Positions 1 through 64,000 of a stretch of 64,000 nt of DNA are shown here, piece after piece. Made by a program: the position numbers and the translations under genes. This DNA is from Candidatus Kaiserbacteria bacterium (GTDB lineage Bacteria > Patescibacteriota > Minisyncoccia > Phycocordibacterales > Phycocordibacteraceae): contig DAIDIW010000002.1 of assembly GCA_027451665.1 (NCBI GenBank), positions 146,766 to 210,765 on the forward strand, read 5' to 3'. The notes under the pieces are model-generated. The model saw nothing but the letters and a program-made list of their open reading frames with translations. It had not been told where the DNA came from and did not search any database. Positions within the stretch are counted from its first letter, which is position 1. Each line of letters starts with the position of its first letter.

Positions 1-542
1 CCTAGATAGAGAGTGCCATCTGCCGGTATGCCGACCGATACCATGCCAAGCTTCGCATAGAACCACCAGCCAATGAATCCGGAGACGACTGTCACGAAGA
101 GGAGTCGCGTGCGCAGTCGGACTCCTCGCTCCCCTCCTGGCTGTACGTCGAGCAGATCATTAAAGAACCCCATAAGTCCGCCCGCGAGCAGCGCGAAGAA
201 CGGAATCCAGGTCTGGCTGCGGGAGAGGAAGTCGAGCTTCGTCATAACCGGCAGGCCCGTAGCGCGCGCGAGCACCCAGAAAAGCACCGTGACGAACGCG
301 ACGGTTCCCCAGATTAGTATCCCACCCATGCGAGGGGTCTTCGTCTCCGTACCAGCATGCACAGTCGCACGCAGGCGTTCAAATTCAGTCGCCGCGGTTC
401 CGTCGAGCGCCGTCTTTCCAGCCGATTTCTTCCAGACCTTGTACTTGTAAAGGTAGTGCGTGAGCAACGGGGCGAACGCAATGCCGCAGGCGAACGCGAG
501 CGAGGCGGGTATAAAGACCTTTATGATATTCGCGCCGATCAT
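1..542 (-). CDS. mraY: phospho-N-acetylmuramoyl-pentapeptide transferase MraY, N-terminal part (C-terminus lies beyond window start)
   Basis: Minus-strand frame reads MIGANIIKVFIPASLAFACGIAFAPLL...HAGTETKTPRMGGILIWGTVAF... The K-T-P-x-M-G-G motif and multi-TM hydrophobic profile are MraY hallmarks. ATG at 542 follows the stop of the upstream dacA-like gene directly. Not in the ORF track because it runs off the window edge. Confidence 0.6.
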   Translation of the reverse strand, partial: MIGANIIKVFIPASLAFACGIAFAPLLTHYLYKYKVWKKSAGKTALDGTAATEFERLRATVHAGTETKTPRMGGILIWGTVAFVTVLFWVLARATGLPVMTKLDFLSRSQTWIPFFALLAGGLMGFFNDLLDVQPGGERGVRLRTRLLFVTVVSGFIGWWFYAKLGMVSVGIPADGTLYL

Positions 543-544
543 GA

Positions 545-1498
545 TCACAGCGACTTGATGTGGGCAAAGTGCGCGTAGGTAGCTGCCACGAGCGCCGCAC
601 CGTCTGTAAAGCGCGCCTTCAAAGTGGATCCAAGTATGACGATCGCGACTGGATGGTTAAGTCCCGCATCGAAGACAAGCGCCAAATTACCGCCGGCGAG
701 ATCGGTGTAGCCCGTCTTCGAGAGCATGAGACCAGGTATAGCATCGACCATAGGATCGGTATTCTTCACGGTGAACGAAACACCTTGTTGGGAGACCGCG
801 CTCGTCGTGGGGTGCGTTGTCGCGGAGACGATTTCCTGTGCATGGGTCGCGAGCTCGCCCGCGACCACTGCGATGTCATGTGCAGACCCATACCCGCCGG
901 AAATCGCAGTATTCATATCGAGCCCGTTCCCGTTCACGGCATACGTCTGCGCAAGATCAAGCCCGGCAGCTGCGCTCGCAATCATCTGATGGATGGTGAG
1001 ATGCTCCTGCTCTGAGGCAGCCTCTGCGATCGCTGCCGCGCCGTCATTCAAGGAAGCCGTGAGCGTAATGCGGGCAAGGTTCTCGAGCGTGAAGGACTCC
1101 CCCGGCGTAAAGGCGTGGGGCTCGGAAAGGCCCATGACATTCTGCGGGATAGTGATAACGGTGCTCGGCGAAAGCTCCTTCAAGGCCGAGTAGAGCGTCA
1201 AAAGCTTTGTGAGCGACGCGAGCGGCAACTGCGCGTATGCATTTTTCGCGTAGAGCGTCTTGCCGTCCGTGAGGTCATAAACGATCGCTGCCTTCGCCGT
1301 AAGCGGCACATTTGTGAAGAGCGCATCAGCCCGCGTCGAGGTGGCGATGGTCGCCGCTTGGGCAGCAGCCTGGTGCTCTGGTTCGAGCGGTATGAAGAGG
1401 AAGCCCGCAAGCACGAGCGAGGCAAGCACGAGCGCAATACCCGCCTCGCGCATGAAGCGGGTACGGTTCGCGAGTTGTCGAAGTTCAGAGATCTCCAT
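545..1498 (-). CDS. D-alanyl-D-alanine carboxypeptidase (serine-type, PBP5/6 / peptidase S11 family)
   Basis: 317 aa with an N-terminal TM/signal, SxxK active site (ASLTKLLT), SLND and KTGYT motifs typical of low-MW PBPs. Confidence 0.7.
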   Translation of the reverse strand: MEISELRQLANRTRFMREAGIALVLASLVLAGFLFIPLEPEHQAAAQAATIATSTRADALFTNVPLTAKAAIVYDLTDGKTLYAKNAYAQLPLASLTKLLTLYSALKELSPSTVITIPQNVMGLSEPHAFTPGESFTLENLARITLTASLNDGAAAIAEAASEQEHLTIHQMIASAAAGLDLAQTYAVNGNGLDMNTAISGGYGSAHDIAVVAGELATHAQEIVSATTHPTTSAVSQQGVSFTVKNTDPMVDAIPGLMLSKTGYTDLAGGNLALVFDAGLNHPVAIVILGSTLKARFTDGAALVAATYAHFAHIKSL

Positions 1499-1501
1499 AC
1501 C

Positions 1502-2065
1502 TCATTCGGGCGCTTCGCCCTCGCGTGTAGCAGTCTCGGCGGCCTCGATTATCGAGGTAGCTCCTCGCGCAAGTTCCTCGTAGCGCGGAAGACCCGTGGC
1601 GCTCGTAACTCCGAGCGTGGCGAGCGCGTCCGTGGTGAGGCGATAGCGGACTCGGCGTTTGTCCGCAGGATCCTCGCTGCCGTCAATGAGCCCGCGTAGG
1701 AGGAGCGTACGCATGGATGCGGAGGAATTCACGCCGCGCACCCAGTCCACCTCGCTTCGCGTCGCGCCACCTTGATATGCGATAACCGCCAAGGTCTCGA
1801 GGCTCGCTCTGCCGAGGTCGCGGCTCAGTTCGCTCTCGCGCAACTTCTTGACGATCTCAGAGGCGGCGGCGTTCGTGCGGAGTTCGACCGCGTCGTCAGT
1901 CTCGACGAGCGAGAGTCCCCTACCCTCGAGCTGATTCGTGAGCGCTTTAAGCGCTACGGCAAGATCCTCAAGCTTGACCTGAAGCAATGAGGCAAGGCGG
2001 TTCTTCTCGAGCGGTTCCCCGGCGGCGAAGAGGATGGCTTCGATGGCCATCGGCGGCGTCAACAT
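1502..2065 (-). CDS. scpB: segregation and condensation protein B ScpB
   Basis: IEAILFAAGEPL ... ETLAVIAYQGGATRSEVDWVRGV ... LLRGLI match the ScpB winged-helix signature. Start taken at internal ATG 2065 (MLTPPMAIEAILF), because the track ORF N-terminus would overlap scpA. Confidence 0.75.
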   Translation of the reverse strand: MLTPPMAIEAILFAAGEPLEKNRLASLLQVKLEDLAVALKALTNQLEGRGLSLVETDDAVELRTNAAASEIVKKLRESELSRDLGRASLETLAVIAYQGGATRSEVDWVRGVNSSASMRTLLLRGLIDGSEDPADKRRVRYRLTTDALATLGVTSATGLPRYEELARGATSIIEAAETATREGEAPE

Positions 2066-2132
2066 GTATCCATAATAGCTGCGCGGCACTCCTGAGGCAA
2101 CGCGTGTTTTTGGGTATAAGCAGCCCCGCCGT

Positions 2133-2876
2133 TCAGCCGTAATGAGGAATTGCGCTCGTGGCCCGATTCTCGATGCGAATATCCCCGTACTGTTCGAACT
2201 GCTCCGCAGCGACGATGCCATCCTTCACAAGCTCGAGAAGGGCGAGGAAGGACACGATGACCTCCACCTTCTCCTTTGCGGCCCCCGCAAATTCTTTGAA
2301 AGAGAGCGTCATCGCACGCTGCACGCGCTGCGTAAGGCGGTCCATCATCTCCTCGATGGTCACCAAAGGTTTCACTCGGTGCTCGGGCAGCTTTTCCGCC
2401 TCTTCGCGGGCAGCGAGTACGCGGGCGAGGGTCTCGGCGAGCGCGTTTATGGTCATGTCGCGCGCTGGCGAAAAGGTGGGCTCGGGAGCTCGCAGACCCG
2501 CCGGAAACATGACAGTCTTCCCGTAGATGCGACCGAGCTCACGCGCAGCTTCACGTATCTTCTCATACGCCTCGAGGCGACGCTTCAGGTCGTCCACGTC
2601 GCCCTGCTCTTCTTCGGTGAGGGTGAGATCAGGAATGAGCGATTTCGATTTAATGAGCAGCAGAGTCGCCGCGATCTGGATGAAGTTCGCAGTCTCCTCG
2701 ACCGGGAATGATTCCTGCGCCCGTACGTGCTGTATATAATCCTCGGTTATGGAGGCGAGCGCGAGGTCGTTCACTAGGAGCTTCCGCGCCTCGATGAGGT
2801 CGAGGACGAGCTCGAACGGTCCTTGGTAGGACTCGGTCTCGATTGTGAAGCCGGTCTTTGGGACTACGGTGTCCAT
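2133..2876 (-). CDS. scpA: segregation and condensation protein A ScpA
   Basis: YQGPFELVLDLIEARKLLVNDLALASITEDY is typical ScpA kleisin N-terminus; sits immediately upstream of scpB. Confidence 0.8.
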   Translation of the reverse strand: MDTVVPKTGFTIETESYQGPFELVLDLIEARKLLVNDLALASITEDYIQHVRAQESFPVEETANFIQIAATLLLIKSKSLIPDLTLTEEEQGDVDDLKRRLEAYEKIREAARELGRIYGKTVMFPAGLRAPEPTFSPARDMTINALAETLARVLAAREEAEKLPEHRVKPLVTIEEMMDRLTQRVQRAMTLSFKEFAGAAKEKVEVIVSFLALLELVKDGIVAAEQFEQYGDIRIENRATSAIPHYG

Positions 2877-4273
2877 TGTTCTAAGAAGTGTAACAGGAGC
2901 CGCACGGGTGCGCCGGCTGCCCCGTTGCCTAATAGATCGGCACTATTGCTAGTCATGCGCGGCGCGATATCGAGATGTGCCCAGGGTGCCTCAAGGTCTT
3001 TGGCGAACTGCCACAGGAACATACCGCCTTCGATCGCACCGCCATAGCGAGCATGGGCTCCGTGCGCCACATTCGCGACGTCGGCGAAGTCGCTCTTCAA
3101 CATGGTCTCATACTCGTCCCAGAGCGGAAGACGCCAGGCATAGTCGCCGCTTTGTTCAGCGCTGTCGAGGAGAGCGTCTGCTAATGCGTCATCCTTTGCG
3201 AGTAGAGCACTTGCATGAAGGCCGAGCGCGACCATGGCGGCTCCGGTGAGTGTCGCCACATCAATGACCGCTTCCGGGTCATAACGCTTCGCGTAGGTCA
3301 GTGCGTCTGCCAAGACGAGCCGGCCTTCGGCGTCAGTGTTTAAGACCTCGATGGTCTTCCCGGAAAGCGATTTCAGGATATCGCCCGGTCGGTAGCTCTC
3401 CCCGGAAGTCGCGTTCTCTGCTGAAGGGATGAGTGCGACCACGTGACGCTTCACCTTAAGGCGCGCTGCGAGCGCGGTTGCATGGATCACTGCTGCCGCG
3501 CCGGACATATCCATGTGCATCTCGTAAATGCCGCTCGACGGCTTCAGGTTAAGACCGCCGCTGTCGAAGGTGATGCCTTTGCCCGCGAGCACGATCGGCC
3601 TCCCCTTTCCGCCCTTGTATTCCATGATCGTGAAGGTTGGCGGCTCTGTCGCGCCCTTACCGACGCCAAGCAATGCGCCCATGCCGAGCTTCTCGATTTC
3701 CTTCACGCCAAGCGTCTTTACGGTGATAGGAAGGCCCCTGGCGGCCGCCTTCGCTGCCGCAGCAAGCGTCTTCGGGGTCATGTCGCTGCCCGGCGTATTC
3801 GCGAGCGTGCGGGCTTTGTTCACTTCGAGGGCGATGACAAGTCCTCGCTTGAATCCCGCTTGCATCTCCTTGGGTGTATCGCCGCAGATAAGCACTTCTT
3901 CCACATCCTTCCAGCCTTCCTTAGGCTTCGTCTTGAAATCACGGAATTCGTAAACGGCGAGACCGAGATTCTCGGCTATAAGCGAGCCGAGCTCCGGAAG
4001 CGGCACGCCGTTCATCTGCGGGAACGGTGAATCGGAGAACTTGAGCGCGAGTTTCGGCAGTTCATGTTGCATCGCCGTGCGGATGACGCGCCGCGGGATG
4101 AGCTGGAACTTCCGTCTGGTGACGTCCTTCCAAGGACCAACGCCTAGCTCGAGCCAGCGCGCACCCTCCTTCTCGACGAAGCGCGTCGTACCCGGTTTCT
4201 CTTCCGTTATGCGCACGCGCACGTATGTCTTCGGCGCGTCTTCAATGCCCTTCGGGGAGAATGCGATCCTCAT
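2864..4273 (-). CDS. pepA: leucyl aminopeptidase (M17 family, PepA)
   Basis: NTDAEGRLVLADALTYA is the M17 signature NTDAEGRL; 469 aa; Zn/Mn ligand residues in context. Confidence 0.85.
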   Translation of the reverse strand: MRIAFSPKGIEDAPKTYVRVRITEEKPGTTRFVEKEGARWLELGVGPWKDVTRRKFQLIPRRVIRTAMQHELPKLALKFSDSPFPQMNGVPLPELGSLIAENLGLAVYEFRDFKTKPKEGWKDVEEVLICGDTPKEMQAGFKRGLVIALEVNKARTLANTPGSDMTPKTLAAAAKAAARGLPITVKTLGVKEIEKLGMGALLGVGKGATEPPTFTIMEYKGGKGRPIVLAGKGITFDSGGLNLKPSSGIYEMHMDMSGAAAVIHATALAARLKVKRHVVALIPSAENATSGESYRPGDILKSLSGKTIEVLNTDAEGRLVLADALTYAKRYDPEAVIDVATLTGAAMVALGLHASALLAKDDALADALLDSAEQSGDYAWRLPLWDEYETMLKSDFADVANVAHGAHARYGGAIEGGMFLWQFAKDLEAPWAHLDIAPRMTSNSADLLGNGAAGAPVRLLLHFLEQWTP

Positions 4274-5667
4274 GCGTCGTTGCGAGGCTTGACCGAGAGA
4301 CCGAGTTCGCCGAGCTGTTTGTCCGTAAGCGGCTTCGGTGCCTTCATGACGGCCGTCTGGCCGCTGCGCGTCATCGGGAACGCTTGCACCTCGCGCAGAT
4401 ACGTCTCGCCAGTCAGGTTCATGATGTTGCGTTCAATGCCAAGCGCGATGCCACCGTGCGGAGGGGTGCCGAAGCGGAACGCTTTGAGCATGTGGCCGAT
4501 GCGTTCCTCCACTTCGTCCTGGCGGTAACCCATCACGTGGTACGTCGCCTCGAGGATCTCAGGCTTGTGCGCACGGATCGAGCCGCCACCCGTCTCGAAG
4601 CCGTTACAGACGAGGTCGTACTGCGCGGCCAGGATATGCTCGATGTTCTCGCCTTTCATGAGTGACTCGAGGTGCTCGGGCTTAGGCATCGAGAACGGAT
4701 TGTGCGTGAAAGTCCACTTGCCCTCATCGTCCTTCTCGAACATCGGGAAGTCGACGACCCAGGCATATGCGAGGACGCCAGCCGCTTTCTCCTCCGCGGT
4801 ACGCATATCGAACTTATCGGCGCCGTACTGCTTCATGGCGTCCGCATAGCTTACGCGTGGGAACGGCTTCGCCTTCAGCGTATAGCCCATCTCTTCGACG
4901 ACGGTCGTAATCATGGATTCGATTGTCTGCATCACCTCCTCCTGCGTGACAAATGACATCTCAAGGTCTAACTGGGTGTGCTCGAAACCGCGATCCGCGC
5001 GGAGATCCTCATCGCGGACGGCGCGCGCCAGCTGGAAATACCGTTCGAACCCGGCCGTCATGAGGAGCTGCTTATACTGCTGCGGCGATTGCGGAAGCGC
5101 GTAAAATTTTCCTGGATGCAGGCGGCTCGGCACGACGAAATCGCGGGAACCCTCTGGCGTCGATTCGGTCAGCAGCGGCGTCTCTATCTCGACGAAATCC
5201 TTGTCGAACAGGAATGCGCGGCAGCGGCGTACGAATTCGCTGCGAAGCCGGATATTCTTCTGCATGCGCGGACTTCGCAGGTCGAGATAGCGGTATTCGG
5301 CCCGGAGGTTCTCATCGATAGTGCTTGTATCGTCGAGCGAGAACGGAGGCGTATCCGCGGAATTGAGGATTTCGAGGCCTGTGACTTCGAGTTCGATATC
5401 GCCGTTCGCTTTGCCTAGCTGAACGTTCTTCTCAGGACGCTTGTTTACCTTGCCCGTAACGGTGATGACATCTTCTTGGCGGACAGTCTTCGCCGCCTCC
5501 ATCGCTTCGGAGCCCGGCAGCACGACGCCCTGTACGAGCCCCGAGCGGTCGCGGAAATCGAAGAAAACGAGCTTTCCTTGGTCGCGGCGGACATGCACCC
5601 AGCCTGAGATGGATACCGTCTCCCCCGCCTTGGCGAAGAGCTTCCCAATCATCGTGCGTTCGTTCAT
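4270..5667 (-). CDS. aspS: aspartyl-tRNA synthetase, compact form lacking the GAD insertion domain
   Basis: N-terminal OB anticodon-binding fold. Class II motifs: FRDE-like, EHTQLDLEMSF (AspRS motif 2 region), FRFGTPPHGGIALGIERNIMNL (motif 3). Only 465 aa versus about 590 for canonical bacterial AspRS. Confidence 0.7.
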   Translation of the reverse strand: MNERTMIGKLFAKAGETVSISGWVHVRRDQGKLVFFDFRDRSGLVQGVVLPGSEAMEAAKTVRQEDVITVTGKVNKRPEKNVQLGKANGDIELEVTGLEILNSADTPPFSLDDTSTIDENLRAEYRYLDLRSPRMQKNIRLRSEFVRRCRAFLFDKDFVEIETPLLTESTPEGSRDFVVPSRLHPGKFYALPQSPQQYKQLLMTAGFERYFQLARAVRDEDLRADRGFEHTQLDLEMSFVTQEEVMQTIESMITTVVEEMGYTLKAKPFPRVSYADAMKQYGADKFDMRTAEEKAAGVLAYAWVVDFPMFEKDDEGKWTFTHNPFSMPKPEHLESLMKGENIEHILAAQYDLVCNGFETGGGSIRAHKPEILEATYHVMGYRQDEVEERIGHMLKAFRFGTPPHGGIALGIERNIMNLTGETYLREVQAFPMTRSGQTAVMKAPKPLTDKQLGELGLSVKPRNDA

Positions 5668-5718
5668 CGGCTAAAAATACCATGCCCGCAGCCGATTTTC
5701 ATCGGTGCGGGCACGTGC

Positions 5719-5868
5719 TCAAAAGTCGAAAGCATCGGTGGATCGATGCTTGCGGGCCTCGGTACCTATCCGTTCGAACGGGTCGAATAGCCCTGTTCCT
5801 TCGGGCACCTTAGCTGCTTTCTCCTTAGGAGCCTTTGGCTCTTCCTTCCGTGGCTTCTCATCAGCCAT
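5719..5868 (-). CDS. small Lys/Glu-rich hypothetical protein (49 aa)
   Basis: Unlisted minus-strand ORF MADEKPRKEEPKAPKEKAAKVPEGTGLFDPFERIGTEARKHRSTDAFDF in the 276-nt gap between aspS and trpS. No recognisable family; may be non-coding. Confidence 0.25.
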   Translation of the reverse strand: MADEKPRKEEPKAPKEKAAKVPEGTGLFDPFERIGTEARKHRSTDAFDF

Positions 5869-5943
5869 CGCTTGCTCCAGTGGATGTTCCAAAGGTGTGA
5901 ACCTGTCTATCGAAAGAAAGGTTACATAGATTCTTATTGTGTC

Positions 5944-6897
5944 TCACGCGACGCCTATCGCCTTGCGGACCATCTCCATCTTGGCTTCACTTACCGCGTG
6001 CGCTTCCCGGGCTCCATCTTCGAGCACGCGGGCGACGTCTGCGTCGGTGATGCTCGCGCGCCTCTCACGCATAGGCGCGAGGTAGCGATCCAGGTCCTCG
6101 ATGAGCGCCTCTTTGAGTACTTTATATTGCCCCTTATGTTCTTGGTAGAACTTTTCAAGGCCAGATTTGAAAAGGGCAAGCGAGATTAATTGGTGGATAT
6201 TGTAAACGTTTGCAGGAACGTCCCCTGAGGAATCCGTCACGATGCTCATGACTGCCTTAGCAAGTTCGTCCTTGCTCCCAAAGAGCGGGATAGTGTTCTT
6301 GTAACTTTTGCTCATCTTAGCGCCATCCGTTCCTGGCACAGTGCCGACGTTCGTAAAAATCATTTCGCCAGGCTCCTTAAAGAGCGATTCGTAGGCGTTG
6401 TTGAATTTCGTTGCCGCTTCGCGCGCATACTCGATATGCTGGCGCTGATCTTCGCCCACCGGGACGACGTCGGTGTCGTAGAGCAGGATGTCCGCCGCCA
6501 TAAGCATGGGGTACGTGAAGAGGCCGGCGTTCGCTTCGAGGCCCTTCGCTACCTTATCCTTGTAGGCGTGGCCTTGCATGAGGAACGGTACGGTGACGAG
6601 ACAATCAAAGATCCATGCGAGTTCAGTGTGAGCCGGCACCGTCGACTGCTTGAAGATAATCGCTTTCTTAGGATCTACGCCGGCGGCAAGATAGTCCTTC
6701 ACCGCTTCGATGGTGTTCTTGCGGAGCGCCTCCGGATCACGCAGGCTTGTGAGCGCGTGATAATCAACGACCATGAGATAGCTCCGGTACTCGCCGTATG
6801 CGTCGACGAACGGGCGCAACGCGCCGAAATAATTGCCGATATGGAGGTTGCCAGATGGCTGGAGTCCGGTCAGGAGAACGGGCTTCGATTCGCTCAT
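5944..6897 (-). CDS. trpS: tryptophanyl-tRNA synthetase
   Basis: LTGLQPSGNLHIGNYFGAL (HIGH region, TrpRS-type) and GAKMSKSYKNTI (KMSKS). Start set at ATG 6897 (MSESKPVLLTG), 318 aa; the track ORF has a 55-aa upstream extension. Confidence 0.85.
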   Translation of the reverse strand: MSESKPVLLTGLQPSGNLHIGNYFGALRPFVDAYGEYRSYLMVVDYHALTSLRDPEALRKNTIEAVKDYLAAGVDPKKAIIFKQSTVPAHTELAWIFDCLVTVPFLMQGHAYKDKVAKGLEANAGLFTYPMLMAADILLYDTDVVPVGEDQRQHIEYAREAATKFNNAYESLFKEPGEMIFTNVGTVPGTDGAKMSKSYKNTIPLFGSKDELAKAVMSIVTDSSGDVPANVYNIHQLISLALFKSGLEKFYQEHKGQYKVLKEALIEDLDRYLAPMRERRASITDADVARVLEDGAREAHAVSEAKMEMVRKAIGVA

Positions 6898-7094
6898 GTG
6901 CCCTACCATAGCACGAAAACGCCTTGCGATAGGACGACTCCATCGTGTTGAATATGAGGGCGTGTGGGACCATGCTCGGATGGCCCTAGATAGAAAATCA
7001 TAAAGCGCTGCGATCTCCATACAAGGAGCTCGCTGAACTATCACCCCTCCAAAGCGGTGCACCGTATGGGACGATATTAGAACGATTTTGCCTG

Positions 7095-7271
7095 TTACTC
7101 GTGCATGTTCCGGAACAGCATGGCCGTAGTCTTTTGATGAATAGCAAACCGTTCGTAAAAAGACTGTATATCGGCATCACAGAGAAGATCGACCATGTAC
7201 ATATCGTTCAGCTTATCGAGCATTCTTTTCATAAGTTCAGAACCACCAGTGATGAGAAATTTCCTCGACAT
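7095..7271 (-). pseudogene. C-terminal remnant of a GNAT-family N-acetyltransferase (5'-truncated), AT-rich
   Basis: Unlisted minus-strand frame MSRKFLITGGSELMKRMLDKLNDMYMVDLLCDADIQSFYERFAIHQKTTAMLFRNMHE*. It fits the GNAT motif A/B pattern (G-x-G-S-x-L ... N-x-x-A-x-x-FYER-x-GF-like), but the N-terminal ~100 aa of a GNAT fold are absent. Local GC is about 40% versus about 60% genome-wide. Confidence 0.4.
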
Positions 7272-7482
7272 TTGCGCCGCTCGGCTCTTTAATGTGCAAT
7301 CCCCTTTTGCGGGATTACCGCGTCCTGATTCGGTCCGCCGAGCTGGACCTCCGGTCTGAGAGCTCCGCCGCGATAGCGACGGGGCCGCTAGTGTTTCCGG
7401 AATGCGGCCATAAGACAGTTGCGCGCAGGGGCCGCTTTGAAGTCAGGCAGAGGCGTGAGAGGATGTGTTCAGGTTTTGTTCT

Positions 7483-7488
7483 CAGGAG
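7483..7488 (+). promoter_or_regulatory. Shine-Dalgarno AGGAGG for the 7495 ORF
   Basis: Perfect AGGAGG 6 nt upstream of ATG 7495. Confidence 0.5.
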
Positions 7489-7494
7489 GCACGG

Positions 7495-7704
7495 ATGATC
7501 CTTTCAGCTGCAGGGACAATTACCAATGAGGACGTCAGAGAGTTCCGACGTCTGCTTCAGGAGGAAGATAAGCATCTCACTCCTGAAAAGGCCCGCCAAA
7601 GCCTGATTGCAAGTGGCGTCCTCGATCAAGACGGCAAGCCGCGCTGGCCCGTCAAGGCGACACGGACGGGCAGCCGAAAGAAGAAATCCACTTCCGTCAA
7701 ATGA
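7495..7704 (+). CDS. small hypothetical protein (69 aa), translationally coupled to the downstream ORF; antitoxin-like partner candidate
   Basis: MILSAAGTITNEDVREFRRLLQEEDKHLTPEKARQSLIASGVLDQDGKPRWPVKATRTGSRKKKSTSVK. Strong SD upstream. Its stop overlaps the next start as ATGA (7701-7704). Confidence 0.45.
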   Translation: MILSAAGTITNEDVREFRRLLQEEDKHLTPEKARQSLIASGVLDQDGKPRWPVKATRTGSRKKKSTSVK

Positions 7705-7994
7705 CGACCGACGTCACCATTCGACCCCATGTGGTGTTTGCCTACCACGGTTGCGACCAAGATGTAGCGGAACACATTTTGCGTGGCGCTGAAATGACAC
7801 CGGCTCAGAACCCCTACGACTGGTTAGGGACCGGGTACTATTTCTGGGAAGCTGATCCTTCCCGGGCTATGAAGTGGGCAGTCGAGGCTCGCGAACGACA
7901 TAGAACCGACGGAGTGAAGCGGGCTCCGGACAAAGTTGTCCGGAGCCCTTTCGTGTTGGGCGCAGTAATAAAATATGGCCACTGTCGTTTCTAG
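7701..7994 (+). CDS. hypothetical protein with YHG[CST] ... G-x-G-Y-F-W motif (DUF3990-like / ART-fold toxin-like), possibly truncated
   Basis: RPHVVFAYHGCDQDVAEHILRGAEMTPAQNPYDWLGTGYYFWEADPSRAMKWA resembles the N-terminal YHGS...DFGxGFY...A..WA pattern I recall for DUF3990. Only 97 aa; an alternative frame stays open downstream (possible frameshift). Confidence 0.4.
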   Translation: MTTDVTIRPHVVFAYHGCDQDVAEHILRGAEMTPAQNPYDWLGTGYYFWEADPSRAMKWAVEARERHRTDGVKRAPDKVVRSPFVLGAVIKYGHCRF

Positions 7995-8170
7995 AAGGCA
8001 GTAGAGCCGCAGAATCGTACTCCTCCCTTTCCCCTGAAGAAAAGCGTCGGGTGCTCGGAAAACTACTTTCGAACGCTTCCCTTCAGAACGGAAATATCGC
8101 GCAGAAGCTATTTAAAAGTCCCTACGATATTCTCGCAAGGACTCCTAAATCTGCTGATATCTCAACAATG

Positions 8171-8255
8171 TGCGCCGGGTTGGATTCGAACCAACGTAGG
8201 GCTATGCCCGACAGGTTTACAGCCTGTTGTAATTGACCACTCTACCACCGACGCA
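8171..8255 (-). tRNA. tRNA-Tyr (anticodon GUA), type II with long variable arm
   Basis: Revcomp GCGTCGGTGGTAGAGTGGTCAATTACAACAGGCTGTAAACCTGTCGGGCATAGCCCTACGTTGGTTCGAATCCAACCCGGCGCA. Acceptor GCGUCGG/CCGGCGC, anticodon loop CUGUAAA, variable stem GGGC/GCCC, TΨC loop TTCGAATCC, discriminator A; CCA not encoded. Confidence 0.85.
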
Positions 8256-8284
8256 GGCTGGGACAGTATACCGGAAATGCTCAG

Positions 8285-9538
8285 CTATTTCAAAACCAGC
8301 ACGAGCACGCCCTGCTTGCCTTTCCGTACGAGTGTGTGGCCCTCCTTTAGGTCGCCAAGGTAAACCTTCTGATCCGCATTCTCGATGGTGAGCCCAGAGA
8401 GCTTGATAGCCTTTCCCTCGATGAGCCGACGCGCCTCTGACTTAGAGGAAGCGAGACCGCCGGCGACCAGGCACTCGGCGAGAAACTTTCCTTCACGGGC
8501 TTCGGTCTTTAAGATGGTCACCGAGGGTGCCTCTGCAAGCGCCACCGCCCGCGCGTCACGCGAAAGAGAGGCGAAGTCCGTCTTGCCGAAGAGCGCATCT
8601 GTAGCTGCTGCTGCAGCGGCGACGGCCGCGGGGCCGTGCACAATCTCGGTGACGAGGCGCGCGAGCGTCTCCTGCGCCTCTCGCTCTCCGGGGCTCATGC
8701 GATGTTTCTCCATGATTGTCTCAATCTCAGAGAGCGGAAGGAAGGTGTACGCCTTGAAATATTTCTCGAGCCCGCCGTCGGGCAGATTCATCCAGAACTG
8801 GTAGAACTTGAACGGAGACGTCTTTTTCGGATCGAGCCAGACCGCGTTTCCTTCACTCTTGCCGAACTTCTTACCATTGCTGTCCGTCACAAGCGGCATG
8901 GAGAGCGCAAAGGCCCGTTTCCCTTCCTTCTTGCGTATGAGGTCTACGCCCGAGAGGATGTTCGTCCATTGGTCGCTACCGCCTACCTGGAGATCGCAGC
9001 CATATTTCTTATGTAGTTCAAGGAAGTCGTACCCCTGCAGGAGCGCATAGGTGAACTCCGTGTACGAAATGCTCTCGTCAGGGGTCTCGAGGCGCTTTCT
9101 GATGAGGTCACGCTTTACAAGATCGTTCACGGTGAAATGCTTGCCGATATCGCGGAGGAACGGGATAAGGTGCACCTTTGCAAGCCAGTCGGCATTATCC
9201 ACCATCGTGAACGTGACGCCGCCTAAGAGTCCCTTGAGCTGCCTTTTGATAGCGCGCTTATTACGCTCGATGGTTTTGTCGTCCAAGAGCGAACGTTCCC
9301 CTTTCTCGCGCGGGTCGCCGATCATACCGGTGCCGCCACCCACGAGGAATATGAGCTTGTGTCCGGCGTCGCCGAGGCGCTTCATGAGAAGCACGACGGC
9401 AAGATTTCCCACCTGGATGGAATCAGCGGTCGGGTCGATACCGAGATAGGCCGTACGCTTCTCAGAAAGGATGACCGCGGGCTCGGTCGAGCTATGCTCG
9501 ATGAGTCCGCGCGCCTTGAGGTCGTCTGCGAGGTTCAT
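8285..9538 (-). CDS. tyrS: tyrosyl-tRNA synthetase
   Basis: LGIDPTADSIQVGNLAVVLLMKRL (HIGH-region equivalent) and KFGKSEGNAVWL (KMSKS variant); C-terminal S4-like domain; 417 aa. Confidence 0.85.
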   Translation of the reverse strand: MNLADDLKARGLIEHSSTEPAVILSEKRTAYLGIDPTADSIQVGNLAVVLLMKRLGDAGHKLIFLVGGGTGMIGDPREKGERSLLDDKTIERNKRAIKRQLKGLLGGVTFTMVDNADWLAKVHLIPFLRDIGKHFTVNDLVKRDLIRKRLETPDESISYTEFTYALLQGYDFLELHKKYGCDLQVGGSDQWTNILSGVDLIRKKEGKRAFALSMPLVTDSNGKKFGKSEGNAVWLDPKKTSPFKFYQFWMNLPDGGLEKYFKAYTFLPLSEIETIMEKHRMSPGEREAQETLARLVTEIVHGPAAVAAAAAATDALFGKTDFASLSRDARAVALAEAPSVTILKTEAREGKFLAECLVAGGLASSKSEARRLIEGKAIKLSGLTIENADQKVYLGDLKEGHTLVRKGKQGVLVLVLK

Positions 9539-9553
9539 GGCACAGATTCTACA

Positions 9554-11344
9554 CTATTCGTGCAGCCCGATGTGTAGCTCATAGAGGCGCCGATACTCCC
9601 CGTCAGGTATTCGCATAAGCTCTTCATGCGTACCCATCTCGGCGACCTTCCCGGCCTTTAGCACGATGATCTTATCGGCCTTTCGCACGGTCGATAGCCG
9701 GTGCGCGATGACGAACGTCGTGCGTCCTCGCATGAGCTCTTCGAGCGAGGTCGTGATGAAGCGCTCCGTCTGCGGATCGAGCGCCGAGGTCGGTTCGTCA
9801 AGTATGAGGATCTTCGGGTCTCGTAGGATTGCGCGCGCGATTGCTACGCGCTGCTTCTGGCCCACCGAGAGCTTCACGCCGCGTTCTCCTACCTGCTGAT
9901 CATAACCGTTCGGGAATTGTTCGATGAAGGTAGCGGCATCCGCCTTCGCGCAGGCGGCCTTCACGTCATCGAGGGTCGCTTCCGGCCTACCGTAGCGGAT
10001 GTTATCGGCGATGGACGCGTTGAAGAGAACAACTTCCTGCGGCACGACCGCAATGTGCCTTCGGAGGTCACGGAGATTCAGTGTGCGTATGTCGTGGCCG
10101 TCCACGAGGACCTCTCCCGCCCGCGGAAAGTAATATCCGGAAACGAGCTCTGCCGTGGTCGACTTCCCTACGCCCGTCTGCCCCACGAGCGCCACGACTT
10201 CGCCGGCGCGCGCCTCGAATGACACGCCGTTCAGAACCGCCCGCTGATCGTCGCCGTACGCGAAGTGAACGTTCCTGAAGGATACGTCGCCGCGAAGCTC
10301 AGAAAGGCGTATCGCCTGAGGCGGATCGTAGAGTTCCGAAGCGGCCCCGAAGACGCGTTCGCTGCGGGCGAGCGCGACAAGGCTGTTCTGTATGGTCTGC
10401 CAGCTCGTACCGAGCTGCACGAACGGACCGATGATCATTCCCGCGTATGCGTTAAACGCGATAAGATCGCCCACGGTGATAACGCCATGGCTGATGTAGT
10501 AGACAGAGAGCAGAAAGATGGCCGTTTGCGTTACGAGCACGATCGCACGTTGGGCGAAATTCAGATTGCTCCAAAACTGCTCGAGGCGATACCATATGGG
10601 AGTCGCTTCCTCATAGAAGCCTCGACGGATGCGCTCCATCTCGATGGGTTCCGCGCCGGCCTGCTTTACTGTCTGGAAATTCGCGTACGCATCAGCGGCA
10701 TCGCCGGACGTCCGGTTCCAGATTTCGAACGCTTCCGACTGGTACTTCGACGTACGAGGGATGATGAATACGAGCACGAGCAGGTAGAGTGCAATGCCGG
10801 CGAGCAACACGAACGCGAGCTGAGGAAGTATCAGGAAGGAGATGCCCACGCCCACGAGGATCGTGAGGAATTGCGGCACGATGGAGACCATCGTATTCGT
10901 GAATGAGCCGAGCATCCACGATGCGCGGCTTAGGTTCTCGTTTATCTCGCCGACGCGTGTCGTCTTGAAAAAATTAAGCGGAAGCGTGAGAAGGTGCGTA
11001 TAGGCCTTGGCCTGGAACCCCGCTTCCATCTCGGTCGTCATGAGGCGCGTGCGCCTATCAGCAATAAAGCTGATGCCGTTCGAAAACACCTGGAGGATGA
11101 GCCAGGCGCCGATGAGCGCTTCCCAGAGGGGAACCCGCCCGAACATCGGTACGACGGTCATATGCGGCGCCACGAGGCTGTCTATGAACTTGCCCGTGAT
11201 ATACGGAACGATGCCGTTTGCGAGTGCGAGGAGCATCTCGAGGATGGTGAGGATGGCGATCGCGCGGGCATAGGGAGAAAGCTGGCGTCTGAGCGCCAGT
11301 TTCTTCTCCTCCCATGTGAAGACACGCTTCTTTTCCTCTGCCAC
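9554..11344 (-). CDS. ABC exporter, fused permease/ATPase (MsbA/LmrA-like)
   Basis: 6-TM N-terminal domain; Walker A GQTGVGKST, ABC signature LSVGQKQRVAIARAIL, Walker B ILILDEPTSALD. Confidence 0.8.
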   Translation of the reverse strand: MAEEKKRVFTWEEKKLALRRQLSPYARAIAILTILEMLLALANGIVPYITGKFIDSLVAPHMTVVPMFGRVPLWEALIGAWLILQVFSNGISFIADRRTRLMTTEMEAGFQAKAYTHLLTLPLNFFKTTRVGEINENLSRASWMLGSFTNTMVSIVPQFLTILVGVGISFLILPQLAFVLLAGIALYLLVLVFIIPRTSKYQSEAFEIWNRTSGDAADAYANFQTVKQAGAEPIEMERIRRGFYEEATPIWYRLEQFWSNLNFAQRAIVLVTQTAIFLLSVYYISHGVITVGDLIAFNAYAGMIIGPFVQLGTSWQTIQNSLVALARSERVFGAASELYDPPQAIRLSELRGDVSFRNVHFAYGDDQRAVLNGVSFEARAGEVVALVGQTGVGKSTTAELVSGYYFPRAGEVLVDGHDIRTLNLRDLRRHIAVVPQEVVLFNASIADNIRYGRPEATLDDVKAACAKADAATFIEQFPNGYDQQVGERGVKLSVGQKQRVAIARAILRDPKILILDEPTSALDPQTERFITTSLEELMRGRTTFVIAHRLSTVRKADKIIVLKAGKVAEMGTHEELMRIPDGEYRRLYELHIGLHE

Positions 11345-11379
11345 GACAAAATTATACCACGGATTCTGAGGCTAGGAAA

Positions 11380-11925
11380 TCAGTGTGCGAGAAAGAAAAG
11401 AGCGACCGCCGGCGCGGCGAACCACCAAAAGAAATATTGCGCAGGCGCAAAAAGATTCGCGATCGAATTGTTGAAATGATAGACGCTCGTTATGGCAAAT
11501 GCGTGATACGCAAGCGCGACGAGAAACGCGCCCGTGAGGAAGGATGTTGCAAGAAGGCCGATGAGGCCGATATAAATAAAATCCGAGACTGCGACCCGTC
11601 GCAAGATGATGTAAAAGATGAATACGATGGCGAGATAGAGCACGGCATGTACCACGACCGCAGTAAGAGCAGGCGCCGACGGCAGATAGTTCAGATACGC
11701 TTGAGGTATCGCCCGGTATACCCCATAGCCGGCATAGAACGCGAGCACGAGCGCGACATAGGGACCGCGGCCGCGGTAACGCGCGAACCCGTAAAAAAAG
11801 AGCGTGAGAATGATTAGTATGACGAAGCTTGCGACGGCGCCCCAGACGGTAAGCGCGGTATGGGTCGCGACCGTGCTTACCTGAGAGAGTCCTTGTGTGG
11901 CGCTGAGCACGTTCGACATAGTCAT
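11380..11925 (-). CDS. hypothetical integral membrane protein
   Basis: 181 aa, 5-6 predicted TM helices, no recognised motif. Confidence 0.4.
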   Translation of the reverse strand: MTMSNVLSATQGLSQVSTVATHTALTVWGAVASFVILIILTLFFYGFARYRGRGPYVALVLAFYAGYGVYRAIPQAYLNYLPSAPALTAVVVHAVLYLAIVFIFYIILRRVAVSDFIYIGLIGLLATSFLTGAFLVALAYHAFAITSVYHFNNSIANLFAPAQYFFWWFAAPAVALFFLAH

Positions 11926-12002
11926 AAGTATGCCCTACCGGACGCGCGCGAACGCCGCGTAGTGGTGATAACCTCACCTCGCCCCGCGTGTCGCGGAAGC
12001 GG

Positions 12003-13082
12003 TCAGAGCCCCTCGGCGCGAAGGTCATCGATCGCCTTCTTCGCCTTCCCGGAAAGCTTCTGCGGAAGCGCCACTTCGAGACGGATGAGGAGGTCGCCCT
12101 TGCCGTGCGGGGCCGGGATGCCCTTCCCGCGCACGCGCAAGAGCTCTTCGGCGCGCTTCATCACCGGAATCTTCACCTCGATCGTCTTCCCGTCGAGCAT
12201 TTCCACCGGCACGGTGGTGCCCGTGAGCGCATCAGTGAGCTTCACGGGGAGGTCCATGATGAGATGATTCGCATCGCGTCTGAAGACTGGGTGGGACTTC
12301 ACATGTATCTTCACGTAGAGATCGCCGGCAGTGCCGTTCTTCACCGCTTCGCCCTTTCCGGGCATGCGGATCATCTCGTCGTTCTCGATCCCGGCAGGGA
12401 TCTGGACGCGCACCTCTTCCTCCTTGCGGAGCACCCCGTGGCCTCTGCACTCAGAACACTTCTCCTTCGGGATTTTTCCGGAACCCTCGCAGGCAGCGCA
12501 CGTCCGTACGCTCGTGAACTGGCCGAGAATGGTATTGCGCACCTCATGTACCTGTCCGCTTCCCCCGCAGATCTTGCAGGTCTCGAGCTCCGTGCCCGGC
12601 CTTCCGCCGGTCCCCTTGCACGTATCGCATGTCGAGACCTTCCCGAGAAGCACTGAACGTTCGGTGCCGAACACGGCTTCCTGGAATGAAAGCTCGAGAT
12701 CAATGGAGATATCTCTTCCGCGCGGGGCGCGCGCAGCTTGACGGCCGCCGAAAAAATCGCCGAAGATGTCGCCGAAATCGAATTCAGCTCCGCCGTTGCC
12801 GGAGCCTTGCTGGAACTGAGAGAAGTCGAACCCGCCGAAGGGACTGCCACCGAATCCGCCCGCTCCCCCGCCCGGGAATGACTGACCATACGTGTCGTAT
12901 TCGCGGCGTCTCTTCTCGTCGCCGAGGACGGCGTAGGCTTCGGATACTTCCTTGAACTTGGCTTCGTCTCCGCCGGACTTGTCCGGGTGATACTTGTGCG
13001 CGAGCTTCCGGAACGCCTTTTTGATGTCGTCCTGGCTCGCCTTCTTGTCGACGCCGAGCGTCTCGTAATAGTTTTTCGCCAT
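12003..13082 (-). CDS. dnaJ: chaperone DnaJ
   Basis: J domain [33 protein letters not shown]; Gly/Phe-rich linker; four CxxCxGxG zinc-finger repeats. Start at ATG 13082 (MAKNYY). Confidence 0.9.
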
Positions 13083-13138
13083 ATCGTTCCCGATTATACG
13101 CGTGACCTTTTGGTATGCAAAATGAAAATCATGAAGCG

Positions 13139-13187
13139 CGAAAAAGAAAGCGGCACGGGCTCTCTCCAAAGAGAGTTCCCGTGCCGC
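13139..13187 (-). terminator. rho-independent terminator downstream of dnaK (long perfect palindrome plus U-tract)
   Basis: GCGGCACGGGCTCTCTCCAAAGAGAGTTCCCGTGCCGC gives a ~17-bp stem. On the minus strand it is followed by CTTTCTTTTTC. Located in the 284-nt dnaK-dnaJ spacer. Confidence 0.55.
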
Positions 13188-13366
13188 CTTCGCCTGCGTT
13201 CAATCATCGGATGGGGCTTCAGGAGTCGCATCTACGATGTATCGCGTTGGTGACAGCAGATAACATATAACAAAGATTGCAGCTGAGGGTACTGCGACCG
13301 ATAGAAGGAACGTCATCAAGCCTATCCTTTTGGATTCGACACGAAGTTTACCACACTCCTCTCAGC

Positions 13367-15268
13367 CTAGTCCTTCTCCTTGAATTCGGCGTCGGTAGCG
13401 CCCTGATTGCCCTCAGACTGCTTCTGCTCTCCAGCGGCGCCCGGCTTTGGCTGGTCCTTCATCATGGCCTCGCCAATCTTCGAAAGCGAGCTGCTGAGTG
13501 CGTCGATCGCAGATTTGATGCGGTCTGCGTCCTCGCCGCCCATGGCAGTCTTGAGATCGGTAATCTTGTCTTGGACCTCTTTCACGACTTCAGCGCCCGC
13601 CTTCTCGCCGTTCTCCTTGATGGCCTTCTCGGCGCTATAGACCGTTTGCTCCGCGATATTGCGCGCTTCGACGAGTCCCTTGCGCTTCTCGTCCGCGGCC
13701 GCATTCGCCTCAGCGTCTGCCTTCATCTTGTCGATATCCTCCTTCGAGAGGCCGGTCGAACCTTCGATGCGGATGGACTGCTCCTTGCCGGTAGTCTTCT
13801 CCTTCGCCTTCACGGTCAGGATGCCGGACGCGTCTACGTCGAAGGTTACCTCGATCTGCGGCATGCCGCGCGGCGCCGGCGGTATGCCGTCAAGCATGAA
13901 CTTGCCGAGAGACTTGTTGTCGGCGCTCATTGCGCGCTCACCCTGCGTGATGTGGATCTCCACTGACGGCTGGTTGTCTGCAGCGGTCGAGAAGGTCTGC
14001 GAGCGCGAGGTCGGGATGGCCGTGTTGCGCTCGATGAGCTTCGTCGCGACGCCGCCCATGGTCTCGATGGCAAGCGAGAGCGGAATGACATCCACGAGGA
14101 GGATGTCCTTCACGTCGCCCTGGAGGATACCGGCCTGGATGGCAGCGCCGATTGCGACTACCTCGTCCGGATTCACGCTCATGTTCGGCTTCTTACCGAA
14201 GAACTGCTCTACCGCCTTCTGGATTGCCGGCATGCGCGTCTGACCGCCCACAAGGATGACTTCGTTGATGTCTCCGAGCTTGAACGGCGAGGCGTTCATG
14301 GCGCGCTTCGTGATGTCGAGGGCGCGGGTCACGAACGGCTCGGCGAGCTCTTCGAGCTTTGCGCGGCTCATCGAGACGAGGAGGTGCTGCGGACCGGCAT
14401 CGGTCGAAGTGATGAACGGGATGTTCACCTCGGTCTCCATCGAGCTCGAGAGCTCGATCTTCGCCTTCTCAGCCGCCTCGTCGAGGCGCTGACGCGCGAG
14501 CGGATCGCCCATAACATCCACGCCCGATTGCTTCTTAAATTCGCCCGCGAGCCACGTGATGATGGCCTGGTCGATATCCTTACCACCCAAGTGCGCGTCG
14601 CCATCGGTCGATTTTACCTCGATGGTGTCGTCACCCACGTCGAGAATCGAGATATCGAACGTTCCGCCGCCGAAGTCAAAGACTGCGATCTTCTCCTCCT
14701 TCTTCTTGTTCAATCCATACGCGAGCGCGGCTGCGGTCGGCTCGTTGATGATGCGCTTCACAGTGAGGCCGGCGATCTCGCCCGCTGCCTTGGTCGCCGA
14801 ACGCTGATCATCGTTGAAGTAGGCGGGAACGGTGATGACCGCTTCGGTAATCTTCTCGCCCGTCTTCGCTTCCGCATCAGCCTTCAGCTTGCCGAGTATC
14901 ATTGCGGACACCTCTTCCGGGCGGTACCACGCGTCTTTTCCATCCTTTTGGCCCATCTTCACCTCGATGCCGCCGTTGTCGGCCTTGCGCATCTCGAACG
15001 GAACAGCCTCCTTGTCCTTCTGTACCTCAGGCTCATTGAACGAGTGGCCGATGAAGCGCTTGATCTGATAGATCGTGTTTGTCGGATTCGTAACGGCCTG
15101 GCGCTTCGCCAAGGTACCGACGATGCGCTCGCCATTCTTCCCTATCGCTACGATTGACGGCGTGGTGCGTGCGCCCTCCGCATTCTCGAGAACGCGCGGC
15201 TCGCCGCCCTCAACGATAGCCATCGCGGAGTTAGTGGTGCCCAGATCAATGCCGAGGATCTTTGCCAT
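13367..15268 (-). CDS. dnaK: chaperone DnaK (Hsp70)
   Basis: [41 protein letters not shown]; DLGGGTFD; 633 aa. Confidence 0.95.
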
Positions 15269-15370
15269 AGAAATAGCTTACAGGTTACAGCTTCCAGCTG
15301 ACAGCTTATAAATGCAGGCCCCAAGCGACCCTGATACGTTCATTTTATAGATTCCGTTTTTCTTGCGCAA

Positions 15371-15901
15371 CTACGCAGCGTAGCTGTAGACACGGACCTT
15401 TGCTGGGCGCACTACAGCATCCCCGATCTTCCAGCCAGGCTCGAGGACGGTCGACACGGTACCATCTTTCTCCTCTGAGTCTGCCGCGTCCTGGCTGAGC
15501 GCGTCGTGAAGCATGGGGTCGAACGCCTCACCCGGAACGCCGAAGGACTCGAGGCCGAGCGAGGCGAAGCCTCCCTCGAGCTGCTTCACGATGCCCACGA
15601 AGCCTTCGGGGATATCGCCATGCGTTTTCGCGCGTTCCAGGGCGTCGAACGCCGGCAGGAGCGCCTCCGCAGCTTTTATTACGCCTCGCTGCCTCTCCGC
15701 TCTCTTCTCATCATCGAAGCGTTTGAGCACGTTCACGTAATCAGCCTTGGCGCGTTGCCAGCCGTCTAGATTCTGCTGCTTCTCGTCTTGGCAGGCAGCG
15801 AGCTCAGCCTTGAGTTTAGCGATGCGCTTTTCAGGATCACTTCCCTTCGGCGCCTCATTGTTCTCTGCCTCGAACGAGACATCTTCATACTCGTCTTTCA
15901 T
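15371..15901 (-). CDS. grpE: nucleotide exchange factor GrpE
   Basis: WQRAKADYVNVLKRFDDEKRAERQ coiled-coil plus C-terminal beta domain. Start at ATG 15901 (MKDEYED); the track ORF N-terminal 86 aa are a GC-driven extension. Confidence 0.8.
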   Translation of the reverse strand: MKDEYEDVSFEAENNEAPKGSDPEKRIAKLKAELAACQDEKQQNLDGWQRAKADYVNVLKRFDDEKRAERQRGVIKAAEALLPAFDALERAKTHGDIPEGFVGIVKQLEGGFASLGLESFGVPGEAFDPMLHDALSQDAADSEEKDGTVSTVLEPGWKIGDAVVRPAKVRVYSYAA

Positions 15902-16010
15902 CCTCGTAACTATGCCTGATGCGCCGTGACGCGTCAAAAGGTGCGTTACCGGCTTCTCGGGAGCGCTGTTCCATGCCATGCTACGGGAAGCAGCGCGAGG
16001 AGTACTCGAA

Positions 16011-16436
16011 ATGCCCTTTGTAAAGCTCGAGGACAGAGTGCATGCCGCATTACCGCAACGTTTTGGTGCCACGATCACCTTCGGCGAGTTAGCCGCCCGC
16101 GTGGGACGCGTACGCGACCTGGGCGAAGTCCTGCGGTCGCTTGCCGCACGCAGGGTCATATCGTTCGGCGATCCTGAACCGGCGCTTTTTCACGATGCGC
16201 TCGTCATCCTGAAGAATGACCGACTACTTCCCACTGAGTTCTATACCCTGGTAGGTGACGAGGATATCTATCCGCAGTGCATCTGCACCGGCAAAGAGCT
16301 CCTTGAGGAGCTTCTCATTCCGGAACGCTCGGCGCTCATCACGGTGGACGCGCGCAGCGGCCATCTCTTCCTTTCGAATATGTGTGACGATGTCGTGGCA
16401 GTACTGTCGCCCGAAAATTGGTACCGAGCGCACTGA
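16011..16436 (+). CDS. MGMT-fold / alkyltransferase-like (ATL) DNA-binding domain protein with degenerate active site (putative)
   Basis: MPFVKLEDRVHAALPQRFGATITFGELAARVG matches the T-P-F-x-x-V-x-x-AL-x-x-IP-x-G-x-x-x-T/Y-G-E-L-A core of the MGMT C-terminal domain, but no PCHR motif is present. GAGGAG SD 9 nt upstream of ATG 16011; hairpin terminator right after the stop. Confidence 0.4.
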   Translation: MPFVKLEDRVHAALPQRFGATITFGELAARVGRVRDLGEVLRSLAARRVISFGDPEPALFHDALVILKNDRLLPTEFYTLVGDEDIYPQCICTGKELLEELLIPERSALITVDARSGHLFLSNMCDDVVAVLSPENWYRAH

Positions 16437-16450
16437 GATGTACACGATCC

Positions 16451-16489
16451 GGACCCTAGCGTAGATGTCGCTAGGGTCCTTTTCCTTTG
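16451..16489 (+). terminator. rho-independent terminator of the + strand ORF ending at 16436
   Basis: GGACCCTAGC-gtagatgtc-GCTAGGGTCC followed by TTTTCCTTTG. Confidence 0.6.
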
Positions 16490-16500
16490 CGTAGTCATAC

Positions 16501-16526
16501 GGAAAAGCCCCCGAGAGGGCCTTTCG
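16501..16526 (-). terminator. possible short GC hairpin plus U-tract after rpsI
   Basis: Minus strand CGAAAGGCCCTCTCGGGGGCTTTTCC immediately after the rpsI stop; convergent with the + strand terminator. Confidence 0.35.
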
Positions 16527-16928
16527 TTAGCGCTTAGACCACTGCTTGCGCTTGCGGGCCTTCACGAGTCCCGGCTTCTTACGCTCTTTGGCGCGCGGGT
16601 CTCGGGTCATGAGCCCGGCTGGCTTCAGCTTGGCGCGCGTAGCGGGCTCGCTCTTTGTGAGCGCACGCGAAATCGCATGACGGACAGCCTCTGCCTGCGC
16701 GGCGACGCCGCCGCCAGTCACGTTGGCCGTAACGCGGTAGTTTTTCGCGGCTTCAGCGATCGTGAATGCCTCAAGTGCCGTGCGTGCGCGCTCATCGGTC
16801 TTGAAAAACTCTTTCGGGCTCTTGCCGTTTACCATAAGCGAATTCTTGTCGGCCTCGCTCATGCGGACCGTTGCAATTGCGGTCTTTCTGCGCCCAACAG
16901 CGGTGATAAAGGATGTTGCCATACTCAT
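16527..16928 (-). CDS. rpsI: 30S ribosomal protein S9
   Basis: C-terminus GLMTRDPRAKERKKPGLVKARKRKQWSKR is the S9 signature; VGRRKTAIATVRM near the N-terminus. Confidence 0.9.
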   Translation of the reverse strand: MSMATSFITAVGRRKTAIATVRMSEADKNSLMVNGKSPKEFFKTDERARTALEAFTIAEAAKNYRVTANVTGGGVAAQAEAVRHAISRALTKSEPATRAKLKPAGLMTRDPRAKERKKPGLVKARKRKQWSKR

Positions 16929-17299
16929 GCTTTAACAATGAGGTTCTTCATGCGTGGGCCGCGAAGCTTATTACGCGGTATCATTCCGTCGATGGTCTTC
17001 TTTACGACTTCTTCAATGCCCTTCTTCTCGATCATCTCGGCCATGGTCATCGCGCGCTGACCGCCCGGATAGCCCGTGTAGCGAAGGTAGACTTTCCCTC
17101 TCTTGCGTGCGTCAGAAACATGAAGCTGCGAGGCATTCTCGATGACAACCGTAATCGGATGCGTGCGATGCTTCACCATAAGTGCTGAGCGCTTGCCGAG
17201 CAGCGCATGCGCGGCTTCGCTCGCGACGCGGCCAAGCGTGCGGCCTGCCGCATCGATGCGGTATGTGGTTGCTGCGGGATTCGTGAGAGGCGTTGCCAT
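16925..17299 (-). CDS. rplM: 50S ribosomal protein L13
   Basis: TYRIDAAGRTLGRVASEAAHALLGKRSAL... matches the L13 N-terminus (YVVDATGKTLGRLAT-like). Start at ATG 17299; 4-nt overlap with rpsI. Confidence 0.85.
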   Translation of the reverse strand: MATPLTNPAATTYRIDAAGRTLGRVASEAAHALLGKRSALMVKHRTHPITVVIENASQLHVSDARKRGKVYLRYTGYPGGQRAMTMAEMIEKKGIEEVVKKTIDGMIPRNKLRGPRMKNLIVKA

Positions 17300-17315
17300 G
17301 GTGATTGTATTGGTA

Positions 17316-17669
17316 CTAGACGAATGCGATATACGCAAGCTTTGCGGCATTTCCCGTTCCGCGGCGGGTGCGCTTCACGACGCGTGTATAGCCTCCCGCG
17401 CGCCCGGCGTACCGTGGCGCAATCGTTTCGAAGAGCTTCTTCACGGCGACATCGTCCCCGAGTCGAGACTTCGCAAGTCGACGGCTCGCGAGCGTGTTCC
17501 TCTTCCCGTAGGTGACGAGGCGCTCCACAAAGGGGCGAAGCTCCTTCGCTTTCGCTTCAGTCGTCGAGATGCGTTCCTCGAGGATAAGGGAGCGTGCCTG
17601 TGCGCGAAGTAGTGCACGACGCTGGCTTGTCGGCCGATTGAACGCCCTGGATTTGCTGCGTTGACTCAT
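17316..17669 (-). CDS. rplQ: 50S ribosomal protein L17
   Basis: MSQRSKSRAFNRPTSQRRALLRAQARSLILEERISTTEAKAKELRPFVERLVT. Confidence 0.9.
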   Translation of the reverse strand: MSQRSKSRAFNRPTSQRRALLRAQARSLILEERISTTEAKAKELRPFVERLVTYGKRNTLASRRLAKSRLGDDVAVKKLFETIAPRYAGRAGGYTRVVKRTRRGTGNAAKLAYIAFV

Positions 17670-17693
17670 GGTGGATTGCTTATGAGGTCCGAA

Positions 17694-18644
17694 TTACTCG
17701 TCCTTGAGGATAAGCCCGTGTTCCGCGAGGACGTTCGAAATGCTCTCAATGGCTGCCGCGCCGATGCCATCGAGCTCCTTGAGCTGCGACGCGCTCTTGC
17801 GCGCAAGACCGGCAAGGCTTTTTACGCCAGCCTCCTCGAGCGCCGCGATGACGCGGGCAGAAAGGTCGAGGTCGGTAACCTTTACCTTCGCGGGATCAGC
17901 TGCGAAGGATTCCTCAGGTGCGGCCGCTTCGGCCGCCCGGTCGCCCTTCGATGCTGACTCTTGGAAGCCAAGGATTGACTTCAACTGATGAATCATGATC
18001 TCGATCGACTGCTCAAGCGCTTCGCGTGGCGATACGGTCCCGTTCGTTTCAATAAGGATGCGCAGGCGGTTGAAGTCCGTACGGTCGCCGACACGCATGT
18101 TCTCCACTTCATAGTTCACGCGTCGTATCGGCGTGAACGTCGCATCAAGCGCGATCGTACCGATGTCCACCTTCTCCTTAGTGAGCACCTCACGGGGCAC
18201 GTAGCCCAAACCGCGCTCGATGGTCGCCTCGAGCTCAAGCGATGCCTTGCCGGCGATATCAGCGATATGTTGATCAGGATTTGCAATCTCAACCTGCGTC
18301 GGCAGAATGAAGTCCTTCGCCGTCACCTCCTTCTCTCCTTTCACGGAAAGCTTAATCGTCTGCGGCTCATCGCCGTGCAGGACGAAATGTACGCGCTTCA
18401 GATTGAGGAGCATTTCCATGACAGTCTCGCGGACGCCTTCAAGCGTAGCGAACTCATGAGCGACGCCGTCGATTTTGACCTGCGTTATCGCGGCGCCCGG
18501 AAGCGACGATAGGATGATCCGGCGGAGTGAGTTGCCGAGCGTGTGGCCGTACCCAGGATAAAGAGAATCAATCTCATAGGTGCCCTGCATGCCCTCTTCG
18601 GAGACGATGCGCGGCTTGCTTGGCAAGGTGATGTGATATTCCAT
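17694..18644 (-). CDS. rpoA: DNA-directed RNA polymerase alpha subunit
   Basis: [35 protein letters not shown]; alpha-NTD and alpha-CTD present; 316 aa. Confidence 0.9.
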   Translation of the reverse strand: [316 protein letters not shown]

Positions 18645-18670
18645 AACTCAATCAGTTATCACGTATAAAG

Positions 18671-19285
18671 CTAGCGGGTGTAAAACGAAAGCACCATCCC
18701 GAGATCGCCCGCAGGATCAGCGGATGCCGCCGTCGGACGTTCCTGGATGCCGCCCTCCATGGTCTTCGGATTCCACGACAACCAGGACGCGAGCGGGCGC
18801 TCCATAAAGCGATCGTTGAAGCCGACGAGGAGGCCGTGATCCTTCGAGCCCTCGCGGACTGCGACGCGATCCCCAATTGAGAGCGCGTGCGAAGGAATGC
18901 GGATCTTTTTGCCATTCACAGTGACGTGGCCGTGCGCGACCATCTGGCGCGCAGCTCGCCGCGATGGTGCGAGGCCGAGACGATAAATCACATTGTCGAG
19001 GCGCATCTCAAGCATCTCATGGAGACGCTCTACAGGTTGTGACCCGGCGGCTGCAAGCGCCTTGTTCACGTAAAGGCGGAACTGCTTTTCAGGCAGGCCG
19101 TAGGTGAGGCGCACCTTCTGCTTCTCGAGCATCTGCTTGCCATATTCGCTCTGGCGGCCGCGGCGGCGGCCGCGTTTATTGCGTTCAGAGCGCTCAGCCG
19201 ACAGTGCGAACTTCTGCGACTGCGTCTTGTCAAAGACAGACGGGCCGAGACGCTTAGCGATCTTGTATCGAGGTCCGATTTTCAT
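18671..19285 (-). CDS. rpsD: 30S ribosomal protein S4
   Basis: MKIGPRYKIAKRLG... S4 N-terminus and S4 RNA-binding domain (SRRAARQMVAHGHVTVNGKKIRIPSHALSIGD). Start at ATG 19285; the track ORF has a 58-aa extension. Confidence 0.85.
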   Translation of the reverse strand: MKIGPRYKIAKRLGPSVFDKTQSQKFALSAERSERNKRGRRRGRQSEYGKQMLEKQKVRLTYGLPEKQFRLYVNKALAAAGSQPVERLHEMLEMRLDNVIYRLGLAPSRRAARQMVAHGHVTVNGKKIRIPSHALSIGDRVAVREGSKDHGLLVGFNDRFMERPLASWLSWNPKTMEGGIQERPTAASADPAGDLGMVLSFYTR

Positions 19286-19298
19286 AGTGAGACGAGCG

Positions 19299-19733
19299 TT
19301 ATACGCGGCGAGGTTTAGGCGGGCGCGGACCGTTGTGCGGCACCGGCGTTGCGTCCTTGATGGAACGTATCTGCACCCCTTTGCCTGCAAACGCGCGGAC
19401 AACGGACTCGCGGCCGGCGCCGACGCCGCGAATAACGACCGTCGCCTCCTTAAGGCCAATTGTCATCCCCTTCTCCCCAAGCAATTCGCCGACCTTAGCG
19501 GCCGCATACGGAGTCGATTTTCGCGCGCCCGAAAAGCCGAGGCTTCCGGCTGACGACGAGATGATCGCGTTCCCCTTCTCGTCCGTAAGTACTGCCTTCG
19601 TGTTATTGAAGGTCGCCTCCACGTGGAGAATGCCTTTCTCGATGTGTCGCTTGGTGGTCTTCGACAGCGCGCGGTCCTTGCGTCCTTGGTCGAGACCGCG
19701 GCCTCTCTTCTTAACGATACGCTTCTTTCCCAT
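19299..19733 (-). CDS. rpsK: 30S ribosomal protein S11
   Basis: HVEATFNNTKAVLTD ... RKSTPYAAAKVGE ... PHNGPRPPKPRRV. Confidence 0.9.
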   Translation of the reverse strand: MGKKRIVKKRGRGLDQGRKDRALSKTTKRHIEKGILHVEATFNNTKAVLTDEKGNAIISSSAGSLGFSGARKSTPYAAAKVGELLGEKGMTIGLKEATVVIRGVGAGRESVVRAFAGKGVQIRSIKDATPVPHNGPRPPKPRRV

Positions 19734-19764
19734 GCTGGATGATTATCAAATGAGTATCTAAGAA

Positions 19765-20145
19765 CTACGTCTTCTCGAGCGTACGACGACCGCTCGTCAT
19801 CGTTTTTCGTACGTTGCCGCGGCGGGTCCGCGAGTTGGTCTTCGTACGTTGATTTCGAACCGGCAGGCCCCGTTCGTGGCGGAGGCCGCGCCATGCGCGA
19901 ATATCCTTCAAGCGCTTCACGTTGCTGCCGATCTCCCGGCGAAGTTCACCCTCAATCGTGTAGCCCTCACAAAGTGAACGGACGAGCTGTTCCTCCTCAG
20001 GACTAAGCTCGCCGCCCTTCTTATTGAACGGTACGCCCGCCTTCGTGAGGATATCCTTGGCGCGTGCCGGACCGATACCGTAAAGAATCGGCAGCGCATA
20101 CGAGAGCTGCTTGTCGTCTGGAATGGTTACACCTGCAATACGCAT
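19765..20145 (-). CDS. rpsM: 30S ribosomal protein S13
   Basis: MRIAGVTIPDDKQLSYALPILYGIGPARAKDILTKAGV; start at ATG 20145. The track ORF extension is the out-of-frame read-through of rpmJ. Confidence 0.9.
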   Translation of the reverse strand: MRIAGVTIPDDKQLSYALPILYGIGPARAKDILTKAGVPFNKKGGELSPEEEQLVRSLCEGYTIEGELRREIGSNVKRLKDIRAWRGLRHERGLPVRNQRTKTNSRTRRGNVRKTMTSGRRTLEKT

Positions 20146-20167
20146 AAGTACGAAAATAGTATGACGC

Positions 20168-20284
20168 CTAACCCTGGCGCGCCTTGCGGCGCGGGTTCTT
20201 CTTATTGATACGGTACAGCCGACCACCGCGACGGACGATCTGATCACCTGGCTGCTGCACGCGGATCGAAGCACGTACTTTCAT
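20168..20284 (-). CDS. rpmJ: 50S ribosomal protein L36, zinc-free variant
   Basis: Unlisted 38-aa [41 protein letters not shown] between infA and rpsM. It matches L36 (MKVRASV...KHKQRQG), but the C-x2-C-x12-C-x4-H zinc ligands are replaced by Q, D, N, R. Confidence 0.75.
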
Positions 20285-20301
20285 CAGTAAGAAGATTAGA
20301 T

Positions 20302-20535
20302 TTAAGACAAACGTCGCACGATTCGAGCTCGGCCGCCATACGGATCGAGAACCATCTCGACCTGATCGCCTACGAGCACGCGAATACGATGCAGTCGCAT
20401 CTTGCCCGCAAGGTATGCGAGGACGAGCTCGCCCTCATCTGCCCCATCAGCTCCCGGAAGGCGTACACGAAATAACGAATTCGGCAGCACCTCTTCGACG
20501 ATGCCGGTCGCCGTGTTCTGTTCACCTTCCTTCAT
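20302..20535 (-). CDS. infA: translation initiation factor IF-1
   Basis: [65 protein letters not shown]; S1-like OB fold. Confidence 0.9.
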
Positions 20536-20580
20536 GCGGATACGTTCATGACTATAGCAAGGGGCCCGGAAATGGTCAAA

Positions 20581-21828
20581 TTACCGGTTCGGATTCGTTA
20601 CGGTGACCTTGATCGACGAAGGGTCTTGCGGGAAGGATGAGCGCCAGAAGGGGCGCAGAATGAGGACCGCTCGCTTCACCTCCGGATAGTTCGTAAGTGC
20701 CACCTCTGCGGCTGACCGGCTTTTCCCGGCCACTGCCGCTGCGATTCTGCCGGGGTCGACGGTATAGGTAAGATTCGCGGTGCCCGCCAGGGTGAATGCG
20801 AACTGGGAGGATGCGGGCGTCGGATAGCCCGAAATCGGGGTAAGGGTGAGTCCGCTCGTCGAGGAAAGCGTGAGCGGTTCGCCCTGGTAGCCGAGGCCGG
20901 TTATCGAGGTTGCAATGCTTTTCGCGAGCGCGGCTGACGGGAAAATAATAGCCGTCTCGGTCGCCTGCTCCTTCACATCAACCTGGCCAGTGGTGGCTGA
21001 TGGCGTCGGCGTTAGCTCATCGAACGTTGTAGTAGCAGCGCCCGAGAGAAGCACATACCCTGCAGGTATCTGACTTTGAATGCTGGACACGAGATCAGGC
21101 GCGAGCGCAGTCTTAAGCGAAGTTACGGCGGATTGCTCAGTCGCAGGCGCAACCGTTGGCACGGTCCCGCTTGCACCGCCAATCATGGGAGTCGCCGAAC
21201 GGGCGGTAATCTTCGTCGCGAGCGCGGTACCGTCGAGTCCCGGGACCGTGAACGAGGTGGGCCCAATGTTGTAGGAATCACCGGACTGGTCCGCTGTTAC
21301 CTCGACCTCGATGCTTCCGGGCGTAGATATCGAGCCGCCTGGCACGGTCACCGCCTTGCCGATGCGGAAGATGAGGCCGGACGGAGTCGCAAAACGCGTG
21401 TCTGTTACGAGCCGTTGGGCACGTAGCTCCGTGTTATAGATCGTTATTTGGCCCGTTGCCTTGCTATTTACCTGCTTAGTGCCCGAACCTTGCACGCTCT
21501 GCGTCGCGATCTTCTGAACGGTGAGTATTTCGAACGGAAGATCGCCCGTGCTCTTATCAGCCGTGAAGGAGTTCTGGACCGCCGTTGTTACGGTGCTTGG
21601 CGTTACCTGTACTTCCGCGCTTGAGAAATAGAAGAGGGCGCCGATGGACACGAATATGACGACAAAGATGCCGATAAGGGTCGCGTAGGGGAATCGTGGG
21701 GGCCGCGGGGTAAGGCGGAGCGGCTCGCGAGAGATACCGGGCGACTGCGGGGCCTGCAAGTCGGTCACTGGAGCAGGCTCCATCTCCTTGCGGCGAGACG
21801 GCGGGATTATGTCATCGAGTTTGCGCAT
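20581..21828 (-). CDS. hypothetical bitopic membrane protein (N-in, 1 TM, large Thr/Ser/Ala-rich extracytoplasmic domain)
   Basis: 415 aa; cytoplasmic Pro/Arg-rich N-terminus, TM LIGIFVVIFVSIGALFYF, then beta-rich low-complexity domain. Topology like PilN/FtsQ-type partners of actin-like ATPases. Confidence 0.45.
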   Translation of the reverse strand: MRKLDDIIPPSRRKEMEPAPVTDLQAPQSPGISREPLRLTPRPPRFPYATLIGIFVVIFVSIGALFYFSSAEVQVTPSTVTTAVQNSFTADKSTGDLPFEILTVQKIATQSVQGSGTKQVNSKATGQITIYNTELRAQRLVTDTRFATPSGLIFRIGKAVTVPGGSISTPGSIEVEVTADQSGDSYNIGPTSFTVPGLDGTALATKITARSATPMIGGASGTVPTVAPATEQSAVTSLKTALAPDLVSSIQSQIPAGYVLLSGAATTTFDELTPTPSATTGQVDVKEQATETAIIFPSAALAKSIATSITGLGYQGEPLTLSSTSGLTLTPISGYPTPASSQFAFTLAGTANLTYTVDPGRIAAAVAGKSRSAAEVALTNYPEVKRAVLILRPFWRSSFPQDPSSIKVTVTNPNR

Positions 21829-21887
21829 AGTTTCCAGTATACCTGAGGAATGACGCGTCGCGGCTCCTTTTGCACATACCTCCCCTG

Positions 21888-22925
21888 CTACTCATCATGA
21901 CCGTGTTCCTTCCAGTAAAGCGTCATGAGTTGCATCACGATATCCGGCTCCACTTCGGCGCCCTGCTTCATCGGCGGCAACTGCTTCATCCGGATAGGAA
22001 CGAGTTTCGGAGGGTCATCAGTAAGCCACATTTTTCCAAGATCTGCCCCTTCGAGCGCGCGTTGTACCGGCTCAAGATGATCGTCATCCGCGAGAATGAA
22101 GATGATGCGAGGCAAAGGATATCGCGTGGCGAATTCGCCGAATGCGTTTACTACCTCGCCAATCCATTCGGGCGAGCCGGCTTCCCCGTCTGGCAGCTCT
22201 TTTACTGCGACCAAAAGTCCCTTCCGAATAAGCGAAATGGCGATTTCAGGGCCGCTCGCGTCAAGCAAGAACGCGTTACGCTCGTGCGGGAATACGCTGC
22301 GTACGGCTTGATAGCGCAGTGAGCTCCCCGCGATTGTCGGTATACGCTCCGTGTGGAACAACGAGCGTAATACCCCGGCTATTGCGCGCGCTACAGCCTC
22401 ATCGATGAAGGATACGAGCATGATGACCTGCGCACGCATGACCTGTTTTCCGAACGGCTCATGCGTCTCATAACCGTTGAGCGTGGTACCGACGATGCTT
22501 TCATCGACAAGCAGTTTGCCCTTGGGCGTCACCGCTGCTTTCCGTATAGCAGCGTCAAGCATCCTGCGGGTGAATGTGAAAGGCTTTTTATCCTCAAATT
22601 TTTCGTAACGCAGCATGGTCGACTGCCAGGGGGCGCTTATGGAGACAAGAAGCGCTTCTGCCCTGCCGGATCCGGTAAGACGCGCAAGCGCTGGGGCGCC
22701 ATCGCGTACGAGCGTGTCGCAGAGCTCCTTAAGCGTGCGCGTCATGGCACTCACGTCGTCCTCGTGCTCCTTTGGCTCGATGCTCAGACGACGCGCATAG
22801 GCGATCGTCGCCTGCGCATCCGGAGTAAAGTGCGCATATGCCCCCGCAACGGAGCCGGCGCCTATGTCTAGGAGCAGTATTGACTCCGCTTCAGGCTTGT
22901 TGAAGAGGCGCGCGAAAAATCCCAT
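21888..22925 (-). CDS. actin/Hsp70-fold ATPase, FtsA/PilM-like
   Basis: N-terminal phosphate-1 motif ILLLDIGAGSVAGAYA; later DASGPEIAISLI (phosphate-2-like). Start at ATG 22925 (MGFFARLF). Confidence 0.5.
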   Translation of the reverse strand: MGFFARLFNKPEAESILLLDIGAGSVAGAYAHFTPDAQATIAYARRLSIEPKEHEDDVSAMTRTLKELCDTLVRDGAPALARLTGSGRAEALLVSISAPWQSTMLRYEKFEDKKPFTFTRRMLDAAIRKAAVTPKGKLLVDESIVGTTLNGYETHEPFGKQVMRAQVIMLVSFIDEAVARAIAGVLRSLFHTERIPTIAGSSLRYQAVRSVFPHERNAFLLDASGPEIAISLIRKGLLVAVKELPDGEAGSPEWIGEVVNAFGEFATRYPLPRIIFILADDDHLEPVQRALEGADLGKMWLTDDPPKLVPIRMKQLPPMKQGAEVEPDIVMQLMTLYWKEHGHDE

Positions 22926-22985
22926 GTGGTGACAGTATACGGCATGCGTTTCGCAGAACCGTACACAAGGAGGATAAAATAACAC

Positions 22986-24926
22986 TCACTCGAGCACGGC
23001 CTTGATACGGCGCACTCCTGCCGAAGACGCTTCCTCCTTTTTGATCTTGAAGCGCCTCCCTCCTTCGCCGAGTTCCTTGGTATTCGAGACGTGCGGACCG
23101 CCGCAGAACTCGATTGAGAACGCTCTACCGAATTTTGGGTCTTCCGGGGTTGCGTCTTTCGGCCCTACCGAGTACACGGAGACGGTGTCCGGGTAGCTCG
23201 CGCCGAACTCGTGCTCCGCGCCCAACTTCTCAGCCTCCTCTTTGGGCATCACTGTGCGGGTAACCGGCAGCGCCTCGTCTATCTTCTCGTTCACAATGCA
23301 CTCTACTGCCGCCTTCTGTTCGTCGGTCATCTTCGCGCCATGATTAAAGTCAATACGAAGTCGCTCGCTCGTGATGTTGCTACCGCGCTGGTGCACGTCA
23401 GGCCCGAGCACCGTCTGGAGCGCCTTCAAAAGGAGATGGTGCGCGGTGTGATAGCGTACAGTCTGTTCCCCGTGGTCTGCGAGCCCGCCTGCAAATTTCT
23501 GTACAGCTCCTGCGCGCGAGGTCTCACTGTGTTTACGAAGTAGCACTTGCACGAGCTCGTCTCTAATCTCTAGTCCACGTGCGGTAGCTTCCTCGCGGAC
23601 AAGCTCATACGGAAAACCGTAGGTCGTTATAAGTTCGAACACTGCTTCGGCACGTAGGGTACGGACCTCGTTTGTTCCGCTGATTGAGCTAACGATCACC
23701 TTTTCAAACTCGCGCATACCTCTCTCGAGCGCCTTACGGAACTGTGCCTCTTCCCTTTCAAGTGCGTCCTTGATATGGGTCGCCTGCGTAAGCACGTACG
23801 GATACTGCTCCGAGTAGGCGCTCCCGTAGCCCTTTGCGACGTCTGCCAATACGGCCTCCTTAATACGGAGTTTGTCCGCTTCGCGGATAGAACGGCGGAT
23901 AAGGCGGCGGAGTACGTAGCCCTGCTCGCTATTACCCGGAAGGATGCTGCTCGCGAGCATAAAGCTTGCTGCCCGCATGTGGTCGAGAATAATGCGAAAC
24001 GAGATCGTCGTTACGAGATTATCGTCATAGCGCATGCCTGAACGCTCCTCGAGCACGGCACGCGCCTTATCGAATACGTCGATCAGGAAGACATCAGGAT
24101 TGCTGCGCGTCGCTGCCGTGAGCCGTTCGAGCCCACCTCCGAAGTCGACGTTTTGCTTTGGCAGCGGGGCAAACGAGCCATTCTCCCGCTTGACGAACTG
24201 CATGAAGACGGAGTTTCCTATCTCGATGAAGCGTCCGCAGTCGCAATTGGGGTGACAATGGGGACCGAACCGCTCGTCGTGCTTGGTGCCGAAATCGTAG
24301 AACACCTCCGAGTCCGGGCCACCAATCTCTCCCGCCGGCATCTTTGCGGGGACGCCCGCACGGCTCCACCAGTTCTTCTTTGCGCCATAGGCGAAGATAC
24401 GTCCGTCCTGCATGCCGAGTTCACCTCCCCGTTCTTCAGTGCCAAGTGGTACGAATTTGGCTTCGATGCCCTTGTCACGGAAGAGGCTCTTCCAGATCTC
24501 TACCGCCTCTGTGTCAAGCGGCGTGCCAGTGTCCTCATCGCCGGCAAATACGGTGACGTAAAGCCTTTCGGGATTAAGCGCCAACCCTTCCTCTTTATCG
24601 GTCAAAAATCCAAAAATCCATGGGAGCTGCTCCTTCTTGAAATAGTCGCCGAGGCTCCAGTTGCCAAGCATCTCGAAGAAGGTAGTGTGGCGGTTATCTC
24701 CTACTTCCTCGATGTCCTCCGCGCGGAAGGACAGCTGCGAATCGGCGAGGCGGCGTCCTTGCGGATGTTCCTGCCCCATGAGGTACGGGACTAGCGGTTG
24801 CATGCCCGAGCTGGTAAAAAGCGTAGTCGGATCGTTCTCAGGAACGATAGGTCCCGAGGGGATGATGGCATGCCCTCGTCTCCGGAAGAATTCCAGATAT
24901 CGGCTGCGGACTTCACTAACCGTCAT
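22986..24926 (-). CDS. alaS: alanyl-tRNA synthetase lacking the C-terminal C-Ala/oligomerisation region
   Basis: N-terminal RYLEFFRRRGHAIIPSGPIVPENDPTTLFTSSGMQPLVPY ... FEMLGNWSLGDYFK. Editing-domain motifs HTAHHLLLKALQ and CGGPHV are present. 646 aa versus about 870 canonical. Confidence 0.85.
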   Translation of the reverse strand: MTVSEVRSRYLEFFRRRGHAIIPSGPIVPENDPTTLFTSSGMQPLVPYLMGQEHPQGRRLADSQLSFRAEDIEEVGDNRHTTFFEMLGNWSLGDYFKKEQLPWIFGFLTDKEEGLALNPERLYVTVFAGDEDTGTPLDTEAVEIWKSLFRDKGIEAKFVPLGTEERGGELGMQDGRIFAYGAKKNWWSRAGVPAKMPAGEIGGPDSEVFYDFGTKHDERFGPHCHPNCDCGRFIEIGNSVFMQFVKRENGSFAPLPKQNVDFGGGLERLTAATRSNPDVFLIDVFDKARAVLEERSGMRYDDNLVTTISFRIILDHMRAASFMLASSILPGNSEQGYVLRRLIRRSIREADKLRIKEAVLADVAKGYGSAYSEQYPYVLTQATHIKDALEREEAQFRKALERGMREFEKVIVSSISGTNEVRTLRAEAVFELITTYGFPYELVREEATARGLEIRDELVQVLLRKHSETSRAGAVQKFAGGLADHGEQTVRYHTAHHLLLKALQTVLGPDVHQRGSNITSERLRIDFNHGAKMTDEQKAAVECIVNEKIDEALPVTRTVMPKEEAEKLGAEHEFGASYPDTVSVYSVGPKDATPEDPKFGRAFSIEFCGGPHVSNTKELGEGGRRFKIKKEEASSAGVRRIKAVLE

Positions 24927-24972
24927 AGAGCAGAAGATAGCATAGCGACACGCTTTCTTATACTATGCACCC

Positions 24973-26946
24973 ATGACGAAACAGGACTGGGGATTCGATA
25001 CGAAGGACATGGACCGGAAGGTCCGACCGCAGGATGACTTCTATCGGTATGCCGGCGGCGGCTGGATCTCTCATACCAAAATGCCTTCCGACGAGACTCG
25101 ATGGGGCGCGTTCTCCATACTCGTGAAAAAAACACAGGAGCAGCTGCATGAGATCGTAAAGGAACTCGTTGCGAAGAAGGGAGCGAAAACTGGCACTCCT
25201 GAGCAGCTGGTCGGCGACTTCTTCAAGAGCGGCATGGATGAGGCACGGCGGGAGAGGCTCGGCATTGAGCCGCTTCTACCGCTTTTTGGACGCGTCCGGA
25301 AGGTAAGGACTCATGAGGAGCTCGTGGACCTCTTGGCGCAATTCGACCGTATTGGCATCAGCGCCCCGTGGGGCGCATTCATTGATCAGGACGCGAAGGA
25401 CAGCGACCGTACGCTGCTGCATCTCATGCAATCAGGTCTCTCGCTGTCAGACCGTGATTACTACTTGAAAAATGATGCGGAGTCGTTGCGCGTGCGTCAC
25501 GCACTTGCAAGACACATACCGAAGCTTCTCGCGCTGGCCGGATTTGATGCAAAGGAAGCTAAGCATCGTGCTGACGTCGTGATGCGGATCGAGACTCAAC
25601 TTGCGAAACGTCAGATGGACAAGGTGGATTGTCGGGATGTCGAGAAGACTTACCATAAGATGAAAATCGCGCAGCTCGCAAAAATCGCGCCTCAGGTGGA
25701 CTGGCGTCGCTATCTGGTGCGGCTTGGTGCGGATCCTGAGCTCGACCTCGTCGTGATGCAGCCTGAGTATCTTAAGAAGGCGGCGTGGTACTTCGCGCGC
25801 GTACCGGTGTACGAATGGCAAGTCTATCTCGAGTGGCAGATTCTAAACGGATTCAGTGGTGCACTCTCAGATGCGTTCGTGAAGCAGAATTTTAACTTCT
25901 ATGGGAAAGCACTTGCGGGATTGAAGCAGATCCGCCCGCGATGGCGTCGCGTCCTTTCGACGGTCGATGGCGGCCTCGGCGAACTCATTGGAAAGATCTA
26001 CGTGGAGCGGCACTTCTCGCCTGAAGCGAAGCGTGCTATGGAGGAGTTGGTCGGGAATCTGTTCGAAGCGTATGCTGCGCGTATACGGAGTCTCGATTGG
26101 ATGAGTGGTACAACGAAAAGGAAGGCGCTCGCGAAGCTCGCACAGATGCACCACAAGATCGGGTATCCACGCAAGTGGAGATCCTATCCGGGCCTTAGGA
26201 TTGATCCGCGGGACTATGTAGGAAATATCCTGCGTACTGCTGAGCACGAGCACCGGCGTGCGATGAGGAAGCTCCATAGGAAAACAAACCGTGACGAGTG
26301 GTTCATGTACCCGCAGACGGTGAATGCGTACTATGCCCCCAGCCTAAATGACATCGTCTTTCCCGCAGCGATCCTACAGCCTCCCTTCTTTAGCGCACTG
26401 GCAGACGCGGCGGTGAATTACGGTGCCATAGGCGAGGTTATTGGGCATGAGATGACCCATGGATTCGACGATCAGGGTGCAAAGTTCGATGGCAAGGGAA
26501 ACCTCAAGACCTGGTGGACGAGGGAAGACAAGGCACGCTTCGAGCGTAAGACGAAGCTTCTCATAAAGCAATTTGATGCGTATACGGTAGCTGACGGTGT
26601 CCCGGTGAATGGTAAGTTTACGCTCGGAGAGAACGTTGCGGATCTTGGCGGCGCAGCGATCGCCTATGACGCGTATACGCGCCATCTCGAGAAGCACCCT
26701 GAGGAAGACTGCGAGATTGACGGCTTCACGCCGTTACAGCGATTCTTCCTTGGATTCTCGATCTTCGAGCGAGAGATTGTGCGACCTGAGTATCAAAAGC
26801 TCGCCGCGATCCATGACCCGCACTCTCCTGGCATCTATCGCATCAACGGACCGCTCTCGAACATGACCGAATTCTACAGAGCATTTGATGTAAAGAAGGG
26901 CGACAAGCTCTGGCGCGCGCCGAAGGACCGCGCAAAGATCTGGTAG
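24973..26946 (+). CDS. pepO: M13 family zinc metalloendopeptidase (PepO / neprilysin-like)
   Basis: HExxH VIGHEMTHGFDDQG and GENVADLGG (ENxADxGG), 657 aa. Largest + strand gene in the window. Confidence 0.85.
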   Translation: MTKQDWGFDTKDMDRKVRPQDDFYRYAGGGWISHTKMPSDETRWGAFSILVKKTQEQLHEIVKELVAKKGAKTGTPEQLVGDFFKSGMDEARRERLGIEPLLPLFGRVRKVRTHEELVDLLAQFDRIGISAPWGAFIDQDAKDSDRTLLHLMQSGLSLSDRDYYLKNDAESLRVRHALARHIPKLLALAGFDAKEAKHRADVVMRIETQLAKRQMDKVDCRDVEKTYHKMKIAQLAKIAPQVDWRRYLVRLGADPELDLVVMQPEYLKKAAWYFARVPVYEWQVYLEWQILNGFSGALSDAFVKQNFNFYGKALAGLKQIRPRWRRVLSTVDGGLGELIGKIYVERHFSPEAKRAMEELVGNLFEAYAARIRSLDWMSGTTKRKALAKLAQMHHKIGYPRKWRSYPGLRIDPRDYVGNILRTAEHEHRRAMRKLHRKTNRDEWFMYPQTVNAYYAPSLNDIVFPAAILQPPFFSALADAAVNYGAIGEVIGHEMTHGFDDQGAKFDGKGNLKTWWTREDKARFERKTKLLIKQFDAYTVADGVPVNGKFTLGENVADLGGAAIAYDAYTRHLEKHPEEDCEIDGFTPLQRFFLGFSIFEREIVRPEYQKLAAIHDPHSPGIYRINGPLSNMTEFYRAFDVKKGDKLWRAPKDRAKIW

Positions 26947-26988
26947 GTTGTGCCAGATCAAGGCGCGACTTGCACGTGTCGGATGAGC

Positions 26989-27660
26989 CTAAAGCCAGTC
27001 GATCGGCGCGGAGCCATTCGCCTCGAGGTATTCGTTCGCCTTCTTGAAGTGACCGTTACCAAAGAATCCGCTATTAGCTGAGAATGGCGAAGGATGCGCA
27101 CTCTCGAGCACGAGATGTTTAGTGGGGTCGATATGCGCGCCTTTCTGCTTCGCATAGTTCCCCCAGAGCATAAAGACAAGATGCTCGCGTTTGTCGGAAA
27201 GGGCTTTCACAGCTGCATCGGTGAACGTCTCCCACCCTTTCCCCTGATGCGAACCGGCCAGATGAGCGCGAACGGTAAGAGTCGCGTTCAGGAGTAACAC
27301 ACCTTGGGTCGCCCAGCGCTCGAGGCTGCCGTCACGATGGATCATCGACGCGCCGTATTCATCCTCAATCTCTTTGAAGATGTTCTGGAGCGAGGGGGGT
27401 AAGCGCTGTCCTTGGTCCACAGCGAAGCAGAGCCCGTTCGCCTCGTTGGGACCGTGGTACGGATCTTGCCCGAGAATGACGACTTTCACCTTGTCGAAGG
27501 GACAGAGGTCGAACGCGCGGAAGATAGCGCGCGGCGGCGGGTAGACCGCCTCAGTCTCATATTCGCGCTTCACGAACGCAGCCAGTTCCTTGAAGTACGG
27601 CTGCTCGAATTCAGCCGAAAGGCGCATCTTCCAGGAAGGATCTATACGGACCTCACGCAT
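26989..27660 (-). CDS. ung: uracil-DNA glycosylase (family 1)
   Basis: VVILGQDPYHGPNEANGLCFAV (GQDPYH water-activating loop) and HPSPFSANSGF (HPSPLS leucine loop). Confidence 0.9.
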   Translation of the reverse strand: MREVRIDPSWKMRLSAEFEQPYFKELAAFVKREYETEAVYPPPRAIFRAFDLCPFDKVKVVILGQDPYHGPNEANGLCFAVDQGQRLPPSLQNIFKEIEDEYGASMIHRDGSLERWATQGVLLLNATLTVRAHLAGSHQGKGWETFTDAAVKALSDKREHLVFMLWGNYAKQKGAHIDPTKHLVLESAHPSPFSANSGFFGNGHFKKANEYLEANGSAPIDWL

Positions 27661-27665
27661 GGCAG

Positions 27666-28463
27666 CTACTGTTTCCGCTTGCGATGCTCGCGCAATAACG
27701 TCTTACCGGCAGCTTCCCGGTAGCTGCAGAAATCGCACGGGCCGCCGCCAAATGAGGTGCCCGATGCTGGAATGTCGTCACTCACGAGCATCGACTTGAG
27801 GCTAAACAAAAGCGGTTCAATCCACTCCTGCGCGCCGATATACGGGATCAGCTTCACGTCAAATTCAAGCTTACCGTCGAAGGCCGGCGCATCTGAATTG
27901 CCGTTCACATACACGAAATAACCGGTCGGAGAAACGGAAAAGCCGTTCATACGGAACAGCCACTGGTAGATCTCCATCTGTCGCTTATACGAATCGTACA
28001 GATCATCTTCGGTAGACGGTCCGATCTTCTTACTCGTCGCCTTGTAGTCAACGATGATAAGCTCTCCAGCCGGTGTTTCCCATACATCGTCGACGCCGCC
28101 TCGAATGATGAGATCCGTCGGTTCGTGATGATATGCGATACCTCGCTTCAGCGCGTCGCGCCACTCCTCGAGCCGTTCGTCCGCGCAAGGTACCGCTTCG
28201 ATGCCATAGGCCTGCATAAGAGGATGCGGCTTGCCCTCGGCGCGATGAACGTCAAATTCGCGTTTGAGAAGCTCGTCGACCGCGTTATTCAGCGTGAACG
28301 AAGGTCCAGAAGGTCGCTTAACGCCGAACTTAAGGTCGAGGTAGGCGCAGCGAGGGCATTCAGCGAACAGGTCGAGCTTCGAGCGGCTCACGACGAACGG
28401 GCCGCCTTTAGGATCGTACGGCCCCCAGAGCTTCTTGGCTTTTGCAAGAGCGGACGTCGTCAT
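27666..28463 (-). CDS. Cas4-like / RecB-family PD-(D/E)xK nuclease with putative 4-Cys Fe-S cluster
   Basis: N-terminal SKLDLFAECPRCAYL, IIVDYKAT (D-x-K core), QMEIYQWLF (QhxxY motif), C-terminal CDFC. One CxxC at each end gives the four Cys arrangement of Cas4/AddB Fe-S domains. No CRISPR repeats nearby. Confidence 0.6.
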   Translation of the reverse strand: MTTSALAKAKKLWGPYDPKGGPFVVSRSKLDLFAECPRCAYLDLKFGVKRPSGPSFTLNNAVDELLKREFDVHRAEGKPHPLMQAYGIEAVPCADERLEEWRDALKRGIAYHHEPTDLIIRGGVDDVWETPAGELIIVDYKATSKKIGPSTEDDLYDSYKRQMEIYQWLFRMNGFSVSPTGYFVYVNGNSDAPAFDGKLEFDVKLIPYIGAQEWIEPLLFSLKSMLVSDDIPASGTSFGGGPCDFCSYREAAGKTLLREHRKRKQ

Positions 28464-28984
28464 CGTGTCGTGAAGTAAGCGATGACCGGTTGGCCCGTAT
28501 CGAAATCAACGTAAACGCTATCTGTCGAGAGATCGAAGGTATTACTGCCTCCGTCCCGATAGAGCTCAATAGCGTATGTGCCGCCTGGAACCGTTGCGCG
28601 CAAAAGCGGGACCGTAAAATCTGTTCGAGGACCGCCAGCGTGCGCGGCGCCAAGTACGTTTCCGAGCGCGTCGTCATCGACTTCGCGGACGGCAACCCAG
28701 ACGCCAGGAGGCGGGATGGTAACTGAAGCAACAGTCACAGTATTACCTGCCGGTTGATCGGTAACCGATACGACACCGCTCGGTGTGCTTACAAGCGGGC
28801 TCGAAGACGCGGCCGGAGCCTGTGCTGCCGCATTAGGAGGAGTCGCCGGCGTCGCGTAAAACCAAGCGGTAAGAAGCAGCGCGCCGAGGATGAGGCCCCC
28901 GACAAAGGATGTGAGTGAGAACTCTCGCATCGTCATACGCACATACCTTAACACATCAGCGCTCGAGAGCCGGAACTCCCTCAT
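28460..28984 (-). CDS. hypothetical membrane-anchored extracytoplasmic protein
   Basis: TM FVGGLILGALLLTAWFYA followed by a beta-rich domain; 4-nt overlap with the downstream nuclease gene. Confidence 0.4.
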   Translation of the reverse strand: MREFRLSSADVLRYVRMTMREFSLTSFVGGLILGALLLTAWFYATPATPPNAAAQAPAASSSPLVSTPSGVVSVTDQPAGNTVTVASVTIPPPGVWVAVREVDDDALGNVLGAAHAGGPRTDFTVPLLRATVPGGTYAIELYRDGGSNTFDLSTDSVYVDFDTGQPVIAYFTTR

Positions 28985-29825
28985 GAGGCATAGCGAGCAG
29001 CCCTTCGGCCTCGGCGAGCAGCTCGCCTACCCCCTCGGGTGCCAAGTGGAGAGGATCGAGCAACGTGCGGTCCGCGACGATCTGGTCTACTGCCACGACA
29101 CGAGCATCAATGAGTAGCCGTTTTTCGGCTCTCGAGAGGCTGGTGAGCGCGGTGATTGGGTAGACGCGGGCGCGGTACATGCGCGTAAGGAGGCAGTCCT
29201 GCCGCGGATAGCTCCAGCCTAGGAGCTCAACGCCTGCACACTCGGCGTATGCGATCGCCTCGCTCGTGAATTTAGTGTTCGTCACAAGAAGGCCGCGATC
29301 GATGGGGCAGGTACGTTCGGCGGGATCACAGGCGAAGATGTCATCGAACCGGCTCTTCACATAGAGCGCAACCTTGAGATCTGTTTTGTAGCCCGGATCG
29401 TTGTGATACTTGAGCTCGGCCGCCAGATATTCCCCGCGTCCCGGATGCGACGCATAGAAGTCGGTCTCATGCGTCACGCACTTGCCCCTTATGAGTTTTC
29501 GTGTCTCGACCGTCCAACCTTCAGCTGCGAAAAGATGCGAGACGAAGTCCTCGAACGGATGTCCGGAGGGCCCGAATTCCAGCATCGCGCGACGAAGCGC
29601 ATAGCGCGCCGCTACGGGGCGGCCTTCCTTGCGCAAGAGCGAAAAAGCGCGTGCATAGACTTCTTTCGAAGTGGTGCCCGCAACGATCGTCGAGCGAATC
29701 TGCTCCGAAATATCCTCCGCGGCGCGTGTCGCTGCGCCGGCACGGCGCAGCGACGACACGAGACGCTCCGGATCGAATGCCTCGGTCGTCCCGTCTGCCT
29801 TGATGATGGGAGGAAGCGCGCTCAT
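28956..29825 (-). CDS. ATP-cone domain fused to restriction-endonuclease-like (Mrr-cat type) domain
   Basis: N-terminal IIKADGTTEAFDPERL ... matches the ATP-cone consensus (VIKRDGxxExFdxxKI) of NrdR/NrdA. Central FEDFVSHLFAAEGW...D...GID-like region resembles the Mrr N-terminal catalytic fold. ATGA overlap with the upstream gene. Confidence 0.5.
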   Translation of the reverse strand: MSALPPIIKADGTTEAFDPERLVSSLRRAGAATRAAEDISEQIRSTIVAGTTSKEVYARAFSLLRKEGRPVAARYALRRAMLEFGPSGHPFEDFVSHLFAAEGWTVETRKLIRGKCVTHETDFYASHPGRGEYLAAELKYHNDPGYKTDLKVALYVKSRFDDIFACDPAERTCPIDRGLLVTNTKFTSEAIAYAECAGVELLGWSYPRQDCLLTRMYRARVYPITALTSLSRAEKRLLIDARVVAVDQIVADRTLLDPLHLAPEGVGELLAEAEGLLAMPHEGVPALER

Positions 29826-30229
29826 TGGACGGTCGTGCTTGCGGCTATCCCGTTCACGGTAACGACGACGGGCGCCCCCTTAGGGGCTACGACGGTCGTC
29901 GAGAACGGTATCTGCGTAGGAAGTTCGAGACACACGCCCGAATCGGGAGGCATATCAAGCGAGAGCGCTATCGAGGTGCTGGACGCTTTGGTCGTCGTTG
30001 CGTACGCGGTCACCGTCGCGCAAGCATCAGGCGCGAGTACGGCCCCTGCAAGCGTATGCGTGCCTCGGCGGTAGGTATCCGTGTAGGTCACTGAAGGCGT
30101 CGTCGTCGCAGGCGCCGGTGCACGGGCCACTTGCCCCAAATCCCTCGTATGCGGTACTGAGAGGGCGAACCCGCCAAGAATAAGTATCCCAATGATTCCT
30201 GCCGCGGTCCAGAAGCGCTTTGTTTGCAT
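29822..30229 (-). CDS. hypothetical small membrane-anchored protein
   Basis: Likely start at MQTKRFWTAAGIIGILILGG (internal ATG about 30228); the track ORF upstream part overlaps the mnmA C-terminus. Thr-rich extracytoplasmic tail. Confidence 0.35.
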   Translation of the reverse strand: MQTKRFWTAAGIIGILILGGFALSVPHTRDLGQVARAPAPATTTPSVTYTDTYRRGTHTLAGAVLAPDACATVTAYATTTKASSTSIALSLDMPPDSGVCLELPTQIPFSTTVVAPKGAPVVVTVNGIAASTTVQ

Positions 30230-30272
30230 ATCGCGATAGTAGCACAGGCGTCCGAGCCTCCGACAGACGCAC

Positions 30273-31268
30273 TCACGAAAGAATCGCGCCGCCCACGAGC
30301 GCGTTGTCCGCGTCATAAAAAACGATGGACTGGCCGGGTGCGTATGGCTCCGACAGGAGTTCATGAGGAATGAAGTGCGAAGTCTCGACGATTCCTCGTA
30401 TGCGCGGCCCTCGGTAGCGCAGTTGCGCCGCTACGGCGCGGTCCGGATCCTGTATCCAATTTTCATAATCGTAGGAGAGCGGCGCAATCGGTTGTGGATT
30501 TCGTTCGTGCGCGACGACGAGACGATTCTGCGTCATATCCTTCGCGCGGACAAACCACGGACCTGGCTGCTTGGTATCGAAAAGCGCGATGCGTTCGCCG
30601 AGCGTGTAGAGAACAGCACCTTCGTGGCGGCCGATCCGTATCCCTTCGGTATCGTATGCGTCGCCCGGGTCCGGATGAAAGGTCTGCCGAAGGAATTCGT
30701 CCACTGAAATATCGCCGAGGAAGCAAACCCCTTGCGAGTCGGGTTTCTCGGCTATGGGTAAGCCATATGCGCGTGCAAGTGCGCGCACCTCTTCCTTTGT
30801 CTTTCCCTTGAGCGGGAACATGAGCGCCTTCCACGTCGTCTTTGGTATGGCCCAGAGGAAATAACGCTGATCCTTTTCGCCATCAAGATAATGGCCTGTC
30901 GCGAGGTAATCGGCGCCATGTTCCTGCGCGAATGCGTAAAGCACGCCGAATTTTACCTCGCGATTGCACATCACGTCAGGATTCGGCGTACGTCCGGCTC
31001 CGTATTCCTTGATAAGGTAGTCGATCACGGCGCGCTTATAGGCTTCGCGCGCGTCGAGTGTCATGAACGGAAGCTGGAGGCGCGCTGCCACGCGCATCGC
31101 GTCGCGGCGATCTTCCGCCCAAGTACAAGGCATGCCGGGGGGGTACCACCCCTTTACGAATACCGCATACACGTCAGCGCCGGCTTCCTTAATGAGCGCT
31201 GCGCTCACAGCCGAATCCACGCCGCCTGAGAGCCCTACGAACACGCGCTTTCCGCGGAGGTCCTGCAT
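30273..31268 (-). CDS. mnmA: tRNA-specific 2-thiouridylase MnmA
   Basis: VFVGLSGGVDSAVSAALIKEAGADVYAVFVKGWY (PP-loop SGGxDS), catalytic Cys context, 331 aa. Confidence 0.85.
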   Translation of the reverse strand: MQDLRGKRVFVGLSGGVDSAVSAALIKEAGADVYAVFVKGWYPPGMPCTWAEDRRDAMRVAARLQLPFMTLDAREAYKRAVIDYLIKEYGAGRTPNPDVMCNREVKFGVLYAFAQEHGADYLATGHYLDGEKDQRYFLWAIPKTTWKALMFPLKGKTKEEVRALARAYGLPIAEKPDSQGVCFLGDISVDEFLRQTFHPDPGDAYDTEGIRIGRHEGAVLYTLGERIALFDTKQPGPWFVRAKDMTQNRLVVAHERNPQPIAPLSYDYENWIQDPDRAVAAQLRYRGPRIRGIVETSHFIPHELLSEPYAPGQSIVFYDADNALVGGAILS

Positions 31269-31308
31269 GGAGCCATCCTACGGAGCATAGGTGTTCCATG
31301 CAACCGCG

Positions 31309-32316
31309 CTATGAGTGGAGATAGAGCCGCTGATTCGCAAGCTGCTCGGGATACGTCCTCGCATAATGCATGAGGCCGTCCGTCCCGGTGAGATAATAGA
31401 GATCATCAGTCTTGGCAGGCTCAGCGGCCGCAGTAAGTGAATCGAGCCCCGGATTATCGATCGGGCCGGGCGGGAGTCCCCTGTGGAGGTAGGTATTGTA
31501 AGGGGAGTCGACCCCGAGATCTACAAGCGAAGGCGCGTAGGTGCTTCGATTGAAGATGAAACCGAAGACGGCATCAACCTGAAGCGGCATGCCATCATTG
31601 ATACGATTCCACAAGATACCGGACACCATCCGCCGAGAATCGGGCGTACGCGCCTCCTTCTCTATAAGCGATGCCATGATCACTATTTGGGAAAGAGTGT
31701 GTCCGGACGCGTGAATCGCCGACAAAAGTGACGCAATCTTAGCATTAAAGTTATCATGCATAGTCTTGACGATGGTTTGAGCGGTTGCATCCGGCGGAAA
31801 AAGATACGTGTCTGGGAAGAGATAACCTTCGTCTGGACCGGCGACCGTAATAAAATCAGATACCGATATCCCCGGATACGCGGCCGCAACCTTCGCCGCC
31901 ATATCACGCACGGTCTCGCCTTCTGCAAAGGTTATGCGAGTCGGCGGGATACCGAAGATTCCCGCACCGAGGCGCGACGCGACGCGAAACATGTCCTCGG
32001 GATACGTGAGGCGGTAAGGGCCGGGGTGAATGTGCGCACTCGCCCCTGTAAACCGTAAGAGATATCGGAACGCAAGCGCTGAGCGCACGACGTGATCTCG
32101 CGCGAGCACCTGCGCCACCTCCTCAGCCGAAGCGCCTTGAGGAATTGTGACTAACGAGTCGCGCGGATACCCTGCAGGAGGCGAAGCGAGAAGCCAGTAC
32201 GCGAAAGCAACCACGAGGACAAAGGCGCACACGATTGCCCAGATCGCGCGGTAGCGGATGAAATGGGCGCTTAAGCTCGACCGCGCAGCGGCGATGATGC
32301 GTGAAAGGTAGCCCAT
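31309..32316 (-). CDS. mltG: endolytic murein transglycosylase MltG (YceG family)
   Basis: N-terminal TM, YceG-like domain with GYLFPDTYLFP and IVIMASLIEKEA; 335 aa. Confidence 0.8.
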   Translation of the reverse strand: MGYLSRIIAAARSSLSAHFIRYRAIWAIVCAFVLVVAFAYWLLASPPAGYPRDSLVTIPQGASAEEVAQVLARDHVVRSALAFRYLLRFTGASAHIHPGPYRLTYPEDMFRVASRLGAGIFGIPPTRITFAEGETVRDMAAKVAAAYPGISVSDFITVAGPDEGYLFPDTYLFPPDATAQTIVKTMHDNFNAKIASLLSAIHASGHTLSQIVIMASLIEKEARTPDSRRMVSGILWNRINDGMPLQVDAVFGFIFNRSTYAPSLVDLGVDSPYNTYLHRGLPPGPIDNPGLDSLTAAAEPAKTDDLYYLTGTDGLMHYARTYPEQLANQRLYLHS

Positions 32317-32319
32317 GCG

Positions 32320-33690
32320 CTAGGTGGGCAGATTTGCCGGTGCCTCGCTTGTTGAAGACTCGATCCGCGTGAGGCTTGGGGTTGCGACTGCAGCAGAAGG
32401 TATATGGAAGATCGTCGCGAGCTCCTCGGTGCTCATCACCATGGGGTCCGGCATCTTGAACGGGTCATGGAAATACTGACGACGGCGATACGCTTCGACA
32501 AGCTCGCGGCGAAAGACGTCCTTACGCTTCTCGTTGCCTATTTCCCAGGGATAATCGCTGAACATGATGCCGAAGTGGGCTGCCTTGAATCCGTTCCGGT
32601 CCTCCGCGTTGAACGGTTTCCAAAGCGAAATCATTCCCGTGATATTGACCGGATCGAAGGCATCAGGTTCTGCAACATAAACGCCTCGGATACCGACATC
32701 GAACGCAAGTTTTGAGACGTTGCGTTCTATTGCCGCGATCTTCTCGCTCTGCCCCTTCGTCGGGTTTGGGAATCCTTCAGTCTCGCGCATCTCTCCGCTA
32801 AATACGTCGCGATACGCAAAAGTACGGACCGTCTCCTTCCGGATATCATCGACGAGTTCGAGAGCCTTATCGCGCCAGGTATACGGTTTGCCGTCAGGCT
32901 TCATTTTCCCGTACTTCTCCCCTGCATGGATGCGGAAGATAATCTGGAGCCAGAAGTTCTCGCCCGGCCCCATCGAGCCGAGAAATTCGGTCAAGTGGGC
33001 AAACGGGTCAACCTGTTCGTTCTCCTTTTGTGTCTTATCAAGCCCGTAATCAACATAGGTCTTGATGGGTATGGGGTCGTTCTTATCCGTATGTTTGAAG
33101 TCGCAACCCCAGACGCCGTATTCCTCGGGTTTCGCGCTTATAAACCGCGTGTAATCCTCCACCTCGACGAGCTGCACACCGGGGTATTGGGCATAGAATG
33201 CATTCTCGACGAGCTTCCTAAAGTTCTCGCGCGTCCAGATATAGAAGTGCACTTGTCCACCGAACGAGACGAGCTCGATCGACCAATAGGGACGGACCTG
33301 TCCCTGAATATACTTTTGATACCAGTTACTTTCCCCTTTCGTGTAGTGAATCGCGGAGAATACCGCCTCCATCGCAAGCGGCGTTTTCGCCAGATTGCGT
33401 GGCGGACGAATTTCAAGCAGTACTACCTTTTGCTTCGCGATGAACTCGGACCGGGCAAGCAGAAGCCAGGTATGCCACGAGGCGTCAAGAATGACGGCAG
33501 GGAGCCACAGTGGCGAGAGAAAAAGCGCAAGCTCGATGCCGTGGACGGTGGCGTACGGGAAGAAAACGTAAAAGGTGAAGATTCCAACGAGGCCGCCAAT
33601 GAAAGGCGGCCAGGAGAATGGTCGCACGCCCGCTTTATCGCGCGATTTGTCGACGAGTTCCTCGAGCTCTTCAAAAAACGGTAGGTGCAT
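32320..33690 (-). CDS. conserved hypothetical protein, 456 aa, N-terminal two TM helices plus large cytoplasmic domain
   Basis: No recognisable catalytic motif. Features: FIGGLVGIFTFYVFFPY / LALFLSPLWLPAVIL TM pair, then VVLLEIRPPRN...PLAMEAVFSAIHY and a Trp/Tyr-rich globular region. Confidence 0.5.
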   Translation of the reverse strand: MHLPFFEELEELVDKSRDKAGVRPFSWPPFIGGLVGIFTFYVFFPYATVHGIELALFLSPLWLPAVILDASWHTWLLLARSEFIAKQKVVLLEIRPPRNLAKTPLAMEAVFSAIHYTKGESNWYQKYIQGQVRPYWSIELVSFGGQVHFYIWTRENFRKLVENAFYAQYPGVQLVEVEDYTRFISAKPEEYGVWGCDFKHTDKNDPIPIKTYVDYGLDKTQKENEQVDPFAHLTEFLGSMGPGENFWLQIIFRIHAGEKYGKMKPDGKPYTWRDKALELVDDIRKETVRTFAYRDVFSGEMRETEGFPNPTKGQSEKIAAIERNVSKLAFDVGIRGVYVAEPDAFDPVNITGMISLWKPFNAEDRNGFKAAHFGIMFSDYPWEIGNEKRKDVFRRELVEAYRRRQYFHDPFKMPDPMVMSTEELATIFHIPSAAVATPSLTRIESSTSEAPANLPT

Positions 33691-33762
33691 GGTTGCGTTG
33701 CACCTAGTGTAGCAGAAACGCGCACCGCTTGAGACAAAGCAGCCCGCGTTCGTGTGAATTGA

Positions 33763-34833
33763 TTACGCTACGGTGTACGTGCCGTCCTTCGTGCGCTTGA
33801 AATGCTTCGGGTCATTCAGATTAACGAGGATGGTATTGTCTTTCACGATACGCGCTTTCTTCACGCGCTTCACAATGTCTTCCTTCGTGAGAGGGCCGGA
33901 TTCCTCAAGGACCTCGCGGATGACATCGCGTACGACGCCTGGCTTATAGCCCCATTCGGTGAGCGCATAGAGACCACGACCGACAAGCACGAAACGCGGA
34001 TCCTTGATGAGCTCGTTGTGCGTGGTGGCGACATGCGCTTTCTTAGAGAAGGTCGTCGTGATTGTCTTTGCTACATCCGCAAAGTGCATGGGCTCGCCTT
34101 TTCGCTTAATCGTAAGATACGCGTAATCCCGTATCCCCTTCGTACGTATGGCCGGCGCTGATACGCGGCCCCATTCGGACAGCGGATTCCTGCCGAGCTT
34201 TTTCGAAAGCGAGAGCCACCGCTTCAATACTTCCTCGTCGCGGTAGGCGTCATTCACGTTCTTAAGCTCATCGAGGAAGCGGTCGAGAAGTTCCGATTCC
34301 GGAACGATCTCGTCATCTTTGAGCGACCCGTAGAGTGCGGTCAGGGCTTCATGGATTTTCTTCGCGGTTGCAGCATCGATATGCCAGCGCGCGAGGAACT
34401 CATCAGTCTCGCGTTCGCGATAAAACGCTGAACCGAGCATGAGGAGAAAACGGAACCGGTTACGGCCCTTCTCATCGGTCGCGAGCGATTCCAACAGCTC
34501 TTCCTCTGACACCATGGCGCCGAGTTGGTCGATATGATCGGCAAGCTCCTCAAACGCGCCGGACGCATCCTTGAATGCAACACTTGCGCGGATCGATTCG
34601 AGGCCTGCGGCCTCGATCTGACGCACGCGTTCACGTGTGATGCCTGACCGATCGCCGATCGCCTCGAGCGTCTCGCGCTTCGTATTCGCTCCTAGCCCGA
34701 AGCGGCGCACGAGCACGTCGCGCGGACGTTCTGCGGCAGCCGCAAGAAGTTTCTTCACGACGGCTACGCTGTCAAACGTGAAGGTGGTCCTGCTTCGACC
34801 CGGCGTCAGCTTCGTCTTGTTTTTCATAGGCAT
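33763..34833 (-). CDS. DNA-binding protein with sigma-70 region-4-like HTH and C-terminal HARE-HTH-like domain
   Basis: DVLVRRFGLG...ETLEAIGDRSGITRERVRQIEAAGLESIR is a sigma-70 r4 / LuxR-like HTH. C-terminal VLVGRGLYALTEWGY matches the G-R-G-x-Y-x-L-x-E-W hallmark of HARE-HTH. Start at ATG 34833 (MPMKNKTK). Confidence 0.55.
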   Translation of the reverse strand: MPMKNKTKLTPGRSRTTFTFDSVAVVKKLLAAAAERPRDVLVRRFGLGANTKRETLEAIGDRSGITRERVRQIEAAGLESIRASVAFKDASGAFEELADHIDQLGAMVSEEELLESLATDEKGRNRFRFLLMLGSAFYRERETDEFLARWHIDAATAKKIHEALTALYGSLKDDEIVPESELLDRFLDELKNVNDAYRDEEVLKRWLSLSKKLGRNPLSEWGRVSAPAIRTKGIRDYAYLTIKRKGEPMHFADVAKTITTTFSKKAHVATTHNELIKDPRFVLVGRGLYALTEWGYKPGVVRDVIREVLEESGPLTKEDIVKRVKKARIVKDNTILVNLNDPKHFKRTKDGTYTVA

Positions 34834-34879
34834 GTGGTCTAGTTTATAGCAAATGTTTCGAGAATCGTCAATTTTGTGG

Positions 34880-37744
34880 TCAAACGACGATATTAAGAAT
34901 ACGTCCCGGTACGTACACGGTTCTGTGCGTGCCGGCCGCAAGCGCTTCCGCAACTGCCGGGATAGCGCGTGCGGCCGCGCACGCTTCCTCTTCCGTAGCG
35001 TCCGGGGCAAGCGTGACCTCTCCGCGGCGTTTTCCATTCACCTGGACGGCGAGGGTAATGACACGGTCCACAAGAAGCTCCGGCGCGTAGCGAGGCCATG
35101 CGTTCGCGTGCACGGATCCCTCCCCTCCAAGCGAAGCCCAGAGCCGTTCAGTGATGTGCGGAGCGAACGGCGCAAGAAGCTGTACATAGGCGCGCATGCT
35201 CTGCTTCGAGAGCGTTTGTTCTCGTTCAAGCTCATTGAGCAGTGCCATGAGCGTTGCGACGGCGGTATTCAGCTTGAATCGATCTCCGTCCTCCGCGATC
35301 TTCACGCTCGCGCGCGCAAGCCCGCGTTCTTCCCCCTCTGTAGGCGCCGCATCGCTCGCGCGCGCCGCCTGGCGGATAACGCGTTCGATGAATCGGCGCA
35401 TGGAAGGAACGCCGTCGAGGTGCCAAGGATAGCTGCCCGGCTCGTTATACGGGCCGATGAACGCCAGATAGATGCGTACCGCATCAGCTCCATACTCTTC
35501 CACCACCTCATCGGGATTGATGACGTTTCCCTTCGACTTGCTCATTTTCTGACCGTCAGGACCCATGATGAGTCCCCGATTGAATCGCTCCTCGAAGGGC
35601 TCCTCGACCGGTACGAGCGCAAGGTCGTGCAATGCTTTGATGAAGAAGCGGGCGTACAGCAGATGCATCGTGGTGTGCTCGCTGCCGCCTGAGTAACGAT
35701 CCACGGGGAGCCATCTCTTCATGCGCCTCCCGTCTGAGAAATCGTTTGCATCCTTCGGATCAAGATATCGCAAGAAGTACCATGAAGAATCAACGAACGT
35801 ATCCAAGGTGTCGTATTCCGGCGTCCATCCCGCTCCAAAGATTCGTGTGACCCGTTCGCGCAATTCCTCCGAGGATGCAAGCGGTGATTTACCAGTCGGT
35901 TTGAAATCGACATCGGTCGGTAGCAGCCACGGCAAATGCTCCGCTGGAATCGCGTGCGGCTTCCCCTCGGGGTCATAGACAATAGGGATCGGGCAGCCCC
36001 AGTAGCGTTGTCGAGAGACGAGCCAGTCACGCAGACGGTAATTCGTGGTGCGTTCGCCGCCCGCGTACTCGATAATGTCAGAGAACGCCTCGCGATTGTC
36101 TCTGCCGTCGAACGTGCCGGAATTAATGAGGTAGCCGTCGCCCGTAAGCGCGATTTCTTCGTGCAAGAGCTGCCACATCTGCTTTTGATGCGCCGGCGTA
36201 AGCCGTCCAAGCATCTCATGCTCCTCAATCCAGGAGAGCGTATGCTTCTTCGCTTCATCATCCGGAATCTTTCCCTTGCCTTCGAGCGAATCGATCTCGG
36301 CGAGGAGCGCATACGTATGCGCGCAGCGATTCTCTCCCTTGTGTGAGGCGCAGTAACGCGCGGCTGTTATGAATGGCACCCGCTTGGTGATGTGCGCGCC
36401 CACAAGTGCGGCTTCCTCGCTGATCTCCCTCACGGCTGCTTCTTCCGGTGTCTCCCCAGCGTCGATACCGCCCATAATGGCCGTCGCGATCCCTTCGAGC
36501 GGGCCATGCCAATCGAGAATGGCGAACTTGCCGGTCGAGCGATCCCTAAGATGCACCACTACCGTATCGCGCTTCACCTCCTCAAACTCAGGGCGCGGCG
36601 GGTTCGATACGTCATCGGCGCACGGGACAACTACCTGCCGAATCGCTAGCCCATGCTTCTTCGCGAACTCGAAGTCGCGCTCGTCATGCGCTGGGACCGC
36701 CATGACCGCTCCGGTGCCGTAGGAGCCGAGCACGTAGTCGGCAACATAGATGGGGATCGGTTCGTTCGTCGCCGGATTGATCGCTCTCACACCCTTGAGC
36801 TCCACCCCTGTCTTTTCCTTATTTTCACTTCGTTCACGCTCTGTTTTCCGCTTAGTGGCCTCTAGATAGCCGCGCACTTCATTGGCATTCTCAATTCGCC
36901 GCGCATCCTCGGTGGCCAGCTGGGTTACGAGAGAATGTTCCGGCGCAAGCACAAGGTAGGTAGCGCCGAAGATGGTGTCCGGCCTCGTCGTGAATACATC
37001 GACCACGTGCACTGCCTCCGAGGCGGAGGCCGCGTCACTAATGTCAAATCGCATGCGAGCGCCCTCGCTCTTCCCGATCCACGCTCGCTGCGCATCCTTG
37101 ATATCTTCGCGCCACGGCAGGCGTTCGAGCCCACTCAGGAGCCGGTCCGCATATTTCGTGATCTTGAGGAACCATTGGGTGAGCGTCCTTTCTTCCACTT
37201 CCGTGCCACAGCGCTCGCATCGGCCATCTATCACCTGTTCGTTCGCAAGCACCGTCTGGTCCTTTGGACACCATTTCACCGGCGCAGCTCGCCTCTCCGC
37301 AAGCCCGTGCTCGAAGAGTTTCGTAAACAACCACTGGGTCCATTGGTAATACGAAGGATCGCACGCGATTACCTCCTTCGACCAATCAAACGACGCGCCC
37401 ATGCTCTCGAGCTGCACGCGCATACGTTCGATATTCTGGTAGGTCCATTCTTTAGGATCAATGCCATTCTTGATAGCGGCGTTCTCGGCAGGGAGCCCGA
37501 ATGCATCGAACCCGATAGGAAAGAGGACGTTTTTACCGCGCGCACGCAGCATCCGCGCATAGATATCGGTTAGCGCGAACGCGTACCAATGGCCAATGTG
37601 GAGGTCTCCTGACGGATACGGGAATTCAACGAGGAGATAGTACGGGTCCGCATCGCTCGCGAGATCTGTCTCGTACAGATTAAGCTCCTTCCACATTGCC
37701 TGCGCTTCAGCCTCGACTTCGCGATGGTTGTACGTCCCTCCCAT
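34880..37744 (-). CDS. leuS: leucyl-tRNA synthetase
   Basis: HIGH: PYPSGDLHIGHWYAFALTDIYARM; KMSKS: QKMSKSKGN; CP1 editing domain present. 954 aa, longer than typical bacterial LeuRS because of insertions. Confidence 0.9.
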   Translation of the reverse strand: MGGTYNHREVEAEAQAMWKELNLYETDLASDADPYYLLVEFPYPSGDLHIGHWYAFALTDIYARMLRARGKNVLFPIGFDAFGLPAENAAIKNGIDPKEWTYQNIERMRVQLESMGASFDWSKEVIACDPSYYQWTQWLFTKLFEHGLAERRAAPVKWCPKDQTVLANEQVIDGRCERCGTEVEERTLTQWFLKITKYADRLLSGLERLPWREDIKDAQRAWIGKSEGARMRFDISDAASASEAVHVVDVFTTRPDTIFGATYLVLAPEHSLVTQLATEDARRIENANEVRGYLEATKRKTERERSENKEKTGVELKGVRAINPATNEPIPIYVADYVLGSYGTGAVMAVPAHDERDFEFAKKHGLAIRQVVVPCADDVSNPPRPEFEEVKRDTVVVHLRDRSTGKFAILDWHGPLEGIATAIMGGIDAGETPEEAAVREISEEAALVGAHITKRVPFITAARYCASHKGENRCAHTYALLAEIDSLEGKGKIPDDEAKKHTLSWIEEHEMLGRLTPAHQKQMWQLLHEEIALTGDGYLINSGTFDGRDNREAFSDIIEYAGGERTTNYRLRDWLVSRQRYWGCPIPIVYDPEGKPHAIPAEHLPWLLPTDVDFKPTGKSPLASSEELRERVTRIFGAGWTPEYDTLDTFVDSSWYFLRYLDPKDANDFSDGRRMKRWLPVDRYSGGSEHTTMHLLYARFFIKALHDLALVPVEEPFEERFNRGLIMGPDGQKMSKSKGNVINPDEVVEEYGADAVRIYLAFIGPYNEPGSYPWHLDGVPSMRRFIERVIRQAARASDAAPTEGEERGLARASVKIAEDGDRFKLNTAVATLMALLNELEREQTLSKQSMRAYVQLLAPFAPHITERLWASLGGEGSVHANAWPRYAPELLVDRVITLAVQVNGKRRGEVTLAPDATEEEACAAARAIPAVAEALAAGTHRTVYVPGRILNIVV

Positions 37745-37748
37745 ATGA

Positions 37749-38306
37749 TCAGTCCTTGAACTGTCTCACGCCTATCGTTAACAACCCGGTAAGCGCTGCT
37801 GTCGCGATGCAAAGACGCAGCCAATTCCCAGCAGTGCCCCAATATGCAGCACTTGCGATGATGAGCGCAAGGACGCCTCCGTACGATAGGCCGCCTGAGA
37901 CGGTGGATGCGCCGAGCGGAAGCAGTCCGATCACGAGCGCGGCGATGCCGAGTATCGTGAGTAGAATGAATGCGTAGAGCGCATGCTGCTCGCTGGCGGA
38001 CTGATACAGGGAATCGCAGGCCGCCGTAACGTCACAGTAGCCGGACGTCGCCTTTGCAGCAGATTGTGCGGGGGATGTCGTGTCGCTCCAGATGCCGCCA
38101 CGTGCGTCGCACGTGGCTGCGTCGAGTGGCGCCGACTGCGTTACGAGCGGGCAGAAGTGGTCGAGTGTCGGCGTTGGAAGCGCGAGCGAAAGCATGACAG
38201 AAAAAGAGACATTCAAAACAACGACGATGCCGAACATGAGCGCCCCCCGTACGAATCTCGGGTGCCTCTTACCCGCGGCTGACTCCATAGCGATGGATTG
38301 TACCAC
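37749..38306 (-). CDS. hypothetical membrane protein with Cys-containing extracytoplasmic loop
   Basis: 185 aa, 4 TM segments, 6 Cys in the central loop. Confidence 0.35.
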   Translation of the reverse strand: MVQSIAMESAAGKRHPRFVRGALMFGIVVVLNVSFSVMLSLALPTPTLDHFCPLVTQSAPLDAATCDARGGIWSDTTSPAQSAAKATSGYCDVTAACDSLYQSASEQHALYAFILLTILGIAALVIGLLPLGASTVSGGLSYGGVLALIIASAAYWGTAGNWLRLCIATAALTGLLTIGVRQFKD

Positions 38307-38343
38307 GCTTTCATGAATTTGGAGTTCGGCGTCACCGGGACGG

Positions 38344-39441
38344 TCAGGCGTGCAGGAATACCATCACGTCGCCATCGCGCACGAGATATTCCTTCCCCTC
38401 GGTTCTCAGCTTTCCCGTGTCTCTCGCCCTCCCCCATCCGCCTGCGGCGATGAGATCGGCATAGGCCACCACTTCCGCACGAATAAACTTGTCCTTGAAG
38501 TCCGTATGTATCGCCGCTCCGGCCTCTGGCGCGCTCGCCCCCTTTGGTACGGTCCAGGCTCGGGTCTCCTTCTCACCGGTCGTAAAAAAGGAGATGAGAC
38601 CGAGTGTTGTGTAGGCTCCTCGAATCAGTTCGGCAAGCCCGTCCTCATGCACGCCAAGCTCTTCGCGGAAGGATTGTTTATCGTCTTCGGATACATCGTT
38701 CAATTCCCGTTCGGTAGCAGCATCCACCATCACGTAGTTACCCCCTAGCTGAGAAATGAGTTCGTAGCAGCGTTTCGCGCGGCCGTCCGCGAGCTCATCT
38801 AGATTGTGGCCACCACTCTTTCTATTGAGCGCGTAGAGAATAGGTTTCATGGTTAAGAGAGCGAGGTGCTCGACGCATGCGCGCTCATCCAGATCGAGCG
38901 ATGCGTGCAGCGCAAGCTTGCCTGCGGCGAAGGCTTGTTCAAGCTTCGCAAGCGCCACATCTTCCGCAATCGCATCCTTCTGCCCTGCCTTCATATCGCG
39001 TGCGAGCTTGTCGCGGCGTTTGCGCACCTGTTCTGCATCCGCGAGCGTAAGCTCGAGGTTGATTACCTCTATGTCCTTATAGGGCTCGACTTCACCATGC
39101 ACGTGATGCGTATCTGGATCATCGAAGAACCGCACGACCTCGAGGATCGCGTCAGTCTCCTTGATATTCGCAAGAAACTGGTTGCCGAGACCTTCGCCTT
39201 CCGCCGCGCCCTTTACGAGCCCGGCGATATCTACGAATTCGATCGCAGCTGGGATCTTCTTCTCGCTCTGCGACAGTTCAGCGAGCCGGTCGAGGCGCGT
39301 ATCAGGCACGCCGACCACGCCCACCGAGGGGTCGATTGTACAGAACGGGTAATTCTCGGCCGGCACCGACGCCTTAGTGAGTGCATTAAAAAGCGTGGAT
39401 TTCCCCACGTTTGGCAGGCCTACGATCCCGATTTTAAGCAT
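38344..39441 (-). CDS. ychF: ribosome-binding ATPase YchF (Obg family)
   Basis: MLKIGIVGLPNVGKSTLFNALT (G1), DIAGLVKGA (G3), C-terminal TGS domain; 365 aa. Confidence 0.9.
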   Translation of the reverse strand: MLKIGIVGLPNVGKSTLFNALTKASVPAENYPFCTIDPSVGVVGVPDTRLDRLAELSQSEKKIPAAIEFVDIAGLVKGAAEGEGLGNQFLANIKETDAILEVVRFFDDPDTHHVHGEVEPYKDIEVINLELTLADAEQVRKRRDKLARDMKAGQKDAIAEDVALAKLEQAFAAGKLALHASLDLDERACVEHLALLTMKPILYALNRKSGGHNLDELADGRAKRCYELISQLGGNYVMVDAATERELNDVSEDDKQSFREELGVHEDGLAELIRGAYTTLGLISFFTTGEKETRAWTVPKGASAPEAGAAIHTDFKDKFIRAEVVAYADLIAAGGWGRARDTGKLRTEGKEYLVRDGDVMVFLHA

Positions 39442-39523
39442 TCGTTAACGTTACTAGGATAATGAACAAAAGCAAAGTCTACGGCTGACGCTTAGGTCTC
39501 CGTCTCACCATAAGGCGACGCCG

Positions 39524-40102
39524 CTATTTTCCCCTCCGGCCAAGACGTTCGACCTTGCGCATCCAACGCGCGTGGGTCCGCGCCGAGGCGCGTTCGGACG
39601 GGCCGAATACGGTCGAGTGCGCAGCGATGCCTGCGAAGCGCAGAAGTGCAAGCTCGAGGACGACCGTAGGCGGTCCGTACATGAAGCGTAACAGCGGCGG
39701 CCACGTGTTCGCGCTCGTCACGATCCGTCCGGTCCGTCCTTTGAGAAGCTTCTTCCATGTAAGCCCATGGTCGGCAAAGTTAAAACAAACATGCGGAAGC
39801 CACGCGCGATCAAAAAGGCCCTTCAGCATTGCGGGCATGGAGCTCCACCAGGTCGGGTAGACGACCACCACATGATCGGCCCAGCGGATGTTTGCAAGAA
39901 AATCGTTTAAATCCGGCTCGAGTTCCTGGATGGTCTTATACCCTTCGTGCAGTATCGGGTCGAAATGCATCTCGCCGATATTCATGCGGCGTACCTCGTG
40001 CCCTGCCTCCTTCGCTGCGCGCTCATAGGTGTCTGCGAACGCGCCTGACAGCGTGGCAGGGTCAGTGTGCCCGAGCAAGACGAAGATCTTTTTTCTGGTC
40101 AT
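39524..40102 (-). CDS. flavodoxin-like NAD(P)H-dependent oxidoreductase (NAD(P)H dehydrogenase (quinone)/KefG/MdaB-like)
   Basis: KKIFVLLGHTDPATLSGAFADTYERAAKEAGHEVRRMNIGEMHFDPIL...VVVYPTWWSSMPAMLKGLFDR is the Flavodoxin_2 pattern. Start at ATG 40102. Confidence 0.7.
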   Translation of the reverse strand: MTRKKIFVLLGHTDPATLSGAFADTYERAAKEAGHEVRRMNIGEMHFDPILHEGYKTIQELEPDLNDFLANIRWADHVVVVYPTWWSSMPAMLKGLFDRAWLPHVCFNFADHGLTWKKLLKGRTGRIVTSANTWPPLLRFMYGPPTVVLELALLRFAGIAAHSTVFGPSERASARTHARWMRKVERLGRRGK

Positions 40103-40614
40103 ATTAAACGGTTTTGAGGTGATGTGGTAAAACGCATGCGCGTGAACGCAATAAGCGCATACAGTACAGCGCCTACGATGACATACAGCGCGATCGCACT
40201 TCCGAACGATTTGATGGGGAGGAGTCCAAGAGACAGGTAGGCAAGGAACCACCAGGCAGTGAACGCCGCAGCGCTCCCGAGCAAGAACGGCACGCGCTTA
40301 CGCGCGAGCGCCGACGAGAGTGCCACGATAAGCAGGGCAAGGGATACAAGTACCCAGTAGCTTGCTGTAAGCGCGGGTTGCACGGTAGCACGAGCGACGT
40401 ACGCTCTCACAACAAGCCCAAGGGACGAAAAAAGCACGAGCAGGAGCCCGAAGCGAAGTCCGCGGCCAACGATTCGCAGATGCGCTTGCTCTGCAGCCGA
40501 AATCGCACCGTCGGCTGCCGCGCGCAGGTATGCAACCTCACTCCAGACCGCGCAACTGACACCAATGAGTGCGCCTGTGGCTTGAAGCGTGGCGAGCAAC
40601 GTGACCGCGTGCAT
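40099..40614 (-). CDS. hypothetical integral membrane protein
   Basis: 171 aa, 5 TM; ATGA overlap with the downstream oxidoreductase gene. Confidence 0.4.
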   Translation of the reverse strand: MHAVTLLATLQATGALIGVSCAVWSEVAYLRAAADGAISAAEQAHLRIVGRGLRFGLLLVLFSSLGLVVRAYVARATVQPALTASYWVLVSLALLIVALSSALARKRVPFLLGSAAAFTAWWFLAYLSLGLLPIKSFGSAIALYVIVGAVLYALIAFTRMRFTTSPQNRLI

Positions 40615-40617
40615 ACG

Positions 40618-40848
40618 TTAGCGCTGCATGAGCACCGCGATCTCTTCCCGATGCTTCTTCATGACCTCCATTGCGGCCTTCATCTCGCTCTCTCCTCCTT
40701 TCTTCCGCCGCTCAATCTCTTCGCCGATCCGTTTAAAAAGGTCGGGGTCCTTCTGAACAAGCGCAAGCATTTGGTCGCGCTGCGCCTCTGGCACGTCTTT
40801 CAGCTTCCAATCCGCGTATTTCTTGAAGAAAAAGCTCTGTAGCGACAT
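40618..40848 (-). CDS. small hypothetical helical protein (76 aa)
   Basis: Charged helical protein MSLQSFFFKKYADWKLKDVPEAQRDQMLALVQKDPDLFKRIGEEIERRKK...; normal codon usage, tight spacing. Confidence 0.4.
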   Translation of the reverse strand: MSLQSFFFKKYADWKLKDVPEAQRDQMLALVQKDPDLFKRIGEEIERRKKGGESEMKAAMEVMKKHREEIAVLMQR

Positions 40849-40883
40849 GCGTGCATGATACCACGGTACTGAAGCGACCCCAG

Positions 40884-41297
40884 CTATTCGTTCACCGGAC
40901 GAAGCACGATGCCGCGCAGCGTGCGTACCGTAAAGTAAAGCGCGATGAGCGAGATTAGCGCAAGCGCCTCGAGGAAAATGAACGATGCGCTCACGGTATT
41001 TACGCCGGCCTGATATTTCTCGATCACGGTAGTACCGAACAAAAGCGTGCCCAAGGCTGCAAGAAATGCATTCGTCCAGTGTATCCAGCGCTGGGTCGGG
41101 TTCGTAACGCCTGCGGCGACGACGAGAACGACCGCTCCCACGACGGCGCCCGCGGTCGAGAGCGGTAACTGCGCACCTGTAGACTGCGCAACGATGAGGG
41201 TGAGCGCAGCGAGAACGAAGAGCGCCCGCACGGCGTCCCCGTGGTAGTGCGGAATACCCCGATGGCGCTCACGCCCGGAGTCTTCATCAAATGCCAT
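40884..41297 (-). CDS. hypothetical membrane protein
   Basis: 137 aa, 3-4 TM helices. Confidence 0.4.
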   Translation of the reverse strand: MAFDEDSGRERHRGIPHYHGDAVRALFVLAALTLIVAQSTGAQLPLSTAGAVVGAVVLVVAAGVTNPTQRWIHWTNAFLAALGTLLFGTTVIEKYQAGVNTVSASFIFLEALALISLIALYFTVRTLRGIVLRPVNE

Positions 41298-41387
41298 AGT
41301 GAAAGTATACCGGAGGCTTGGCGAGCGCGTTGTCGGTCAATCGAGCTCCGTGGATAACGAGTCGGCGTCCCTGGTCATGGGGATGTC

Positions 41388-41636
41388 CTAGAGCAGGATT
41401 GTCGCCTCATTATGCGAGACTTCTGCTACGCCGCCGCCTTCGATATCGAAATGGTACGTCTCCCCGTCGGCAGCGACCACGTGGATCTGCCCCTCTGCAA
41501 GACGAGAGACGAAGGGTTCGTGATGCGCGAGCACCTGGAACACCCCTTCGGTACCGGGCAGCACAACCGAAACGGCTTGTCCGTCAAAGAGGTTCTCACC
41601 AACCCGGGCGACTGTCAGATTGAATGCGTTTGCCAT
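41388..41636 (-). CDS. atpC: ATP synthase F1 epsilon subunit (short, beta-sandwich domain only)
   Basis: MANAFNLTVARVGENLFDGQAVSVVLPGTEGVFQVLAHHEPFVSRL...; 82 aa; lacks the C-terminal inhibitory helices. Confidence 0.8.
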   Translation of the reverse strand: MANAFNLTVARVGENLFDGQAVSVVLPGTEGVFQVLAHHEPFVSRLAEGQIHVVAADGETYHFDIEGGGVAEVSHNEATILL

Positions 41637-41646
41637 CGGTCACCAT

Positions 41647-43143
<1,497 letters not shown>

Positions 43144-44052
43144 TTAACTCGCGAGCGCTTCGCGGCCGCCTACGATCTCAGAGACTTCGCGGGTGATTGC
43201 GGCCTGACGTAGCTTGTTATAGGTTCTCGTGAGATCCCGCACGACTTCCTTCGATTTGTCGGACGCGCTCTTCATAGCGACCATGCGAGCCGAGTGCTCG
43301 GACGCCTTGCTCTCGAGGAGCATGTGATACAGAGAGGCGGCAACGAGGCGCGGGACGAGCAGATCGAGCAACTCGGCGTCTTCCGGTTCGATCGTGTATG
43401 CAGGGACATCTTGCGAGCGGTCGAGCGTGCTGTACTTCCCCTTTGAGGGGACAATGTCCTCGACCAGCTTTCGCACCTCCTCGAGCGAAAGCGGCAAGAG
43501 CGTGCGAATTGTAGGCGTTTGCTCGAATGTCGAGCGAAAATTGCTATAGGCGACGATAACACGATCGAATGCTTCGGCCGCATACGCGCGCGTGAGGTCG
43601 GCTACAAGGCGATCCATCACGGAAAGCTCCACCTCGTCGATCCGATTCTCCCAGAAGCCTGTGATGCGATAGCCGCGATGTGTGAAGAACTCCATCCCCT
43701 TCTTGCCATACGCGTACACAGAAACCGCTTCGACCGGATAGCCCCGAAGCGCTTCGCGTGCGGCCTTCGTCACGTTCGCGCTTAACGCTCCCGCTAGCCC
43801 TTTATCGCTTGTGATGATAACAAGCGCGATGCGTTTCGGCTCGCGCGCGCGGGCGAGCGGATGCCGTACGAGATCGGCACCACCCGAAAGCCTTGAAAGT
43901 ATCTGAAGCGCCGCGCGCGCGTAGGGACGGCCTTTAAGCGCGCGCTCCTGCGTCTTGCGCATCTTAACTGCGGAAACCGCCTCCATCGCCCGTGTCACCT
44001 TATTGGTGCGGTTCGTCGAACCGATCTTCGCTTTGATATCCTTGAGCGCCAT
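43144..44052 (-). CDS. atpG: ATP synthase F1 gamma subunit
   Basis: MALKDIKAKIGSTNRTNKVTRAMEAVSAVKMRK...; 302 aa. Confidence 0.9.
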   Translation of the reverse strand: MALKDIKAKIGSTNRTNKVTRAMEAVSAVKMRKTQERALKGRPYARAALQILSRLSGGADLVRHPLARAREPKRIALVIITSDKGLAGALSANVTKAAREALRGYPVEAVSVYAYGKKGMEFFTHRGYRITGFWENRIDEVELSVMDRLVADLTRAYAAEAFDRVIVAYSNFRSTFEQTPTIRTLLPLSLEEVRKLVEDIVPSKGKYSTLDRSQDVPAYTIEPEDAELLDLLVPRLVAASLYHMLLESKASEHSARMVAMKSASDKSKEVVRDLTRTYNKLRQAAITREVSEIVGGREALAS

Positions 44053-44058
44053 GACAGA

Positions 44059-45612
44059 TTATGCGTTCGTCGCGCGCTGAACGAACTGCGTGAGCTTCTC
44101 GCGCAGGGACGCTTCCGTCTCCTCGCGGATCTCCTTCGATTCCTTGATCGCTTCGAGGATGCCGCCCGCTTCGCGGTCGAGATAATCGCGGAGCTTCTTC
44201 TCGATTGCGGGAATCTCATGCGGCGAGAAGGCATCGAGATAGCCGTTCGTCGCCGCAAAGATGATCGCCGCTTCCATCTGGAACGGCAGAGGCGCCCCCT
44301 TGCCCTGGGTCAGCACCTGCGTCATACGTCGACCGTCGTCAATCTGCTTCTTTGTATCAGCGTCGAGGTCGGACGAGAATTGCATGAACGCTTCGAGTTC
44401 GCGGAACTGCGCGAGGGAGAGCTTGATTTTGCCCGAGATCCTTTTCATCGCCTTTGTCTGCGCGGAGCTGCCCACGCGGGAGACCGAAAGCCCCACGTTA
44501 ATCGCAGGCCGCTGACCCTTGTTAAAGAGGTCCGATTCGAGAAAAATCTGGCCGTCCGTGATCGAGATGACGTTCGTCGGAATGTAGGCCGACACGTCAT
44601 TCTCCTGCGTCTCGATGATAGGGAGCGCGGTGAGCGACCCGCCTCCCTTTGCTTCGGAAAGCTTCGCTGCCCGCTCGAGGAGCCGCGAGTGCAAATAGAA
44701 GATGTCGCCTGGGTAGGCTTCACGTCCCGGCGGACGCCGCAGGAGGAGCGACATCTGGCGGTACGCGACCGCCTGTTTCGAGAGGTCATCATAAACGACA
44801 AGCGCGTCGTCGCCGCGATCCATGAAGAACTCCCCTATGGCCGCGCCTGCAAAGGGTGCAAGGAACTGAAGCGCAGCCGGCGACGATGCCGGTGCCGTCA
44901 CCACGATCGTGTAATCCATCGCGCCGCGTTCAGCGAGTTCGGCGACGATCTTTGCGGTCTTAGACTCCTTCTGGCCGATCGCGACATAAATGCAAATTGG
45001 ACGTCTCTCTTTCGGCTCATACTTTTGCGCAAGAATAGTATCGACCGCAATCGAGGTCTTTCCCGTCCCGCGATCGCCGATGATGAGCTCACGCTGGCCG
45101 CGGCCGATCGGAATCATGGAGTCAACGGCTTTGATGCCGGTATGGAGCGGTACGTTCACCGGTGCGCGATCGATAACGCCGTACGCTTCACGCTCAATCG
45201 GACGCAGCACAGTCTCGCCGGTCGGCCCCTTGCCGTCTACCGATTCACCGAGCGGATTCACGACACGACCGACGAGTGATTCGCCAACCGGAATCGAAAG
45301 CAGTCGCCCGACGCGACGAACGAGCATGCCTTCATACACCTTCGCGGAATCGCCGAGAATAACCGCGCGTACCCCGTCCTCCTCGAGATTGAGCACGAGC
45401 CCGAATACGGGATTCGGATCCTTGAGTGCCGCCTCGAGCGTGCGATCGAACGTCGGGTCGAAGATGATCATTTCGCTCATCACTGCGCCCGTGAGGCCGT
45501 CAATTTCCGCGATACCGTCGCCGGCAGCGCGCACCGTTCCTGCCTCCTCGCTGCCTGCGTCGGGCTTCCACGACGCAATCTCCTTCTCGATACGTTCGAT
45601 TATGCTTTGCAT
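44059..45612 (-). CDS. atpA: ATP synthase F1 alpha subunit
   Basis: Walker A GDRGTGKTSIAVDTI; start at ATG 45612 (MQSIIERIEKEI); 517 aa. Confidence 0.95.
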   Translation of the reverse strand: MQSIIERIEKEIASWKPDAGSEEAGTVRAAGDGIAEIDGLTGAVMSEMIIFDPTFDRTLEAALKDPNPVFGLVLNLEEDGVRAVILGDSAKVYEGMLVRRVGRLLSIPVGESLVGRVVNPLGESVDGKGPTGETVLRPIEREAYGVIDRAPVNVPLHTGIKAVDSMIPIGRGQRELIIGDRGTGKTSIAVDTILAQKYEPKERRPICIYVAIGQKESKTAKIVAELAERGAMDYTIVVTAPASSPAALQFLAPFAGAAIGEFFMDRGDDALVVYDDLSKQAVAYRQMSLLLRRPPGREAYPGDIFYLHSRLLERAAKLSEAKGGGSLTALPIIETQENDVSAYIPTNVISITDGQIFLESDLFNKGQRPAINVGLSVSRVGSSAQTKAMKRISGKIKLSLAQFRELEAFMQFSSDLDADTKKQIDDGRRMTQVLTQGKGAPLPFQMEAAIIFAATNGYLDAFSPHEIPAIEKKLRDYLDREAGGILEAIKESKEIREETEASLREKLTQFVQRATNA

Positions 45613-45614
45613 GA

Positions 45615-45986
45615 TTAGTTCGTGACCTTCTGATAAATCCCGATGAGCGCTGCCTTGGCGCTCTTGTCGATGAGGCGACCACGTCCGCGCGCTCGCCACC
45701 CCTTCACGAGCGAATGATTTACGCTGGCCTCCGTCGCGTCGATCCCTGCGGCGCGCGCTTCGGCAAGCGCCGTTGGCCGTTCCTCAGCGCTCGCTACCTC
45801 GACCATCGGCGCAAGTGCCTTGCGGCGCGCTGCAATTTTCCGCAGCTCCGCATGAATCTGAGGCAGCAGCTTCACCCTGCCGGAGGATGCGAGATGCTCT
45901 ATAAGCCGCTCGATGACTGCTTCAGCCTGCGGCTCGTCATCAAGCGCGGCGACCGATTCGAGGATGTGAGTATAGGAATCAAGCAT
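45615..45986 (-). CDS. atpH: ATP synthase F1 delta subunit (OSCP), short form
   Basis: C-terminus SLVKGWRARGRGRLIDKSAKAALIGIYQKV resembles the delta C-terminal domain. Start at ATG 45986 gives 123 aa, versus about 180 typical. Confidence 0.65.
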   Translation of the reverse strand: MLDSYTHILESVAALDDEPQAEAVIERLIEHLASSGRVKLLPQIHAELRKIAARRKALAPMVEVASAEERPTALAEARAAGIDATEASVNHSLVKGWRARGRGRLIDKSAKAALIGIYQKVTN

Positions 45987-46428
45987 GATGCTTTGAGAGC
46001 ACCTTTTCCGCAGCGAGAATCGCAAGACGCGCAATCTCCTTCTCGCTCTCCCGGCGCATCCGCTCGCCCTCCTCTTTGGCACGCGCCTCGGCATCTTTTG
46101 CTACCTGTTCAGCGCGCGCTTCCGCATCAGAAACGATACGGGCTCGTTCCGAGGAAGCCGTCTCGCGCGCGCTCGCAACGATGCCGTCGGCTTCTGTCTC
46201 TGCCGCACGCACGCGAGCCGCCGCAGTATCGTCCGCCTGCGCAAGCTTCTGTGCCGCCTCGTCAGCATCCTGCACGGCTTTTGCTATTTTCTTCTGCCGC
46301 TCGTCGAGGGTCGACATGACCGGTTTATAGAGAAAATACCAGAGCGCGAGCATGACCAGCCCGAAGTTCACCGCCTGCGCGATGAGCAGATTCAACTGGA
46401 TGCCGAACGCAGAGAAGAGTTGGTGCAT
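45979..46428 (-). CDS. atpF: ATP synthase Fo subunit b
   Basis: N-terminal TM LNLLIAQAVNFGLVMLALWYFLY followed by a long Ala/Glu/Arg-rich coiled coil. Confidence 0.85.
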   Translation of the reverse strand: MHQLFSAFGIQLNLLIAQAVNFGLVMLALWYFLYKPVMSTLDERQKKIAKAVQDADEAAQKLAQADDTAAARVRAAETEADGIVASARETASSERARIVSDAEARAEQVAKDAEARAKEEGERMRRESEKEIARLAILAAEKVLSKHHA

Positions 46429-46522
46429 GGTGCGGGTAGATAAAGTGGGTCGGAAGGACTATAGCTATGCGTAGCGCGGGATATCGGATCCGCGACGCTC
46501 CGCACGGCCCTTCAGCACATGT

Positions 46523-46750
46523 TTAGACGAACTTAATGATGAACGAAACCACGAGCGCGAGAATACCAAGCGCCTCAGTGAACACGATCGCGAGAATCAT
46601 GTTCGAGACAATTTTTCCCGAGGCGTCCGGGTTCCGCCCGATGGCCTGCATGGCGCCGCCGCCAATAAGACCAATACCGATACCCGGGCCGATAACGCCA
46701 AGACCGGCCGCGAGCGCCATCCCGAGATCCTTTGCCGTATTAATATCCAT
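46523..46750 (-). CDS. atpE: ATP synthase Fo subunit c
   Basis: GLGVIGPGIGIGLIGGGAMQAIGRNPD ... FTEALGILALVVSFII (hairpin with the conserved carboxylate E). Confidence 0.9.
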   Translation of the reverse strand: MDINTAKDLGMALAAGLGVIGPGIGIGLIGGGAMQAIGRNPDASGKIVSNMILAIVFTEALGILALVVSFIIKFV

Positions 46751-46859
46751 AGGTTATGAGAAAAGCCTGCTTGGAATTCTCAGATTCCGAACGCCTGCTA
46801 TACTTAATTACTCTTGATAATAATTGCTCCTGGTTATCCCGGAGCCGCCAGAAGCGCCG

Positions 46860-47606
46860 CTAGTGCGCCTCTGCCGGATCTGCGATGGCGAGCTTGATGA
46901 AGAAGAGCGTAAGGATCGCGAATACCGCCGCCTGGACGAGCCCGATGAACATCTCGAATCCCATAAGCGGTGCCGGAAGGAAGAACGGCAAGAAGTATCC
47001 CGCTACGAGCACCATCACTTCGCCAGCGAATATGTTTCCGAAAAGTCGGAACGAAAATGTGATGATGCGCCCAAGGTTCGACAACGTCTCAAGTAAGCCG
47101 ACGACAAACCCCATGGGCGACCTCAGGTTAACATATCGACTCATGTGCCGGAAAAATCCGAGCATCGAGATGCCCGTAACCTCGATGACAAAGAACGAGA
47201 TGAGGGCAAGCGCGAGCGTGAAATTGAGATCCGTCGTAGGCGCACGGAAGAGCGGAAGGAATCTTCCCGCATGAAAGAACCCTACCGAGCCGACGCCCGG
47301 AAAGAACTCGAGTTCATTAATGAGCGCGACGAAGAGAAAGATGGTAGCGACGAGCGGAAAGAACTTCCGTGCGAGCTCCTCACTTTCCAGCGTCTCGGCC
47401 ATATAGGCGAGCGCCCCTTCGAAAGCCCATTCAACACCCGCCTGAAGCTTTCCGGGGACCATCTTCACGCGACGCCCAAAGAAGAATGCGAATCCTATCA
47501 AGAGCACCATGAGCAGCCACGTCATGACGAGGGCGTTCGTGATCGGAAAACCGAAAACGGAGCCGAGGTGCTCCGCTGCGAGTACCACTGAGATGCCGCC
47601 GCTCAT
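46860..47606 (-). CDS. atpB: ATP synthase Fo subunit a
   Basis: LSNLGRIITFSFRLFGNIFAGEVMVLV with the essential Arg; 5-6 TM. Confidence 0.9.
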   Translation of the reverse strand: MSGGISVVLAAEHLGSVFGFPITNALVMTWLLMVLLIGFAFFFGRRVKMVPGKLQAGVEWAFEGALAYMAETLESEELARKFFPLVATIFLFVALINELEFFPGVGSVGFFHAGRFLPLFRAPTTDLNFTLALALISFFVIEVTGISMLGFFRHMSRYVNLRSPMGFVVGLLETLSNLGRIITFSFRLFGNIFAGEVMVLVAGYFLPFFLPAPLMGFEMFIGLVQAAVFAILTLFFIKLAIADPAEAH

Positions 47607-47693
47607 GTGCCGCTATTCTAGCAAATTGCGTTTCGAAATGAAAAGGAAAAGGACCGCGATATGTGCGGTCCTTTGAGGGAGATCAGGAGATGT

Positions 47694-48167
47694 CTAGAGT
47701 ACGCCCCGCTTATGTTCGGCAATCACGATGCGTTCCGGCCGGAATGCCTCCTTGAGGACGGCGAGCGCCTTGCGCGGCTCGGCGTCCCCGCACATGAACA
47801 CATCGAAGGCAGCGTAGCCTTTCTCCGGCCAGGTGTGAACGGAGATGTGACTTTCCGCAAGAACGGCCACGCCGGATATGCCTCCGCCGCCAGAGAACTT
47901 ATGCAGGTGGATGTGCAGCAGCGTTGCGCCGGCCTTATCGACAGCCTCAACCAGCGCTTGTTCAATACGGTTGCGGTCGTCGAGACCTTCCGCATCCCAC
48001 AGATCGATTATCAGGTGGCCACCTGCGTACGTTATCCCGTTACACGTGATGAAGTGATCCTTGCGGTCTTCCTCCCCAGGAGGAATTGCAACCAGGACGG
48101 TCTTCGCCGGCATGCGAGCAGAAACTGCCCCATTGCCATTGATCGCCGCCGCAGTACCGTGAGCCAT
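47694..48167 (-). CDS. speH: S-adenosylmethionine decarboxylase proenzyme (class 1b, SpeH/SpeD-like)
   Basis: GVAVLAESHISVHTWPEKGYAAFDVFMCG contains the ES-H self-processing site and HTWPE signature. Start may be the internal ATG (MPAKTV). Confidence 0.75.
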   Translation of the reverse strand: MAHGTAAAINGNGAVSARMPAKTVLVAIPPGEEDRKDHFITCNGITYAGGHLIIDLWDAEGLDDRNRIEQALVEAVDKAGATLLHIHLHKFSGGGGISGVAVLAESHISVHTWPEKGYAAFDVFMCGDAEPRKALAVLKEAFRPERIVIAEHKRGVL

Positions 48168-48395
48168 CCAGGCCTCCTAATGTCATGGTAAGGGCGTTCA
48201 CACGATGCGAACGCTGTCTAAACCGCGGGCAGTATAGGGTTTCTGTACGAAAACACAATAGGCATTTGACCCTCTGGCAAGAATTATGTGGATAACCCGC
48301 TATCAACGGTGCTCGCCTCCCTGCCCTAGCATTCCGGTTCTTACGGGGTATACTTGCCCTCGTTAGCTAGAAACCTAATACCACACGTAATCGCT

Positions 48396-48650
48396 ATGGC
48401 ACGAAAAGCCAACCCCGCACTTCTGAAGCCTCTGGAGCTCGACGCTGAGCTTGAGGCAGTCGTGGGCAAGGGTCCCATGCCCCGTTCTGAGGTCGTCAAA
48501 AAACTCTGGGAGTACATCAAGAGGAATGATCTCCAGAACCCGGCGAACAAGCGCAACATCCTTGCGGATAACAAGCTCCGCCCGATTTTCGGCAAGGACG
48601 AAGTTACCATGTTCGAGATGACAAAGCTCGTCTCGACGCACATGAAATAA
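48396..48650 (+). CDS. SWIB/MDM2 domain protein
   Basis: ELDAELEAVVGKGPMPRSEVVKKLWEYIKRNDLQNPANKRNILADNKLRPIFGKDEVTMFEMTKLVSTHM matches the SWIB consensus (PxxELAAVVGxxxMxRxEVVKKLWxYIKxNxLQDPxNKRxIxxDxKLKxxFG..xVxMFEMxKLLxxHL). Confidence 0.8.
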   Translation: MARKANPALLKPLELDAELEAVVGKGPMPRSEVVKKLWEYIKRNDLQNPANKRNILADNKLRPIFGKDEVTMFEMTKLVSTHMK

Positions 48651-48717
48651 GCTGCGACTTCGTGCAGCACAGAACCGCCGCCCTTCGGGCGGCGGTTCTG
48701 CTATCTCCTCTGCAGAG

Positions 48718-49419
48718 TCAGACTCCTGTGGACTCGAGGGGACTTGAACCCCTGACCCCCTCCATGCCATGGAGGTGCTCTACCAGCTGAGCTACGAGCC
48801 CGTGTGCACCATTTAACCGCATTTCTACGGTACGCGCTACAGGACCGGTCAGTATGAGGCCGGAAACGTATATCGCGGCAACAGCATATGCGGCACCGCC
48901 AATGACATCTGCGAGGTAGTGCTGCTTTACGAACAACGTCGAAAGGGCCACGAGCGTGCCGACCGTCCAGATAAGGGGAGCATACGCGGGAAATGCGAGC
49001 GCGCAGAAGTAGGCCACCGTGAGCGCCATGAGGACGTGGGTGCTTGGAAATGTGTGCGCCCGATCATCGTGGCGATAAAGCCAGTGGACGAGCCTGCTAC
49101 TCACGTCGTTGCGCCGTATCTCGGGCTGGCGTATGCCGCCTTTGATGAAATAACGCGTGAGGGAACCTGCAAGCAGCCCAAAGATGAGCGCAACATAGAG
49201 CGCCTCGGCGTAAGGAGTCTCAAACATACGGATAAGCGCCACTCCCACGAACGGGAAAAGTCCGAAGTACGGGAAGATGAATTCAGGCACGAAGGGTATC
49301 TGCCTGTCGAGCGCGCTCATAAAGTAATACTTCGCCCGCCCGCGATTCAGCGGGAAATACAGATACATGCTCGCGATGACGAGCGCGAGAAGCGCAAGAA
49401 GCAAGACGTCGCGTGTCAT
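48718..49419 (-). CDS. PAP2-family phosphatase (phosphatidic-acid-phosphatase type 2 / undecaprenyl-PP phosphatase-like); 3' end uncertain
   Basis: PSTHVLMALTVAYF and KQHYLADVIGGAAYAVAAIY are the PAP2 PSGH-like and SRxxxxxHxxxD motifs. Start at ATG 49419. The ORF reads through tRNA-Ala(GGC), so the true stop is unclear. Confidence 0.55.
   Translation of the reverse strand: MTRDVLLLALLALVIASMYLYFPLNRGRAKYYFMSALDRQIPFVPEFIFPYFGLFPFVGVALIRMFETPYAEALYVALIFGLLAGSLTRYFIKGGIRQPEIRRNDVSSRLVHWLYRHDDRAHTFPSTHVLMALTVAYFCALAFPAYAPLIWTVGTLVALSTLFVKQHYLADVIGGAAYAVAAIYVSGLILTGPVARTVEMRLNGAHGLVAQLVEHLHGMEGVRGSSPLESTGV
48729..48801 (-). tRNA. tRNA-Ala (anticodon GGC)
   Basis: Revcomp GGGCTCGTAGCTCAGCTGGTAGAGCACCTCCATGGCATGGAGGGGGTCAGGGGTTCAAGTCCCCTCGAGTCCA; G3:U70 Ala identity pair; anticodon loop AUGGCAU; CCA not encoded. 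Confidence 0.9.
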
Positions 49420-49829
49420 GGCACGTTGCGATAATATGCGTACGACGCCCACCCAACGGTCACGCATGCGACGAATGCCCCGAATAGAAGGCCAGCGACC
49501 AGGACCGCACGTTCATACCGCATGAACCGCAACAGCTCATACCCCGTAGCGAACCCGAGCTGGGCGAATAGGATGTCCGCAAAGCTATTCGTGACAGCTT
49601 CTGTCGAAGCTAGTCCGGTGAACCGCTCAATAAGTTCCCAGCCTCCGGCAACAAGCACGCTTATGCCGAGACCCGGCCAAAAGAAGACCGAGTGTTCGAG
49701 TAGAAGGAATGCGATGAGTGTACCGGAAATCACGTGCGTGATGCTCCAGAGATCAGCATACTTCCCCTCCCATATCGAACGGTCGCTCATGAAGCGAACG
49801 AGCAGAGAATCAGTCATAGGATATGTCAC
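49416..49829 (-). CDS. hypothetical membrane protein
   Basis: 137 aa, 4 TM; ATGA overlap with the PAP2 gene start. Confidence 0.4.
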   Translation of the reverse strand: MTYPMTDSLLVRFMSDRSIWEGKYADLWSITHVISGTLIAFLLLEHSVFFWPGLGISVLVAGGWELIERFTGLASTEAVTNSFADILFAQLGFATGYELLRFMRYERAVLVAGLLFGAFVACVTVGWASYAYYRNVP

Positions 49830-50026
49830 TAAACATCCCTAACTATAACGCAGCCGCTCGAGCGTAAGGGAATACGTGAATAGGAAAGGGCGACGATGTA
49901 CCGCCTTTTCTCGCGCGAGCTAATCCGCACGCTCTCGACTTACCGAGCTATTGGCGGCTCGCTAAACGAAGCAAGAAATACGCCAGTTCATCGTCAAGGC
50001 GGCGGAATTGGACACTGTGTCCGGTT

Positions 50027-50102
50027 TGGTGGACCCTAGGAGATTCGAACTCCTGACCTCGTCAATGCGAATGACGCGCTCTACCAACTGAGCTAAGGGC
50101 CC
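50027..50102 (-). tRNA. tRNA-Ala (anticodon CGC), CCA encoded
   Basis: Revcomp GGGCCCTTAGCTCAGTTGGTAGAGCGCGTCATTCGCATTGACGAGGTCAGGAGTTCGAATCTCCTAGGGTCCACCA; G3:U70; anticodon loop UUCGCAU. Confidence 0.9.
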
Positions 50103-50126
50103 TGTGCGGGAGAATATAACAAACTT

Positions 50127-50197
50127 TCGGGCCGCCGGGAATCGAACCCGGTCTACATCCACCCCATGGACGCGTACTACCGGTATACTACGGCCCG
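50127..50197 (-). tRNA. tRNA-Pro (anticodon GGG)
   Basis: Revcomp CGGGCCGTAGTATACCGGTAGTACGCGTCCATGGGGTGGATGTAGACCGGGTTCGATTCCCGGCGGCCCGA; C1:G72, anticodon loop AUGGGGU with G37, short D-loop; 24 nt from tRNA-Ala(CGC). Confidence 0.8.
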
Positions 50198-50235
50198 CGT
50201 GCGCGCAGCATACCACGCACCCACCGTGCTGCGAA

Positions 50236-50631
50236 TCAGAGGAGCACTCCCGCCACGAGATAGACCGCGCTCGAGATGACGGCTCCCGCAAACGTTCCCC
50301 ACGCCATGTCGACCAGGCTCATTGTGAGCGGCCATGCTGCCGTGGTCGCGAGATTCGTGAGATCGTAGGTACCATAGGCAATGAGACCGAAGAACCCGCC
50401 AGCGAAGAAAGCGAACGCGAGCGAGTGCTTCCCTACTGCCGGCTCGATGACGAAAAACACGAGGCCGGCGACGTAGAGTAGATAGAACACGACCGCCGCC
50501 CACCACACCGTATGGCTCGCGAGTAACGAGCCGAGCTGCGACTTATAGAACGAGCGTGCGACGCCCACTATCCACGCGAGGTCGATGACCGCGAGCACCG
50601 GAAGGGTGATGAGGAAGAGCTTGAGATACAT
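50236..50631 (-). CDS. hypothetical small membrane protein (4 TM)
   Basis: 131 aa, hydrophobic, Trp/Tyr-rich loops; adjacent to tspO. Confidence 0.4.
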   Translation of the reverse strand: MYLKLFLITLPVLAVIDLAWIVGVARSFYKSQLGSLLASHTVWWAAVVFYLLYVAGLVFFVIEPAVGKHSLAFAFFAGGFFGLIAYGTYDLTNLATTAAWPLTMSLVDMAWGTFAGAVISSAVYLVAGVLL

Positions 50632-50635
50632 AGTA

Positions 50636-51109
50636 CTAGTTTAGCAGCACGATCCCGAGATTAAGCGTCGCGGCATAACTTACCCAGAGCAGGTACGGCA
50701 AGAGCAACCATGCGGATAATGCAGAGAGCGGAATGAATAGCGCAATGAATGCCACGACGCAAAGCCATAAAAGCACGATTATCACCATGCCGGAGCGGGG
50801 CCGATGCATGCCAAAGAAGACGATTGACCAGAGCGCGTTTATGATCAGGTGCCCGAAGAAGACATAGAGTGCGAACGCATAGCCAGGACGGCCGCCAAGA
50901 AAGACGAGCAGCGCAGCGATACCCATGAGGAGATACAGGATGTTCCAGACGGGTGCGAATACCCAGTTCGGCGGGTTCCAGCTCGGCTTCGTGAGCGTGT
51001 CATACCAGGTGCGGATGTTCGGTGTCGTAAAGAGCGCGCCGATGCCGCCAGCAAGATAGGGCGCGATAATGCACGCCGCAGCGATGCCGCAGTATGTGAA
51101 AAAGTTCAT
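50636..51109 (-). CDS. tspO: TspO/MBR family tryptophan-rich sensory protein
   Basis: TWYDTLTKPSWNPPNWVFAPVWNILYLLMGIAA matches the TspO W-Y-x-x-L-x-K-P-x-W-x-P-P-x-W-x-F-x-x-V-W-x-x-L-Y signature; 5 TM. Confidence 0.85.
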   Translation of the reverse strand: MNFFTYCGIAAACIIAPYLAGGIGALFTTPNIRTWYDTLTKPSWNPPNWVFAPVWNILYLLMGIAALLVFLGGRPGYAFALYVFFGHLIINALWSIVFFGMHRPRSGMVIIVLLWLCVVAFIALFIPLSALSAWLLLPYLLWVSYAATLNLGIVLLN

Positions 51110-51208
51110 ATAGGCATGCTAGCACTCTTCCGTGCCATACAAAGGGCATACGGAAAGCGCCCCGTGAAGGGCGCTTTCCGTATGCCTATGCCAGATACGA
51201 GCTCTGTG

Positions 51209-51279
51209 TCGGGCCGCCGAGAATCGAACTCGGGTTATACGCACCCGAAGCGTACGTAATACCACTATACCACGGCCCG
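51209..51279 (-). tRNA. tRNA-Pro (anticodon CGG)
   Basis: Revcomp CGGGCCGTGGTATAGTGGTATTACGTACGCTTCGGGTGCGTATAACCCGAGTTCGATTCTCGGCGGCCCGA; same acceptor stem as Pro(GGG); anticodon loop UUCGGGU. Confidence 0.8.
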
Positions 51280-51310
51280 ACACAGAACTTGATCTGTCAC
51301 GCGACACGCC

Positions 51311-51386
51311 GCGCAAAGAATGGTGGGCGGTACAGGACTCGAACCTGTGACCCCACCCGTGTGAAGGGTGTGCTCTACCAACTGAG
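51311..51386 (-). tRNA. tRNA-Val (anticodon CAC), CCA encoded
   Basis: Revcomp GGGCGGTTAGCTCAGTTGGTAGAGCACACCCTTCACACGGGTGGGGTCACAGGTTCGAGTCCTGTACCGCCCACCA; anticodon loop UUCACAC. Confidence 0.9.
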
Positions 51387-51439
51387 CTAACCGCCCATCT
51401 GTCGCCGCGCCCTGGAAGGATAGCAGATATTGGGTAATT

Positions 51440-52405
51440 TTAAATACCGAGCGACACAAGCGCGCTTTTCACCTCACTAATGGGGAGCGCAAAGCCAACG
51501 TTCTGCGCGCCTTGTGCGGTAGCCACGTCAACGCCGATTGCCTCACCGGAGAGGTTTACAAGCGGCCCGCCCGAGTTGCCGGGATTAATGGCGGCATCGG
51601 TCTGAATGACGCCCTTCAGGGTTTCCGACTGGCCGGTCGCCGTATCTGCTGCCGTAATGGAGCGATTGAGTCCGGAAATGACTCCCACGGAGACCGAGTT
51701 GTTGTATTGGCCGAGCGCATTCCCTACGGCAAACACGCTCTCGCCGAGCTTAAGACTCGAAGAATCGCCGAGCGGAATGGTGGTATACCCGCTACCGGAG
51801 ACTTTCACTACGGCAAGGTCTTCGCTCGGCGAACGCCAAATAACGGTTCCCTGCTTCTGCGTCCCGTTCGCGAGCAAGACCGTATACAGTGCATTCGTGT
51901 CCGGCACGACGTGCTTGTTCGTCACGATATACCCGTTACTCTTCACAAAGAAGCCTGTCCCCGCAGATACCTGCTGCGTCGTGGTGCCCACTTGATGATA
52001 TACCGGCACCTGGATGCCGAAGCCCTGGAAATTCGGGTCGTTCCCGAACGGATTCTCGTACGTCACCTGCAGCTCAGGTACTTCTTTGCTCTCTACAATT
52101 GAAACTACGGCAGGCGTAGCCTTGGCGACTGCGTTCTGCAGCACATTGCTCGAGCCCGGCTGGGCGTTCAATTGCTGCTCGCGTCGCGAGAGCTCAGATA
52201 TAGTTGCTTGGGTAGACGCTGCCGTCGTGCTCGCCGAGTGCGCAAGTTCTGCGACGGCCGCATTCGTTTCGCTAAGCGAGCTCTTAAGCGCAGTCAGCTC
52301 CTTCCCGAGCACGGCAGTCTTGTCCGCCTGCCATGCGAACCCGGCCACGAGTATGAGGAGCGTCACGAGCGCAGCCAGCGCGAACGATTCAGGAATCTGC
52401 TTCAT
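51440..52405 (-). CDS. HtrA/DegP-family trypsin-like serine protease (apparently without PDZ domain)
   Basis: N-terminal TM, catalytic triad context HVV...D...GNSGGPLVNLSGEAIGV; 321 aa ends soon after the protease domain. Confidence 0.75.
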   Translation of the reverse strand: MKQIPESFALAALVTLLILVAGFAWQADKTAVLGKELTALKSSLSETNAAVAELAHSASTTAASTQATISELSRREQQLNAQPGSSNVLQNAVAKATPAVVSIVESKEVPELQVTYENPFGNDPNFQGFGIQVPVYHQVGTTTQQVSAGTGFFVKSNGYIVTNKHVVPDTNALYTVLLANGTQKQGTVIWRSPSEDLAVVKVSGSGYTTIPLGDSSSLKLGESVFAVGNALGQYNNSVSVGVISGLNRSITAADTATGQSETLKGVIQTDAAINPGNSGGPLVNLSGEAIGVDVATAQGAQNVGFALPISEVKSALVSLGI

Positions 52406-52499
52406 ACGAAGTAATACGATTAGCCTATTATGGAGCTTTCAAGCCGCGCATGTTCTTGATTCCTCACCGCGCCCTTCCTTTACGCTCCTCTGCAATCCT

Positions 52500-52575
52500 T
52501 GGTGGACCCTAGGAGATTCGAACTCCTGACCCCCTCATTGCAAATGAGGTGCTCTACCAGCTGAGCTAAGGGCCC
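52500..52575 (-). tRNA. tRNA-Ala (anticodon UGC), CCA encoded
   Basis: Revcomp GGGCCCTTAGCTCAGCTGGTAGAGCACCTCATTTGCAATGAGGGGGTCAGGAGTTCGAATCTCCTAGGGTCCACCA; G3:U70; anticodon loop UUUGCAA. Confidence 0.9.
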
Positions 52576-52604
52576 CGCGGCTAGCATACTAGCATTTGCG
52601 GCTT

Positions 52605-53054
52605 TTAAAATGAAGATGCGCTTAGGCGTCGTAACACGTCTGACGCGTAGACATCGAGATCCTCATGGGAGAGCAGCTCCTCGAGAGTGTACCAGGCATG
52701 AGCCGTGTGTTCTCCGCTATGGCGTACAACCTCTCCCTCGCCGTGTACCAAATACGTGAGTCGCACCACATGACGATCACCACCCACGAAAAGGTCCTGC
52801 GCCGCGAGCAAGGTCGGCATTTCTGACAGATGAAGTCCGGTCTCTTCGCGTACCTCGCGCGCGAGATTCTCCAGGAGCGGACTGCCTGGTTCGATCCGCC
52901 CTCCGGACAAGTCCCACAAACCCTTCATAACGCCGTACTGTTCAGTGTTACGCTTCAGCAGCAGGAATCTGCCCGTCCGTCGTGAAGAAACGCTTTTACG
53001 CCCACCTGGAGGGTCATACCTCTCGAAGTGCGAGCCGGACGAGATGCGAGACAA
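52605..53054 (-). CDS. Nudix hydrolase
   Basis: Nudix box GGRIEPGSPLLENLAREVREETGL (G-x5-E-x7-R-E-x2-E-E-x-G-U). Confidence 0.75.
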   Translation of the reverse strand: MSRISSGSHFERYDPPGGRKSVSSRRTGRFLLLKRNTEQYGVMKGLWDLSGGRIEPGSPLLENLAREVREETGLHLSEMPTLLAAQDLFVGGDRHVVRLTYLVHGEGEVVRHSGEHTAHAWYTLEELLSHEDLDVYASDVLRRLSASSF

Positions 53055-53979
53055 AATCCGGGAGCGCGATTCCGACTGCGGAAAGCGCCTTTGGCATGAG
53101 CGATTCGCGCGTGAGTCCCGGGAGCGTATTCGTCTCGAGATAGTAGATACCTCGCGGCGTCACCATGAAATCCGAGCGTGAATAGTGGCGCAGGCCGAGA
53201 CCGCGATGCATGAGACGAGCGGCGCGCGCGAGCTCCTCTGCATCGACACGGCGGAAGTGTCCTGGCACGATCTCCCGCGCGGCGCCCGAATACTTTGAAT
53301 GATATGAAAAGAAGTCTCCCGAGGGCGGCACGATTTCTACCGAGGGTAGCACATAAAGCGCCTCGCCACGGATCTGTTCGATGACGCCGGTGGTCGCCTC
53401 CTGTCCGCGCACATACTCCTCAATGAGAATGCTTCGCGCACCCTCTGTACGAAGCCGAAAGAGTGCTTCACGGATCGGCGCATAACCGCCAACGATTGAA
53501 ATACCGAGGGACGAGCCCCAGCCGATCGGCTTTATGACCACCGGCTGATGAAACGCGCGCGTCACTTCCCTTGCGATCGCATCAAGATCATCCTGTGATT
53601 CCACATAACGGAATGCGGGCGTCTGAAGTCCAAGCTCACGCGCCTTCATCTTGGCCATAAGCTTATGCATGGCGAGGTACGATCCGAATGAGTCAGTGCC
53701 GGCATAGGGTACGCCGAATCGCTCAAGGAGCCGCTGGACTTCTCCGTCCTCGCCGTATTCTCCATGCAAACCGACCAGTACGACATCGAGCTGGCGGAGG
53801 ATGCGCTCCGGTGTCGAAGGACGGCCGCGATCATGCCAAAGACCTTGCCGGTCTATGTAGATATCGCGGACGAAGAAGCGCTCGGGAGGCAATGCTTCGA
53901 GCATGGATGCCCCAGTCTTAAGCGAGACCTCATGCTTGCGACTCGGACCGCCGCGGAGCACCCCGACGATGGTTTGCAT
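53014..53979 (-). CDS. ddl: D-alanine--D-alanine ligase
   Basis: N-terminal VGVLRGGPSRKHEVSLKTGASMLEAL, VVLVGLHGEYGEDGEVQRLLERFGVPYAGT, ATP-grasp VVIKPIGWGSSLGISIV; start at ATG 53979 (MQTIVGV). Confidence 0.85.
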   Translation of the reverse strand: MQTIVGVLRGGPSRKHEVSLKTGASMLEALPPERFFVRDIYIDRQGLWHDRGRPSTPERILRQLDVVLVGLHGEYGEDGEVQRLLERFGVPYAGTDSFGSYLAMHKLMAKMKARELGLQTPAFRYVESQDDLDAIAREVTRAFHQPVVIKPIGWGSSLGISIVGGYAPIREALFRLRTEGARSILIEEYVRGQEATTGVIEQIRGEALYVLPSVEIVPPSGDFFSYHSKYSGAAREIVPGHFRRVDAEELARAARLMHRGLGLRHYSRSDFMVTPRGIYYLETNTLPGLTRESLMPKALSAVGIALPDFVSHLVRLALREV

Positions 53980-53998
53980 GGGAAGATTGTAGCATTCG

Positions 53999-55234
53999 TT
54001 AGGAACGCAACGGTTTGCCGCGAGCGCGTCGGTGCCGAGCGAGAGAAAAGCGATGTGCCTCGGAATTCGCAAGCACAGCATCAGCTTCTGAGATCCGCGC
54101 CAGGCGTGCGCCTATGACTTCGCGCGGACGATGACGCTCGTCCTTTATCACGGAAACCACGGGGATGGTGATTCCTGCGTTGACGAGCACGACTTCCGCT
54201 GCCTTCTTCTGGGCTCTCCCACCATCAACGATAATGACATTCGGATACGGCCATTCCGAATGGCCGAAACGGCGCGTAAGCAGCTCTTGCAAGGAAGCGA
54301 TGTCGTCATTCTTCTGGACGCCGCGGATATTGAACGTCCGATACTCCTTCTTTATAGGCACACCATCCTCAACTACCGTCATGACGCCGACCGCATTCGT
54401 ACCGGAGAGATGGGCCGTATCGTACGCCTCGATGCGTCCCGTAGCCCCCACGGTCCCACGATCCTCGCGGATGAGCGAGACATCCTGGAGGTGATCGAGC
54501 GAGAAGAGCTCCTTCCGCGATTCAGCTGCATCCTCGAATCGCTCTTCCTTCGCTGCCTCTCGCATCTCGCGTTCAAGCGTACGTCTGAGCTCCTTGCCGC
54601 GTCCCGAAAGAAAGAGCTTCACATTGCGCATCGTGCGGCGATACTCCAGCGGATCATACGCGCGCGGATAGTGTCCGATCTGTCGATTGAACTCTACCTT
54701 CGCTGCCTGATGCTTGCTCTTCGCCCCGACGGGCTTTGGCGTATCGTAGAATGGGAATATGCGACGGATGAGCCGGAGCCCCTCGCGCAGCTGCGCACCC
54801 GAAGGAAAGGGTCCGTATATATCTGAGACGCCTACGCCCTCACGCGTCTGCTTCTTCGAGCGGTCCAGATCCTTCCCACGGATGGAAAGGATACGTGGGA
54901 TGTCTTCCTTCGTGACGACCGCATACATGAATGAGGAGTCATCCTTGCCGTCGATGTTGGCGGGCGGCATGTAGTGCTTTATGAGCGCCGCCTCGCGCAC
55001 CAAGGCTTCGAGCACCGTGGGCGTCGTCTCGTACGAGAGGCGATTGGTGCTCGTCACCATGTCGACAATACGCGGTCCGCGCGTAACGATGAGATTATCG
55101 TCAAAATAACTCTTCACGCGATCACGCAGCGATGTGGCCTTCCCCACATACAAAACCTTTCTGCCCTTCTTGAAAAGATAGACGCCCGGGCAGTCCGGGA
55201 GTTCCAGTCGCTTCAGATCTGCGCGTTCCATCAT
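53999..55234 (-). CDS. uvrC: excinuclease ABC subunit C, lacking C-terminal (HhH)2 domain
   Basis: GIY-YIG PGVYLFKKGRKVLYVGKATSLRDRVKSYF; UvrB-interacting region; RNase H-like endonuclease domain IEAYDTAHLSGTNAVGVMTVV...VIIVDGGRAQ. 411 aa versus about 600 canonical. Confidence 0.8.
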   Translation of the reverse strand: MMERADLKRLELPDCPGVYLFKKGRKVLYVGKATSLRDRVKSYFDDNLIVTRGPRIVDMVTSTNRLSYETTPTVLEALVREAALIKHYMPPANIDGKDDSSFMYAVVTKEDIPRILSIRGKDLDRSKKQTREGVGVSDIYGPFPSGAQLREGLRLIRRIFPFYDTPKPVGAKSKHQAAKVEFNRQIGHYPRAYDPLEYRRTMRNVKLFLSGRGKELRRTLEREMREAAKEERFEDAAESRKELFSLDHLQDVSLIREDRGTVGATGRIEAYDTAHLSGTNAVGVMTVVEDGVPIKKEYRTFNIRGVQKNDDIASLQELLTRRFGHSEWPYPNVIIVDGGRAQKKAAEVVLVNAGITIPVVSVIKDERHRPREVIGARLARISEADAVLANSEAHRFSLARHRRARGKPLRS

Positions 55235-55293
55235 TTCAGTGTGCCTGAGAAGGAAGGCAAACTCAACCGAATAAATAAGTGCAGGCCGGAGAT

Positions 55294-55533
55294 TCACTCC
55301 GGCCGTGCATGTCTCGCTGTCTCGCGGGCTCTTTCCAATACGCGCCGAACGAAGAAAGGAAGCGCACCGGTTTCCTTAAATTCGACATAATATTTCATAC
55401 CGTAGTCGGCCGCGATATGCGGCATGCTTTCGTAATAGTCCCTATGACATTCACAAAAGACATCGATCTCCGTGCTTTCCTTCGAAAGTCCGAGAAACGC
55501 GCGTAATTGCGCGAATACGTATGCATCGGGCAT
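55294..55533 (-). CDS. small hypothetical protein (79 aa)
   Basis: MPDAYVFAQLRAFLGLSKESTEIDVFCECHRDYYESMPHIAADYGMKYYVEFKETGALPFFVRRVLERARE...; CxC plus His could be a metal site; no family recognised. Confidence 0.35.
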   Translation of the reverse strand: MPDAYVFAQLRAFLGLSKESTEIDVFCECHRDYYESMPHIAADYGMKYYVEFKETGALPFFVRRVLERARETARHARPE

Positions 55534-55599
55534 GGTGCCCTCCCGTTTCTGGCCTCTAAAAAGAAAAGTTTAGCACTTCCGCAGAGGGCTATCCCCACC

Positions 55600-58248
55600 C
55601 TACTTCTTCACAGCACGCTTGCGCTTACCGAGCATCTTCGCAAGGTACTGTCCAGTGTACGATCTCTCGACACCCGCAACCTCTTCCGGCGTGCCTTTCG
55701 CGATTATCTTCCCGCCGTTTATGCCGCCTTCAGGACCGAAGTCGATAAGGTAGTCCGCGCTCTTGACGACATCGAGATTATGTTCAATTACGACCACTGT
55801 GTTCCCCCGACGCACGAGCTCCTGGAGAATCTCGATGAGCTTGCGCACGTCCTCGTAGTGGAGGCCTACGGTCGGCTCGTCGAGCAGGTAGAGGGTCTTC
55901 ATCGTATGCGGGCGGTATAGTTCGCTTGCGATCTTAACGCGCTGTGCCTCGCCGCCAGAAAGAGTCGTCGCACTCTGGCCGAGCGTGAGGTATTCGAGGC
56001 CGGTCGAATGCAAGGACTGTAAACGCTCGGCGATAGCCGGGATGTCACCGAAGAATTTTTCTGCTTCCTCGATCGTCATCTGCAGCACCTCGTGGACATT
56101 CTTCCCTCGGTAGGTAATCTCCAGGGTTTCTTTCATGAACCGCTTCCCCTCGCATACATCGCAGGTCACGTAGACGGTAGGCAGGAAGTGCATCTCAACC
56201 GCGATAGAGCCGTTACCCTGGCAGGCCTCGCAGCGCCCGCCAGGTACATTGAAAGAGAAGCGGCCGGGCTTCCATCCGCGCGCTCGCGCTTCAGACGTAG
56301 CGGCAAAGAGATCGCGGACGTGCGTCATTGCTCCCGTATAGGTGGCCGGATTACTGCGGGGCGTCCGGCCGATGGGTGATTGATCGATAAGGACGACGCG
56401 TCCAAGGTATTCCGTCCCGGTAAGTGTGGAAACATGTTCGAGCTTCGCCTCGCGACGCGCAAAGCGCGCCGCGACATTCTTATGGAGGATGTCATAGAGG
56501 AAGGTGGACTTACCGCTGCCAGAGACACCCGTGATGCATACGAGCTTGCCGAGCGGCACATCAACGTTCTGATTCTTCAGGTTATGCAGGGTCGCACCCT
56601 TCACGCGTATCCAGCCCTTCTCTGCCGCGCGACGTTCCTGGGGCACTGTAATCTCCGTTTCGCCGCGTAAGTAAGAAAGCGTGAACGAACCGCTTTCGTT
56701 CTTCGGCGCAGTAAGAAGGTCATCGAGCCAGCCGGCCGCAACGACATTGCCGCCGTGTACGCCAGCTCCCGGACCGATATCGACGATATAGTCTGCGGCG
56801 TAGATAGTGTCTTCGTCGTGCTCGACGACCACGATGGTGTTGCCGAGTTCCCGCAGGCGACCCAAGGTCTCGATGAGACGGTCGTTATCACGCTGATGGA
56901 GGCCGATGGTCGGTTCATCAAGCACGTAGAGCGCGCCTGTGAGCCCGCTTCCAAGTTGCGACGCAAGACGGATACGTTGCGCCTCGCCGCCGGAAAGCGT
57001 CGCAGCGCTACGATCAAGGGTCAGGTAGTCGAGACCGACATTTAGCATGAACGAGAGGCGGTTCTCGATTTCCTTCAAGACCGGGAGCGCGATATCCTGC
57101 TTCATCTCAGAGAGCTCGAGTGAGTCGACGAAGTCCTTCGCGTCCCTGATGCTCATGTCAGTGAAGTCAACGATATTCTTGCCAAGCGTCTTATCCTTTG
57201 ATGATTTCAGGTACACGCGAAGCGCCTCGGGACGTAGACGCTTTCCGCCGCACAGGGGGCAGGGCTCGTCTGAGAAGAGCGACTTAGTGCCGAGTCCGTT
57301 ACACTCCGGACACGCCCCGTACGGCGAGTTGAAAGAGAAGAGACGTGGCTCTACTTCCGGAAAGGACGCACCGTCTTCCGGGCAGATGAACTTCGATGAC
57401 AGCGTCTCGAACGTACCGTCCGCATGCTTAATCTTCACGAGTCCGTCGGCTTCCTTGAGCGCTATCTCGAGCGCTTCTGAAAGGCGCTCACGCGCATCGG
57501 TCGTCGAGCGCGTGAAGTCCGTCACGTAAATGCCATCGACGACCGCGTCGATATCGTGCCGCTTATTGCGGTCGAGCGCGATCTTCTCGCGCAAGCTGTG
57601 CAGCTTGCCGTCTATCATGACCCGCTCGAATCCCTTGCCGAGGAGGTCGTAGAGAAGCTGGTAGTACTCGCCCTTGCGGCCGATAACCACCGGCGCGTAG
57701 ATGGTGACCATCGTCTTATCGACTGCGACACCCATGACCGCCTCGTCGCCTTCCTTGCGGCGCTTCTCGATATTGCCGAGCACCATCTTTATCATCTCCT
57801 CTTTCGAGAGACGCGTGATAGGCACATCGTGATGGATGCAGTATGGCTGGCCCGCGCGCGCATACAGGACGCGCAAATAGTCGTAAATCTCAGTGACTGT
57901 CGCCACCGTCGAGCGCGGATTATTGGAGCGACTCTTCTGATCTATGGAAATCGCCGGCGAGAGTCCCTCGATCTCATCGACGTCCGGCTTACTCATCTGA
58001 TTCAAGAACTGGCGCGCGTACGCGGAAAGCGATTCCACGTAGCGACGCTGCCCTTCCGCAAAGATCGTGTCGAAGGCGAGCGAGGACTTACCCGAGCCCG
58101 AGAGGCCCGTGATAACGCTCATAGCCCCGCGCGGCATCTCCACGTCGATGTTCTTCAGGTTATGGGTACGCGCACCCTTCACGCGGAGCCAGTCGCTCCC
58201 GTGCTTGTGATGATGCTCCTTCGAGTTCTTGTCCTTCTTAGTCGCCAT
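55600..58248 (-). CDS. uvrA: excinuclease ABC subunit A
   Basis: Two ABC modules ([23 protein letters not shown] ... [15 protein letters not shown]), [12 protein letters not shown] signatures, Zn-finger Cys clusters; 882 aa. Confidence 0.95.
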
Positions 58249-58311
58249 CTATAGCCTTTTCCTGCCCGTGGCGGGGCAGGTACAGAATAACTATAACACA
58301 ATTGAAACTAA

Positions 58312-58560
58312 TCAGCGTCTACTCGCCGCGACGCTCCAAGAGATGTATGGACCCGTACTCCCACTCCCTCCTACGATGCTTAGGTGCTGAGGATTTGGCT
58401 GTACAACAATAGCTAGAAAAATTGTCCCCGAAACACCAGCTGCGAGAGAAAGAGTGCCCCAGACTTTGCTTCCCCAATAAGTAAACCGCTTCCAAAAGGA
58501 AGGTGCTGCATGAAATTTCCTTTCTAGTCTAGATCCGATTTCTTCGAAGTTTCCTGTCAT
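58312..58560 (-). CDS. possible small membrane protein (82 aa) in a low-GC uvrA-uvrB spacer
   Basis: ORF with one TM (GTLSLAAGVSGTIFLAIVV); local GC about 48%; weak support. Confidence 0.2.
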   Translation of the reverse strand: MTGNFEEIGSRLERKFHAAPSFWKRFTYWGSKVWGTLSLAAGVSGTIFLAIVVQPNPQHLSIVGGSGSTGPYISWSVAASRR

Positions 58561-58575
58561 TTGGATTTTGCCGCG

Positions 58576-60627
58576 TTACGACAAGAGCTTACGCTTCCTC
58601 GATTTCTTGGCCTTGGGGCCGTTGCCTTCGAGCTCATAGAGCTCGTCGCGGATGATGGCTGCGGTCTCGAAGTCGAGACGCTCCACCGCTTCAGCCATCT
58701 CTTCGCGCTTCGCTTTAATGAACGCTTCCGGGTCATCCTTGTAGGCGAGCTTGTCGAGCGCGAGCAAATCGCCCACCGTCTTCTGATGCTCAGAGCGCAT
58801 GCTCTCGGCGATGTCCTTGATCTCCTTCTTGATCGTCTTCGGGGTGATGCCGTGCTCCTTGTTATACGCAAGCTGTATCTCGCGGCGGCGATTCGTCTCC
58901 CCTATCGCTTTCTCCAAGGAGCCCGTCATGACGTCAGCGTAGAGGATGACGCGGCCGAGCACGTTACGCGCGGCACGGCCGATGGTCTGGATGAGCGATG
59001 TCTCGCTGCGAAGGAAGCCCTCTTTGTCTGCGTCGAGGATTCCCACGAGCTCCACCTCCGGAAGGTCGAGTCCTTCGCGCAGGAGGTTCACACCCACAAG
59101 GATGTCGAACTCGCCCTTGCGGAACTTCGTGAGGATATCGATACGGTCGATGGTCTTCACGTCTGAGTGGAGATACTCGGCCTTCATACCGCGCTTCTTG
59201 AGGAAGTCCGAAAGGTCCTCGGCCATTTGCTTCGTAAGCGTGGTCGCGAGCGCACGGCCGCCGTTCTCTATCGTCTTCACCGCCTCCTCGATGAAATTCG
59301 CGACCTGGCCTTTGTAGGCATCCTTCTCGACGACTCCGCGGATGACGAGCTCCGGATCGATAAGACCCGTCGGGCGGATGATCTGCTCGACAACCTGTCC
59401 TTCGGGCCTTTTCGAGTGCTCGAGCTCGTAATTGCCGGGCGTGGCGCTCGTGTAAAGCGACTGGCCCACGCGTGTCTCGAACTCATCGAAGGTAAGCGGA
59501 CGGTTATCGCGCGCGCTCGGCAGACGGAAGCCGTACTCGACGAGATTGTCCTTACGCGAACGGTCACCCGCGAACATGCCGCCGATCTGCGGGATGGTGA
59601 CGTGCGACTCGTCGATGATCGTGAGGAAGTCCTTGTCGCAGCGCTTGAAGTAGTCCAGGAGCGTGTACGGCGCTTCGCCTGGCTTACGGCCGTCGAAATG
59701 ACGCGAGTAGTTCTCGATGCCGTTCGTGTACCCGAGCTCGCGGATGAGGGCGATGTCATGGAGCGTGCGGCGCTTCAGGCGTTCGTGCTCCAAGGGCTTC
59801 TCCTCGCGCTTGAACTTCGCGAGCTGAAGATCGAGCTCTTCCTTGATGTCTTTGAGCGCGCGCTCACGCTCCTCTTCGTTCGTCACGAAGTGCTTCGCCG
59901 GGAATACGAAGATGCTCTCAGGCTCGGCTACTTTGGCGCGGGAGACCGGGTCGAGCTGCTCGATGCTTGCAACGCGGTCGATGTCGAACGAGACGCGGTA
60001 GAGTGCGCGCTCATTCACCGGCATGAACTCAAGCGCGTTCCCGATAGCGCGCAGCTGTCCCGGCTCGAGGTCTGCGGTGGTGCGCTCGAAATAGATGTTA
60101 ATGAGCTTCCGTATGAGCGCAGCGCGATTCTCCTCCTCACCTTTTTGTATCTTCACATGTACCTTCTCGTACTGCTCGGGGCTACCGAGACCATAGATAG
60201 CCGAGACCGAAGCCACGATGATGACGTCTTTGCGCGTGAGCAAGGCCTGCGTCGCCGCGTGGCGCAGACGGTCTATCTCCGCATTGATCATCGCCTCCTT
60301 CTCGATATACGTATCCGAGTGCGCGATGTACGCCTCTGGCTGATAGTAGTCGTAGTACGAGACGAAATAGTGCACCGCATTTTCCGGAAAGAACTCGCGG
60401 TACTCCTGCGCGAGCTGCGCTGCGAGCGTCTTGTTGTGCGCAAGCACGAGTGTCGGCCTATCATGCTCCGCGATGACATTCGCCATCGTGAAGGTCTTGC
60501 CTGAGCCAGTGACGCCGAGAAGCGTCTGGTAGCGCATACCCTTCGATAGAGCCTTCGAGAGGGCCTCTATCGCCTTCGGCTGGTCACCGGCCGGCTCGTA
60601 TGGGTTATGAAGCTTGAAGTTAGCCAT
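58576..60627 (-). CDS. uvrB: excinuclease ABC subunit B
   Basis: LLGVTGSGKTFTMANVIAEHDRPTLVLAHNKTLAAQL, helicase motifs, beta-hairpin YYDYYQPEAY, C-terminal UVR domain; start at ATG 60627 (MANFKLHNPYEP). Confidence 0.95.
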   Translation of the reverse strand: MANFKLHNPYEPAGDQPKAIEALSKALSKGMRYQTLLGVTGSGKTFTMANVIAEHDRPTLVLAHNKTLAAQLAQEYREFFPENAVHYFVSYYDYYQPEAYIAHSDTYIEKEAMINAEIDRLRHAATQALLTRKDVIIVASVSAIYGLGSPEQYEKVHVKIQKGEEENRAALIRKLINIYFERTTADLEPGQLRAIGNALEFMPVNERALYRVSFDIDRVASIEQLDPVSRAKVAEPESIFVFPAKHFVTNEEERERALKDIKEELDLQLAKFKREEKPLEHERLKRRTLHDIALIRELGYTNGIENYSRHFDGRKPGEAPYTLLDYFKRCDKDFLTIIDESHVTIPQIGGMFAGDRSRKDNLVEYGFRLPSARDNRPLTFDEFETRVGQSLYTSATPGNYELEHSKRPEGQVVEQIIRPTGLIDPELVIRGVVEKDAYKGQVANFIEEAVKTIENGGRALATTLTKQMAEDLSDFLKKRGMKAEYLHSDVKTIDRIDILTKFRKGEFDILVGVNLLREGLDLPEVELVGILDADKEGFLRSETSLIQTIGRAARNVLGRVILYADVMTGSLEKAIGETNRRREIQLAYNKEHGITPKTIKKEIKDIAESMRSEHQKTVGDLLALDKLAYKDDPEAFIKAKREEMAEAVERLDFETAAIIRDELYELEGNGPKAKKSRKRKLLS

Positions 60628-61885
60628 AGTAGCTACTCGTGAAGTCTGCACGGTATTCATCGAAACGTCGATCGAGAATTGCCTGCCGCGCACCCTTCAC
60701 GAGCGAGAGGATGAACTGCAGATTGTGCATCGATGCGATAGTCGCGCCGAGTATCTCACCACTCCGCAGGAGATGCGCCACATATGCCACCGTGAACGCT
60801 CCCATGCCTGCAGAAGTCAGACTTCCGCTGCTGCAGAGGTCTGACTTCTGCATCTCGAGGGCGGAAAGCGGCGTGAGATCGCTGCGGCACTTCTCATTCG
60901 TGAGGTGCAAAAGCCCGCCCGGCGTATATATCGTGCCATGACGTCCGAGCCGCGTGGGCGCCACGCAATCAAACAGGTCGATTCCATTCGCGATCCCCTC
61001 AAGTACATCACCCGGCTCACCGATGCCGAGGAAATGCTTCGGGAGCTCCGCGGGCAGTTCGCCTATAGCTGCTTGGAGCGCGCCGCGCATATCCTCCTTG
61101 CTGAATGAGCCGCCGATTCCTACGCCGTCGAATCCCATTTCTGCGATGGCCCTCGCGCTTTCGGCGCGCAGGTCCGTGTGCCGGCCTCCTTGCACGATAC
61201 CGAAGATCGCCTGCCGCTTAGCGGCATCGATATCCTGCCGATGCGCCTTCAAGGAGCGCTCAGCCCACCGATGCGTGCGCCGCATAGCTTCTAGCTGATA
61301 TTCGCGTGGCTCGTCCGGCGCCGTGCACTCATCGAACGCGAAGAAGATGTCTGCGCCTAAGTCATGCTGGATTTCGATCGAACGTTCGGGCGTGAAGCGG
61401 TGGAGCGAGCCGTCCAGATGCGAGGTGAACGTGACTCCCTCATCATCGATGACGGCAAGCTGCCCGTGCTGCGATGCGACGGACTCATCATAGACCGCCA
61501 TCTGGTCCTCCTTCTCGCTCATCTCTCCCTGCGCCTCATCTGCGAACTTCGAGACCTTCCGATTGAACGCGGCACCGAGTGAGAATACCTGAAATCCTCC
61601 AGAATCTGTAATGGTCGGACCGCCCCACCCCATGAAGTCGGCGATGCCTCCCGCCTCCCGCACGAGCGCTTCGCCCGGCTGCAGGTAAAGATGATAGGTG
61701 TTCGCAAGAACCACTTCCGCCCCGAGTTCCGTAAGCGCTCCTGGCAGTACGCCCTTCACCGTCGCCTTCGTACCCACGGGCGAGAACGCAGGTGTCCGTA
61801 TGTCCCCGTGCGGCGTATGTATGACACCGGCTCGCGCACGCGAGTTCTCTGCGTGCCGCTCGATATCGAAGGAGAGTGCGCTCAT
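60620..61885 (-). CDS. tgt: queuine tRNA-ribosyltransferase with degenerate zinc site
   Basis: RARAGVIHTPHGDIRTPAFSPVGTKATVKG; catalytic Asp context LGADIFFAFDECT. C-terminal region aligns to CDCYVC...H but reads CSSGSL...H. Start at ATG 61885. 8-nt overlap with the uvrB start. Confidence 0.8.
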   Translation of the reverse strand: MSALSFDIERHAENSRARAGVIHTPHGDIRTPAFSPVGTKATVKGVLPGALTELGAEVVLANTYHLYLQPGEALVREAGGIADFMGWGGPTITDSGGFQVFSLGAAFNRKVSKFADEAQGEMSEKEDQMAVYDESVASQHGQLAVIDDEGVTFTSHLDGSLHRFTPERSIEIQHDLGADIFFAFDECTAPDEPREYQLEAMRRTHRWAERSLKAHRQDIDAAKRQAIFGIVQGGRHTDLRAESARAIAEMGFDGVGIGGSFSKEDMRGALQAAIGELPAELPKHFLGIGEPGDVLEGIANGIDLFDCVAPTRLGRHGTIYTPGGLLHLTNEKCRSDLTPLSALEMQKSDLCSSGSLTSAGMGAFTVAYVAHLLRSGEILGATIASMHNLQFILSLVKGARQAILDRRFDEYRADFTSSYYG

Positions 61886-61992
61886 CCGGTTGAGGATAAC
61901 GAGAATGGGTCCATTTGACAATCATCATAATAGGCGTACGTTGATGGCGGGGCAATTCCGGCTCGTGCGAGCCGAAACCAAAGGAGTACCTC

Positions 61993-62694
61993 ATGCAATC
62001 CATGAACTTCCGGGGATTACTCCTCGGGATCGCTGCGCTGCTTGTGCTCGCCGGTTGCGGGACAGTACCGGGACCCTTTAACGGGCTCGGTTCCGATCCC
62101 ATGTCCATGCTCGTGGTATACAAAACAGGTCGTCAGCCGCTCACCTACAGGGAATATCAGGCCGTCCAAGAAATCGCGAAGCAGGACCATCTGATACTCA
62201 CGGGTCAGCTCTCGTCTCCGTTCGAAGCAGCCGTGACCGATGGGCTCGCTGGCGCCGTCGCAGGTGCGGCTGGCGGTGCAACGCAAGGCCTCTTCTATAC
62301 AGGCGGAATGGCCGGTCCTGCTGCCGGCTACACCGCGGCGGTCTACGGACTTGGATACTCCGTCAACGGGCTCCAAAGTTATAGTTACGGAGAAGTGTAC
62401 GACATAGCCGCCATGGTCGAGCAGACGATGCGCGATGACGAGAAGTACGACCACCGCAGAGTCTTCAGACGGCTTCACGTGGTCGCAGGATTCGTCAGGA
62501 GCGAGAACGCTACCAACGATCCGGCGGAAAGCCTGCGCAGGCAAATGCCGGACTTCCGAGGTCCGCGTGCAAACTACATCGACAGGATCAAGGAGCGACC
62601 TCTGATACCCATGGGCGACGGCGAGCTACAGTCGGGGAGGATGAATTCTCCTCCCTTTCACTCGCACATTCCAAATGGCGTCACTGGCCATTAG
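61993..62694 (+). CDS. hypothetical lipoprotein
   Basis: Signal peptide plus lipobox LLVLAGCG; Gly/Ala-rich glycine-zipper-like segment GLAGAVAGAAGGATQGLFYTGGMAGPAAGYTAAVYGLGY; 233 aa. Confidence 0.5.
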   Translation: MQSMNFRGLLLGIAALLVLAGCGTVPGPFNGLGSDPMSMLVVYKTGRQPLTYREYQAVQEIAKQDHLILTGQLSSPFEAAVTDGLAGAVAGAAGGATQGLFYTGGMAGPAAGYTAAVYGLGYSVNGLQSYSYGEVYDIAAMVEQTMRDDEKYDHRRVFRRLHVVAGFVRSENATNDPAESLRRQMPDFRGPRANYIDRIKERPLIPMGDGELQSGRMNSPPFHSHIPNGVTGH

Positions 62695-62776
62695 GCTCCA
62701 TGCATTCCTTACAAAATGGCTCGAGGCTTGCCTCGGGCCATTTTCTTATGCCACTCTTTTCCGATAACGCGCGTTC

Positions 62777-63331
62777 TTACGGTTTCGTAACGGAGAGAAG
62801 CTTCACCTGGAAAACGAGCGTCGCGTTTGGCGGAATCACTCCTGAAATGCCTTGCGCGCCATACGCCATGGATGGCGGGATGACGAGCTTACGCACGCCC
62901 CCCACCTTCATTCCGGCCACGCCCTGATCCCATCCCTGGATCACCTGCCCCGCACCGAGCGTGAACGTGAATCCATCTTTGGTCTGCGGATGATTCGCGG
63001 ACGCGTCGAATACGGTACCGTCGGTTAATGCACCGACATACTCGACGGTAACGGAGTCGCCCTTAACGGCGGTCGCCCCGGTACCGATCGTCTCATCGGT
63101 CACCTGAAGCGAAGTGACAGGTTGTGCGGTAAGGTCCATAGAAGTTGAAGAGGTTGCGGATTGATCGCTCGTAGTAGTTGCCATTGTGGTTGTGGTCGCT
63201 GCGGGAGTCGTCGCAGCAGCACCTGCGGCAGGACTCGATCCCCCAAACGGCCAGAGGCCGGGGAAAATGAAGAACACTGCTATTACGACGAGTGCGAGTG
63301 CGACGGCGATTCCAGTCTGTGTCGGTTGCAT
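62777..63331 (-). CDS. FKBP-type peptidyl-prolyl cis-trans isomerase, membrane-anchored with Thr/Ala-rich linker
   Basis: FKBP domain FTFTLGAGQVIQGWDQGVAGMKVGGVRKLVIPPSMAYG...PPNATLVFQVKLLSV; N-terminal TM and AAATTPAATTTTMATTTS low-complexity linker. Confidence 0.85.
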   Translation of the reverse strand: MQPTQTGIAVALALVVIAVFFIFPGLWPFGGSSPAAGAAATTPAATTTTMATTTSDQSATSSTSMDLTAQPVTSLQVTDETIGTGATAVKGDSVTVEYVGALTDGTVFDASANHPQTKDGFTFTLGAGQVIQGWDQGVAGMKVGGVRKLVIPPSMAYGAQGISGVIPPNATLVFQVKLLSVTKP

Positions 63332-63370
63332 ATGCGGATAGTATACCCCTCGAGGCGAGGATGGGTAGTC

Positions 63371-63733
63371 TTACGTCTGGGAATTCTGAAAGGCGCGGAA
63401 ATTCTCGACCTCTTTTTGGACGGCTTCCTTTGCGAGCCGCTCATGATCCGGAACTTCACGATCAAGGAACTCTTGCACGATCTGAGCATCCCCACCCTCG
63501 GCGAGTTTTGCAAATTCATGCCGCTTATCCGGCGTGAGCTTCTCAAGCACCGCAACGGTCGCCGCCTTAAGAGCCACTTCACCGAACTGGGCGATAAGCT
63601 CATCCTGTTCGTGCGAGGAAAGTTCGCTGATCCCGAGATCGACAGCCACCTGCTTCTTCATGTCATCTGGTTGCATATAGTAAGAATGGTAGCACGCGCT
63701 AGAAAGCATCCGGGAGCTCGCGCTGGAGATCAT
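63371..63733 (-). CDS. hypothetical helical protein
   Basis: 120-aa ORF; likely start at MQPDDMKKQ; charged helical, no motif recognised. Confidence 0.35.
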   Translation of the reverse strand: MISSASSRMLSSACYHSYYMQPDDMKKQVAVDLGISELSSHEQDELIAQFGEVALKAATVAVLEKLTPDKRHEFAKLAEGGDAQIVQEFLDREVPDHERLAKEAVQKEVENFRAFQNSQT

Positions 63734-64000
63734 CTACCGAGGGCGCGTGCGGGATCTTTGCTCCCTCTTGAAGCACCGGCGAGATTTGAGGGCTGATATG
63801 AATTCGAGCACCGGAACCAAATGGCATACCTGTTGTTCCCTGCATGTCGATCCATTCCGCGCGCATAAGCTGATGATGGGTCTTCAGAATACCGCGAATA
63901 GCCTTATCGAAATAGACGACCGCGGTATGGTCCTTCGTCACCCATTCGAACGCAAGCGCTTCGCGCTCTTCGTTCGTACCGCCATAGACGACATCGTGCC
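63699..64000 (-). CDS. hypothetical protein, C-terminal part (N-terminus beyond window end)
   Basis: Minus frame continuous to the window edge: ...GTNEEREALAFEWVTKDHTAVVYFDKAIRGILKTHHQLMRAEWIDMQGTTGMPFGSGARIHISPQISPV...; family not recognised (an H-x-S/T motif might indicate a 2H-type phosphoesterase). Confidence 0.35.
   Translation of the reverse strand, partial: HDVVYGGTNEEREALAFEWVTKDHTAVVYFDKAIRGILKTHHQLMRAEWIDMQGTTGMPFGSGARIHISPQISPVLQEGAKIPHAPSVDDLQRELPDAF

Follow-up and report, generated by a model that had tools for sequence, protein, structure and literature searches.

The described systems closest to the locus studied here are FtsA-FtsN, PilM-PilN, and GspL. The N-terminus of FtsN binds FtsA at subdomains 1A/1C, PilN carries the peptide motif INLLP, and GspL is a single chain, in which a cytoplasmic actin-like domain lacking subdomain 2B and not binding nucleotide is followed by a TM helix and an outer domain. 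A further point of comparison is the baseplate wedge module J/gp6, which elsewhere dimerizes and builds rings. Few bacterial groups are as diverse and as poorly understood as the Paceibacteria (Parcubacteria), with most of their conserved core proteins lacking an assigned function.

Here, we analyzed a stretch of 64,000 nt from Candidatus Kaiserbacteria bacterium (GCA_027451665.1, contig DAIDIW010000002.1, forward-strand positions 146,766-210,765), referred to as the window, with a focus on two neighboring genes termed ORF-A and ORF-B. Our best explanation, put forward tentatively, is that both products together may form a two-part membrane-spanning scaffold, which would belong to the housekeeping equipment of Kaiserbacteria and of Paceibacteria related to them. 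Literature searches on baseplate J in CPR, on FtsA/PilM in CPR, on division and pili of Parcubacteria, and on the dcw cluster in CPR yielded no description of the pair and no usable statement on FtsA in Parcubacteria; such a scaffold is probably previously undescribed.

Genomic locus

All genes considered here lie on the minus strand, in the order alaS, ORF-A, ORF-B, infA-rpmJ-rpsM-rpsK-rpsD-rpoA-rplQ, and then rplM and rpsI, with the downstream gene names backed by the Pfam annotation of their counterparts in relatives. ORF-A (21888..22925) encodes 345 aa from the ATG at 22925 and ORF-B (20581..21828) encodes 415 aa, confirming the content of 20581-22925 as given by an earlier inspection of the letters and their open reading frames (the sequence-only reading). 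The conserved neighbor directly 5' of ORF-A is alaS (22986..24926), recognized by Pfam as well as NCBIfam. Downstream, infA (20535..20302) and rpmJ (20284..20168, 38 aa), together occupying 20168..20535, are conserved and mark the beginning of the alpha-operon block.

The sequence-only reading had pointed out that secY, adk, and map are missing from this position. This proved correct, with alaS standing directly upstream of ORF-A and neither an adenylate-kinase P-loop nor a SecY-like ORF seen across the 64-kb window. Its conclusion that the two genes had been inserted where secY-adk-map normally sit was not borne out, as the upstream neighbor is alaS, not rplO, and the order alaS-A-B-infA extends lineage-wide. 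Since this order is kept even where the ORF-A of relatives is only ~16-20% identical to the window protein, the arrangement is, judged from gene order, an old breakpoint of the ribosomal superoperon, ancient across the lineage, rather than a local insertion. Synteny throughout the lineage likewise rules out a recent insertion of ORF-A and ORF-B.

The distances within the locus are short in relatives as well: in 63 of 72 loci, <200 nt separate ORF-A from the preceding alaS, and in 73 of 77, infA follows ORF-B within <400 nt. The wider conserved block reads mltG...alaS-A-B-infA...dnaJ, peptidoglycan genes are present in the window, and a neighborhood of >20 genes is frozen in its order across the lineage. 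No pil or fts genes were detected in the 64-kb window, and an Rfam scan of the window returned tRNAs only. ORF-A is not located in a dcw cluster beside ftsQ/ftsZ, but between alaS and ORF-B/infA, which holds for the window as well as for 73 of 75 related loci.

ORF-A has an FtsA/PilM-type fold

For ORF-A, 214 homologs were found, and the 120 of them that were listed are all ~345 aa long and share the same start point. These 214 homologs of ORF-A and the >7000 homologous clusters of ORF-B indicate that both are real genes. HMM searches, named by the sequence-only reading as a way to verify its assignment, came back empty, with neither ORF-A nor ORF-B matching any Pfam or NCBIfam profile at E<=1. 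The window ORF-A accordingly had no match to Pfam FtsA (PF14450), SHS2_FTSA, or NCBIfam ftsA at the curated thresholds. The AF2 model of ORF-A (pLDDT 86, pTM 0.83) was compared with known structures by Foldseek. FtsA was the best match (E 1.8e-16, TMq up to 0.64), represented by structures from T. maritima, S. aureus, E. coli, and Vibrio (E 1e-16 to 1e-13), followed by PilM (5eoy, E 6e-15; 2ych, E 4e-12); GspL structures did not occur among the top 50 matches. The actin fold of the FtsA/PilM type, including subdomain 1C, had thus been called correctly from the letters. ORF-A has an actin/ASKHA fold with subdomain 1C replacing 1B, as seen in the model, in the Foldseek matches, and in the colinearity of the sister-clade profile (A4) with FtsA through 1C.

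On sequence level, hhalign connected the profile of Kaiserbacteria ORF-A (A1) to A4 (99.3%, E 3e-20). A4 in turn matched FtsA (E 3.6e-5; residues 10-242 against 13-245, with phosphate-1 and phosphate-2 included) and E. coli FtsA in particular (E 6.8e-5). A1 itself gave nothing significant, neither against PDB sequences nor against E. coli FtsA by hhalign. As a consequence, homology had to be established via the sister clade, and the sequence homology of ORF-A to FtsA is only transitive. Sub-threshold Pfam FtsA matches occurred in 18 of 29 family members, the best PF14450 score within the sister clade being 26.9 bits vs a cut-off of 31.8. Such weak matches may lead domain-based surveys to annotate family members wrongly as FtsA. 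PilM_2 of Pfam was absent from the window ORF-A and from all 29 family members, PilM was not among the matches of the profiles to PDB, and the sequence links of the ORF-A family lead only to FtsA and Ppx.

The phosphate-1 motif on which the sequence-only reading had built its assignment is present (residues 16-25, ILLLDIGAGSV). In alignments A1 and A3 it extends over residues 16-28 (ILLLDIGAGSVAG; 22842..22880, minus strand), with D20 at least 90% conserved across the family, and it aligns via A4 with EIGTAKV of E. coli FtsA. The phosphate-2 region, located by the sister-clade alignment at residues 219-231 (FLLDASGPEIAIS; 22233..22271, minus strand), is degenerate. D222 is conserved and the GG..TD part is lost, the position reading LLDASGPEI in the window clade vs DVGGEVTD (D(V/I)GGE(V/I)TD) in the sister clade. 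A Gly-Gly adenosine motif is lacking in ORF-A, where strand-helix 274-293, mapped to this position by inference from secondary structure, reads IIFILADDDH. In addition, ORF-A shows a gap of ~45 residues compared with the sister clade, placed exactly at the 2B helices, and just a short loop (245-252) occupies the 2B position in the model. Given the degenerate phosphate-2, the missing adenosine glycines, and the loss of 2B, an ATPase activity of ORF-A appears doubtful. The sequence-only reading had made its call of an actin-fold ATPase dependent on the presence of the other actin motifs; the fold withstands their loss, the label “ATPase” does not.

ORF-A ends 4-10 residues past its last conserved core helix (329-341) and, with no C-terminal extension beyond it, has no obvious membrane-targeting helix of its own; neither the alignment nor the AF2 model contains a C-terminal amphipathic or membrane-targeting helix. 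Such a protein might be the sole, highly diverged FtsA ortholog of the lineage, moved away from the dcw cluster, with ORF-B as a tether replacing the amphipathic helix of FtsA. FtsA being its best fold match and only cytoskeletal sequence match, the missing C-terminal extension, and the presence of the pair throughout the sampled lineage in a core housekeeping locus are all consistent with this reading. We nevertheless consider it improbable, since the ORF-A of this clade lacks subdomain 2B, with which FtsA binds the C-terminal peptide of FtsZ, and CPR genomes are generally reported to retain ftsA-ftsZ within the dcw cluster.

ORF-B is a bitopic membrane protein with a conserved N-terminal peptide

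Homologs of ORF-B comprise 7070 clusters at 50% identity (E<=1e-3), and those across Kaiserbacteria are 60-65% identical. The protein contains one strongly hydrophobic segment at residues ~48-69 (KD19 maximum 2.5), which coincides with AF2 helix 48-69 and represents the TM helix (21622..21687, minus strand). It is preceded by 46 basic, Pro-rich residues (9 K+R vs 6 D+E) and followed by an ectodomain consisting of Thr, Ala, and Ser to 38%, in agreement with the N-in bitopic topology proposed earlier.

The extreme N-terminus is formed by a conserved cytoplasmic peptide (MRKLDDIIPPSRR; 21790..21828, minus strand), which we propose as docking peptide for ORF-A. Its core DDIIPPSRR is near-invariant in Kaiserbacteria, with D6, I7, P9, P10, S11, R12, and R13 being at least 90% conserved, and is followed by a variable linker. 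Within distant homologs, the pattern x-[DQE]-D-[IV]-[IV]-P-P stays at the extreme N-terminus, while the linkers are hypervariable and range from 20 to 170 aa. A conserved cytoplasmic peptide in this place is the hallmark of PilN-/FtsN-type partners, supporting the PilN-type topology that had been suggested for ORF-B.

The extracytoplasmic domain (residues 70-415; 20584..21621, minus strand) combines a beta-barrel with alpha/beta domains in a baseplate wedge J/gp6-like fold. Fold comparison matched it to the GlxA beta-barrel, a non-phage domain and the best single match, and to J-like baseplate wedge proteins. The ectodomain expected from the letters, either ferredoxin-like as in PilN/PilO or POTRA as in FtsQ, is thereby replaced by a different one, and no POTRA plus beta domain of the FtsQ/DivIB type was found in it. 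The baseplate similarity covers only ~120-160 residues of ORF-B at a low global TM-score and may reflect just a common beta-barrel domain. Pfam Baseplate_J (PF04865) gave weak matches in 5 of 42 ORF-B homologs (best E 6.7e-4) and none for the window ORF-B. PHROG 6 was matched by distant ORF-B homologs only, the window proteins giving nothing useful against PHROGs. SpaD-type sortase-pilin chains, reached by the ORF-B profile in PDB at only E 0.04, were judged to be a compositional match and discarded.

These properties of ORF-B bear on two further readings of the pair. A divergent inner-membrane platform of a type IV pilus or related fiber, with ORF-A as PilM, ORF-B replacing PilN/PilO, and the remaining machine encoded elsewhere, is in our estimation quite unlikely. 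Although PilM structures are among the top Foldseek matches to ORF-A, ORF-B follows the PilN-like logic of N-terminal peptide, variable linker, and single TM helix, and CPR cells are rich in pili, the ORF-A family has no sequence-level link to PilM and the ectodomain of ORF-B is not ferredoxin-like. Furthermore, no pilB, pilC, pilT, or pilin genes were found in the window or in the flanks of the loci of six relatives (9-10 kb per side where the contig allows), and the locus is a housekeeping block.

The wedge-like fold itself would suit a domesticated part of a contractile injection system or phage baseplate, providing an extracellular attachment or puncturing platform for episymbiosis with ORF-A as its cytoplasmic organizer. 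We assign little probability to this reading, as sheath, tube, gp25, spike, and other wedge genes are absent from the window and from the gene tables of six related loci. Moreover, the wedge architecture aligns in part only, with GlxA as the best single match, and N-terminal TM anchors are not a feature of baseplate proteins.

Linkage of ORF-A and ORF-B

A TATACT -10-like hexamer is located 8 nt upstream of the ORF-A ATG (22934..22939, minus strand), without a Shine-Dalgarno sequence. Of 61 unique sequences upstream of ORF-A in relatives, 57 have TGnTAGAAT ending 6-7 nt ahead of the ATG and 59 have a TAnnnT hexamer of some kind ending 4-20 nt ahead of it. The same hexamer (GGTATACT; 21836..21841, minus strand) is found 7 nt upstream of the ORF-B ATG, again without Shine-Dalgarno; in relatives, TGnTATACT precedes this ATG, and a TAnnnT hexamer ends 4-20 nt before it, mostly 6-8 nt, in 79 of 79 unique upstream sequences. 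The gap separating ORF-B from infA contains TTGACC-17-TATAGT (with TG; 20551..20579, minus strand; 10/12 matches), the only such site within 19700-25100. On the basis of these patterns, ORF-A and ORF-B each appear to stand behind their own predicted leaderless-type promoter, and infA behind its own promoter-like element. Co-transcription of ORF-A and ORF-B is thus not required.

Throughout the Kaiserbacteria-type lineage and in the Paceibacteria relatives sampled, the two genes stay together: in 73 of 75 distinct related loci that could be assessed, ORF-B directly follows ORF-A. A generic low-complexity surface protein unlinked to ORF-A, the case in which the sequence-only reading would have seen its proposal fail, can be set aside in both respects, as ORF-B is tightly linked, conserved (mean column identity 68%, 76 invariant columns), and has a folded model. 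In locus L087, stop and start of both genes overlap in ATGA. Beyond that, one lineage has A and B fused in frame between alaS and infA, the junction being intact in three assemblies; the fused variant P0259 has a length of 855 aa. Such a fusion fixes the topology, as it puts the N-terminus of ORF-B in the cytoplasm together with the actin-fold domain. A second fused protein, P0242, was not accepted as strong evidence and may be an artifact, because it was seen on a single contig and its linker results from read-through of the intergenic promoter. Two loci (L078 and L082) carry an ORF-B with intact N-terminal motif and no ORF-A within 8 kb; the motif may have another partner there, or relocation of ORF-A may explain its absence.

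In a neighborhood of >20 genes frozen in order, adjacency alone is weak evidence, and the separate promoter-like elements as well as the two genomes lacking an adjacent ORF-A would fit functionally independent, merely syntenic neighbors, but the fusion junction conserved in three assemblies, the ATGA overlap, and the complementary architecture of an anchorless cytoplasmic adaptor beside a bitopic protein with conserved cytoplasmic peptide make this very improbable.

Proposed membrane-spanning scaffold

The two-part scaffold would, in the best reading of these comparisons, be built like FtsA-FtsN, PilM-PilN, or GspL. ORF-A would represent an FtsA-derived cytoplasmic protein with subdomains 1A, 1C, and 2A, the clade having lost 2B and the Gly-rich phosphate-2 loop. 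As a consequence of this loss, ORF-A is probably a non-catalytic or weakly nucleotide-binding adaptor. ORF-B, held in the membrane by its single N-in TM helix, would dock with DDIIPPSRR on ORF-A, most likely on the 1A/1C region, comparable to PilN on PilM and FtsN on FtsA, and would thereby bring ORF-A to the membrane. The baseplate wedge (J/gp6)-like ectodomain may form an oligomeric platform on the outer side.

Regarding the cellular process served, our best guess is growth of the cell envelope or division, in preference to pilus assembly; the likeness of the modeled ORF-A fold to PilM nearly equals that to FtsA, and the pair may also act in pilus assembly. A bolder version of the scaffold, which we hold to be rather unlikely, would be an envelope machine present throughout the sampled Paceibacteria, composed of an FtsA-derived scaffold, a PilN/FtsN-like peptide, and a ring-forming wedge-like ectodomain. 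This would amount to a tail-less cellular use of the contractile-injection baseplate module, by which these ultrasmall episymbionts would organize division or the site of host contact.

No other housekeeping block of the genome is as conserved as the one that holds the pair, yet the pair is invisible to Pfam and NCBIfam. An FtsA-derived adaptor combined with a wedge-like membrane protein would offer a testable handle on envelope organization, division, or host contact. In parallel, the ORF-A family depicts a natural series of an actin-fold protein losing 2B and the phosphate-2 loop, which may inform on the evolution of GspL-like pseudo-ATPase adaptors.

Comparison with described systems

In comparison to the baseplate wedge proteins J/gp6/gp47 (Pfam PF04865, PHROG 6) and the GlxA beta-barrel (PF21110), ORF-B is distinguished by its N-terminal TM anchor, and the window protein stays below all Pfam thresholds. 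Its gene, unlike those of the wedge proteins, is accompanied not by tail, sheath, or spike genes but by that of an actin-fold partner, and belongs to a core housekeeping locus.

With PilM-PilN, the pair shares the fold class of PilM (E 6e-15) on the side of ORF-A and, on the side of ORF-B, the partner logic, in which a conserved peptide at the very N-terminus precedes a TM helix and an outer domain. In contrast, DDIIPPSRR is analogous to, not homologous with, INLLP, ORF-A has no PilM sequence similarity, the ORF-B ectodomain differs from the ferredoxin-like one of PilN/PilO, and pil genes are lacking nearby. Only the fused P0259 (855 aa) has the architecture of GspL/EpsL, and the ORF-A of Kaiserbacteria likewise lacks 2B, whereas the window has two separate genes, an unrelated outer domain, and no T2SS genes nearby.

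Compared with FtsA, ORF-A remains below the Pfam FtsA/SHS2_FTSA thresholds, has 2B with the FtsZ-binding site deleted, a degenerate phosphate-2, no adenosine GG, and no C-terminal amphipathic helix, and lies outside the dcw cluster; ORF-B carries a baseplate-J-like ectodomain and not the SPOR domain of FtsN. In common with FtsA-FtsN, ORF-A has the actin/ASKHA fold with 1C and a sister-clade profile colinear with FtsA 13-245, and ORF-B, as FtsN, is bitopic with N-in orientation and has a short cytoplasmic peptide, basic and conserved, at its N-terminus.

Gene order and predicted promoters

The sequence-only reading had placed an actin-like ATPase and a bitopic partner at 20581-22925, where secY, adk and map would be expected; gene order, phosphate-1 motif and topology confirmed this two-gene observation, and secY, adk and map were found neither at this position nor anywhere else in the window. 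All genes of the locus lie on the minus strand. After alaS (24926..22986) and a 60-nt gap follows ORF-A (22925..21888), encoding the 345-aa FtsA/PilM-fold protein, then after 59 nt ORF-B (21828..20581), encoding the 415-aa single-TM protein, and after 45 nt infA (20535..20302) and rpmJ (20284..20168). These are succeeded by rpsM, rpsK, rpsD, rpoA, rplQ, rplM and rpsI, with grpE, dnaK and dnaJ farther along. The ORF-A start was assigned to the ATG at 22925 and not to the GTG upstream of it, since the homologues are all ~345 aa long and open with the same MxFF sequence. Genes of the pil and fts families are absent from the 64-kb window.

The two genes are not just part of the ribosomal operon. 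A TATACT -10-like box (22934-22939, minus strand) lies 8 nt upstream of the ORF-A ATG and a second one, GGTATACT (21836-21841, minus strand), 7 nt upstream of the ORF-B ATG, while no Shine-Dalgarno sequence precedes either gene in the window. Relatives (L001-L084) carry a conserved extended -10, TGnTAGAAT or TGnTATACT, just 5' of the start codons. Among unique upstream regions, a TAnnnT hexamer ending 4-20 nt ahead of the ATG is present in 59 of 61 for ORF-A (57 of them with 6-7 nt) and in 79/79 for ORF-B (most commonly with 6-8 nt); from this spacing, leaderless mRNAs are predicted for both genes. A further site, TTGACC-17-TATAGT, is located between ORF-B and infA. In most relatives (L001, L003, L006, L009 and others), the last codons and stop of alaS (…A-V-L-E-stop = GCAGTGTTAGAATAA) double as the extended -10 box of ORF-A; the alaS end in the window differs (GTGCTCGAGTGA), and a separate TATACT box follows 50 nt downstream.

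Further features of the window were recorded. The 38-aa L36 encoded by rpmJ has zero cysteines and is therefore a non-zinc form. AlaRS is short (646 aa), matches NCBIfam NF002436 (595 positions) end to end and not the 847-position alaS model, and therefore appears to be this enzyme's short form. A predicted membrane protein of 456 aa, devoid of Pfam matches (32320-33690, minus strand), adjoins an mltG-like gene at 31309-32316, and a 424-aa protein with Sigma70 region 4 and a HARE-HTH domain (33763-35037, minus strand) overlaps, as called, the leuS start (34880-37744) by ~160 nt. A lone plus-strand 97-aa ORF (7701-7994; …YHGCDQDV…WLGTGYYFWEADPSRAMKWA…) is flanked by tRNA-Tyr/tyrS and a trpS-like gene, and six tRNA genes at 48728-52575 (minus strand; Ala-GGC, Ala-CGC, Pro-GGG, Pro-CGG, Val-CAC, Ala-TGC) alternate with ORFs for small membrane proteins and with the gene of a trypsin-like protease.

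Fold and descent of ORF-A

ORF-A had zero matches to Pfam and NCBIfam at E<=1. Its AF2 model is confident (pLDDT 86, pTM 0.83; 48 homologues as input) and has the topology of the FtsA/PilM type, with 1A strands, a long helix, an inserted beta-alpha-beta-beta 1C subdomain and 2A. Foldseek against the PDB ranked FtsA of four species first (E 1.8e-16 to 1e-13, TMq <=0.64) and PilM second (E 6e-15 to 4e-12), followed by BT_3980 and then Ppx/GppA, at ~10% sequence identity to these matches. On the sequence level, homology to FtsA is only transitive, via the sister-clade profile A4 (33 proteins of 360-390 aa, reached through the distant locus L085). The Kaiserbacteria profile A1 retrieved nothing from PDB sequences or against E. 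coli FtsA; it aligned end to end with A4 (probability 99.3%, E 3e-20), and A4 matched FtsA (E 3.6e-5, residues 10-242 vs 13-245, spanning phosphate-1, 1C and phosphate-2), including E. coli FtsA in hhalign (E 6.8e-5). Sub-threshold matches to Pfam FtsA occurred in 18 of 29 family members, 0 of them from the Kaiserbacteria clade. Model, fold search and transitive homology together bear out the proposed FtsA/PilM-like actin fold.

The designation as an ATPase is doubtful within the Kaiserbacteria clade. Phosphate-1 is present as claimed (ILLLDIGAGSV, residues 16-25). At phosphate-2, canonical-looking in the sister clade (D(V/I)GGE(V/I)TD), the aligned ORF-A reads LLDASGPEI; ~45 residues that make up the 2B helices of the sister-clade proteins are missing; and the adenosine Gly-Gly position, as mapped by secondary structure, reads FLLA.E or FIAADKEE in the family. 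ORF-A is thus probably a pseudo-ATPase in this clade. As the chain stops directly past the last core helix, it lacks an FtsA-type amphipathic tail. Residues 1-8 (22902-22925, minus strand) form a conserved hydrophobic M-x-F-F-x-x-(L/I/F)-F, disordered in the model (pLDDT <50) and also found in a distant fused protein (MSFFSF), which may be an element binding membrane or partner. A less probable rival reading takes ORF-A as the sole, diverged FtsA; the transitive homology speaks for it and the missing 2B helices against it.

Topology and ectodomain of ORF-B

ORF-B contains a single hydrophobic helix (residues ~48-69), and the basic, Pro-rich N-terminus ahead of it argues for an N-in orientation. 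Thr, Ala and Ser make up 38% of the ectodomain; a low-complexity reading was rejected on 76 invariant columns and a mean column identity of 68%. The AF2 model (pLDDT 78.6) shows defined beta-rich domains, for which Foldseek returned the phage baseplate wedge proteins Pa193 (E 8e-5), A-1(L) gp31 and Mu gp47 as well as the GlxA beta-barrel. Pfam Baseplate_J weakly matched 5 out of 42 homologues (E 6.7e-4 at best), distant homologues matched PHROG 6 ("baseplate wedge subunit") with E between 2e-5 and 1e-4, and Pfam GlxA was weak or faint in relatives. The fold searches are consistent, and the sequence profiles weakly agree, in pointing to a baseplate wedge. Since the alignments cover just ~120-165 residues with low global TM-scores, what is claimed is a wedge-J beta-barrel module within ORF-B, not a complete wedge protein; this partial match also counts against the rival of a domesticated baseplate serving host contact. 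PilN, PilO, GspM, FtsQ and POTRA were absent from fold and profile matches, so a PilN- or FtsQ-type ectodomain was not upheld. For another rival, a pilus platform, this result counts against it and the PilM rank in the ORF-A search in its favour.

The first 13 residues (MRKLDDIIPPSRR), which precede a variable stretch, are near-invariant within the clade. Among 141 family representatives with a recognisable TM helix, 95 carry [DENQH][IVLM][IVLFMT]P within the first few residues (for example QDIVPP, EDIIPP or QDVVPP, often followed by RSIRNIP), most others being close variants; between this peptide and the TM helix lies a non-conserved linker of 20 to 170 residues. A bitopic protein with a short conserved peptide at its extreme cytoplasmic N-terminus, encoded beside an FtsA/PilM-fold protein, resembles PilN-PilM and FtsN-FtsA. 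PilN and FtsN peptides bind the 1A/1C region of PilM and FtsA. The family-wide invariant residues of ORF-A outside the nucleotide-binding motifs, P99-W100 and N150-G151-Y152, are placed at or in 1C by model secondary structure, consistent with a putative binding site there.

Linkage and range of the pair

For both proteins, every homologue derives from a metagenome-assembled genome of Candidatus Kaiserbacteria, Paceibacterota or Minisyncoccota and carries the annotation "hypothetical". ORF-B is better conserved across the clade (60-65% identity vs 45-50% for ORF-A), and belongs to a very large wider family, with 7070 clusters (50% identity) at E<=1e-3 and 2352 at E<=1e-30.

Of 80 distinct related loci, 75 could be assessed for the pair, and in 73 of these ORF-B immediately follows ORF-A; infA is located <400 nt past ORF-B in 73/77 and alaS <200 nt ahead of ORF-A in 63/72. 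The distant relatives L085-L088 keep this order with ORF-A-like proteins only ~16-20% identical to that of the window, and their entire mltG-to-dnaJ block is syntenic. More generally, a block of >20 genes (mltG, mnmA, ATP-cone/Mrr_cat protein, PDDEXK, (DUF7282), UDG, peptidase, alaS, A, B, infA…rpsI, grpE-dnaK-dnaJ) retains its order across distant Paceibacteria (window 26989-33690; loci L001, L003, L085-L088). At L087, the ORF-A stop and ORF-B start overlap as ATGA. One lineage encodes an in-frame A::B fusion between alaS and infA (P0259, 855 aa), its junction preserved in three assemblies, two from ENA and one, frameshifted later on, from JGI. A second fusion, P0242, was discounted as read-through of the intergenic promoter on a single contig. 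In the exceptions L078 and L082, ORF-B is present with its N-terminal motif intact and no ORF-A within 8 kb. An unrelated 115-aa ORF occupies the ORF-A place in L078 (7487-8001), an M13 peptidase abuts ORF-B in L082 (5997-8001), and on a complete Kaiserbacteria chromosome (OY969413.1; L074, 9247-10356) a ~370-aa ORF lies between ORF-B and infA. The rival that both genes are merely syntenic could draw on L078 and L082 and faces the fusion and the overlap.

Proposed role and comparison with known systems

Our favoured reading is a bipartite trans-membrane scaffold. ORF-A would act as a cytoplasmic FtsA-derived adaptor that the ORF-B N-terminal peptide brings to the membrane, and the ORF-B ectodomain would build an oligomeric platform outside the membrane via its wedge-like module. 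Our guess is that the pair serves envelope growth or division rather than pili, since the sequence signal is specific to FtsA, the locus is a housekeeping one and pilus genes are lacking nearby.

A targeted full-text literature search found no description of the pair, which is a new, unannotated family pair on the known theme of an actin-fold adaptor combined with a bitopic partner. In architecture the pair resembles FtsA-FtsN and PilM-PilN, and the fused A::B form resembles GspL; without precedent is the baseplate-wedge-like ectodomain in a membrane-anchored, cellular, tail-less context.

What the first reader, a model, noticed from the sequence alone, without database searches (positions are those of the whole stretch)
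27666..30364. Tightly coupled four-gene cluster: Cas4-like Fe-S nuclease, ATP-cone-REase fusion, two membrane-anchored proteins, upstream of ung
Four consecutive minus-strand genes overlap by 4-29 nt (ATGA junctions), so they are almost certainly one operon ending in ung:
- a membrane-anchored protein (about 29822-30229);
- an ATP-cone domain fused to an Mrr-like PD-(D/E)xK domain (28956-29825);
- a membrane-anchored extracytoplasmic protein (28460-28984);
- a Cas4/RecB-like nuclease with CPRC...CDFC Fe-S ligands and a QhxxY motif (27666-28463).
There is no CRISPR array or other cas gene in the 64 kb. An ATP-cone (a nucleotide-sensing regulatory domain of RNR/NrdR) fused to a nuclease suggests nucleotide-pool-gated DNA cleavage. 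Two nucleases, membrane partners and a uracil-DNA glycosylase together resemble a DNA-uptake/processing or anti-phage defence module that does not match a named system as far as I can tell.
Basis: partly seen in the sequence, partly recalled or inferred. Interest (0 to 1): 0.65.

Follow-up and report, generated by a model that had tools for sequence, protein, structure and literature searches.

The report
Core nuclease genes, not a defence island
The four tightly packed genes are real, but they belong to an inherited housekeeping block of a tiny-genome Patescibacteria (Kaiserbacteria-like) bacterium and are not an anti-phage module; the part worth following is an uncharacterised, very conserved nuclease with an ATP-sensing domain that is probably involved in nucleic-acid turnover and nucleotide salvage.

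Summary
Four co-directional minus-strand genes sit between mnmA and ung, with ATGA overlaps at g4/g3 and g2/g1. The domain calls are correct: ATP-cone plus Mrr-like PD-(D/E)xK, a RecB/Cas4-like nuclease with CxxC...CxxC, and two membrane-anchored proteins.

The defence or DNA-uptake reading is not supported. The window contains only housekeeping genes. The order sigma-like, DUF8128, mltG, mnmA, g4, g3, (g2), g1, ung, alaS recurs in 80 species genomes and in relatives where g3 is only 37-44% identical. g3 is the best-conserved protein of the block (median 72% identity, above AlaRS at 69%). PADLOC gives only sub-threshold Cas4 hits, phages give none, and 2 of 72,556 plasmids carry g3.

mnmA is coupled to g4 by the same ATGA overlap, so overlap does not indicate shared function. 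g2 is dispensable, and opposite-strand housekeeping genes can separate g3 from g1.

g1 goes with a mini-Ogt gene (lost here) and Ung as DNA-repair genes. g3 belongs to the AF1548 family (PDB 1Y88, function unknown) with an added ATP-cone. In Bacteroidota- and Chlamydiota-type relatives it sits in operons with a beta-CASP nuclease, a nucleoside-phosphorylase-family protein and PRPP synthetase, within universal-stress-protein islands. This supports an adenine-nucleotide-gated nuclease for nucleic-acid turnover or salvage, which is an inference and untested.

The parts
29822..30229 (-). g4: 135-aa signal-anchored extracytoplasmic protein. It has an N-terminal TM helix, the conserved motif LSVPHTRD and two conserved Cys, and matches no known family.
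   Evidence: ORF and ATGA junction with g3. Found in 78 of 80 syntenic loci, but at only 46% median identity. The ATGA overlap with g3 occurs in 77 of 78 loci. No Pfam, NCBIfam, PADLOC or PHROG hit. Not homologous to g2 (hhalign probability 0.5%). Absent or non-homologous in deeper relatives.
28956..29825 (-). g3: 289-aa cytoplasmic three-domain protein, made of an ATP-cone, an Mrr/AF1548-like PD-(D/E)xK nuclease and an AF1548-like C-terminal (SAM/HhH-like) domain.
   Evidence: Pfam ATP-cone and Mrr_cat both above their cut-offs. A profile hit to PDB 1Y88 (AF1548) has E=2e-25 over residues 94-276. The AF2 model has pLDDT 79.5. The top Foldseek hit is 1y88 (E 3.6e-13, target TM 0.77), followed by MspJI/AspBHI/Can2 nuclease domains and NrdR ATP-cones. 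Family-wide invariant residues are K9, G12, F17, H119, E120, D122, E137 and K139.
29592..29807 (-). ATP-cone domain of g3 (aa 7-78).
   Evidence: Pfam PF03477, profile positions 3-82 of 88. Structural matches to E. coli and S. coelicolor NrdR ATP-cones. K9, G12 and F17 are invariant across 26 divergent family members.
29211..29546 (-). PD-(D/E)xK nuclease core of g3 (aa about 94-205), with catalytic D122, E137 and K139.
   Evidence: Aligns to D38/E51/K53 of AF1548, which PMC1821046 predicted to be catalytic. These residues are invariant in alignments A1 and A3.
28995..29192 (-). AF1548-like C-terminal helical domain of g3 (aa about 212-277), a putative nucleic-acid-binding module.
   Evidence: Covered by the alignment to 1Y88. 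PF22357 AF1548-like_C is recorded for homologues. The model is helical here, with pLDDT 86-95.
28460..28936 (-). g2: signal-anchored extracytoplasmic DUF7282 protein (158 aa from the likely start). It occupies a variable slot between g3 and g1.
   Evidence: Pfam DUF7282, 37.8 bits. Present in 59 of 80 loci; elsewhere it is deleted or replaced by unrelated genes. A 35%-identical counterpart exists in L084.
27666..28463 (-). g1: 265-aa stand-alone RecB-family (Cas4/Exo5/AdnA-nuclease-like) nuclease with CxxC...CxxC.
   Evidence: PDDEXK_1, 44.8 bits. Cas4 models score below their cut-offs. The AF2 model has pLDDT 86.5. Foldseek hits are the DinG nuclease domain, RecE, AdnA, Exo5, Cas4 SSO0001, AddB and lambda exonuclease, at E 1e-5 to 1e-3. 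The four Cys and the D/D-x-K/Q..Y motifs are invariant in 70 orthologues.
26989..27660 (-). ung: family-1 uracil-DNA glycosylase, last gene of the co-directional run.
   Evidence: NCBIfam uracil-DNA glycosylase equivalogs, 313 bits. Syntenic in 64 of 80 loci.
30273..31268 (-). mnmA: tRNA 2-thiouridine synthase, immediately upstream. In most relatives it overlaps g4 by ATGA.
   Evidence: NCBIfam MnmA equivalog, 292 bits. A 4-nt mnmA/g4 overlap occurs in 61 of 76 loci. In the window the spacer is 43 nt.

Best explanation
The four genes are ordinary members of a vertically inherited housekeeping gene block of a Paceibacteria (Kaiserbacteria-like) genome. They are not one dedicated system. I read three separate things in the block.

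(1) g3 is an autonomous enzyme of the AF1548 nuclease family with an N-terminal ATP-cone.
- The ATP-cone binds adenine nucleotides (ATP/dATP). As in ribonucleotide reductase and NrdR, binding would change oligomeric state or conformation and so switch the PD-(D/E)xK active site (D122/E137/K139) on or off. The C-terminal helical domain would hold the nucleic acid.
- Its likely biological role is controlled breakdown of nucleic acid to feed nucleotide salvage. A bacterium that cannot make nucleotides needs this constantly.

(2) g1 is a stand-alone RecB/Cas4/Exo5-like nuclease with a probable metal or Fe-S 'staple' formed by 2+2 cysteines. It belongs with the neighbouring mini-Ogt gene (lost in this genome) and Ung to DNA repair or end processing.

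(3) g4 and g2 are small signal-anchored surface proteins that occupy variable slots. They have no demonstrated link to the nucleases.

Shown: gene models, domains, intact catalytic residues, conservation, synteny, and the contexts of relatives.
Inferred: nucleotide binding, gating, substrate and physiological role.
For: Housekeeping setting:
- Everything else in the 64 kb is core: aminoacyl-tRNA synthetases, DnaK/J/GrpE, ribosomal proteins, RpoA, F1Fo ATPase, UvrABC, Ddl and Tgt.

Synteny:
- In 80 species genomes the order sigma-like, DUF8128, mltG, mnmA, g4, g3, (g2), g1, ung ... alaS recurs. g4 is present in 78, g1 in 77, ung in 64 and g2 in 59.
- Three deeper lineages with g3 at 37-44% identity keep mnmA, g3, (small membrane proteins), PDDEXK_1, mini-Ogt and UDG.

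Selection:
- g3 has the highest median identity of the block: 72%, against AlaRS 69%, Ung 70% and MnmA 55%.

Autonomy of g3:
- There are 372 cluster representatives at E<1e-30. Nearly all of the 150 best-scoring ones listed are 270-310 aa long and align over nearly the whole of g3.
- Members occur without g1, g2 or g4.

Active site and ATP-cone:
- Invariant across members only 33-45% identical to g3.
- Fold confirmed.

Link to nucleotide metabolism:
- In Pontibacter and Criblamydia the homologue heads an operon with a beta-CASP/RMMBL nuclease, a thymidine-phosphorylase-family protein and ribose-phosphate pyrophosphokinase.
- In 80 metagenomic relatives the beta-CASP gene is adjacent in 31 of 57 loci with enough downstream sequence, the TP-family gene is present in 17 of 44, and Prs in 17 of 42.
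- Unbiased neighbour clustering adds tandem universal stress proteins (28 loci), a P-type ATPase and Pfk.
- The MBL-Prs-TP trio is induced by microoxia in Bradyrhizobium (PMC6515984).
- CPR bacteria are described as unable to synthesise nucleotides (abstract of bioRxiv 10.64898/2026.07.13.738296).

g1 with repair genes:
- An 87-aa DNA_binding_1 protein with the PCHRV motif lies between g1 and ung in most relatives.
Against: - No biochemical data exist for any member of either nuclease family.
- The nucleotide-metabolism operon is seen in non-CPR relatives that are only about 38-40% identical. It is not seen next to g3 in the CPR block, so transferring the function is guilt by association at a distance.
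- The canonical ATP-cone 'KR' dipeptide is K-A here, and K-x across the family, so nucleotide binding is not guaranteed.
- g3 and g1 stay close to each other in all CPR-type contexts sampled. One non-syntenic relative lies one gene away from an AddA-like helicase-nuclease. A DNA-repair partnership of g3 with g1 therefore cannot be excluded.
- The substrate (DNA or RNA) is unknown.
Confidence: 0.55

Rival explanations
1. g3 and g1 work together, with mini-Ogt and Ung, as a DNA-repair or recombination set. g3 would be a dATP/ATP-gated structure- or damage-specific endonuclease and g1 the exonuclease that resects the ends. This would replace missing RecBCD/AddAB-type functions in a reduced genome.
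For: - g3 and g1 remain within 0-3 genes of each other in every CPR-type context sampled, down to 37% g3 identity.
- The neighbours are repair genes: mini-Ogt and Ung.
- One non-syntenic g3 relative lies one gene away from an AddA-like UvrD+PDDEXK_1 protein.
- g1's fold matches the AdnA, AddB, RecE and Exo5 nucleases.
- The AF1548-like C-terminal domain is helical and SAM/HhH-like.
Against: - The whole 15-kb block, which includes unrelated genes such as LeuRS, mltG and mnmA, is equally syntenic. Proximity is therefore not specific evidence.
- Large inserts separate g3 from g1 in 10 loci, with an opposite-strand Mur-ligase-like gene in the 9 whose ORFs were read.
- Outside CPR, g3 relatives associate with a beta-CASP RNase-type nuclease, a phosphorylase and Prs, not with repair genes.
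Confidence: 0.22
2. The quartet plus ung is an anti-phage defence or DNA-uptake and processing module in which nucleotide-pool depletion triggers DNA cleavage.
For: - Two intact nucleases sit next to membrane proteins.
- Mrr-type nuclease domains and Cas4-like proteins are common in defence systems. The Foldseek neighbours of g3 include MspJI, AspBHI, Can2/Card1 and Avs nuclease domains.
- An ATP-cone could in principle sense infection-driven changes in the nucleotide pool.
Against: - Core, syntenic and vertically inherited in at least 80 species (216 hits).
- g3 is more conserved than AlaRS.
- No PADLOC hit except sub-threshold Cas4.
- No phage homologues, and only 2 plasmids for g3 and 1 for g1 out of 72,556.
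- No other defence genes in the 64 kb.
- g2 and g4 are dispensable in relatives.
- mnmA shares the same translational coupling.
Confidence: 0.06
3. g3 is an NrdR-like nucleotide-sensing DNA-binding regulator. It would use the nuclease fold and the C-terminal domain only for DNA binding, and would control salvage or dNTP genes instead of cutting nucleic acid.
For: - The ATP-cone resembles the NrdR ATP-cones structurally.
- Extreme conservation and a single fixed architecture would suit a core regulator.
- Restriction-enzyme folds are sometimes re-used as binding modules (general knowledge).
Against: - The catalytic triad D122/E137/K139, plus H119/E120, is invariant across 26 members only 33-45% identical to g3. 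That is not expected for a non-catalytic scaffold.
- There is no Zn-ribbon or HTH.
- No repeated operator-like sequences were looked for or found.
Confidence: 0.1

Closest known systems
AF1548 of Archaeoglobus fulgidus (PDB 1Y88; Pfam Mrr_cat + AF1548-like_C)
   Same: The nuclease core and C-terminal helical domain of g3 align over residues 94-276 (E=2e-25). It is the top structural match. The predicted catalytic D/E/K correspond.
   Different: AF1548 has no ATP-cone, is archaeal, and has no known function (a structural-genomics entry). It gives a fold but no mechanism.
ATP-cone regulators: NrdR and the class I/III ribonucleotide reductase activity site
   Same: N-terminal ATP-cone above the Pfam cut-off, with structural matches to NrdR. 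The domain sits at the N-terminus of an effector, as in those proteins.
   Different: The output domain is a PD-(D/E)xK nuclease, not a Zn-ribbon DNA binder or a reductase. The canonical KR dipeptide is K-A/K-x. Nucleotide binding is untested.
Mrr-type (Type IV) restriction nucleases: Mrr, MspJI, AspBHI
   Same: The catalytic fold and the D...ExK plus TNTKFT-type motifs. Mrr_cat scores above its cut-off.
   Different: There is no modified-DNA reader domain. g3 is a core, syntenic, single-copy gene with no phage hits and almost no plasmid hits.
Cas4 / AddB / AdnA / Exo5 / RecE family of RecB-like nucleases (for g1)
   Same: The fold and the motifs D, D-x-K and Q-h-x-x-Y. Cysteines near the N- and C-termini sit in the positions of the Fe-S 'staple'.
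   Different: The Cys pattern is CxxC...CxxC (2+2), not C...CxxCx5C (from my own knowledge of the family). Cas4 models score far below their cut-offs. There is no cas1/cas2 or array, and no fused helicase. g1 is a core gene next to ogt/ung.
ATP-cone protein / beta-CASP nuclease / thymidine-phosphorylase-family / PRPP-synthetase operon in universal-stress-protein islands (Bacteroidota, Chlamydiota). The MBL-Prs-TP part is microoxia-induced in Bradyrhizobium.
   Same: The first gene of that operon is a full-length homologue of g3 (37-40% identity by tblastn), with the same three domains.
   Different: The partner genes are not next to g3 in the window or in any CPR locus examined. The operon itself is uncharacterised.

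Membership tests
Cas4 (CRISPR adaptation nuclease) | Score at or above the curated cut-off of the Cas4 equivalog model (TIGR00372, 65 bits) | tested here: not met
   g1 scores 24.3 bits over residues 123-190 only. PADLOC Cas4 models give 18-24 bits.
Cas4 (CRISPR adaptation nuclease) | Genomic association with cas1/cas2 and a CRISPR array | tested here: not met
   No cas genes in the 64 kb. No repeat arrays. No Rfam CRISPR repeats. The neighbours in 77 syntenic loci are g3/g2 and ogt/ung.
Cas4 / RecB-like nuclease superfamily | RecB nuclease motifs (D, D/E-x-K, Q-h-x-x-Y) and the RecB-like fold | tested here: met
   D126, D139-Y-K141 and Q162...Y166 are invariant. Foldseek hits to RecE, AdnA, Exo5, Cas4, AddB and lambda exonuclease.
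Cas4/AddB Fe-S nucleases | Four-cysteine cluster in the pattern C...C-x2-C-x5-C that binds an Fe-S cluster | tested here: inconclusive
   Four invariant Cys are present, but as C36-x2-C39 ... C243-x2-C246. Metal content cannot be tested with these tools.
ATP-cone domain proteins | Match to Pfam PF03477 above the gathering score, and the ATP-cone fold | tested here: met
   29.3 bits against a cut-off of 25.8. Structural alignment to NrdR ATP-cones over 80-84 columns, rmsd 3.6-3.8.
ATP-cone domain proteins | Binding of ATP/dATP and an allosteric effect on the fused domain | not testable with these tools
   K9, G12 and F17 are invariant and E15, K/R21 and Y75 are conserved, but the second residue of the canonical KR pair is not conserved.
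AF1548-like nucleases (Mrr_cat + AF1548-like_C) | Homology to AF1548 across both the nuclease and the C-terminal domain, with D/E/K retained | tested here: met
   E=2e-25 over residues 94-276. Foldseek E 3.6e-13, target TM 0.77. D122/E137/K139 are invariant.
Type IV (Mrr-like) restriction enzymes | N-terminal modified-DNA recognition domain, plus the patchy, mobile distribution typical of restriction genes | tested here: not met
   The N-terminus is an ATP-cone. g3 is core and syntenic in at least 80 species. There are 0 phage and 2 plasmid hits.
NrdR | N-terminal Zn-ribbon followed by an ATP-cone | tested here: not met
   There is no Zn-ribbon. The ATP-cone is N-terminal and is followed by a nuclease domain.
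Known anti-phage defence systems (PADLOC-DB 2.0) | Significant match of the component proteins to models of a defined system | tested here: not met
   g2, g3 and g4 give no hit. g1 gives only weak Cas4 hits.

The most novel reading that the evidence does not exclude
g3 would represent an undescribed class of ATP-cone-controlled enzyme: a nuclease whose activity is set by the cell's adenine-nucleotide (ATP/dATP) level. In nucleotide-auxotrophic Patescibacteria it would be a core gatekeeper of nucleic-acid breakdown for salvage. In Bacteroidota and Chlamydiota it would be the entry enzyme of a stress-island pathway (with a beta-CASP nuclease, a nucleoside/AMP phosphorylase and PRPP synthetase) that converts nucleic acid into nucleotides and pentose under energy limitation.
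Probability: 0.3. Interest if true: 0.65.

Novelty: new variant of a known kind. Interest (0 to 1): 0.4.

Why it matters
As a candidate defence system the finding can be set aside, which avoids a false lead. What remains is a protein family with the following properties:
- It has a fixed ATP-cone-nuclease architecture.
- It is more conserved than an aminoacyl-tRNA synthetase within a large Patescibacteria clade.
- It has a solved homologue of unknown function.
- In other phyla it is repeatedly linked to nucleotide-catabolism and stress genes.
- It has never been characterised.

If the ATP-cone does gate the nuclease, ATP-cone allostery would extend beyond ribonucleotide reductase and NrdR. It would also give a concrete, testable enzyme for how nucleotide-auxotrophic ultra-small bacteria control nucleic-acid scavenging.

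Tried and rejected
- PADLOC and PHROG scans of the four proteins. Only sub-threshold Cas4 or exonuclease hits for g1, and nothing for g2-g4.
- Paralogy of the two membrane proteins, g2 and g4. Rejected by BLASTP and by hhalign on alignments of 60-79 orthologues (probability 0.5%).
- Sigma-70 promoter and intrinsic-terminator scans across 26.8-33.8 kb. Counts were not clearly above the shuffled sequence, so they say nothing about operon boundaries.
- Sequence search of g1 against PDB. No hit, even with a profile. Only the fold comparison was informative.
- Literature searches for ATP-cone plus nuclease or restriction, AF1548, and DUF7282. No functional study was found. AF1548 appears only in the GOS paper, as a predicted restriction-like nuclease.
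- Taxonomic names for distant g3 representatives. The clusters carry no names, so the taxonomy of the non-CPR relatives rests on two plasmid records and on gene content.
- Homology of g4 to the small gene in the same position in L081. Not detectable.
- Spatial clustering of the four g1 cysteines in the AF2 model.

Full report
**1. What is in the sequence.**

Between 26,989 and 31,268 the minus strand carries mnmA, g4, g3, g2, g1 and ung. Junctions read directly from the sequence:
- g4/g3 overlap by ATGA (29825-29822).
- g2/g1 overlap by ATGA (28463-28460).
- g1 and ung are 5 nt apart.
- mnmA and g4 are 43 nt apart if g4 starts at 30229.

Orthologues of g2 begin at the equivalent of Met17 (28936), which leaves a 19-nt spacer, exactly as in the closest relative L001. 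g4 orthologues begin at the equivalent of 30229.

Domain assignments are confirmed:
- g3 has an ATP-cone (29.3 bits, cut-off 25.8) and Mrr_cat (22.9 bits, cut-off 21).
- g1 is PDDEXK_1 (44.8 bits).
- g2 is DUF7282.
- g4 matches nothing.
- Cas4 models hit g1 only far below their cut-offs (24.3 against 65 bits).

There are no cas genes, repeat arrays or CRISPR RNAs in the window. Tight spacing is common in this genome: 19 of 46 same-strand pairs are 10 nt or less apart.

**2. Where the window comes from and what surrounds the genes.**

Homologues of g3 and g1 are all from Patescibacteria, under the names Kaiserbacteria, Paceibacterota and Parcubacteria. A protein 100% identical to g1 lies on a 287-kb NCBI contig.

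Every other gene in the 64 kb with a family match is core:
- ScpA/B and five aminoacyl-tRNA synthetases
- DnaK/DnaJ/GrpE
- ribosomal proteins and RpoA
- AlaRS, MltG and YchF
- F1Fo ATPase, Ddl, UvrABC and Tgt

This is not a defence island.

**3. Conservation and synteny.**

A scan of one genome per species found 216 genomes encoding a g3 relative. The best 80 were fetched with 10-kb flanks.

In these loci the order sigma-like/HARE-HTH, DUF8128-like, mltG, mnmA, g4, g3, (g2), g1, ung ... (M13 peptidase), alaS is maintained. g4 is present in 78 of 80, g1 in 77, ung in 64 and g2 in 59.

Median identity to the window proteins:

| Protein | Median identity |
|---|---|
| g3 | 72% |
| g1 | 71% |
| Ung | 70% |
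| sigma-like | 70% |
| AlaRS | 69% |
| DUF8128-like | 57% |
| MnmA | 55% |
| g2 | 54% |
| MltG | 53% |
| g4 | 46% |

The two nucleases are therefore under purifying selection as strong as, or stronger than, an aminoacyl-tRNA synthetase. That is the opposite of what is usual for defence genes.

Junction statistics:
- g4/g3 ATGA overlap in 77 of 78 loci.
- mnmA/g4 ATGA overlap in 61 of 76.
- g3/g2 ATGA overlap in 46 of 59.

Since mnmA, a tRNA-thiolation enzyme, is coupled in the same way, overlap reflects genome compaction and not shared function.

The g2 slot is variable. g2 is absent in 21 loci:
- In 8 loci g3 abuts g1.
- In 10 loci a large insert (about 1.27 or 3.15 kb) lies between g3 and g1. 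In the 9 whose ORFs were read it carries an opposite-strand Mur-ligase-like gene, with an asparagine synthase alongside it in 4.

In those loci g3 and g1 cannot be one transcript.

In three deeper lineages (g3 at 37-44% identity) the block LeuRS, sigma-like, DUF8128, YceG, mnmA, g3..., PDDEXK_1, mini-Ogt, UDG, M13 persists. g4 is absent or replaced by a non-homologous small protein. g2 is present, replaced or absent, and an MgtC gene appears.

**4. g1.**

The AF2 model (pLDDT 86.5) matches RecB-like nucleases: the DinG-associated nuclease domain, RecE, AdnA, human Exo5, Cas4 SSO0001, AddB and lambda exonuclease, at E 1e-5 to 1e-3. No PDB sequence relative exists.

D125/D126, D139-x-K141, Q162...Y166 and four cysteines (C36-x2-C39, C243-x2-C246) are invariant in 70 orthologues. 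This includes two divergent sub-classes (about 56% and about 50% identity) that occupy the same position. The 2+2 cysteine spacing differs from the 1+3 pattern of Cas4/AddB (the pattern is from my own knowledge). Whether the site holds Fe-S or Zn cannot be decided here.

In most relatives a gap of about 260 nt between g1 and ung holds an 87-aa DNA_binding_1 protein with the alkyltransferase PCHRV motif. This gene is missing in the window. g1 therefore sits among repair genes.

g1 has no phage homologues, and one plasmid hit out of 72,556.

**5. g3.**

A profile of 20 orthologues hits PDB 1Y88 (AF1548, unknown function) at E=2e-25 over residues 94-276. The AF2 model (pLDDT 79.5) has 1y88 as its top structural match. 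Mrr-type catalytic domains (MspJI, AspBHI, Can2/Card1) follow, and NrdR ATP-cones match the N-terminus.

D122/E137/K139 correspond to the D38/E51/K53 that were predicted to be catalytic in AF1548 (PMC1821046).

An exhaustive search of 1.84 billion cluster representatives finds 1,028 relatives, 372 of them at E<1e-30. Nearly all of the 150 best-scoring ones listed are 270-310 aa long and align over nearly the whole of g3. The three-domain architecture therefore looks fixed.

Across 26 members, the 24 outside the Kaiserbacteria clade being only 33-42% identical to g3, these residues are invariant:
- ATP-cone: K9, G12, F17
- nuclease core: G114, C116, H119, E120, D122, E137, K139, Y155, R159, D162, N183, C196

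An intact active site argues for catalysis and against a purely regulatory scaffold.

**6. What relatives elsewhere are associated with.**

tblastn of g3 finds no phage and only two plasmids, from Pontibacter actiniarum (Bacteroidota) and Criblamydia sequanensis (Chlamydiota). In both, the homologue heads the same operon:
- the ATP-cone protein
- an MBL-fold hydrolase, which Pfam shows to be a beta-CASP/RMMBL nuclease
- a thymidine-phosphorylase-family protein
- ribose-phosphate pyrophosphokinase

In 80 metagenomic loci of Pontibacter-like relatives:
- the beta-CASP gene is adjacent in 31 of 57 loci with enough downstream sequence
- the phosphorylase is present in 17 of 44
- Prs is present in 17 of 42

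Unbiased clustering of neighbours also recovers tandem universal stress proteins (28 loci), a P-type ATPase (10), a 2-hydroxyacid dehydrogenase (11) and phosphofructokinase (9). The MBL-Prs-TP trio is induced under microoxia in Bradyrhizobium (PMC6515984).

Other family members are stand-alone, or sit in unrelated contexts.

Outside CPR, the family is thus repeatedly tied to nucleic-acid or nucleotide catabolism within stress and energy-limitation islands.

**7. Interpretation.**

The four genes are not one system.

g3 is best explained as an autonomous nuclease gated by adenine nucleotides through its ATP-cone. In nucleotide-auxotrophic CPR bacteria it is most plausibly used for controlled nucleic-acid turnover and salvage. 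This is an inference from domain logic and from operon associations in distant relatives, and no step has been tested biochemically.

g1 is a RecB/Cas4/Exo5-like repair or end-processing nuclease.

g4 and g2 are small signal-anchored surface proteins in variable slots.

The main rival is a g3-g1 repair partnership. It cannot be excluded, because the two genes stay close together in all CPR contexts. The whole block is equally syntenic, however.

Defence is very unlikely. An NrdR-like regulator without catalysis is disfavoured by the invariant active site.

**8. Novelty.**

The domains and the family are catalogued (Pfam; NCBI names such as 'ATP cone domain-containing protein'; a structural-genomics structure). 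I found no functional study.

An ATP-cone fused to, and presumably controlling, a nuclease would be a new variant of ATP-cone allostery. As a defence-system lead, the finding is ordinary and should be scored low. As a pointer to an uncharacterised core enzyme, it is moderately interesting.

Noticed in passing
window 27661-27665; compare L017:12142-12402, L172:8200-8454 and L084:7089-7370: Most relatives carry an 84-93-aa stand-alone O6-alkylguanine-DNA alkyltransferase C-terminal domain (DNA_binding_1, PCHRV motif) between g1 and ung. The window genome has lost it, leaving a 5-nt spacer. Some relatives also have a PCMT gene there.
   Followed up: partly
window 34880-37744 (-): The leucyl-tRNA synthetase (954 aa) has a NUDIX-domain match (aa 415-521, E=7.9e-10) just after the match to the editing domain (aa 220-378). 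This is an unusual insertion for LeuRS.
   Followed up: no
L087:1972-6597, L088:5995-10602, L089-L168: There is a recurrent operon of an ATP-cone/AF1548-like nuclease, a beta-CASP/RMMBL nuclease, a thymidine-phosphorylase-family protein and ribose-phosphate pyrophosphokinase. It is often flanked by tandem universal stress proteins, a P-type ATPase, phosphoketolase, Pfk and acetate kinase. It looks like an uncharacterised stress-island pathway for nucleic-acid or nucleotide catabolism.
   Followed up: partly
window 27666-28463, compared with L002, L005, L011, L035, L039, L065 and others: g1 orthologues at the same syntenic position fall into three divergence classes (about 72%, about 56% with H113 changed to D, and about 50% identity to the window). 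g3 in the same genomes stays at 70-75%. All classes keep the catalytic and Cys residues. The cause (accelerated evolution or replacement) is not resolved.
   Followed up: partly
window 32320-35037 (-): A 456-aa protein, and a 424-aa protein with sigma-70 region 4 plus a HARE-HTH domain, are syntenic with the block in nearly all relatives. The 456-aa protein has no Pfam hit here, but its positional counterparts in more distant relatives (L081, L082, L172) are recorded as DUF8128. Both are conserved CPR genes of unknown role.
   Followed up: no
L081:9534-10067, L084:5789-6256, L172:6860-7327, L170:5005-5934: In deeper CPR-type relatives an MgtC-family gene lies between g3 and the PDDEXK_1 gene. 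In another lineage a CorA Mg2+ channel follows g3. In Bacteroidota-type loci a cation P-type ATPase is frequent. This may be a recurring link to Mg2+/cation handling, or it may be coincidence.
   Followed up: no
window 20581-22985 (-): Two proteins (415 and 365 aa) with no Pfam match lie directly downstream of alaS on the minus strand. The second abuts alaS with a 0-nt spacer.
   Followed up: no
window 48700-52600 (-): Six tRNA genes (Ala x3, Pro x2, Val) are scattered among small genes (PAP2, TspO, a trypsin-like protease) on the minus strand.
   Followed up: no

Follow-up and report, generated by a model that had tools for sequence, protein, structure and literature searches.

What do two adjoining genes of a patescibacterial housekeeping array, one for a membrane protein of 456 aa and the other for a protein with several helix-turn-helix (HTH) modules, contribute to the cell that carries them? 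The array lies in a 64,000-nucleotide stretch of DNA from Candidatus Kaiserbacteria (hereafter the window), and all features given below with coordinates are on its minus strand. The order in transcription is leuS, the HTH gene (33763..34833; 356 aa plus stop), the 456-aa gene (32320..33690), and mltG (31309..32316; Pfam YceG, E 1e-70), which starts 3 nt past the stop codon of its predecessor. The first-pass annotation of this DNA had the HTH gene following the 456-aa gene; in the direction of transcription, it comes first. Its description of the surroundings between mltG and leuS as housekeeping was correct: the neighbors are ychF, leuS, mltG, mnmA, other aminoacyl-tRNA synthetase genes, uvrABC, and ATP synthase genes. 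Both ORFs are real and single-copy, contain the peptides quoted in that annotation, and have support far above chance, with more than 4000 database homologs for the 456-aa protein and about 8000 for the HTH protein. A longer, 424-aa start for the HTH ORF (to 35037) was rejected, as it overlaps leuS and the homologs begin near 34833; an identical NCBI protein (P0121) is annotated at 354 aa. Reading the locus as a mobile element or defense island was likewise rejected in view of its flank-like GC content, the lack of defense matches, and the conserved housekeeping synteny. Among the PADLOC defense models, the HTH protein gave only a weak region-4 match to MzaA and the 456-aa protein gave nothing.

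The HTH protein joins modules known from two different partners of RNA polymerase (RNAP). Residues 35-82 (34588..34731) form a sigma-70 region 4 with a 4.2-type HTH (Pfam PF04545 Sigma70_r4, E 3.5e-10; 39.7 bits against a cut-off of 24.1), for which the best PDB sequence matches are region 4 of RpoS and RpoD and which Foldseek aligns at 39-46% identity with structures of domain 4 from sigma-A and sigma-S. The match to region 4.2 includes the recognition helix T-R-E-R-V-R-Q-I-E, residues of which contact the -35 element in sigma-70. Residues ~236-294 (33952..34128) constitute a HARE-HTH, the winged helix that forms the N-terminal domain of the RNAP delta subunit (RpoE of Bacillota), again above the curated cut-off (PF05066, matching residues 243-294, E 1.3e-7; 32.3 versus 25.9 bits). 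The best PDB sequence match of this segment is the delta subunit 8x6g_E, whose G-E-N-L-W-G-L-R-D-W aligns with G-R-G-L-Y-A-L-T-E-W of the HTH protein; thus, both the pairing of the two modules and the HARE-HTH motif proposed in the first-pass annotation hold. Foldseek relates the segment, in which the AF2 model is of low confidence, to B. subtilis delta (2m4k) with a probability of 0.98. The low-GC delta model TIGR04567 (RNAP_delt_lowGC) scores 29.2 bits, under its cut-off of 42, which places the match below equivalog level. The chain closes with a small domain (residues 300-356; 33766..33936) of three helices and a beta hairpin, modeled at pLDDT 79-92, which probably adopts a winged-helix-like fold and yields only weak matches to DUF3320 and DUF2161 in Pfam. 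Only the confident ends of the AF2 model were used, its overall pLDDT being 66 on a shallow alignment.

Neither parent family is reproduced as a whole. Delta ends in an acidic disordered tail, whereas the HTH protein ends in the folded, basic winged-helix-like domain; sigma-70 regions 1-3 are missing, and sigma-family models cover only residues ~17-91, far under their cut-offs. Because it lacks sigma region 2, the protein is, judged by its sequence, not a sigma or initiation factor. Instead, it unites the sigma- and delta-type modules with a helical middle part and the C-terminal winged helix within 356 aa. The first-pass annotation regarded such a combination as unusual; it is standard in a very large and strongly conserved family, which comprises about 8000 clusters at the 90% identity level. 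NCBI calls this family "sigma factor-like helix-turn-helix DNA-binding protein," and the best 120 homologs of the protein studied here are 72-84% identical to it. A phage collection searched with the HTH protein gave sigma region-4 matches only, and the literature yielded no link between HARE-HTH and CPR. Since both identifiable modules bind RNAP in sigma and delta, it is plausible by analogy that the HTH protein is RNAP associated.

The 456-aa protein begins with a transmembrane (TM) helical hairpin (residues ~27-72; 33475..33612), supported by hydrophobic windows at residues 31-70 and by AF2 helices at 27-43 and 45-86. The large domain that follows can be placed in the cytoplasm because basic residues come after TM2, in agreement with the fused proteins described below, where the homologous domain precedes a cytoplasmic ATPase. 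The two TM helices and large cytoplasmic domain reported earlier are thereby borne out, as is the richness in Trp and Tyr (W 2.6%, Y 4.4%, with F at 7.5%); the suggested sensor role is unlikely, the TM1-TM2 loop being only a few residues long with no extracytoplasmic domain. The cytoplasmic core (residues ~88-432; 32395..33429) belongs to DUF8128 (PF26449), a domain carried, according to precomputed annotation, by the identical database protein P0001 and by nearly all of 120 listed homologs. The family comprises more than 4000 matches of about 450 aa, and relatives of the 456-aa protein fall into 1564 clusters at 50% identity (E <1e-3). At least 576 occur in GTDB species genomes, nearly all of them labeled Patescibacteria-type MAGs. 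An NCBIfam scan gave no match, PDB searches with the sequence and its profile returned only noise, a phage collection searched with the sequence gave no match, and no mention of DUF8128 was found in the literature. The final segment (32323..32394) is a disordered tail with the motif ...TP.L.RI.S...EAP.NLP; despite a pLDDT under 50, it shows no variation at P451 and P455 and almost none at N453 and L454 across a diverse alignment. Further invariant residues are E108, E139, D179, R335, and R404, which could represent an unrecognized active site rather than interfaces.

The nature of this protein becomes clearer from a group of ~780-aa Patescibacteria proteins that combine a TM segment, DUF8128, and a VirD4/TraD-like P-loop ATPase, with residues ~90-456 being homologous to their N-terminal ~350 residues. 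A metagenome scan retrieved 59 complete ORFs of 772-820 aa with this architecture (HMM E 1e-44 to 1e-50), and direct tblastn comparison gives 24-28% identity over residues 90-456; gp156 of Bacillus phage G (825 aa; phrog_5156) is also homologous (hhalign probability 97.4). A search with a fused junction fragment had returned short fragments only, the clean full-length ORFs coming from the metagenome scan. In three long-read contigs, the fused genes are split by frameshifts. The ATPase half of the fused proteins matches TrwB_AAD_bind, TraG-D_C, DUF87, conju_CD1115, and SXT_TraD, and the 456-aa protein stops 2-3 residues short of its start: the tail aligns with TPhIxWLxAKxAPAPxxIP, directly ahead of GLxLG...GKTGTGKS, and is thus the former linker to the ATPase domain.

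Like the 456-aa protein, the fused proteins and gp156 have an N-terminal membrane anchor and the linker EELATIFHxP...AP..(I/L)P, in a setting of housekeeping genes and not of type IV secretion system (T4SS) genes. The fused proteins differ in having one TM helix rather than two, in their gene neighbors (a small upstream protein, a Xer-type recombinase, and DivIC in place of the HTH gene and mltG), and in the P-loop ATPase half (DUF87/TrwB_AAD_bind/TraG-D_C), which is wholly missing from the 456-aa protein. The P-loop and all-alpha domains of type IV coupling proteins (T4CPs; VirD4/TraD/TrwB) are found only in the fused relatives, and the 456-aa ORF holds no Walker A motif. By homology, then, the 456-aa protein is a motor-less paralog of the N-terminal domain found in the "T4CP-like" ATPases of Patescibacteria. 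Earlier labeled a lineage-specific hypothetical, it has a place in a Pfam family and shares ancestry with the N-domains of VirD4/TraD-like ATPases from Patescibacteria and phage G. The claim that it bears no recognizable catalytic motif stands; kinship with a characterized enzyme family does exist, and it extends only to the noncatalytic half. Patescibacteria "T4CP" homologs are mostly found apart from virB4 and have possibly been exapted (PMC12102498).

The conserved unit in which the 456-aa gene resides extends to three genes. All loci that we examined come from a single class, in which gene order is generally conserved. About 97% of the species-level genomes examined preserve the order HTH, DUF8128, mltG, which persists even where DUF8128 identity is 32%. 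DUF8128 has the HTH gene no more than 3 kb upstream in 56 of 57 loci and is followed by mltG at no more than 400 nt in 67 of 69, whereas the flanking genes are less constant (leuS in 41/57, mnmA in 40/64, and ychF in 32/49 loci). Synteny alone is weak evidence of shared function, as the unrelated leuS and mnmA are also often adjacent. A promoter read from the sequence precedes the HTH gene, with a -35-like TTGACG at 34866..34871 and a -10-like TATAAA at 34843..34848, the latter preceded by TGC (an extended -10) and located 9 nt ahead of the ATG at 34833. Of 67 related loci, 57 carry the corresponding motif, TTGACx, 17 nt, TGnTAnAAx, ahead of the HTH gene; in front of the other genes of these loci it is found far less often (ychF 1/21, leuS 4/47, DUF8128 1/31, mltG 1/64, mnmA 13/57), being rare before DUF8128 and mltG. 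The aligned related loci show no operator-like conservation ahead of HTH beyond the -35 and extended -10. A generic promoter/terminator scan of the window missed this promoter owing to the final A of the -10 hexamer.

Our preferred reading, to which we assign a probability of about one-half, is that the whole constitutes a constitutive core operon of Paceibacteria, encoding the multi-HTH protein, a noncatalytic DUF8128 membrane scaffold, and MltG. The three genes, which form one operon, would be transcribed from the conserved, predicted strong sigma-A-type (extended -10) promoter. The HTH protein would most likely bind DNA and/or RNAP, and the DUF8128 protein would act as a noncatalytic scaffold or adaptor at the inner membrane face, with its domain surface and invariant C-terminal linker peptide docking partners. 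Translational coupling would have it made in fixed proportion with MltG. In the literature, VirB4 N-terminal domains and stand-alone proteins resembling them, such as TrsD, are parts of membrane assemblies and not enzymes (PMC12102498). The analysis establishes the domain identities, the homology, the point of truncation, the topology, the operon structure, and the phyletic spread; the scaffold role, like any physical link of the DUF8128 protein to MltG or to the HTH protein, we infer.

The rival account with the best standing, which we nonetheless think unlikely, is that the HTH and DUF8128 proteins are unrelated in function and that their genes only share a housekeeping transcription unit. 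The HTH protein would then be a delta/sigma-4 hybrid acting generally on RNAP or the nucleoid in a lineage poor in transcription factors, and the DUF8128 protein would have an envelope role with MltG. This account draws on the spacing of the genes: DUF8128 and mltG are a median of 4 nt apart (20 nt or less in 63 of 75 gaps), closer than HTH and DUF8128, whose median distance is 68 nt, with insertions of 0.6-2 kb in 8 loci; furthermore, two loci (L172 and L083) keep mltG and not HTH. The HTH protein is also much more conserved than DUF8128, both in close relatives (72-84% versus 56-82% identity) and in distant genomes (46-57% versus 32-45%), as befits a core transcription-type role. Against it, the HTH gene is a more constant companion of DUF8128 than leuS, mnmA, or ychF, and no promoter-like element separates the two.

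The predicted fold of the DUF8128 protein, which is part of our preferred reading, also bears on a second, improbable alternative, namely, that the protein is a detached VirB4/T4CP-type N-terminal half acting in trans with a distant ATPase, with MltG as a VirB1-type wall opener. In Foldseek searches with the AF2 model (pLDDT 79, pTM 0.77), the top 14 matches were all VirB4 chains, which suggests that the cytoplasmic DUF8128 domain folds like the N-terminal domain of VirB4. At the sequence level, identity to that domain in VirB4 (TrwK of plasmid R388) is only 6-10%, and no VirB4 profile in Pfam or NCBIfam matches. Likewise, hhalign comparisons of the DUF8128 profile were not significant with R388 TrwK (probability 0.5%), pSK41 TrsD (0.6%), or pSK41 TrsE, the single-sequence templates giving these comparisons low sensitivity. 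The likeness to EccE of ESX/type VII secretion is much weaker, with no ESX genes here and a different phylum involved.

Detachment of such a half has a precedent in TrsD/TraD of pGO1/pSK41, a stand-alone relative of the N-terminal part of VirB4-type ATPases that is encoded next to TrsE; among T4SS components, TrsD homologs are reportedly the commonest in Patescibacteria (PMC12102498). The end of the 456-aa protein exactly at the linker with its invariant tail is what one would expect if an ATPase domain still docked there, and a lytic transglycosylase is usually encoded in T4SS operons, as in R388. However, VirB4 carries a C-terminal Walker A/B ATPase domain and the 456-aa protein none, and TrsD is about 227 aa and directly upstream of its own ATPase (in pSK41, trsD directly precedes a DUF87 ATPase gene), its homologs mostly adjoining virB4 (PMC12102498), whereas the 456-aa gene is not associated with virB4. 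The 64-kb window has no VirB4/VirD4-type P-loop ATPase gene, none lies within 7 kb in any of 80 loci, and the window ORFs run through Pfam/NCBIfam include no T4SS component, all being housekeeping or without a family match; the related loci show the same non-T4SS context. MltG, moreover, is a near-universal housekeeping enzyme, and the window shows no second YceG gene. The genome could hold the gene of a partner ATPase outside the window, for example in the T4SS near dnaA or as a T4CP-like gene.

It is about as hard to credit the workable reading nearest to the first-pass suggestion of a membrane sensor with a regulator, in which DUF8128 is anti-sigma-like, holding the sigma-4/HARE protein at the membrane and freeing it on a signal: a gene for a sigma-like domain cotranscribed with, and almost always beside, one for a membrane protein with a cytoplasmic domain does resemble sigma/anti-sigma operons, but there is no extracytoplasmic domain for signal reception, the homologous domain of the fused ATPases has no HTH neighbor, the HTH protein without region 2 offers no sigma factor to restrain, and the promoter is of a predicted strong constitutive type with no operator-like conservation.

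Two more particular ideas may be mentioned. One, which we offer as a long shot, is that in Paceibacteria the motor-less N-terminal half of a VirB4/T4CP-type DNA translocase has turned into a membrane receptor that, via its invariant C-terminal peptide or domain surface, places the sigma-4/delta-like protein, as a binder of promoters and RNAP, beside MltG. If true, transcription or the positioning of the nucleoid would be tied to cell wall remodeling in cells without most classical regulators. The other, related to it, is that the sigma-4.2 helix of the HTH protein, which presumably retains the -35-reading residues, may be a competitor of sigma-A for TTGAC boxes, that of its own conserved promoter among them.

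More generally, the recognition of an ATPase-less paralog gives the abundant "T4CP-like" proteins a VirB4-like two-domain architecture, and the 456-aa protein, as a naturally occurring "N-domain only" variant, lends itself to finding out what the DUF8128 domain binds. In a regulator-poor lineage, the sigma-4/delta-like protein is, in turn, a candidate for a general factor of transcription or of the nucleoid, and both proteins are tractable in heterologous assays of interaction and DNA binding. A large part of bacterial diversity falls within the Patescibacteria, whose core cell biology is little understood; the presence of this operon in hundreds of species-level genomes, its strong conservation, and its predicted strong promoter suggest that it probably serves a basic function in these organisms.

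The 456-aa product of the gene at 32320-33690 (minus strand) is a stand-alone member of the DUF8128 family (PF26449), as annotated in the precomputed record of an identical database protein and in almost all homologs; its lack of a Pfam match in our hmmscan is an artifact, because the Pfam-A copy scanned did not include PF26449. The family comprises more than 4000 matches to this protein, 1564 clusters at 50% identity, and at least 576 matches among species-representative genomes, and of the 150 best cluster representatives nearly all measure about 400-470 aa, a few being shorter fragments. An AlphaFold2 model from an alignment of 42 homologs (pLDDT 79, pTM 0.77, judged good) displays a helical hairpin at the N-terminus, followed by an alpha/beta domain and a tail without ordered structure. 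The top 14 Foldseek matches of this model are TrwK/VirB4 chains. Since no RecA/FtsK-type ATPase occurs among its structural matches and it contains no P-loop, the modeled fold must correspond to the VirB4 N-terminal domain, a link for which nothing supporting was found at the sequence level. The two hydrophobic helices (residues ~31-70), connected by a few residues, are followed by a basic cluster, and in fused relatives the same domain precedes a cytoplasmic ATPase; thus, the large domain is cytoplasmic. The first-pass annotation had correctly described two N-terminal TM helices, a large cytoplasmic domain, and the absence of a recognizable catalytic motif. The sensor role that it proposed is disfavored, because nothing substantial of the protein is exposed outside the cell.

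The first clue to the wider relationships of DUF8128 was a weak PHROG match (positions 18-131 of an 824-residue profile). A viral-contig ORF (...SEELATIYHFP...APAPAQIPTEGLYLG...) continues directly into a GKTGTGKS P-loop domain (DUF87/FtsK/TrwB-like), protein-database fragments pair PF26449 with DUF87/TrwB_AAD_bind, and one long-read contig bears DUF8128, DUF87/TrwB_AAD_bind, and TraG-D_C pieces in succession. The fused form appears in the protein database as fragments below 250 aa because of long-read frameshifts: in the ENA long-read assemblies L085-L087, genes including those for tRNA synthetases and gyrase are split into many short ORFs, a breakage typical of uncorrected frameshifts. A metagenome scan recovered 59 complete ORFs of 772-820 aa in which a single TM helix and DUF8128 are joined to an ATPase closest to VirD4/TraD-type coupling proteins and, more weakly, to VirB4. 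Their DUF8128 part aligns with positions 40-438 of the stand-alone HMM (E = 1e-44 to 1e-50), and the 456-aa protein is 24-28% identical to them over residues 90-456. Homology to DUF8128 extends to Bacillus phage G gp156 (825 aa), where it covers the N-terminal ~320 residues (hhalign over residues 42-318, probability 97.4, E = 1e-11); the C-terminal half of gp156 is a DUF87/TraG-D_C ATPase, and the adjoining gp155 is a TraG/VirB4-like P-loop protein. The record of this jumbo phage (NC_023719, pair at 87741-96175) labels gp156 "ATP-binding/permease; MsbA-like." At the junction, the 456-aa protein ends in ...TPSLTRIESSTSEAPANLPT followed by the stop codon, 2-3 residues short of the GLxLG with which the ATPase domain of the fused proteins starts. 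Although the model shows no order in its tail, P451, N453, L454, and P455 there are invariant or nearly so. By homology, the protein hence corresponds to the N-terminal, non-catalytic half of a family of VirB4/VirD4-type ATPases, with a clean truncation at the linker.

A survey of type IV secretion systems (T4SS) in Patescibacteria reported 5,713 VirD4-like "T4CP" homologs, mostly distant from virB4, for which its authors suggest possible exaptation; it found no VirB3-VirB4 fusions, and the most abundant T4SS component was TrsD, a stand-alone VirB4-N-domain-like protein (PMC12102498). The fused DUF8128-ATPases very probably belong to these "T4CP" homologs and, if the fold assignment is true, follow a VirB4-like two-domain plan. 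Their genes differ from the stand-alone gene in their neighbors, which include neither the HTH gene nor mltG. In the metagenome loci L091-L170, the ~780-aa fused genes lie amid housekeeping genes rather than T4SS clusters. A ~110-aa protein with a hydrophobic/amphipathic C-terminal helix (...ITWFAxFWLRxIKKAxxFGW) is encoded upstream in 41 loci; other recurring neighbors are a Xer-type tyrosine recombinase in 32, DivIC/FtsB in 25, and NrdR/ribonucleotide reductase. Such surroundings could point to a DNA translocase related to division or segregation.

The window's minus strand reads, in transcription order, ychF, a small membrane protein, leuS (34880-37744), the HTH gene (33763-34833, 356 aa), the 456-aa gene, mltG/YceG (31309-32316), and mnmA (30273-31268), so that the HTH gene lies upstream of the 456-aa gene, the reverse of the order first given. 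An extension of the HTH ORF to 424 aa was rejected: it overlaps leuS and lacks homolog support. The GC content of 32320-34833 resembles the flanks, both families are present in one copy apiece in the window, and the nearest relatives are MAGs labeled Kaiserbacteria, Paceibacterota, and Minisyncoccota. As noted in the first pass, the surroundings are housekeeping genes (aminoacyl-tRNA synthetases, DnaK/DnaJ, uvrABC, ATP synthase). The leuS product contains an inserted NUDIX hydrolase domain, placed C-terminal to the editing domain (36182-36502, minus strand; Pfam NUDIX, residues 415-521, E = 7.9e-10), also annotated in LeuS homologs of the related loci L001-L003. A 289-aa protein (28956-29825, minus strand) joins an N-terminal ATP-cone to a weak Mrr-type restriction-endonuclease-like domain, and L001-L003 carry at the equivalent position a 289-aa gene with a faint Mrr_cat match. 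Two adjacent minus-strand ORFs, 20581-21828 (415 aa) and 21888-22985 (365 aa), gave no Pfam match at E <=0.01.

In a set of 80 species-level genomes that carry a stand-alone DUF8128 gene (36-60% identity), the HTH gene lies on the same strand within 3 kb upstream in 56/57 loci and is the immediate neighbor in 56/65, and mltG follows within 400 nt in 67 of 69. Farther out, leuS immediately precedes the HTH gene in 41/57 loci, mnmA immediately follows mltG in 40/64, and ychF occurs somewhere within 7 kb upstream in 32/49. A DUF8128 representative at 32% identity is still flanked by HTH (46% identical) and YceG, and one at 33% retains YceG only. The HTH-DUF8128 gap has a median of 68 nt (72 nt in the window); that between DUF8128 and mltG has a median of 4 nt and is at most 20 nt in 63/75 loci (3 nt in the window). 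A sigma-70-type promoter motif, TTGACx-17-TGnTAnAAx, precedes the HTH gene in 57/67 loci, as against 1/21 for ychF, 4/47 for leuS, 1/31 for DUF8128, 1/64 for mltG, and 13/57 for mnmA. In the window it comprises a -35-like TTGACG (34866-34871, minus strand) and TGC-TATAAA (34843-34848, minus strand), 9 nt ahead of the HTH ATG. Synteny, gaps, and promoter position together mark HTH-DUF8128-mltG as a conserved predicted transcription unit, headed by a strong promoter of housekeeping type. At the level of genome comparison, the 456-aa gene is shown to be tightly coupled to mltG, apparently co-transcribed with HTH, and broadly spread in Paceibacteria.

The first-pass domain assignments for the HTH protein, Sigma70_r4 (residues 35-82, E = 3.5e-10) and HARE-HTH (residues 243-294, E = 1.3e-7), both exceed the curated Pfam cut-offs. 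Matches to NCBIfam sigma models and PDB sigma structures are all confined to residues ~17-91, so that sigma region 2 is absent and the protein is no sigma factor. Its region 4 shares 39-46% identity with structures of sigma-A/sigma-S domain 4 and retains the recognition helix ITRERVRQIE, whose counterpart in sigma-70 reads the -35 element. The HARE part aligns best with an RNAP delta subunit (GRGLYALTEW versus GENLWGLRDW), and B. subtilis delta is among its Foldseek matches; the protein falls under the TIGR04567 cut-off and lacks delta's acidic tail. The model is poor over the helical middle third and confident over the C-terminal 55 residues, which form a small helix-plus-hairpin domain. The architecture had been thought unusual; it is the norm in an uncharacterized family of about 8000 clusters (72-84% identity among the top 120 homologs), catalogued by NCBI as "sigma factor-like helix-turn-helix DNA-binding protein."

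VirB4 N-domains, TrsD, and EccE are all parts of membrane assemblies, and on this basis we infer that the 456-aa protein may be a non-enzymatic scaffold at the inner membrane face, which would dock at least one partner through its domain surface and conserved tail, while the HTH protein would bind DNA and/or RNAP. For this account as a whole, comprising the identities, homology, truncation, orientation, and operon along with the scaffold, docking, and DNA/RNAP-binding roles, we put the probability at about one half, with far greater certainty for the identity parts than for the scaffold role. Anti-sigma-like sequestration of the HTH protein by the DUF8128 protein is a less probable rival that would suit their shared unit and the retained region 4; its target would be a protein devoid of region 2. 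With similarly low probability, the DUF8128 protein could be a split motor or T4SS accessory working with an ATPase encoded elsewhere, as its end at the linker and its conserved tail might suggest; no such ATPase was found in the 64-kb window or within 7 kb of the DUF8128 gene in 80 other genomes. That the two are unrelated neighbors fits the representative retaining YceG only and sits poorly with the HTH gene's near-constant position.

DUF8128 was already catalogued as a Pfam DUF and the HTH family by its NCBI product name, and both consist of known types of domain. Within the literature searched, three points are new: the tie of DUF8128 to the modeled VirB4 N-domain fold, the identification of a stand-alone branch that lacks the motor, and the HTH-DUF8128-mltG operon, conserved along with its promoter. 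The mechanism is a proposal, and the module offers a useful lead into CPR cell biology.
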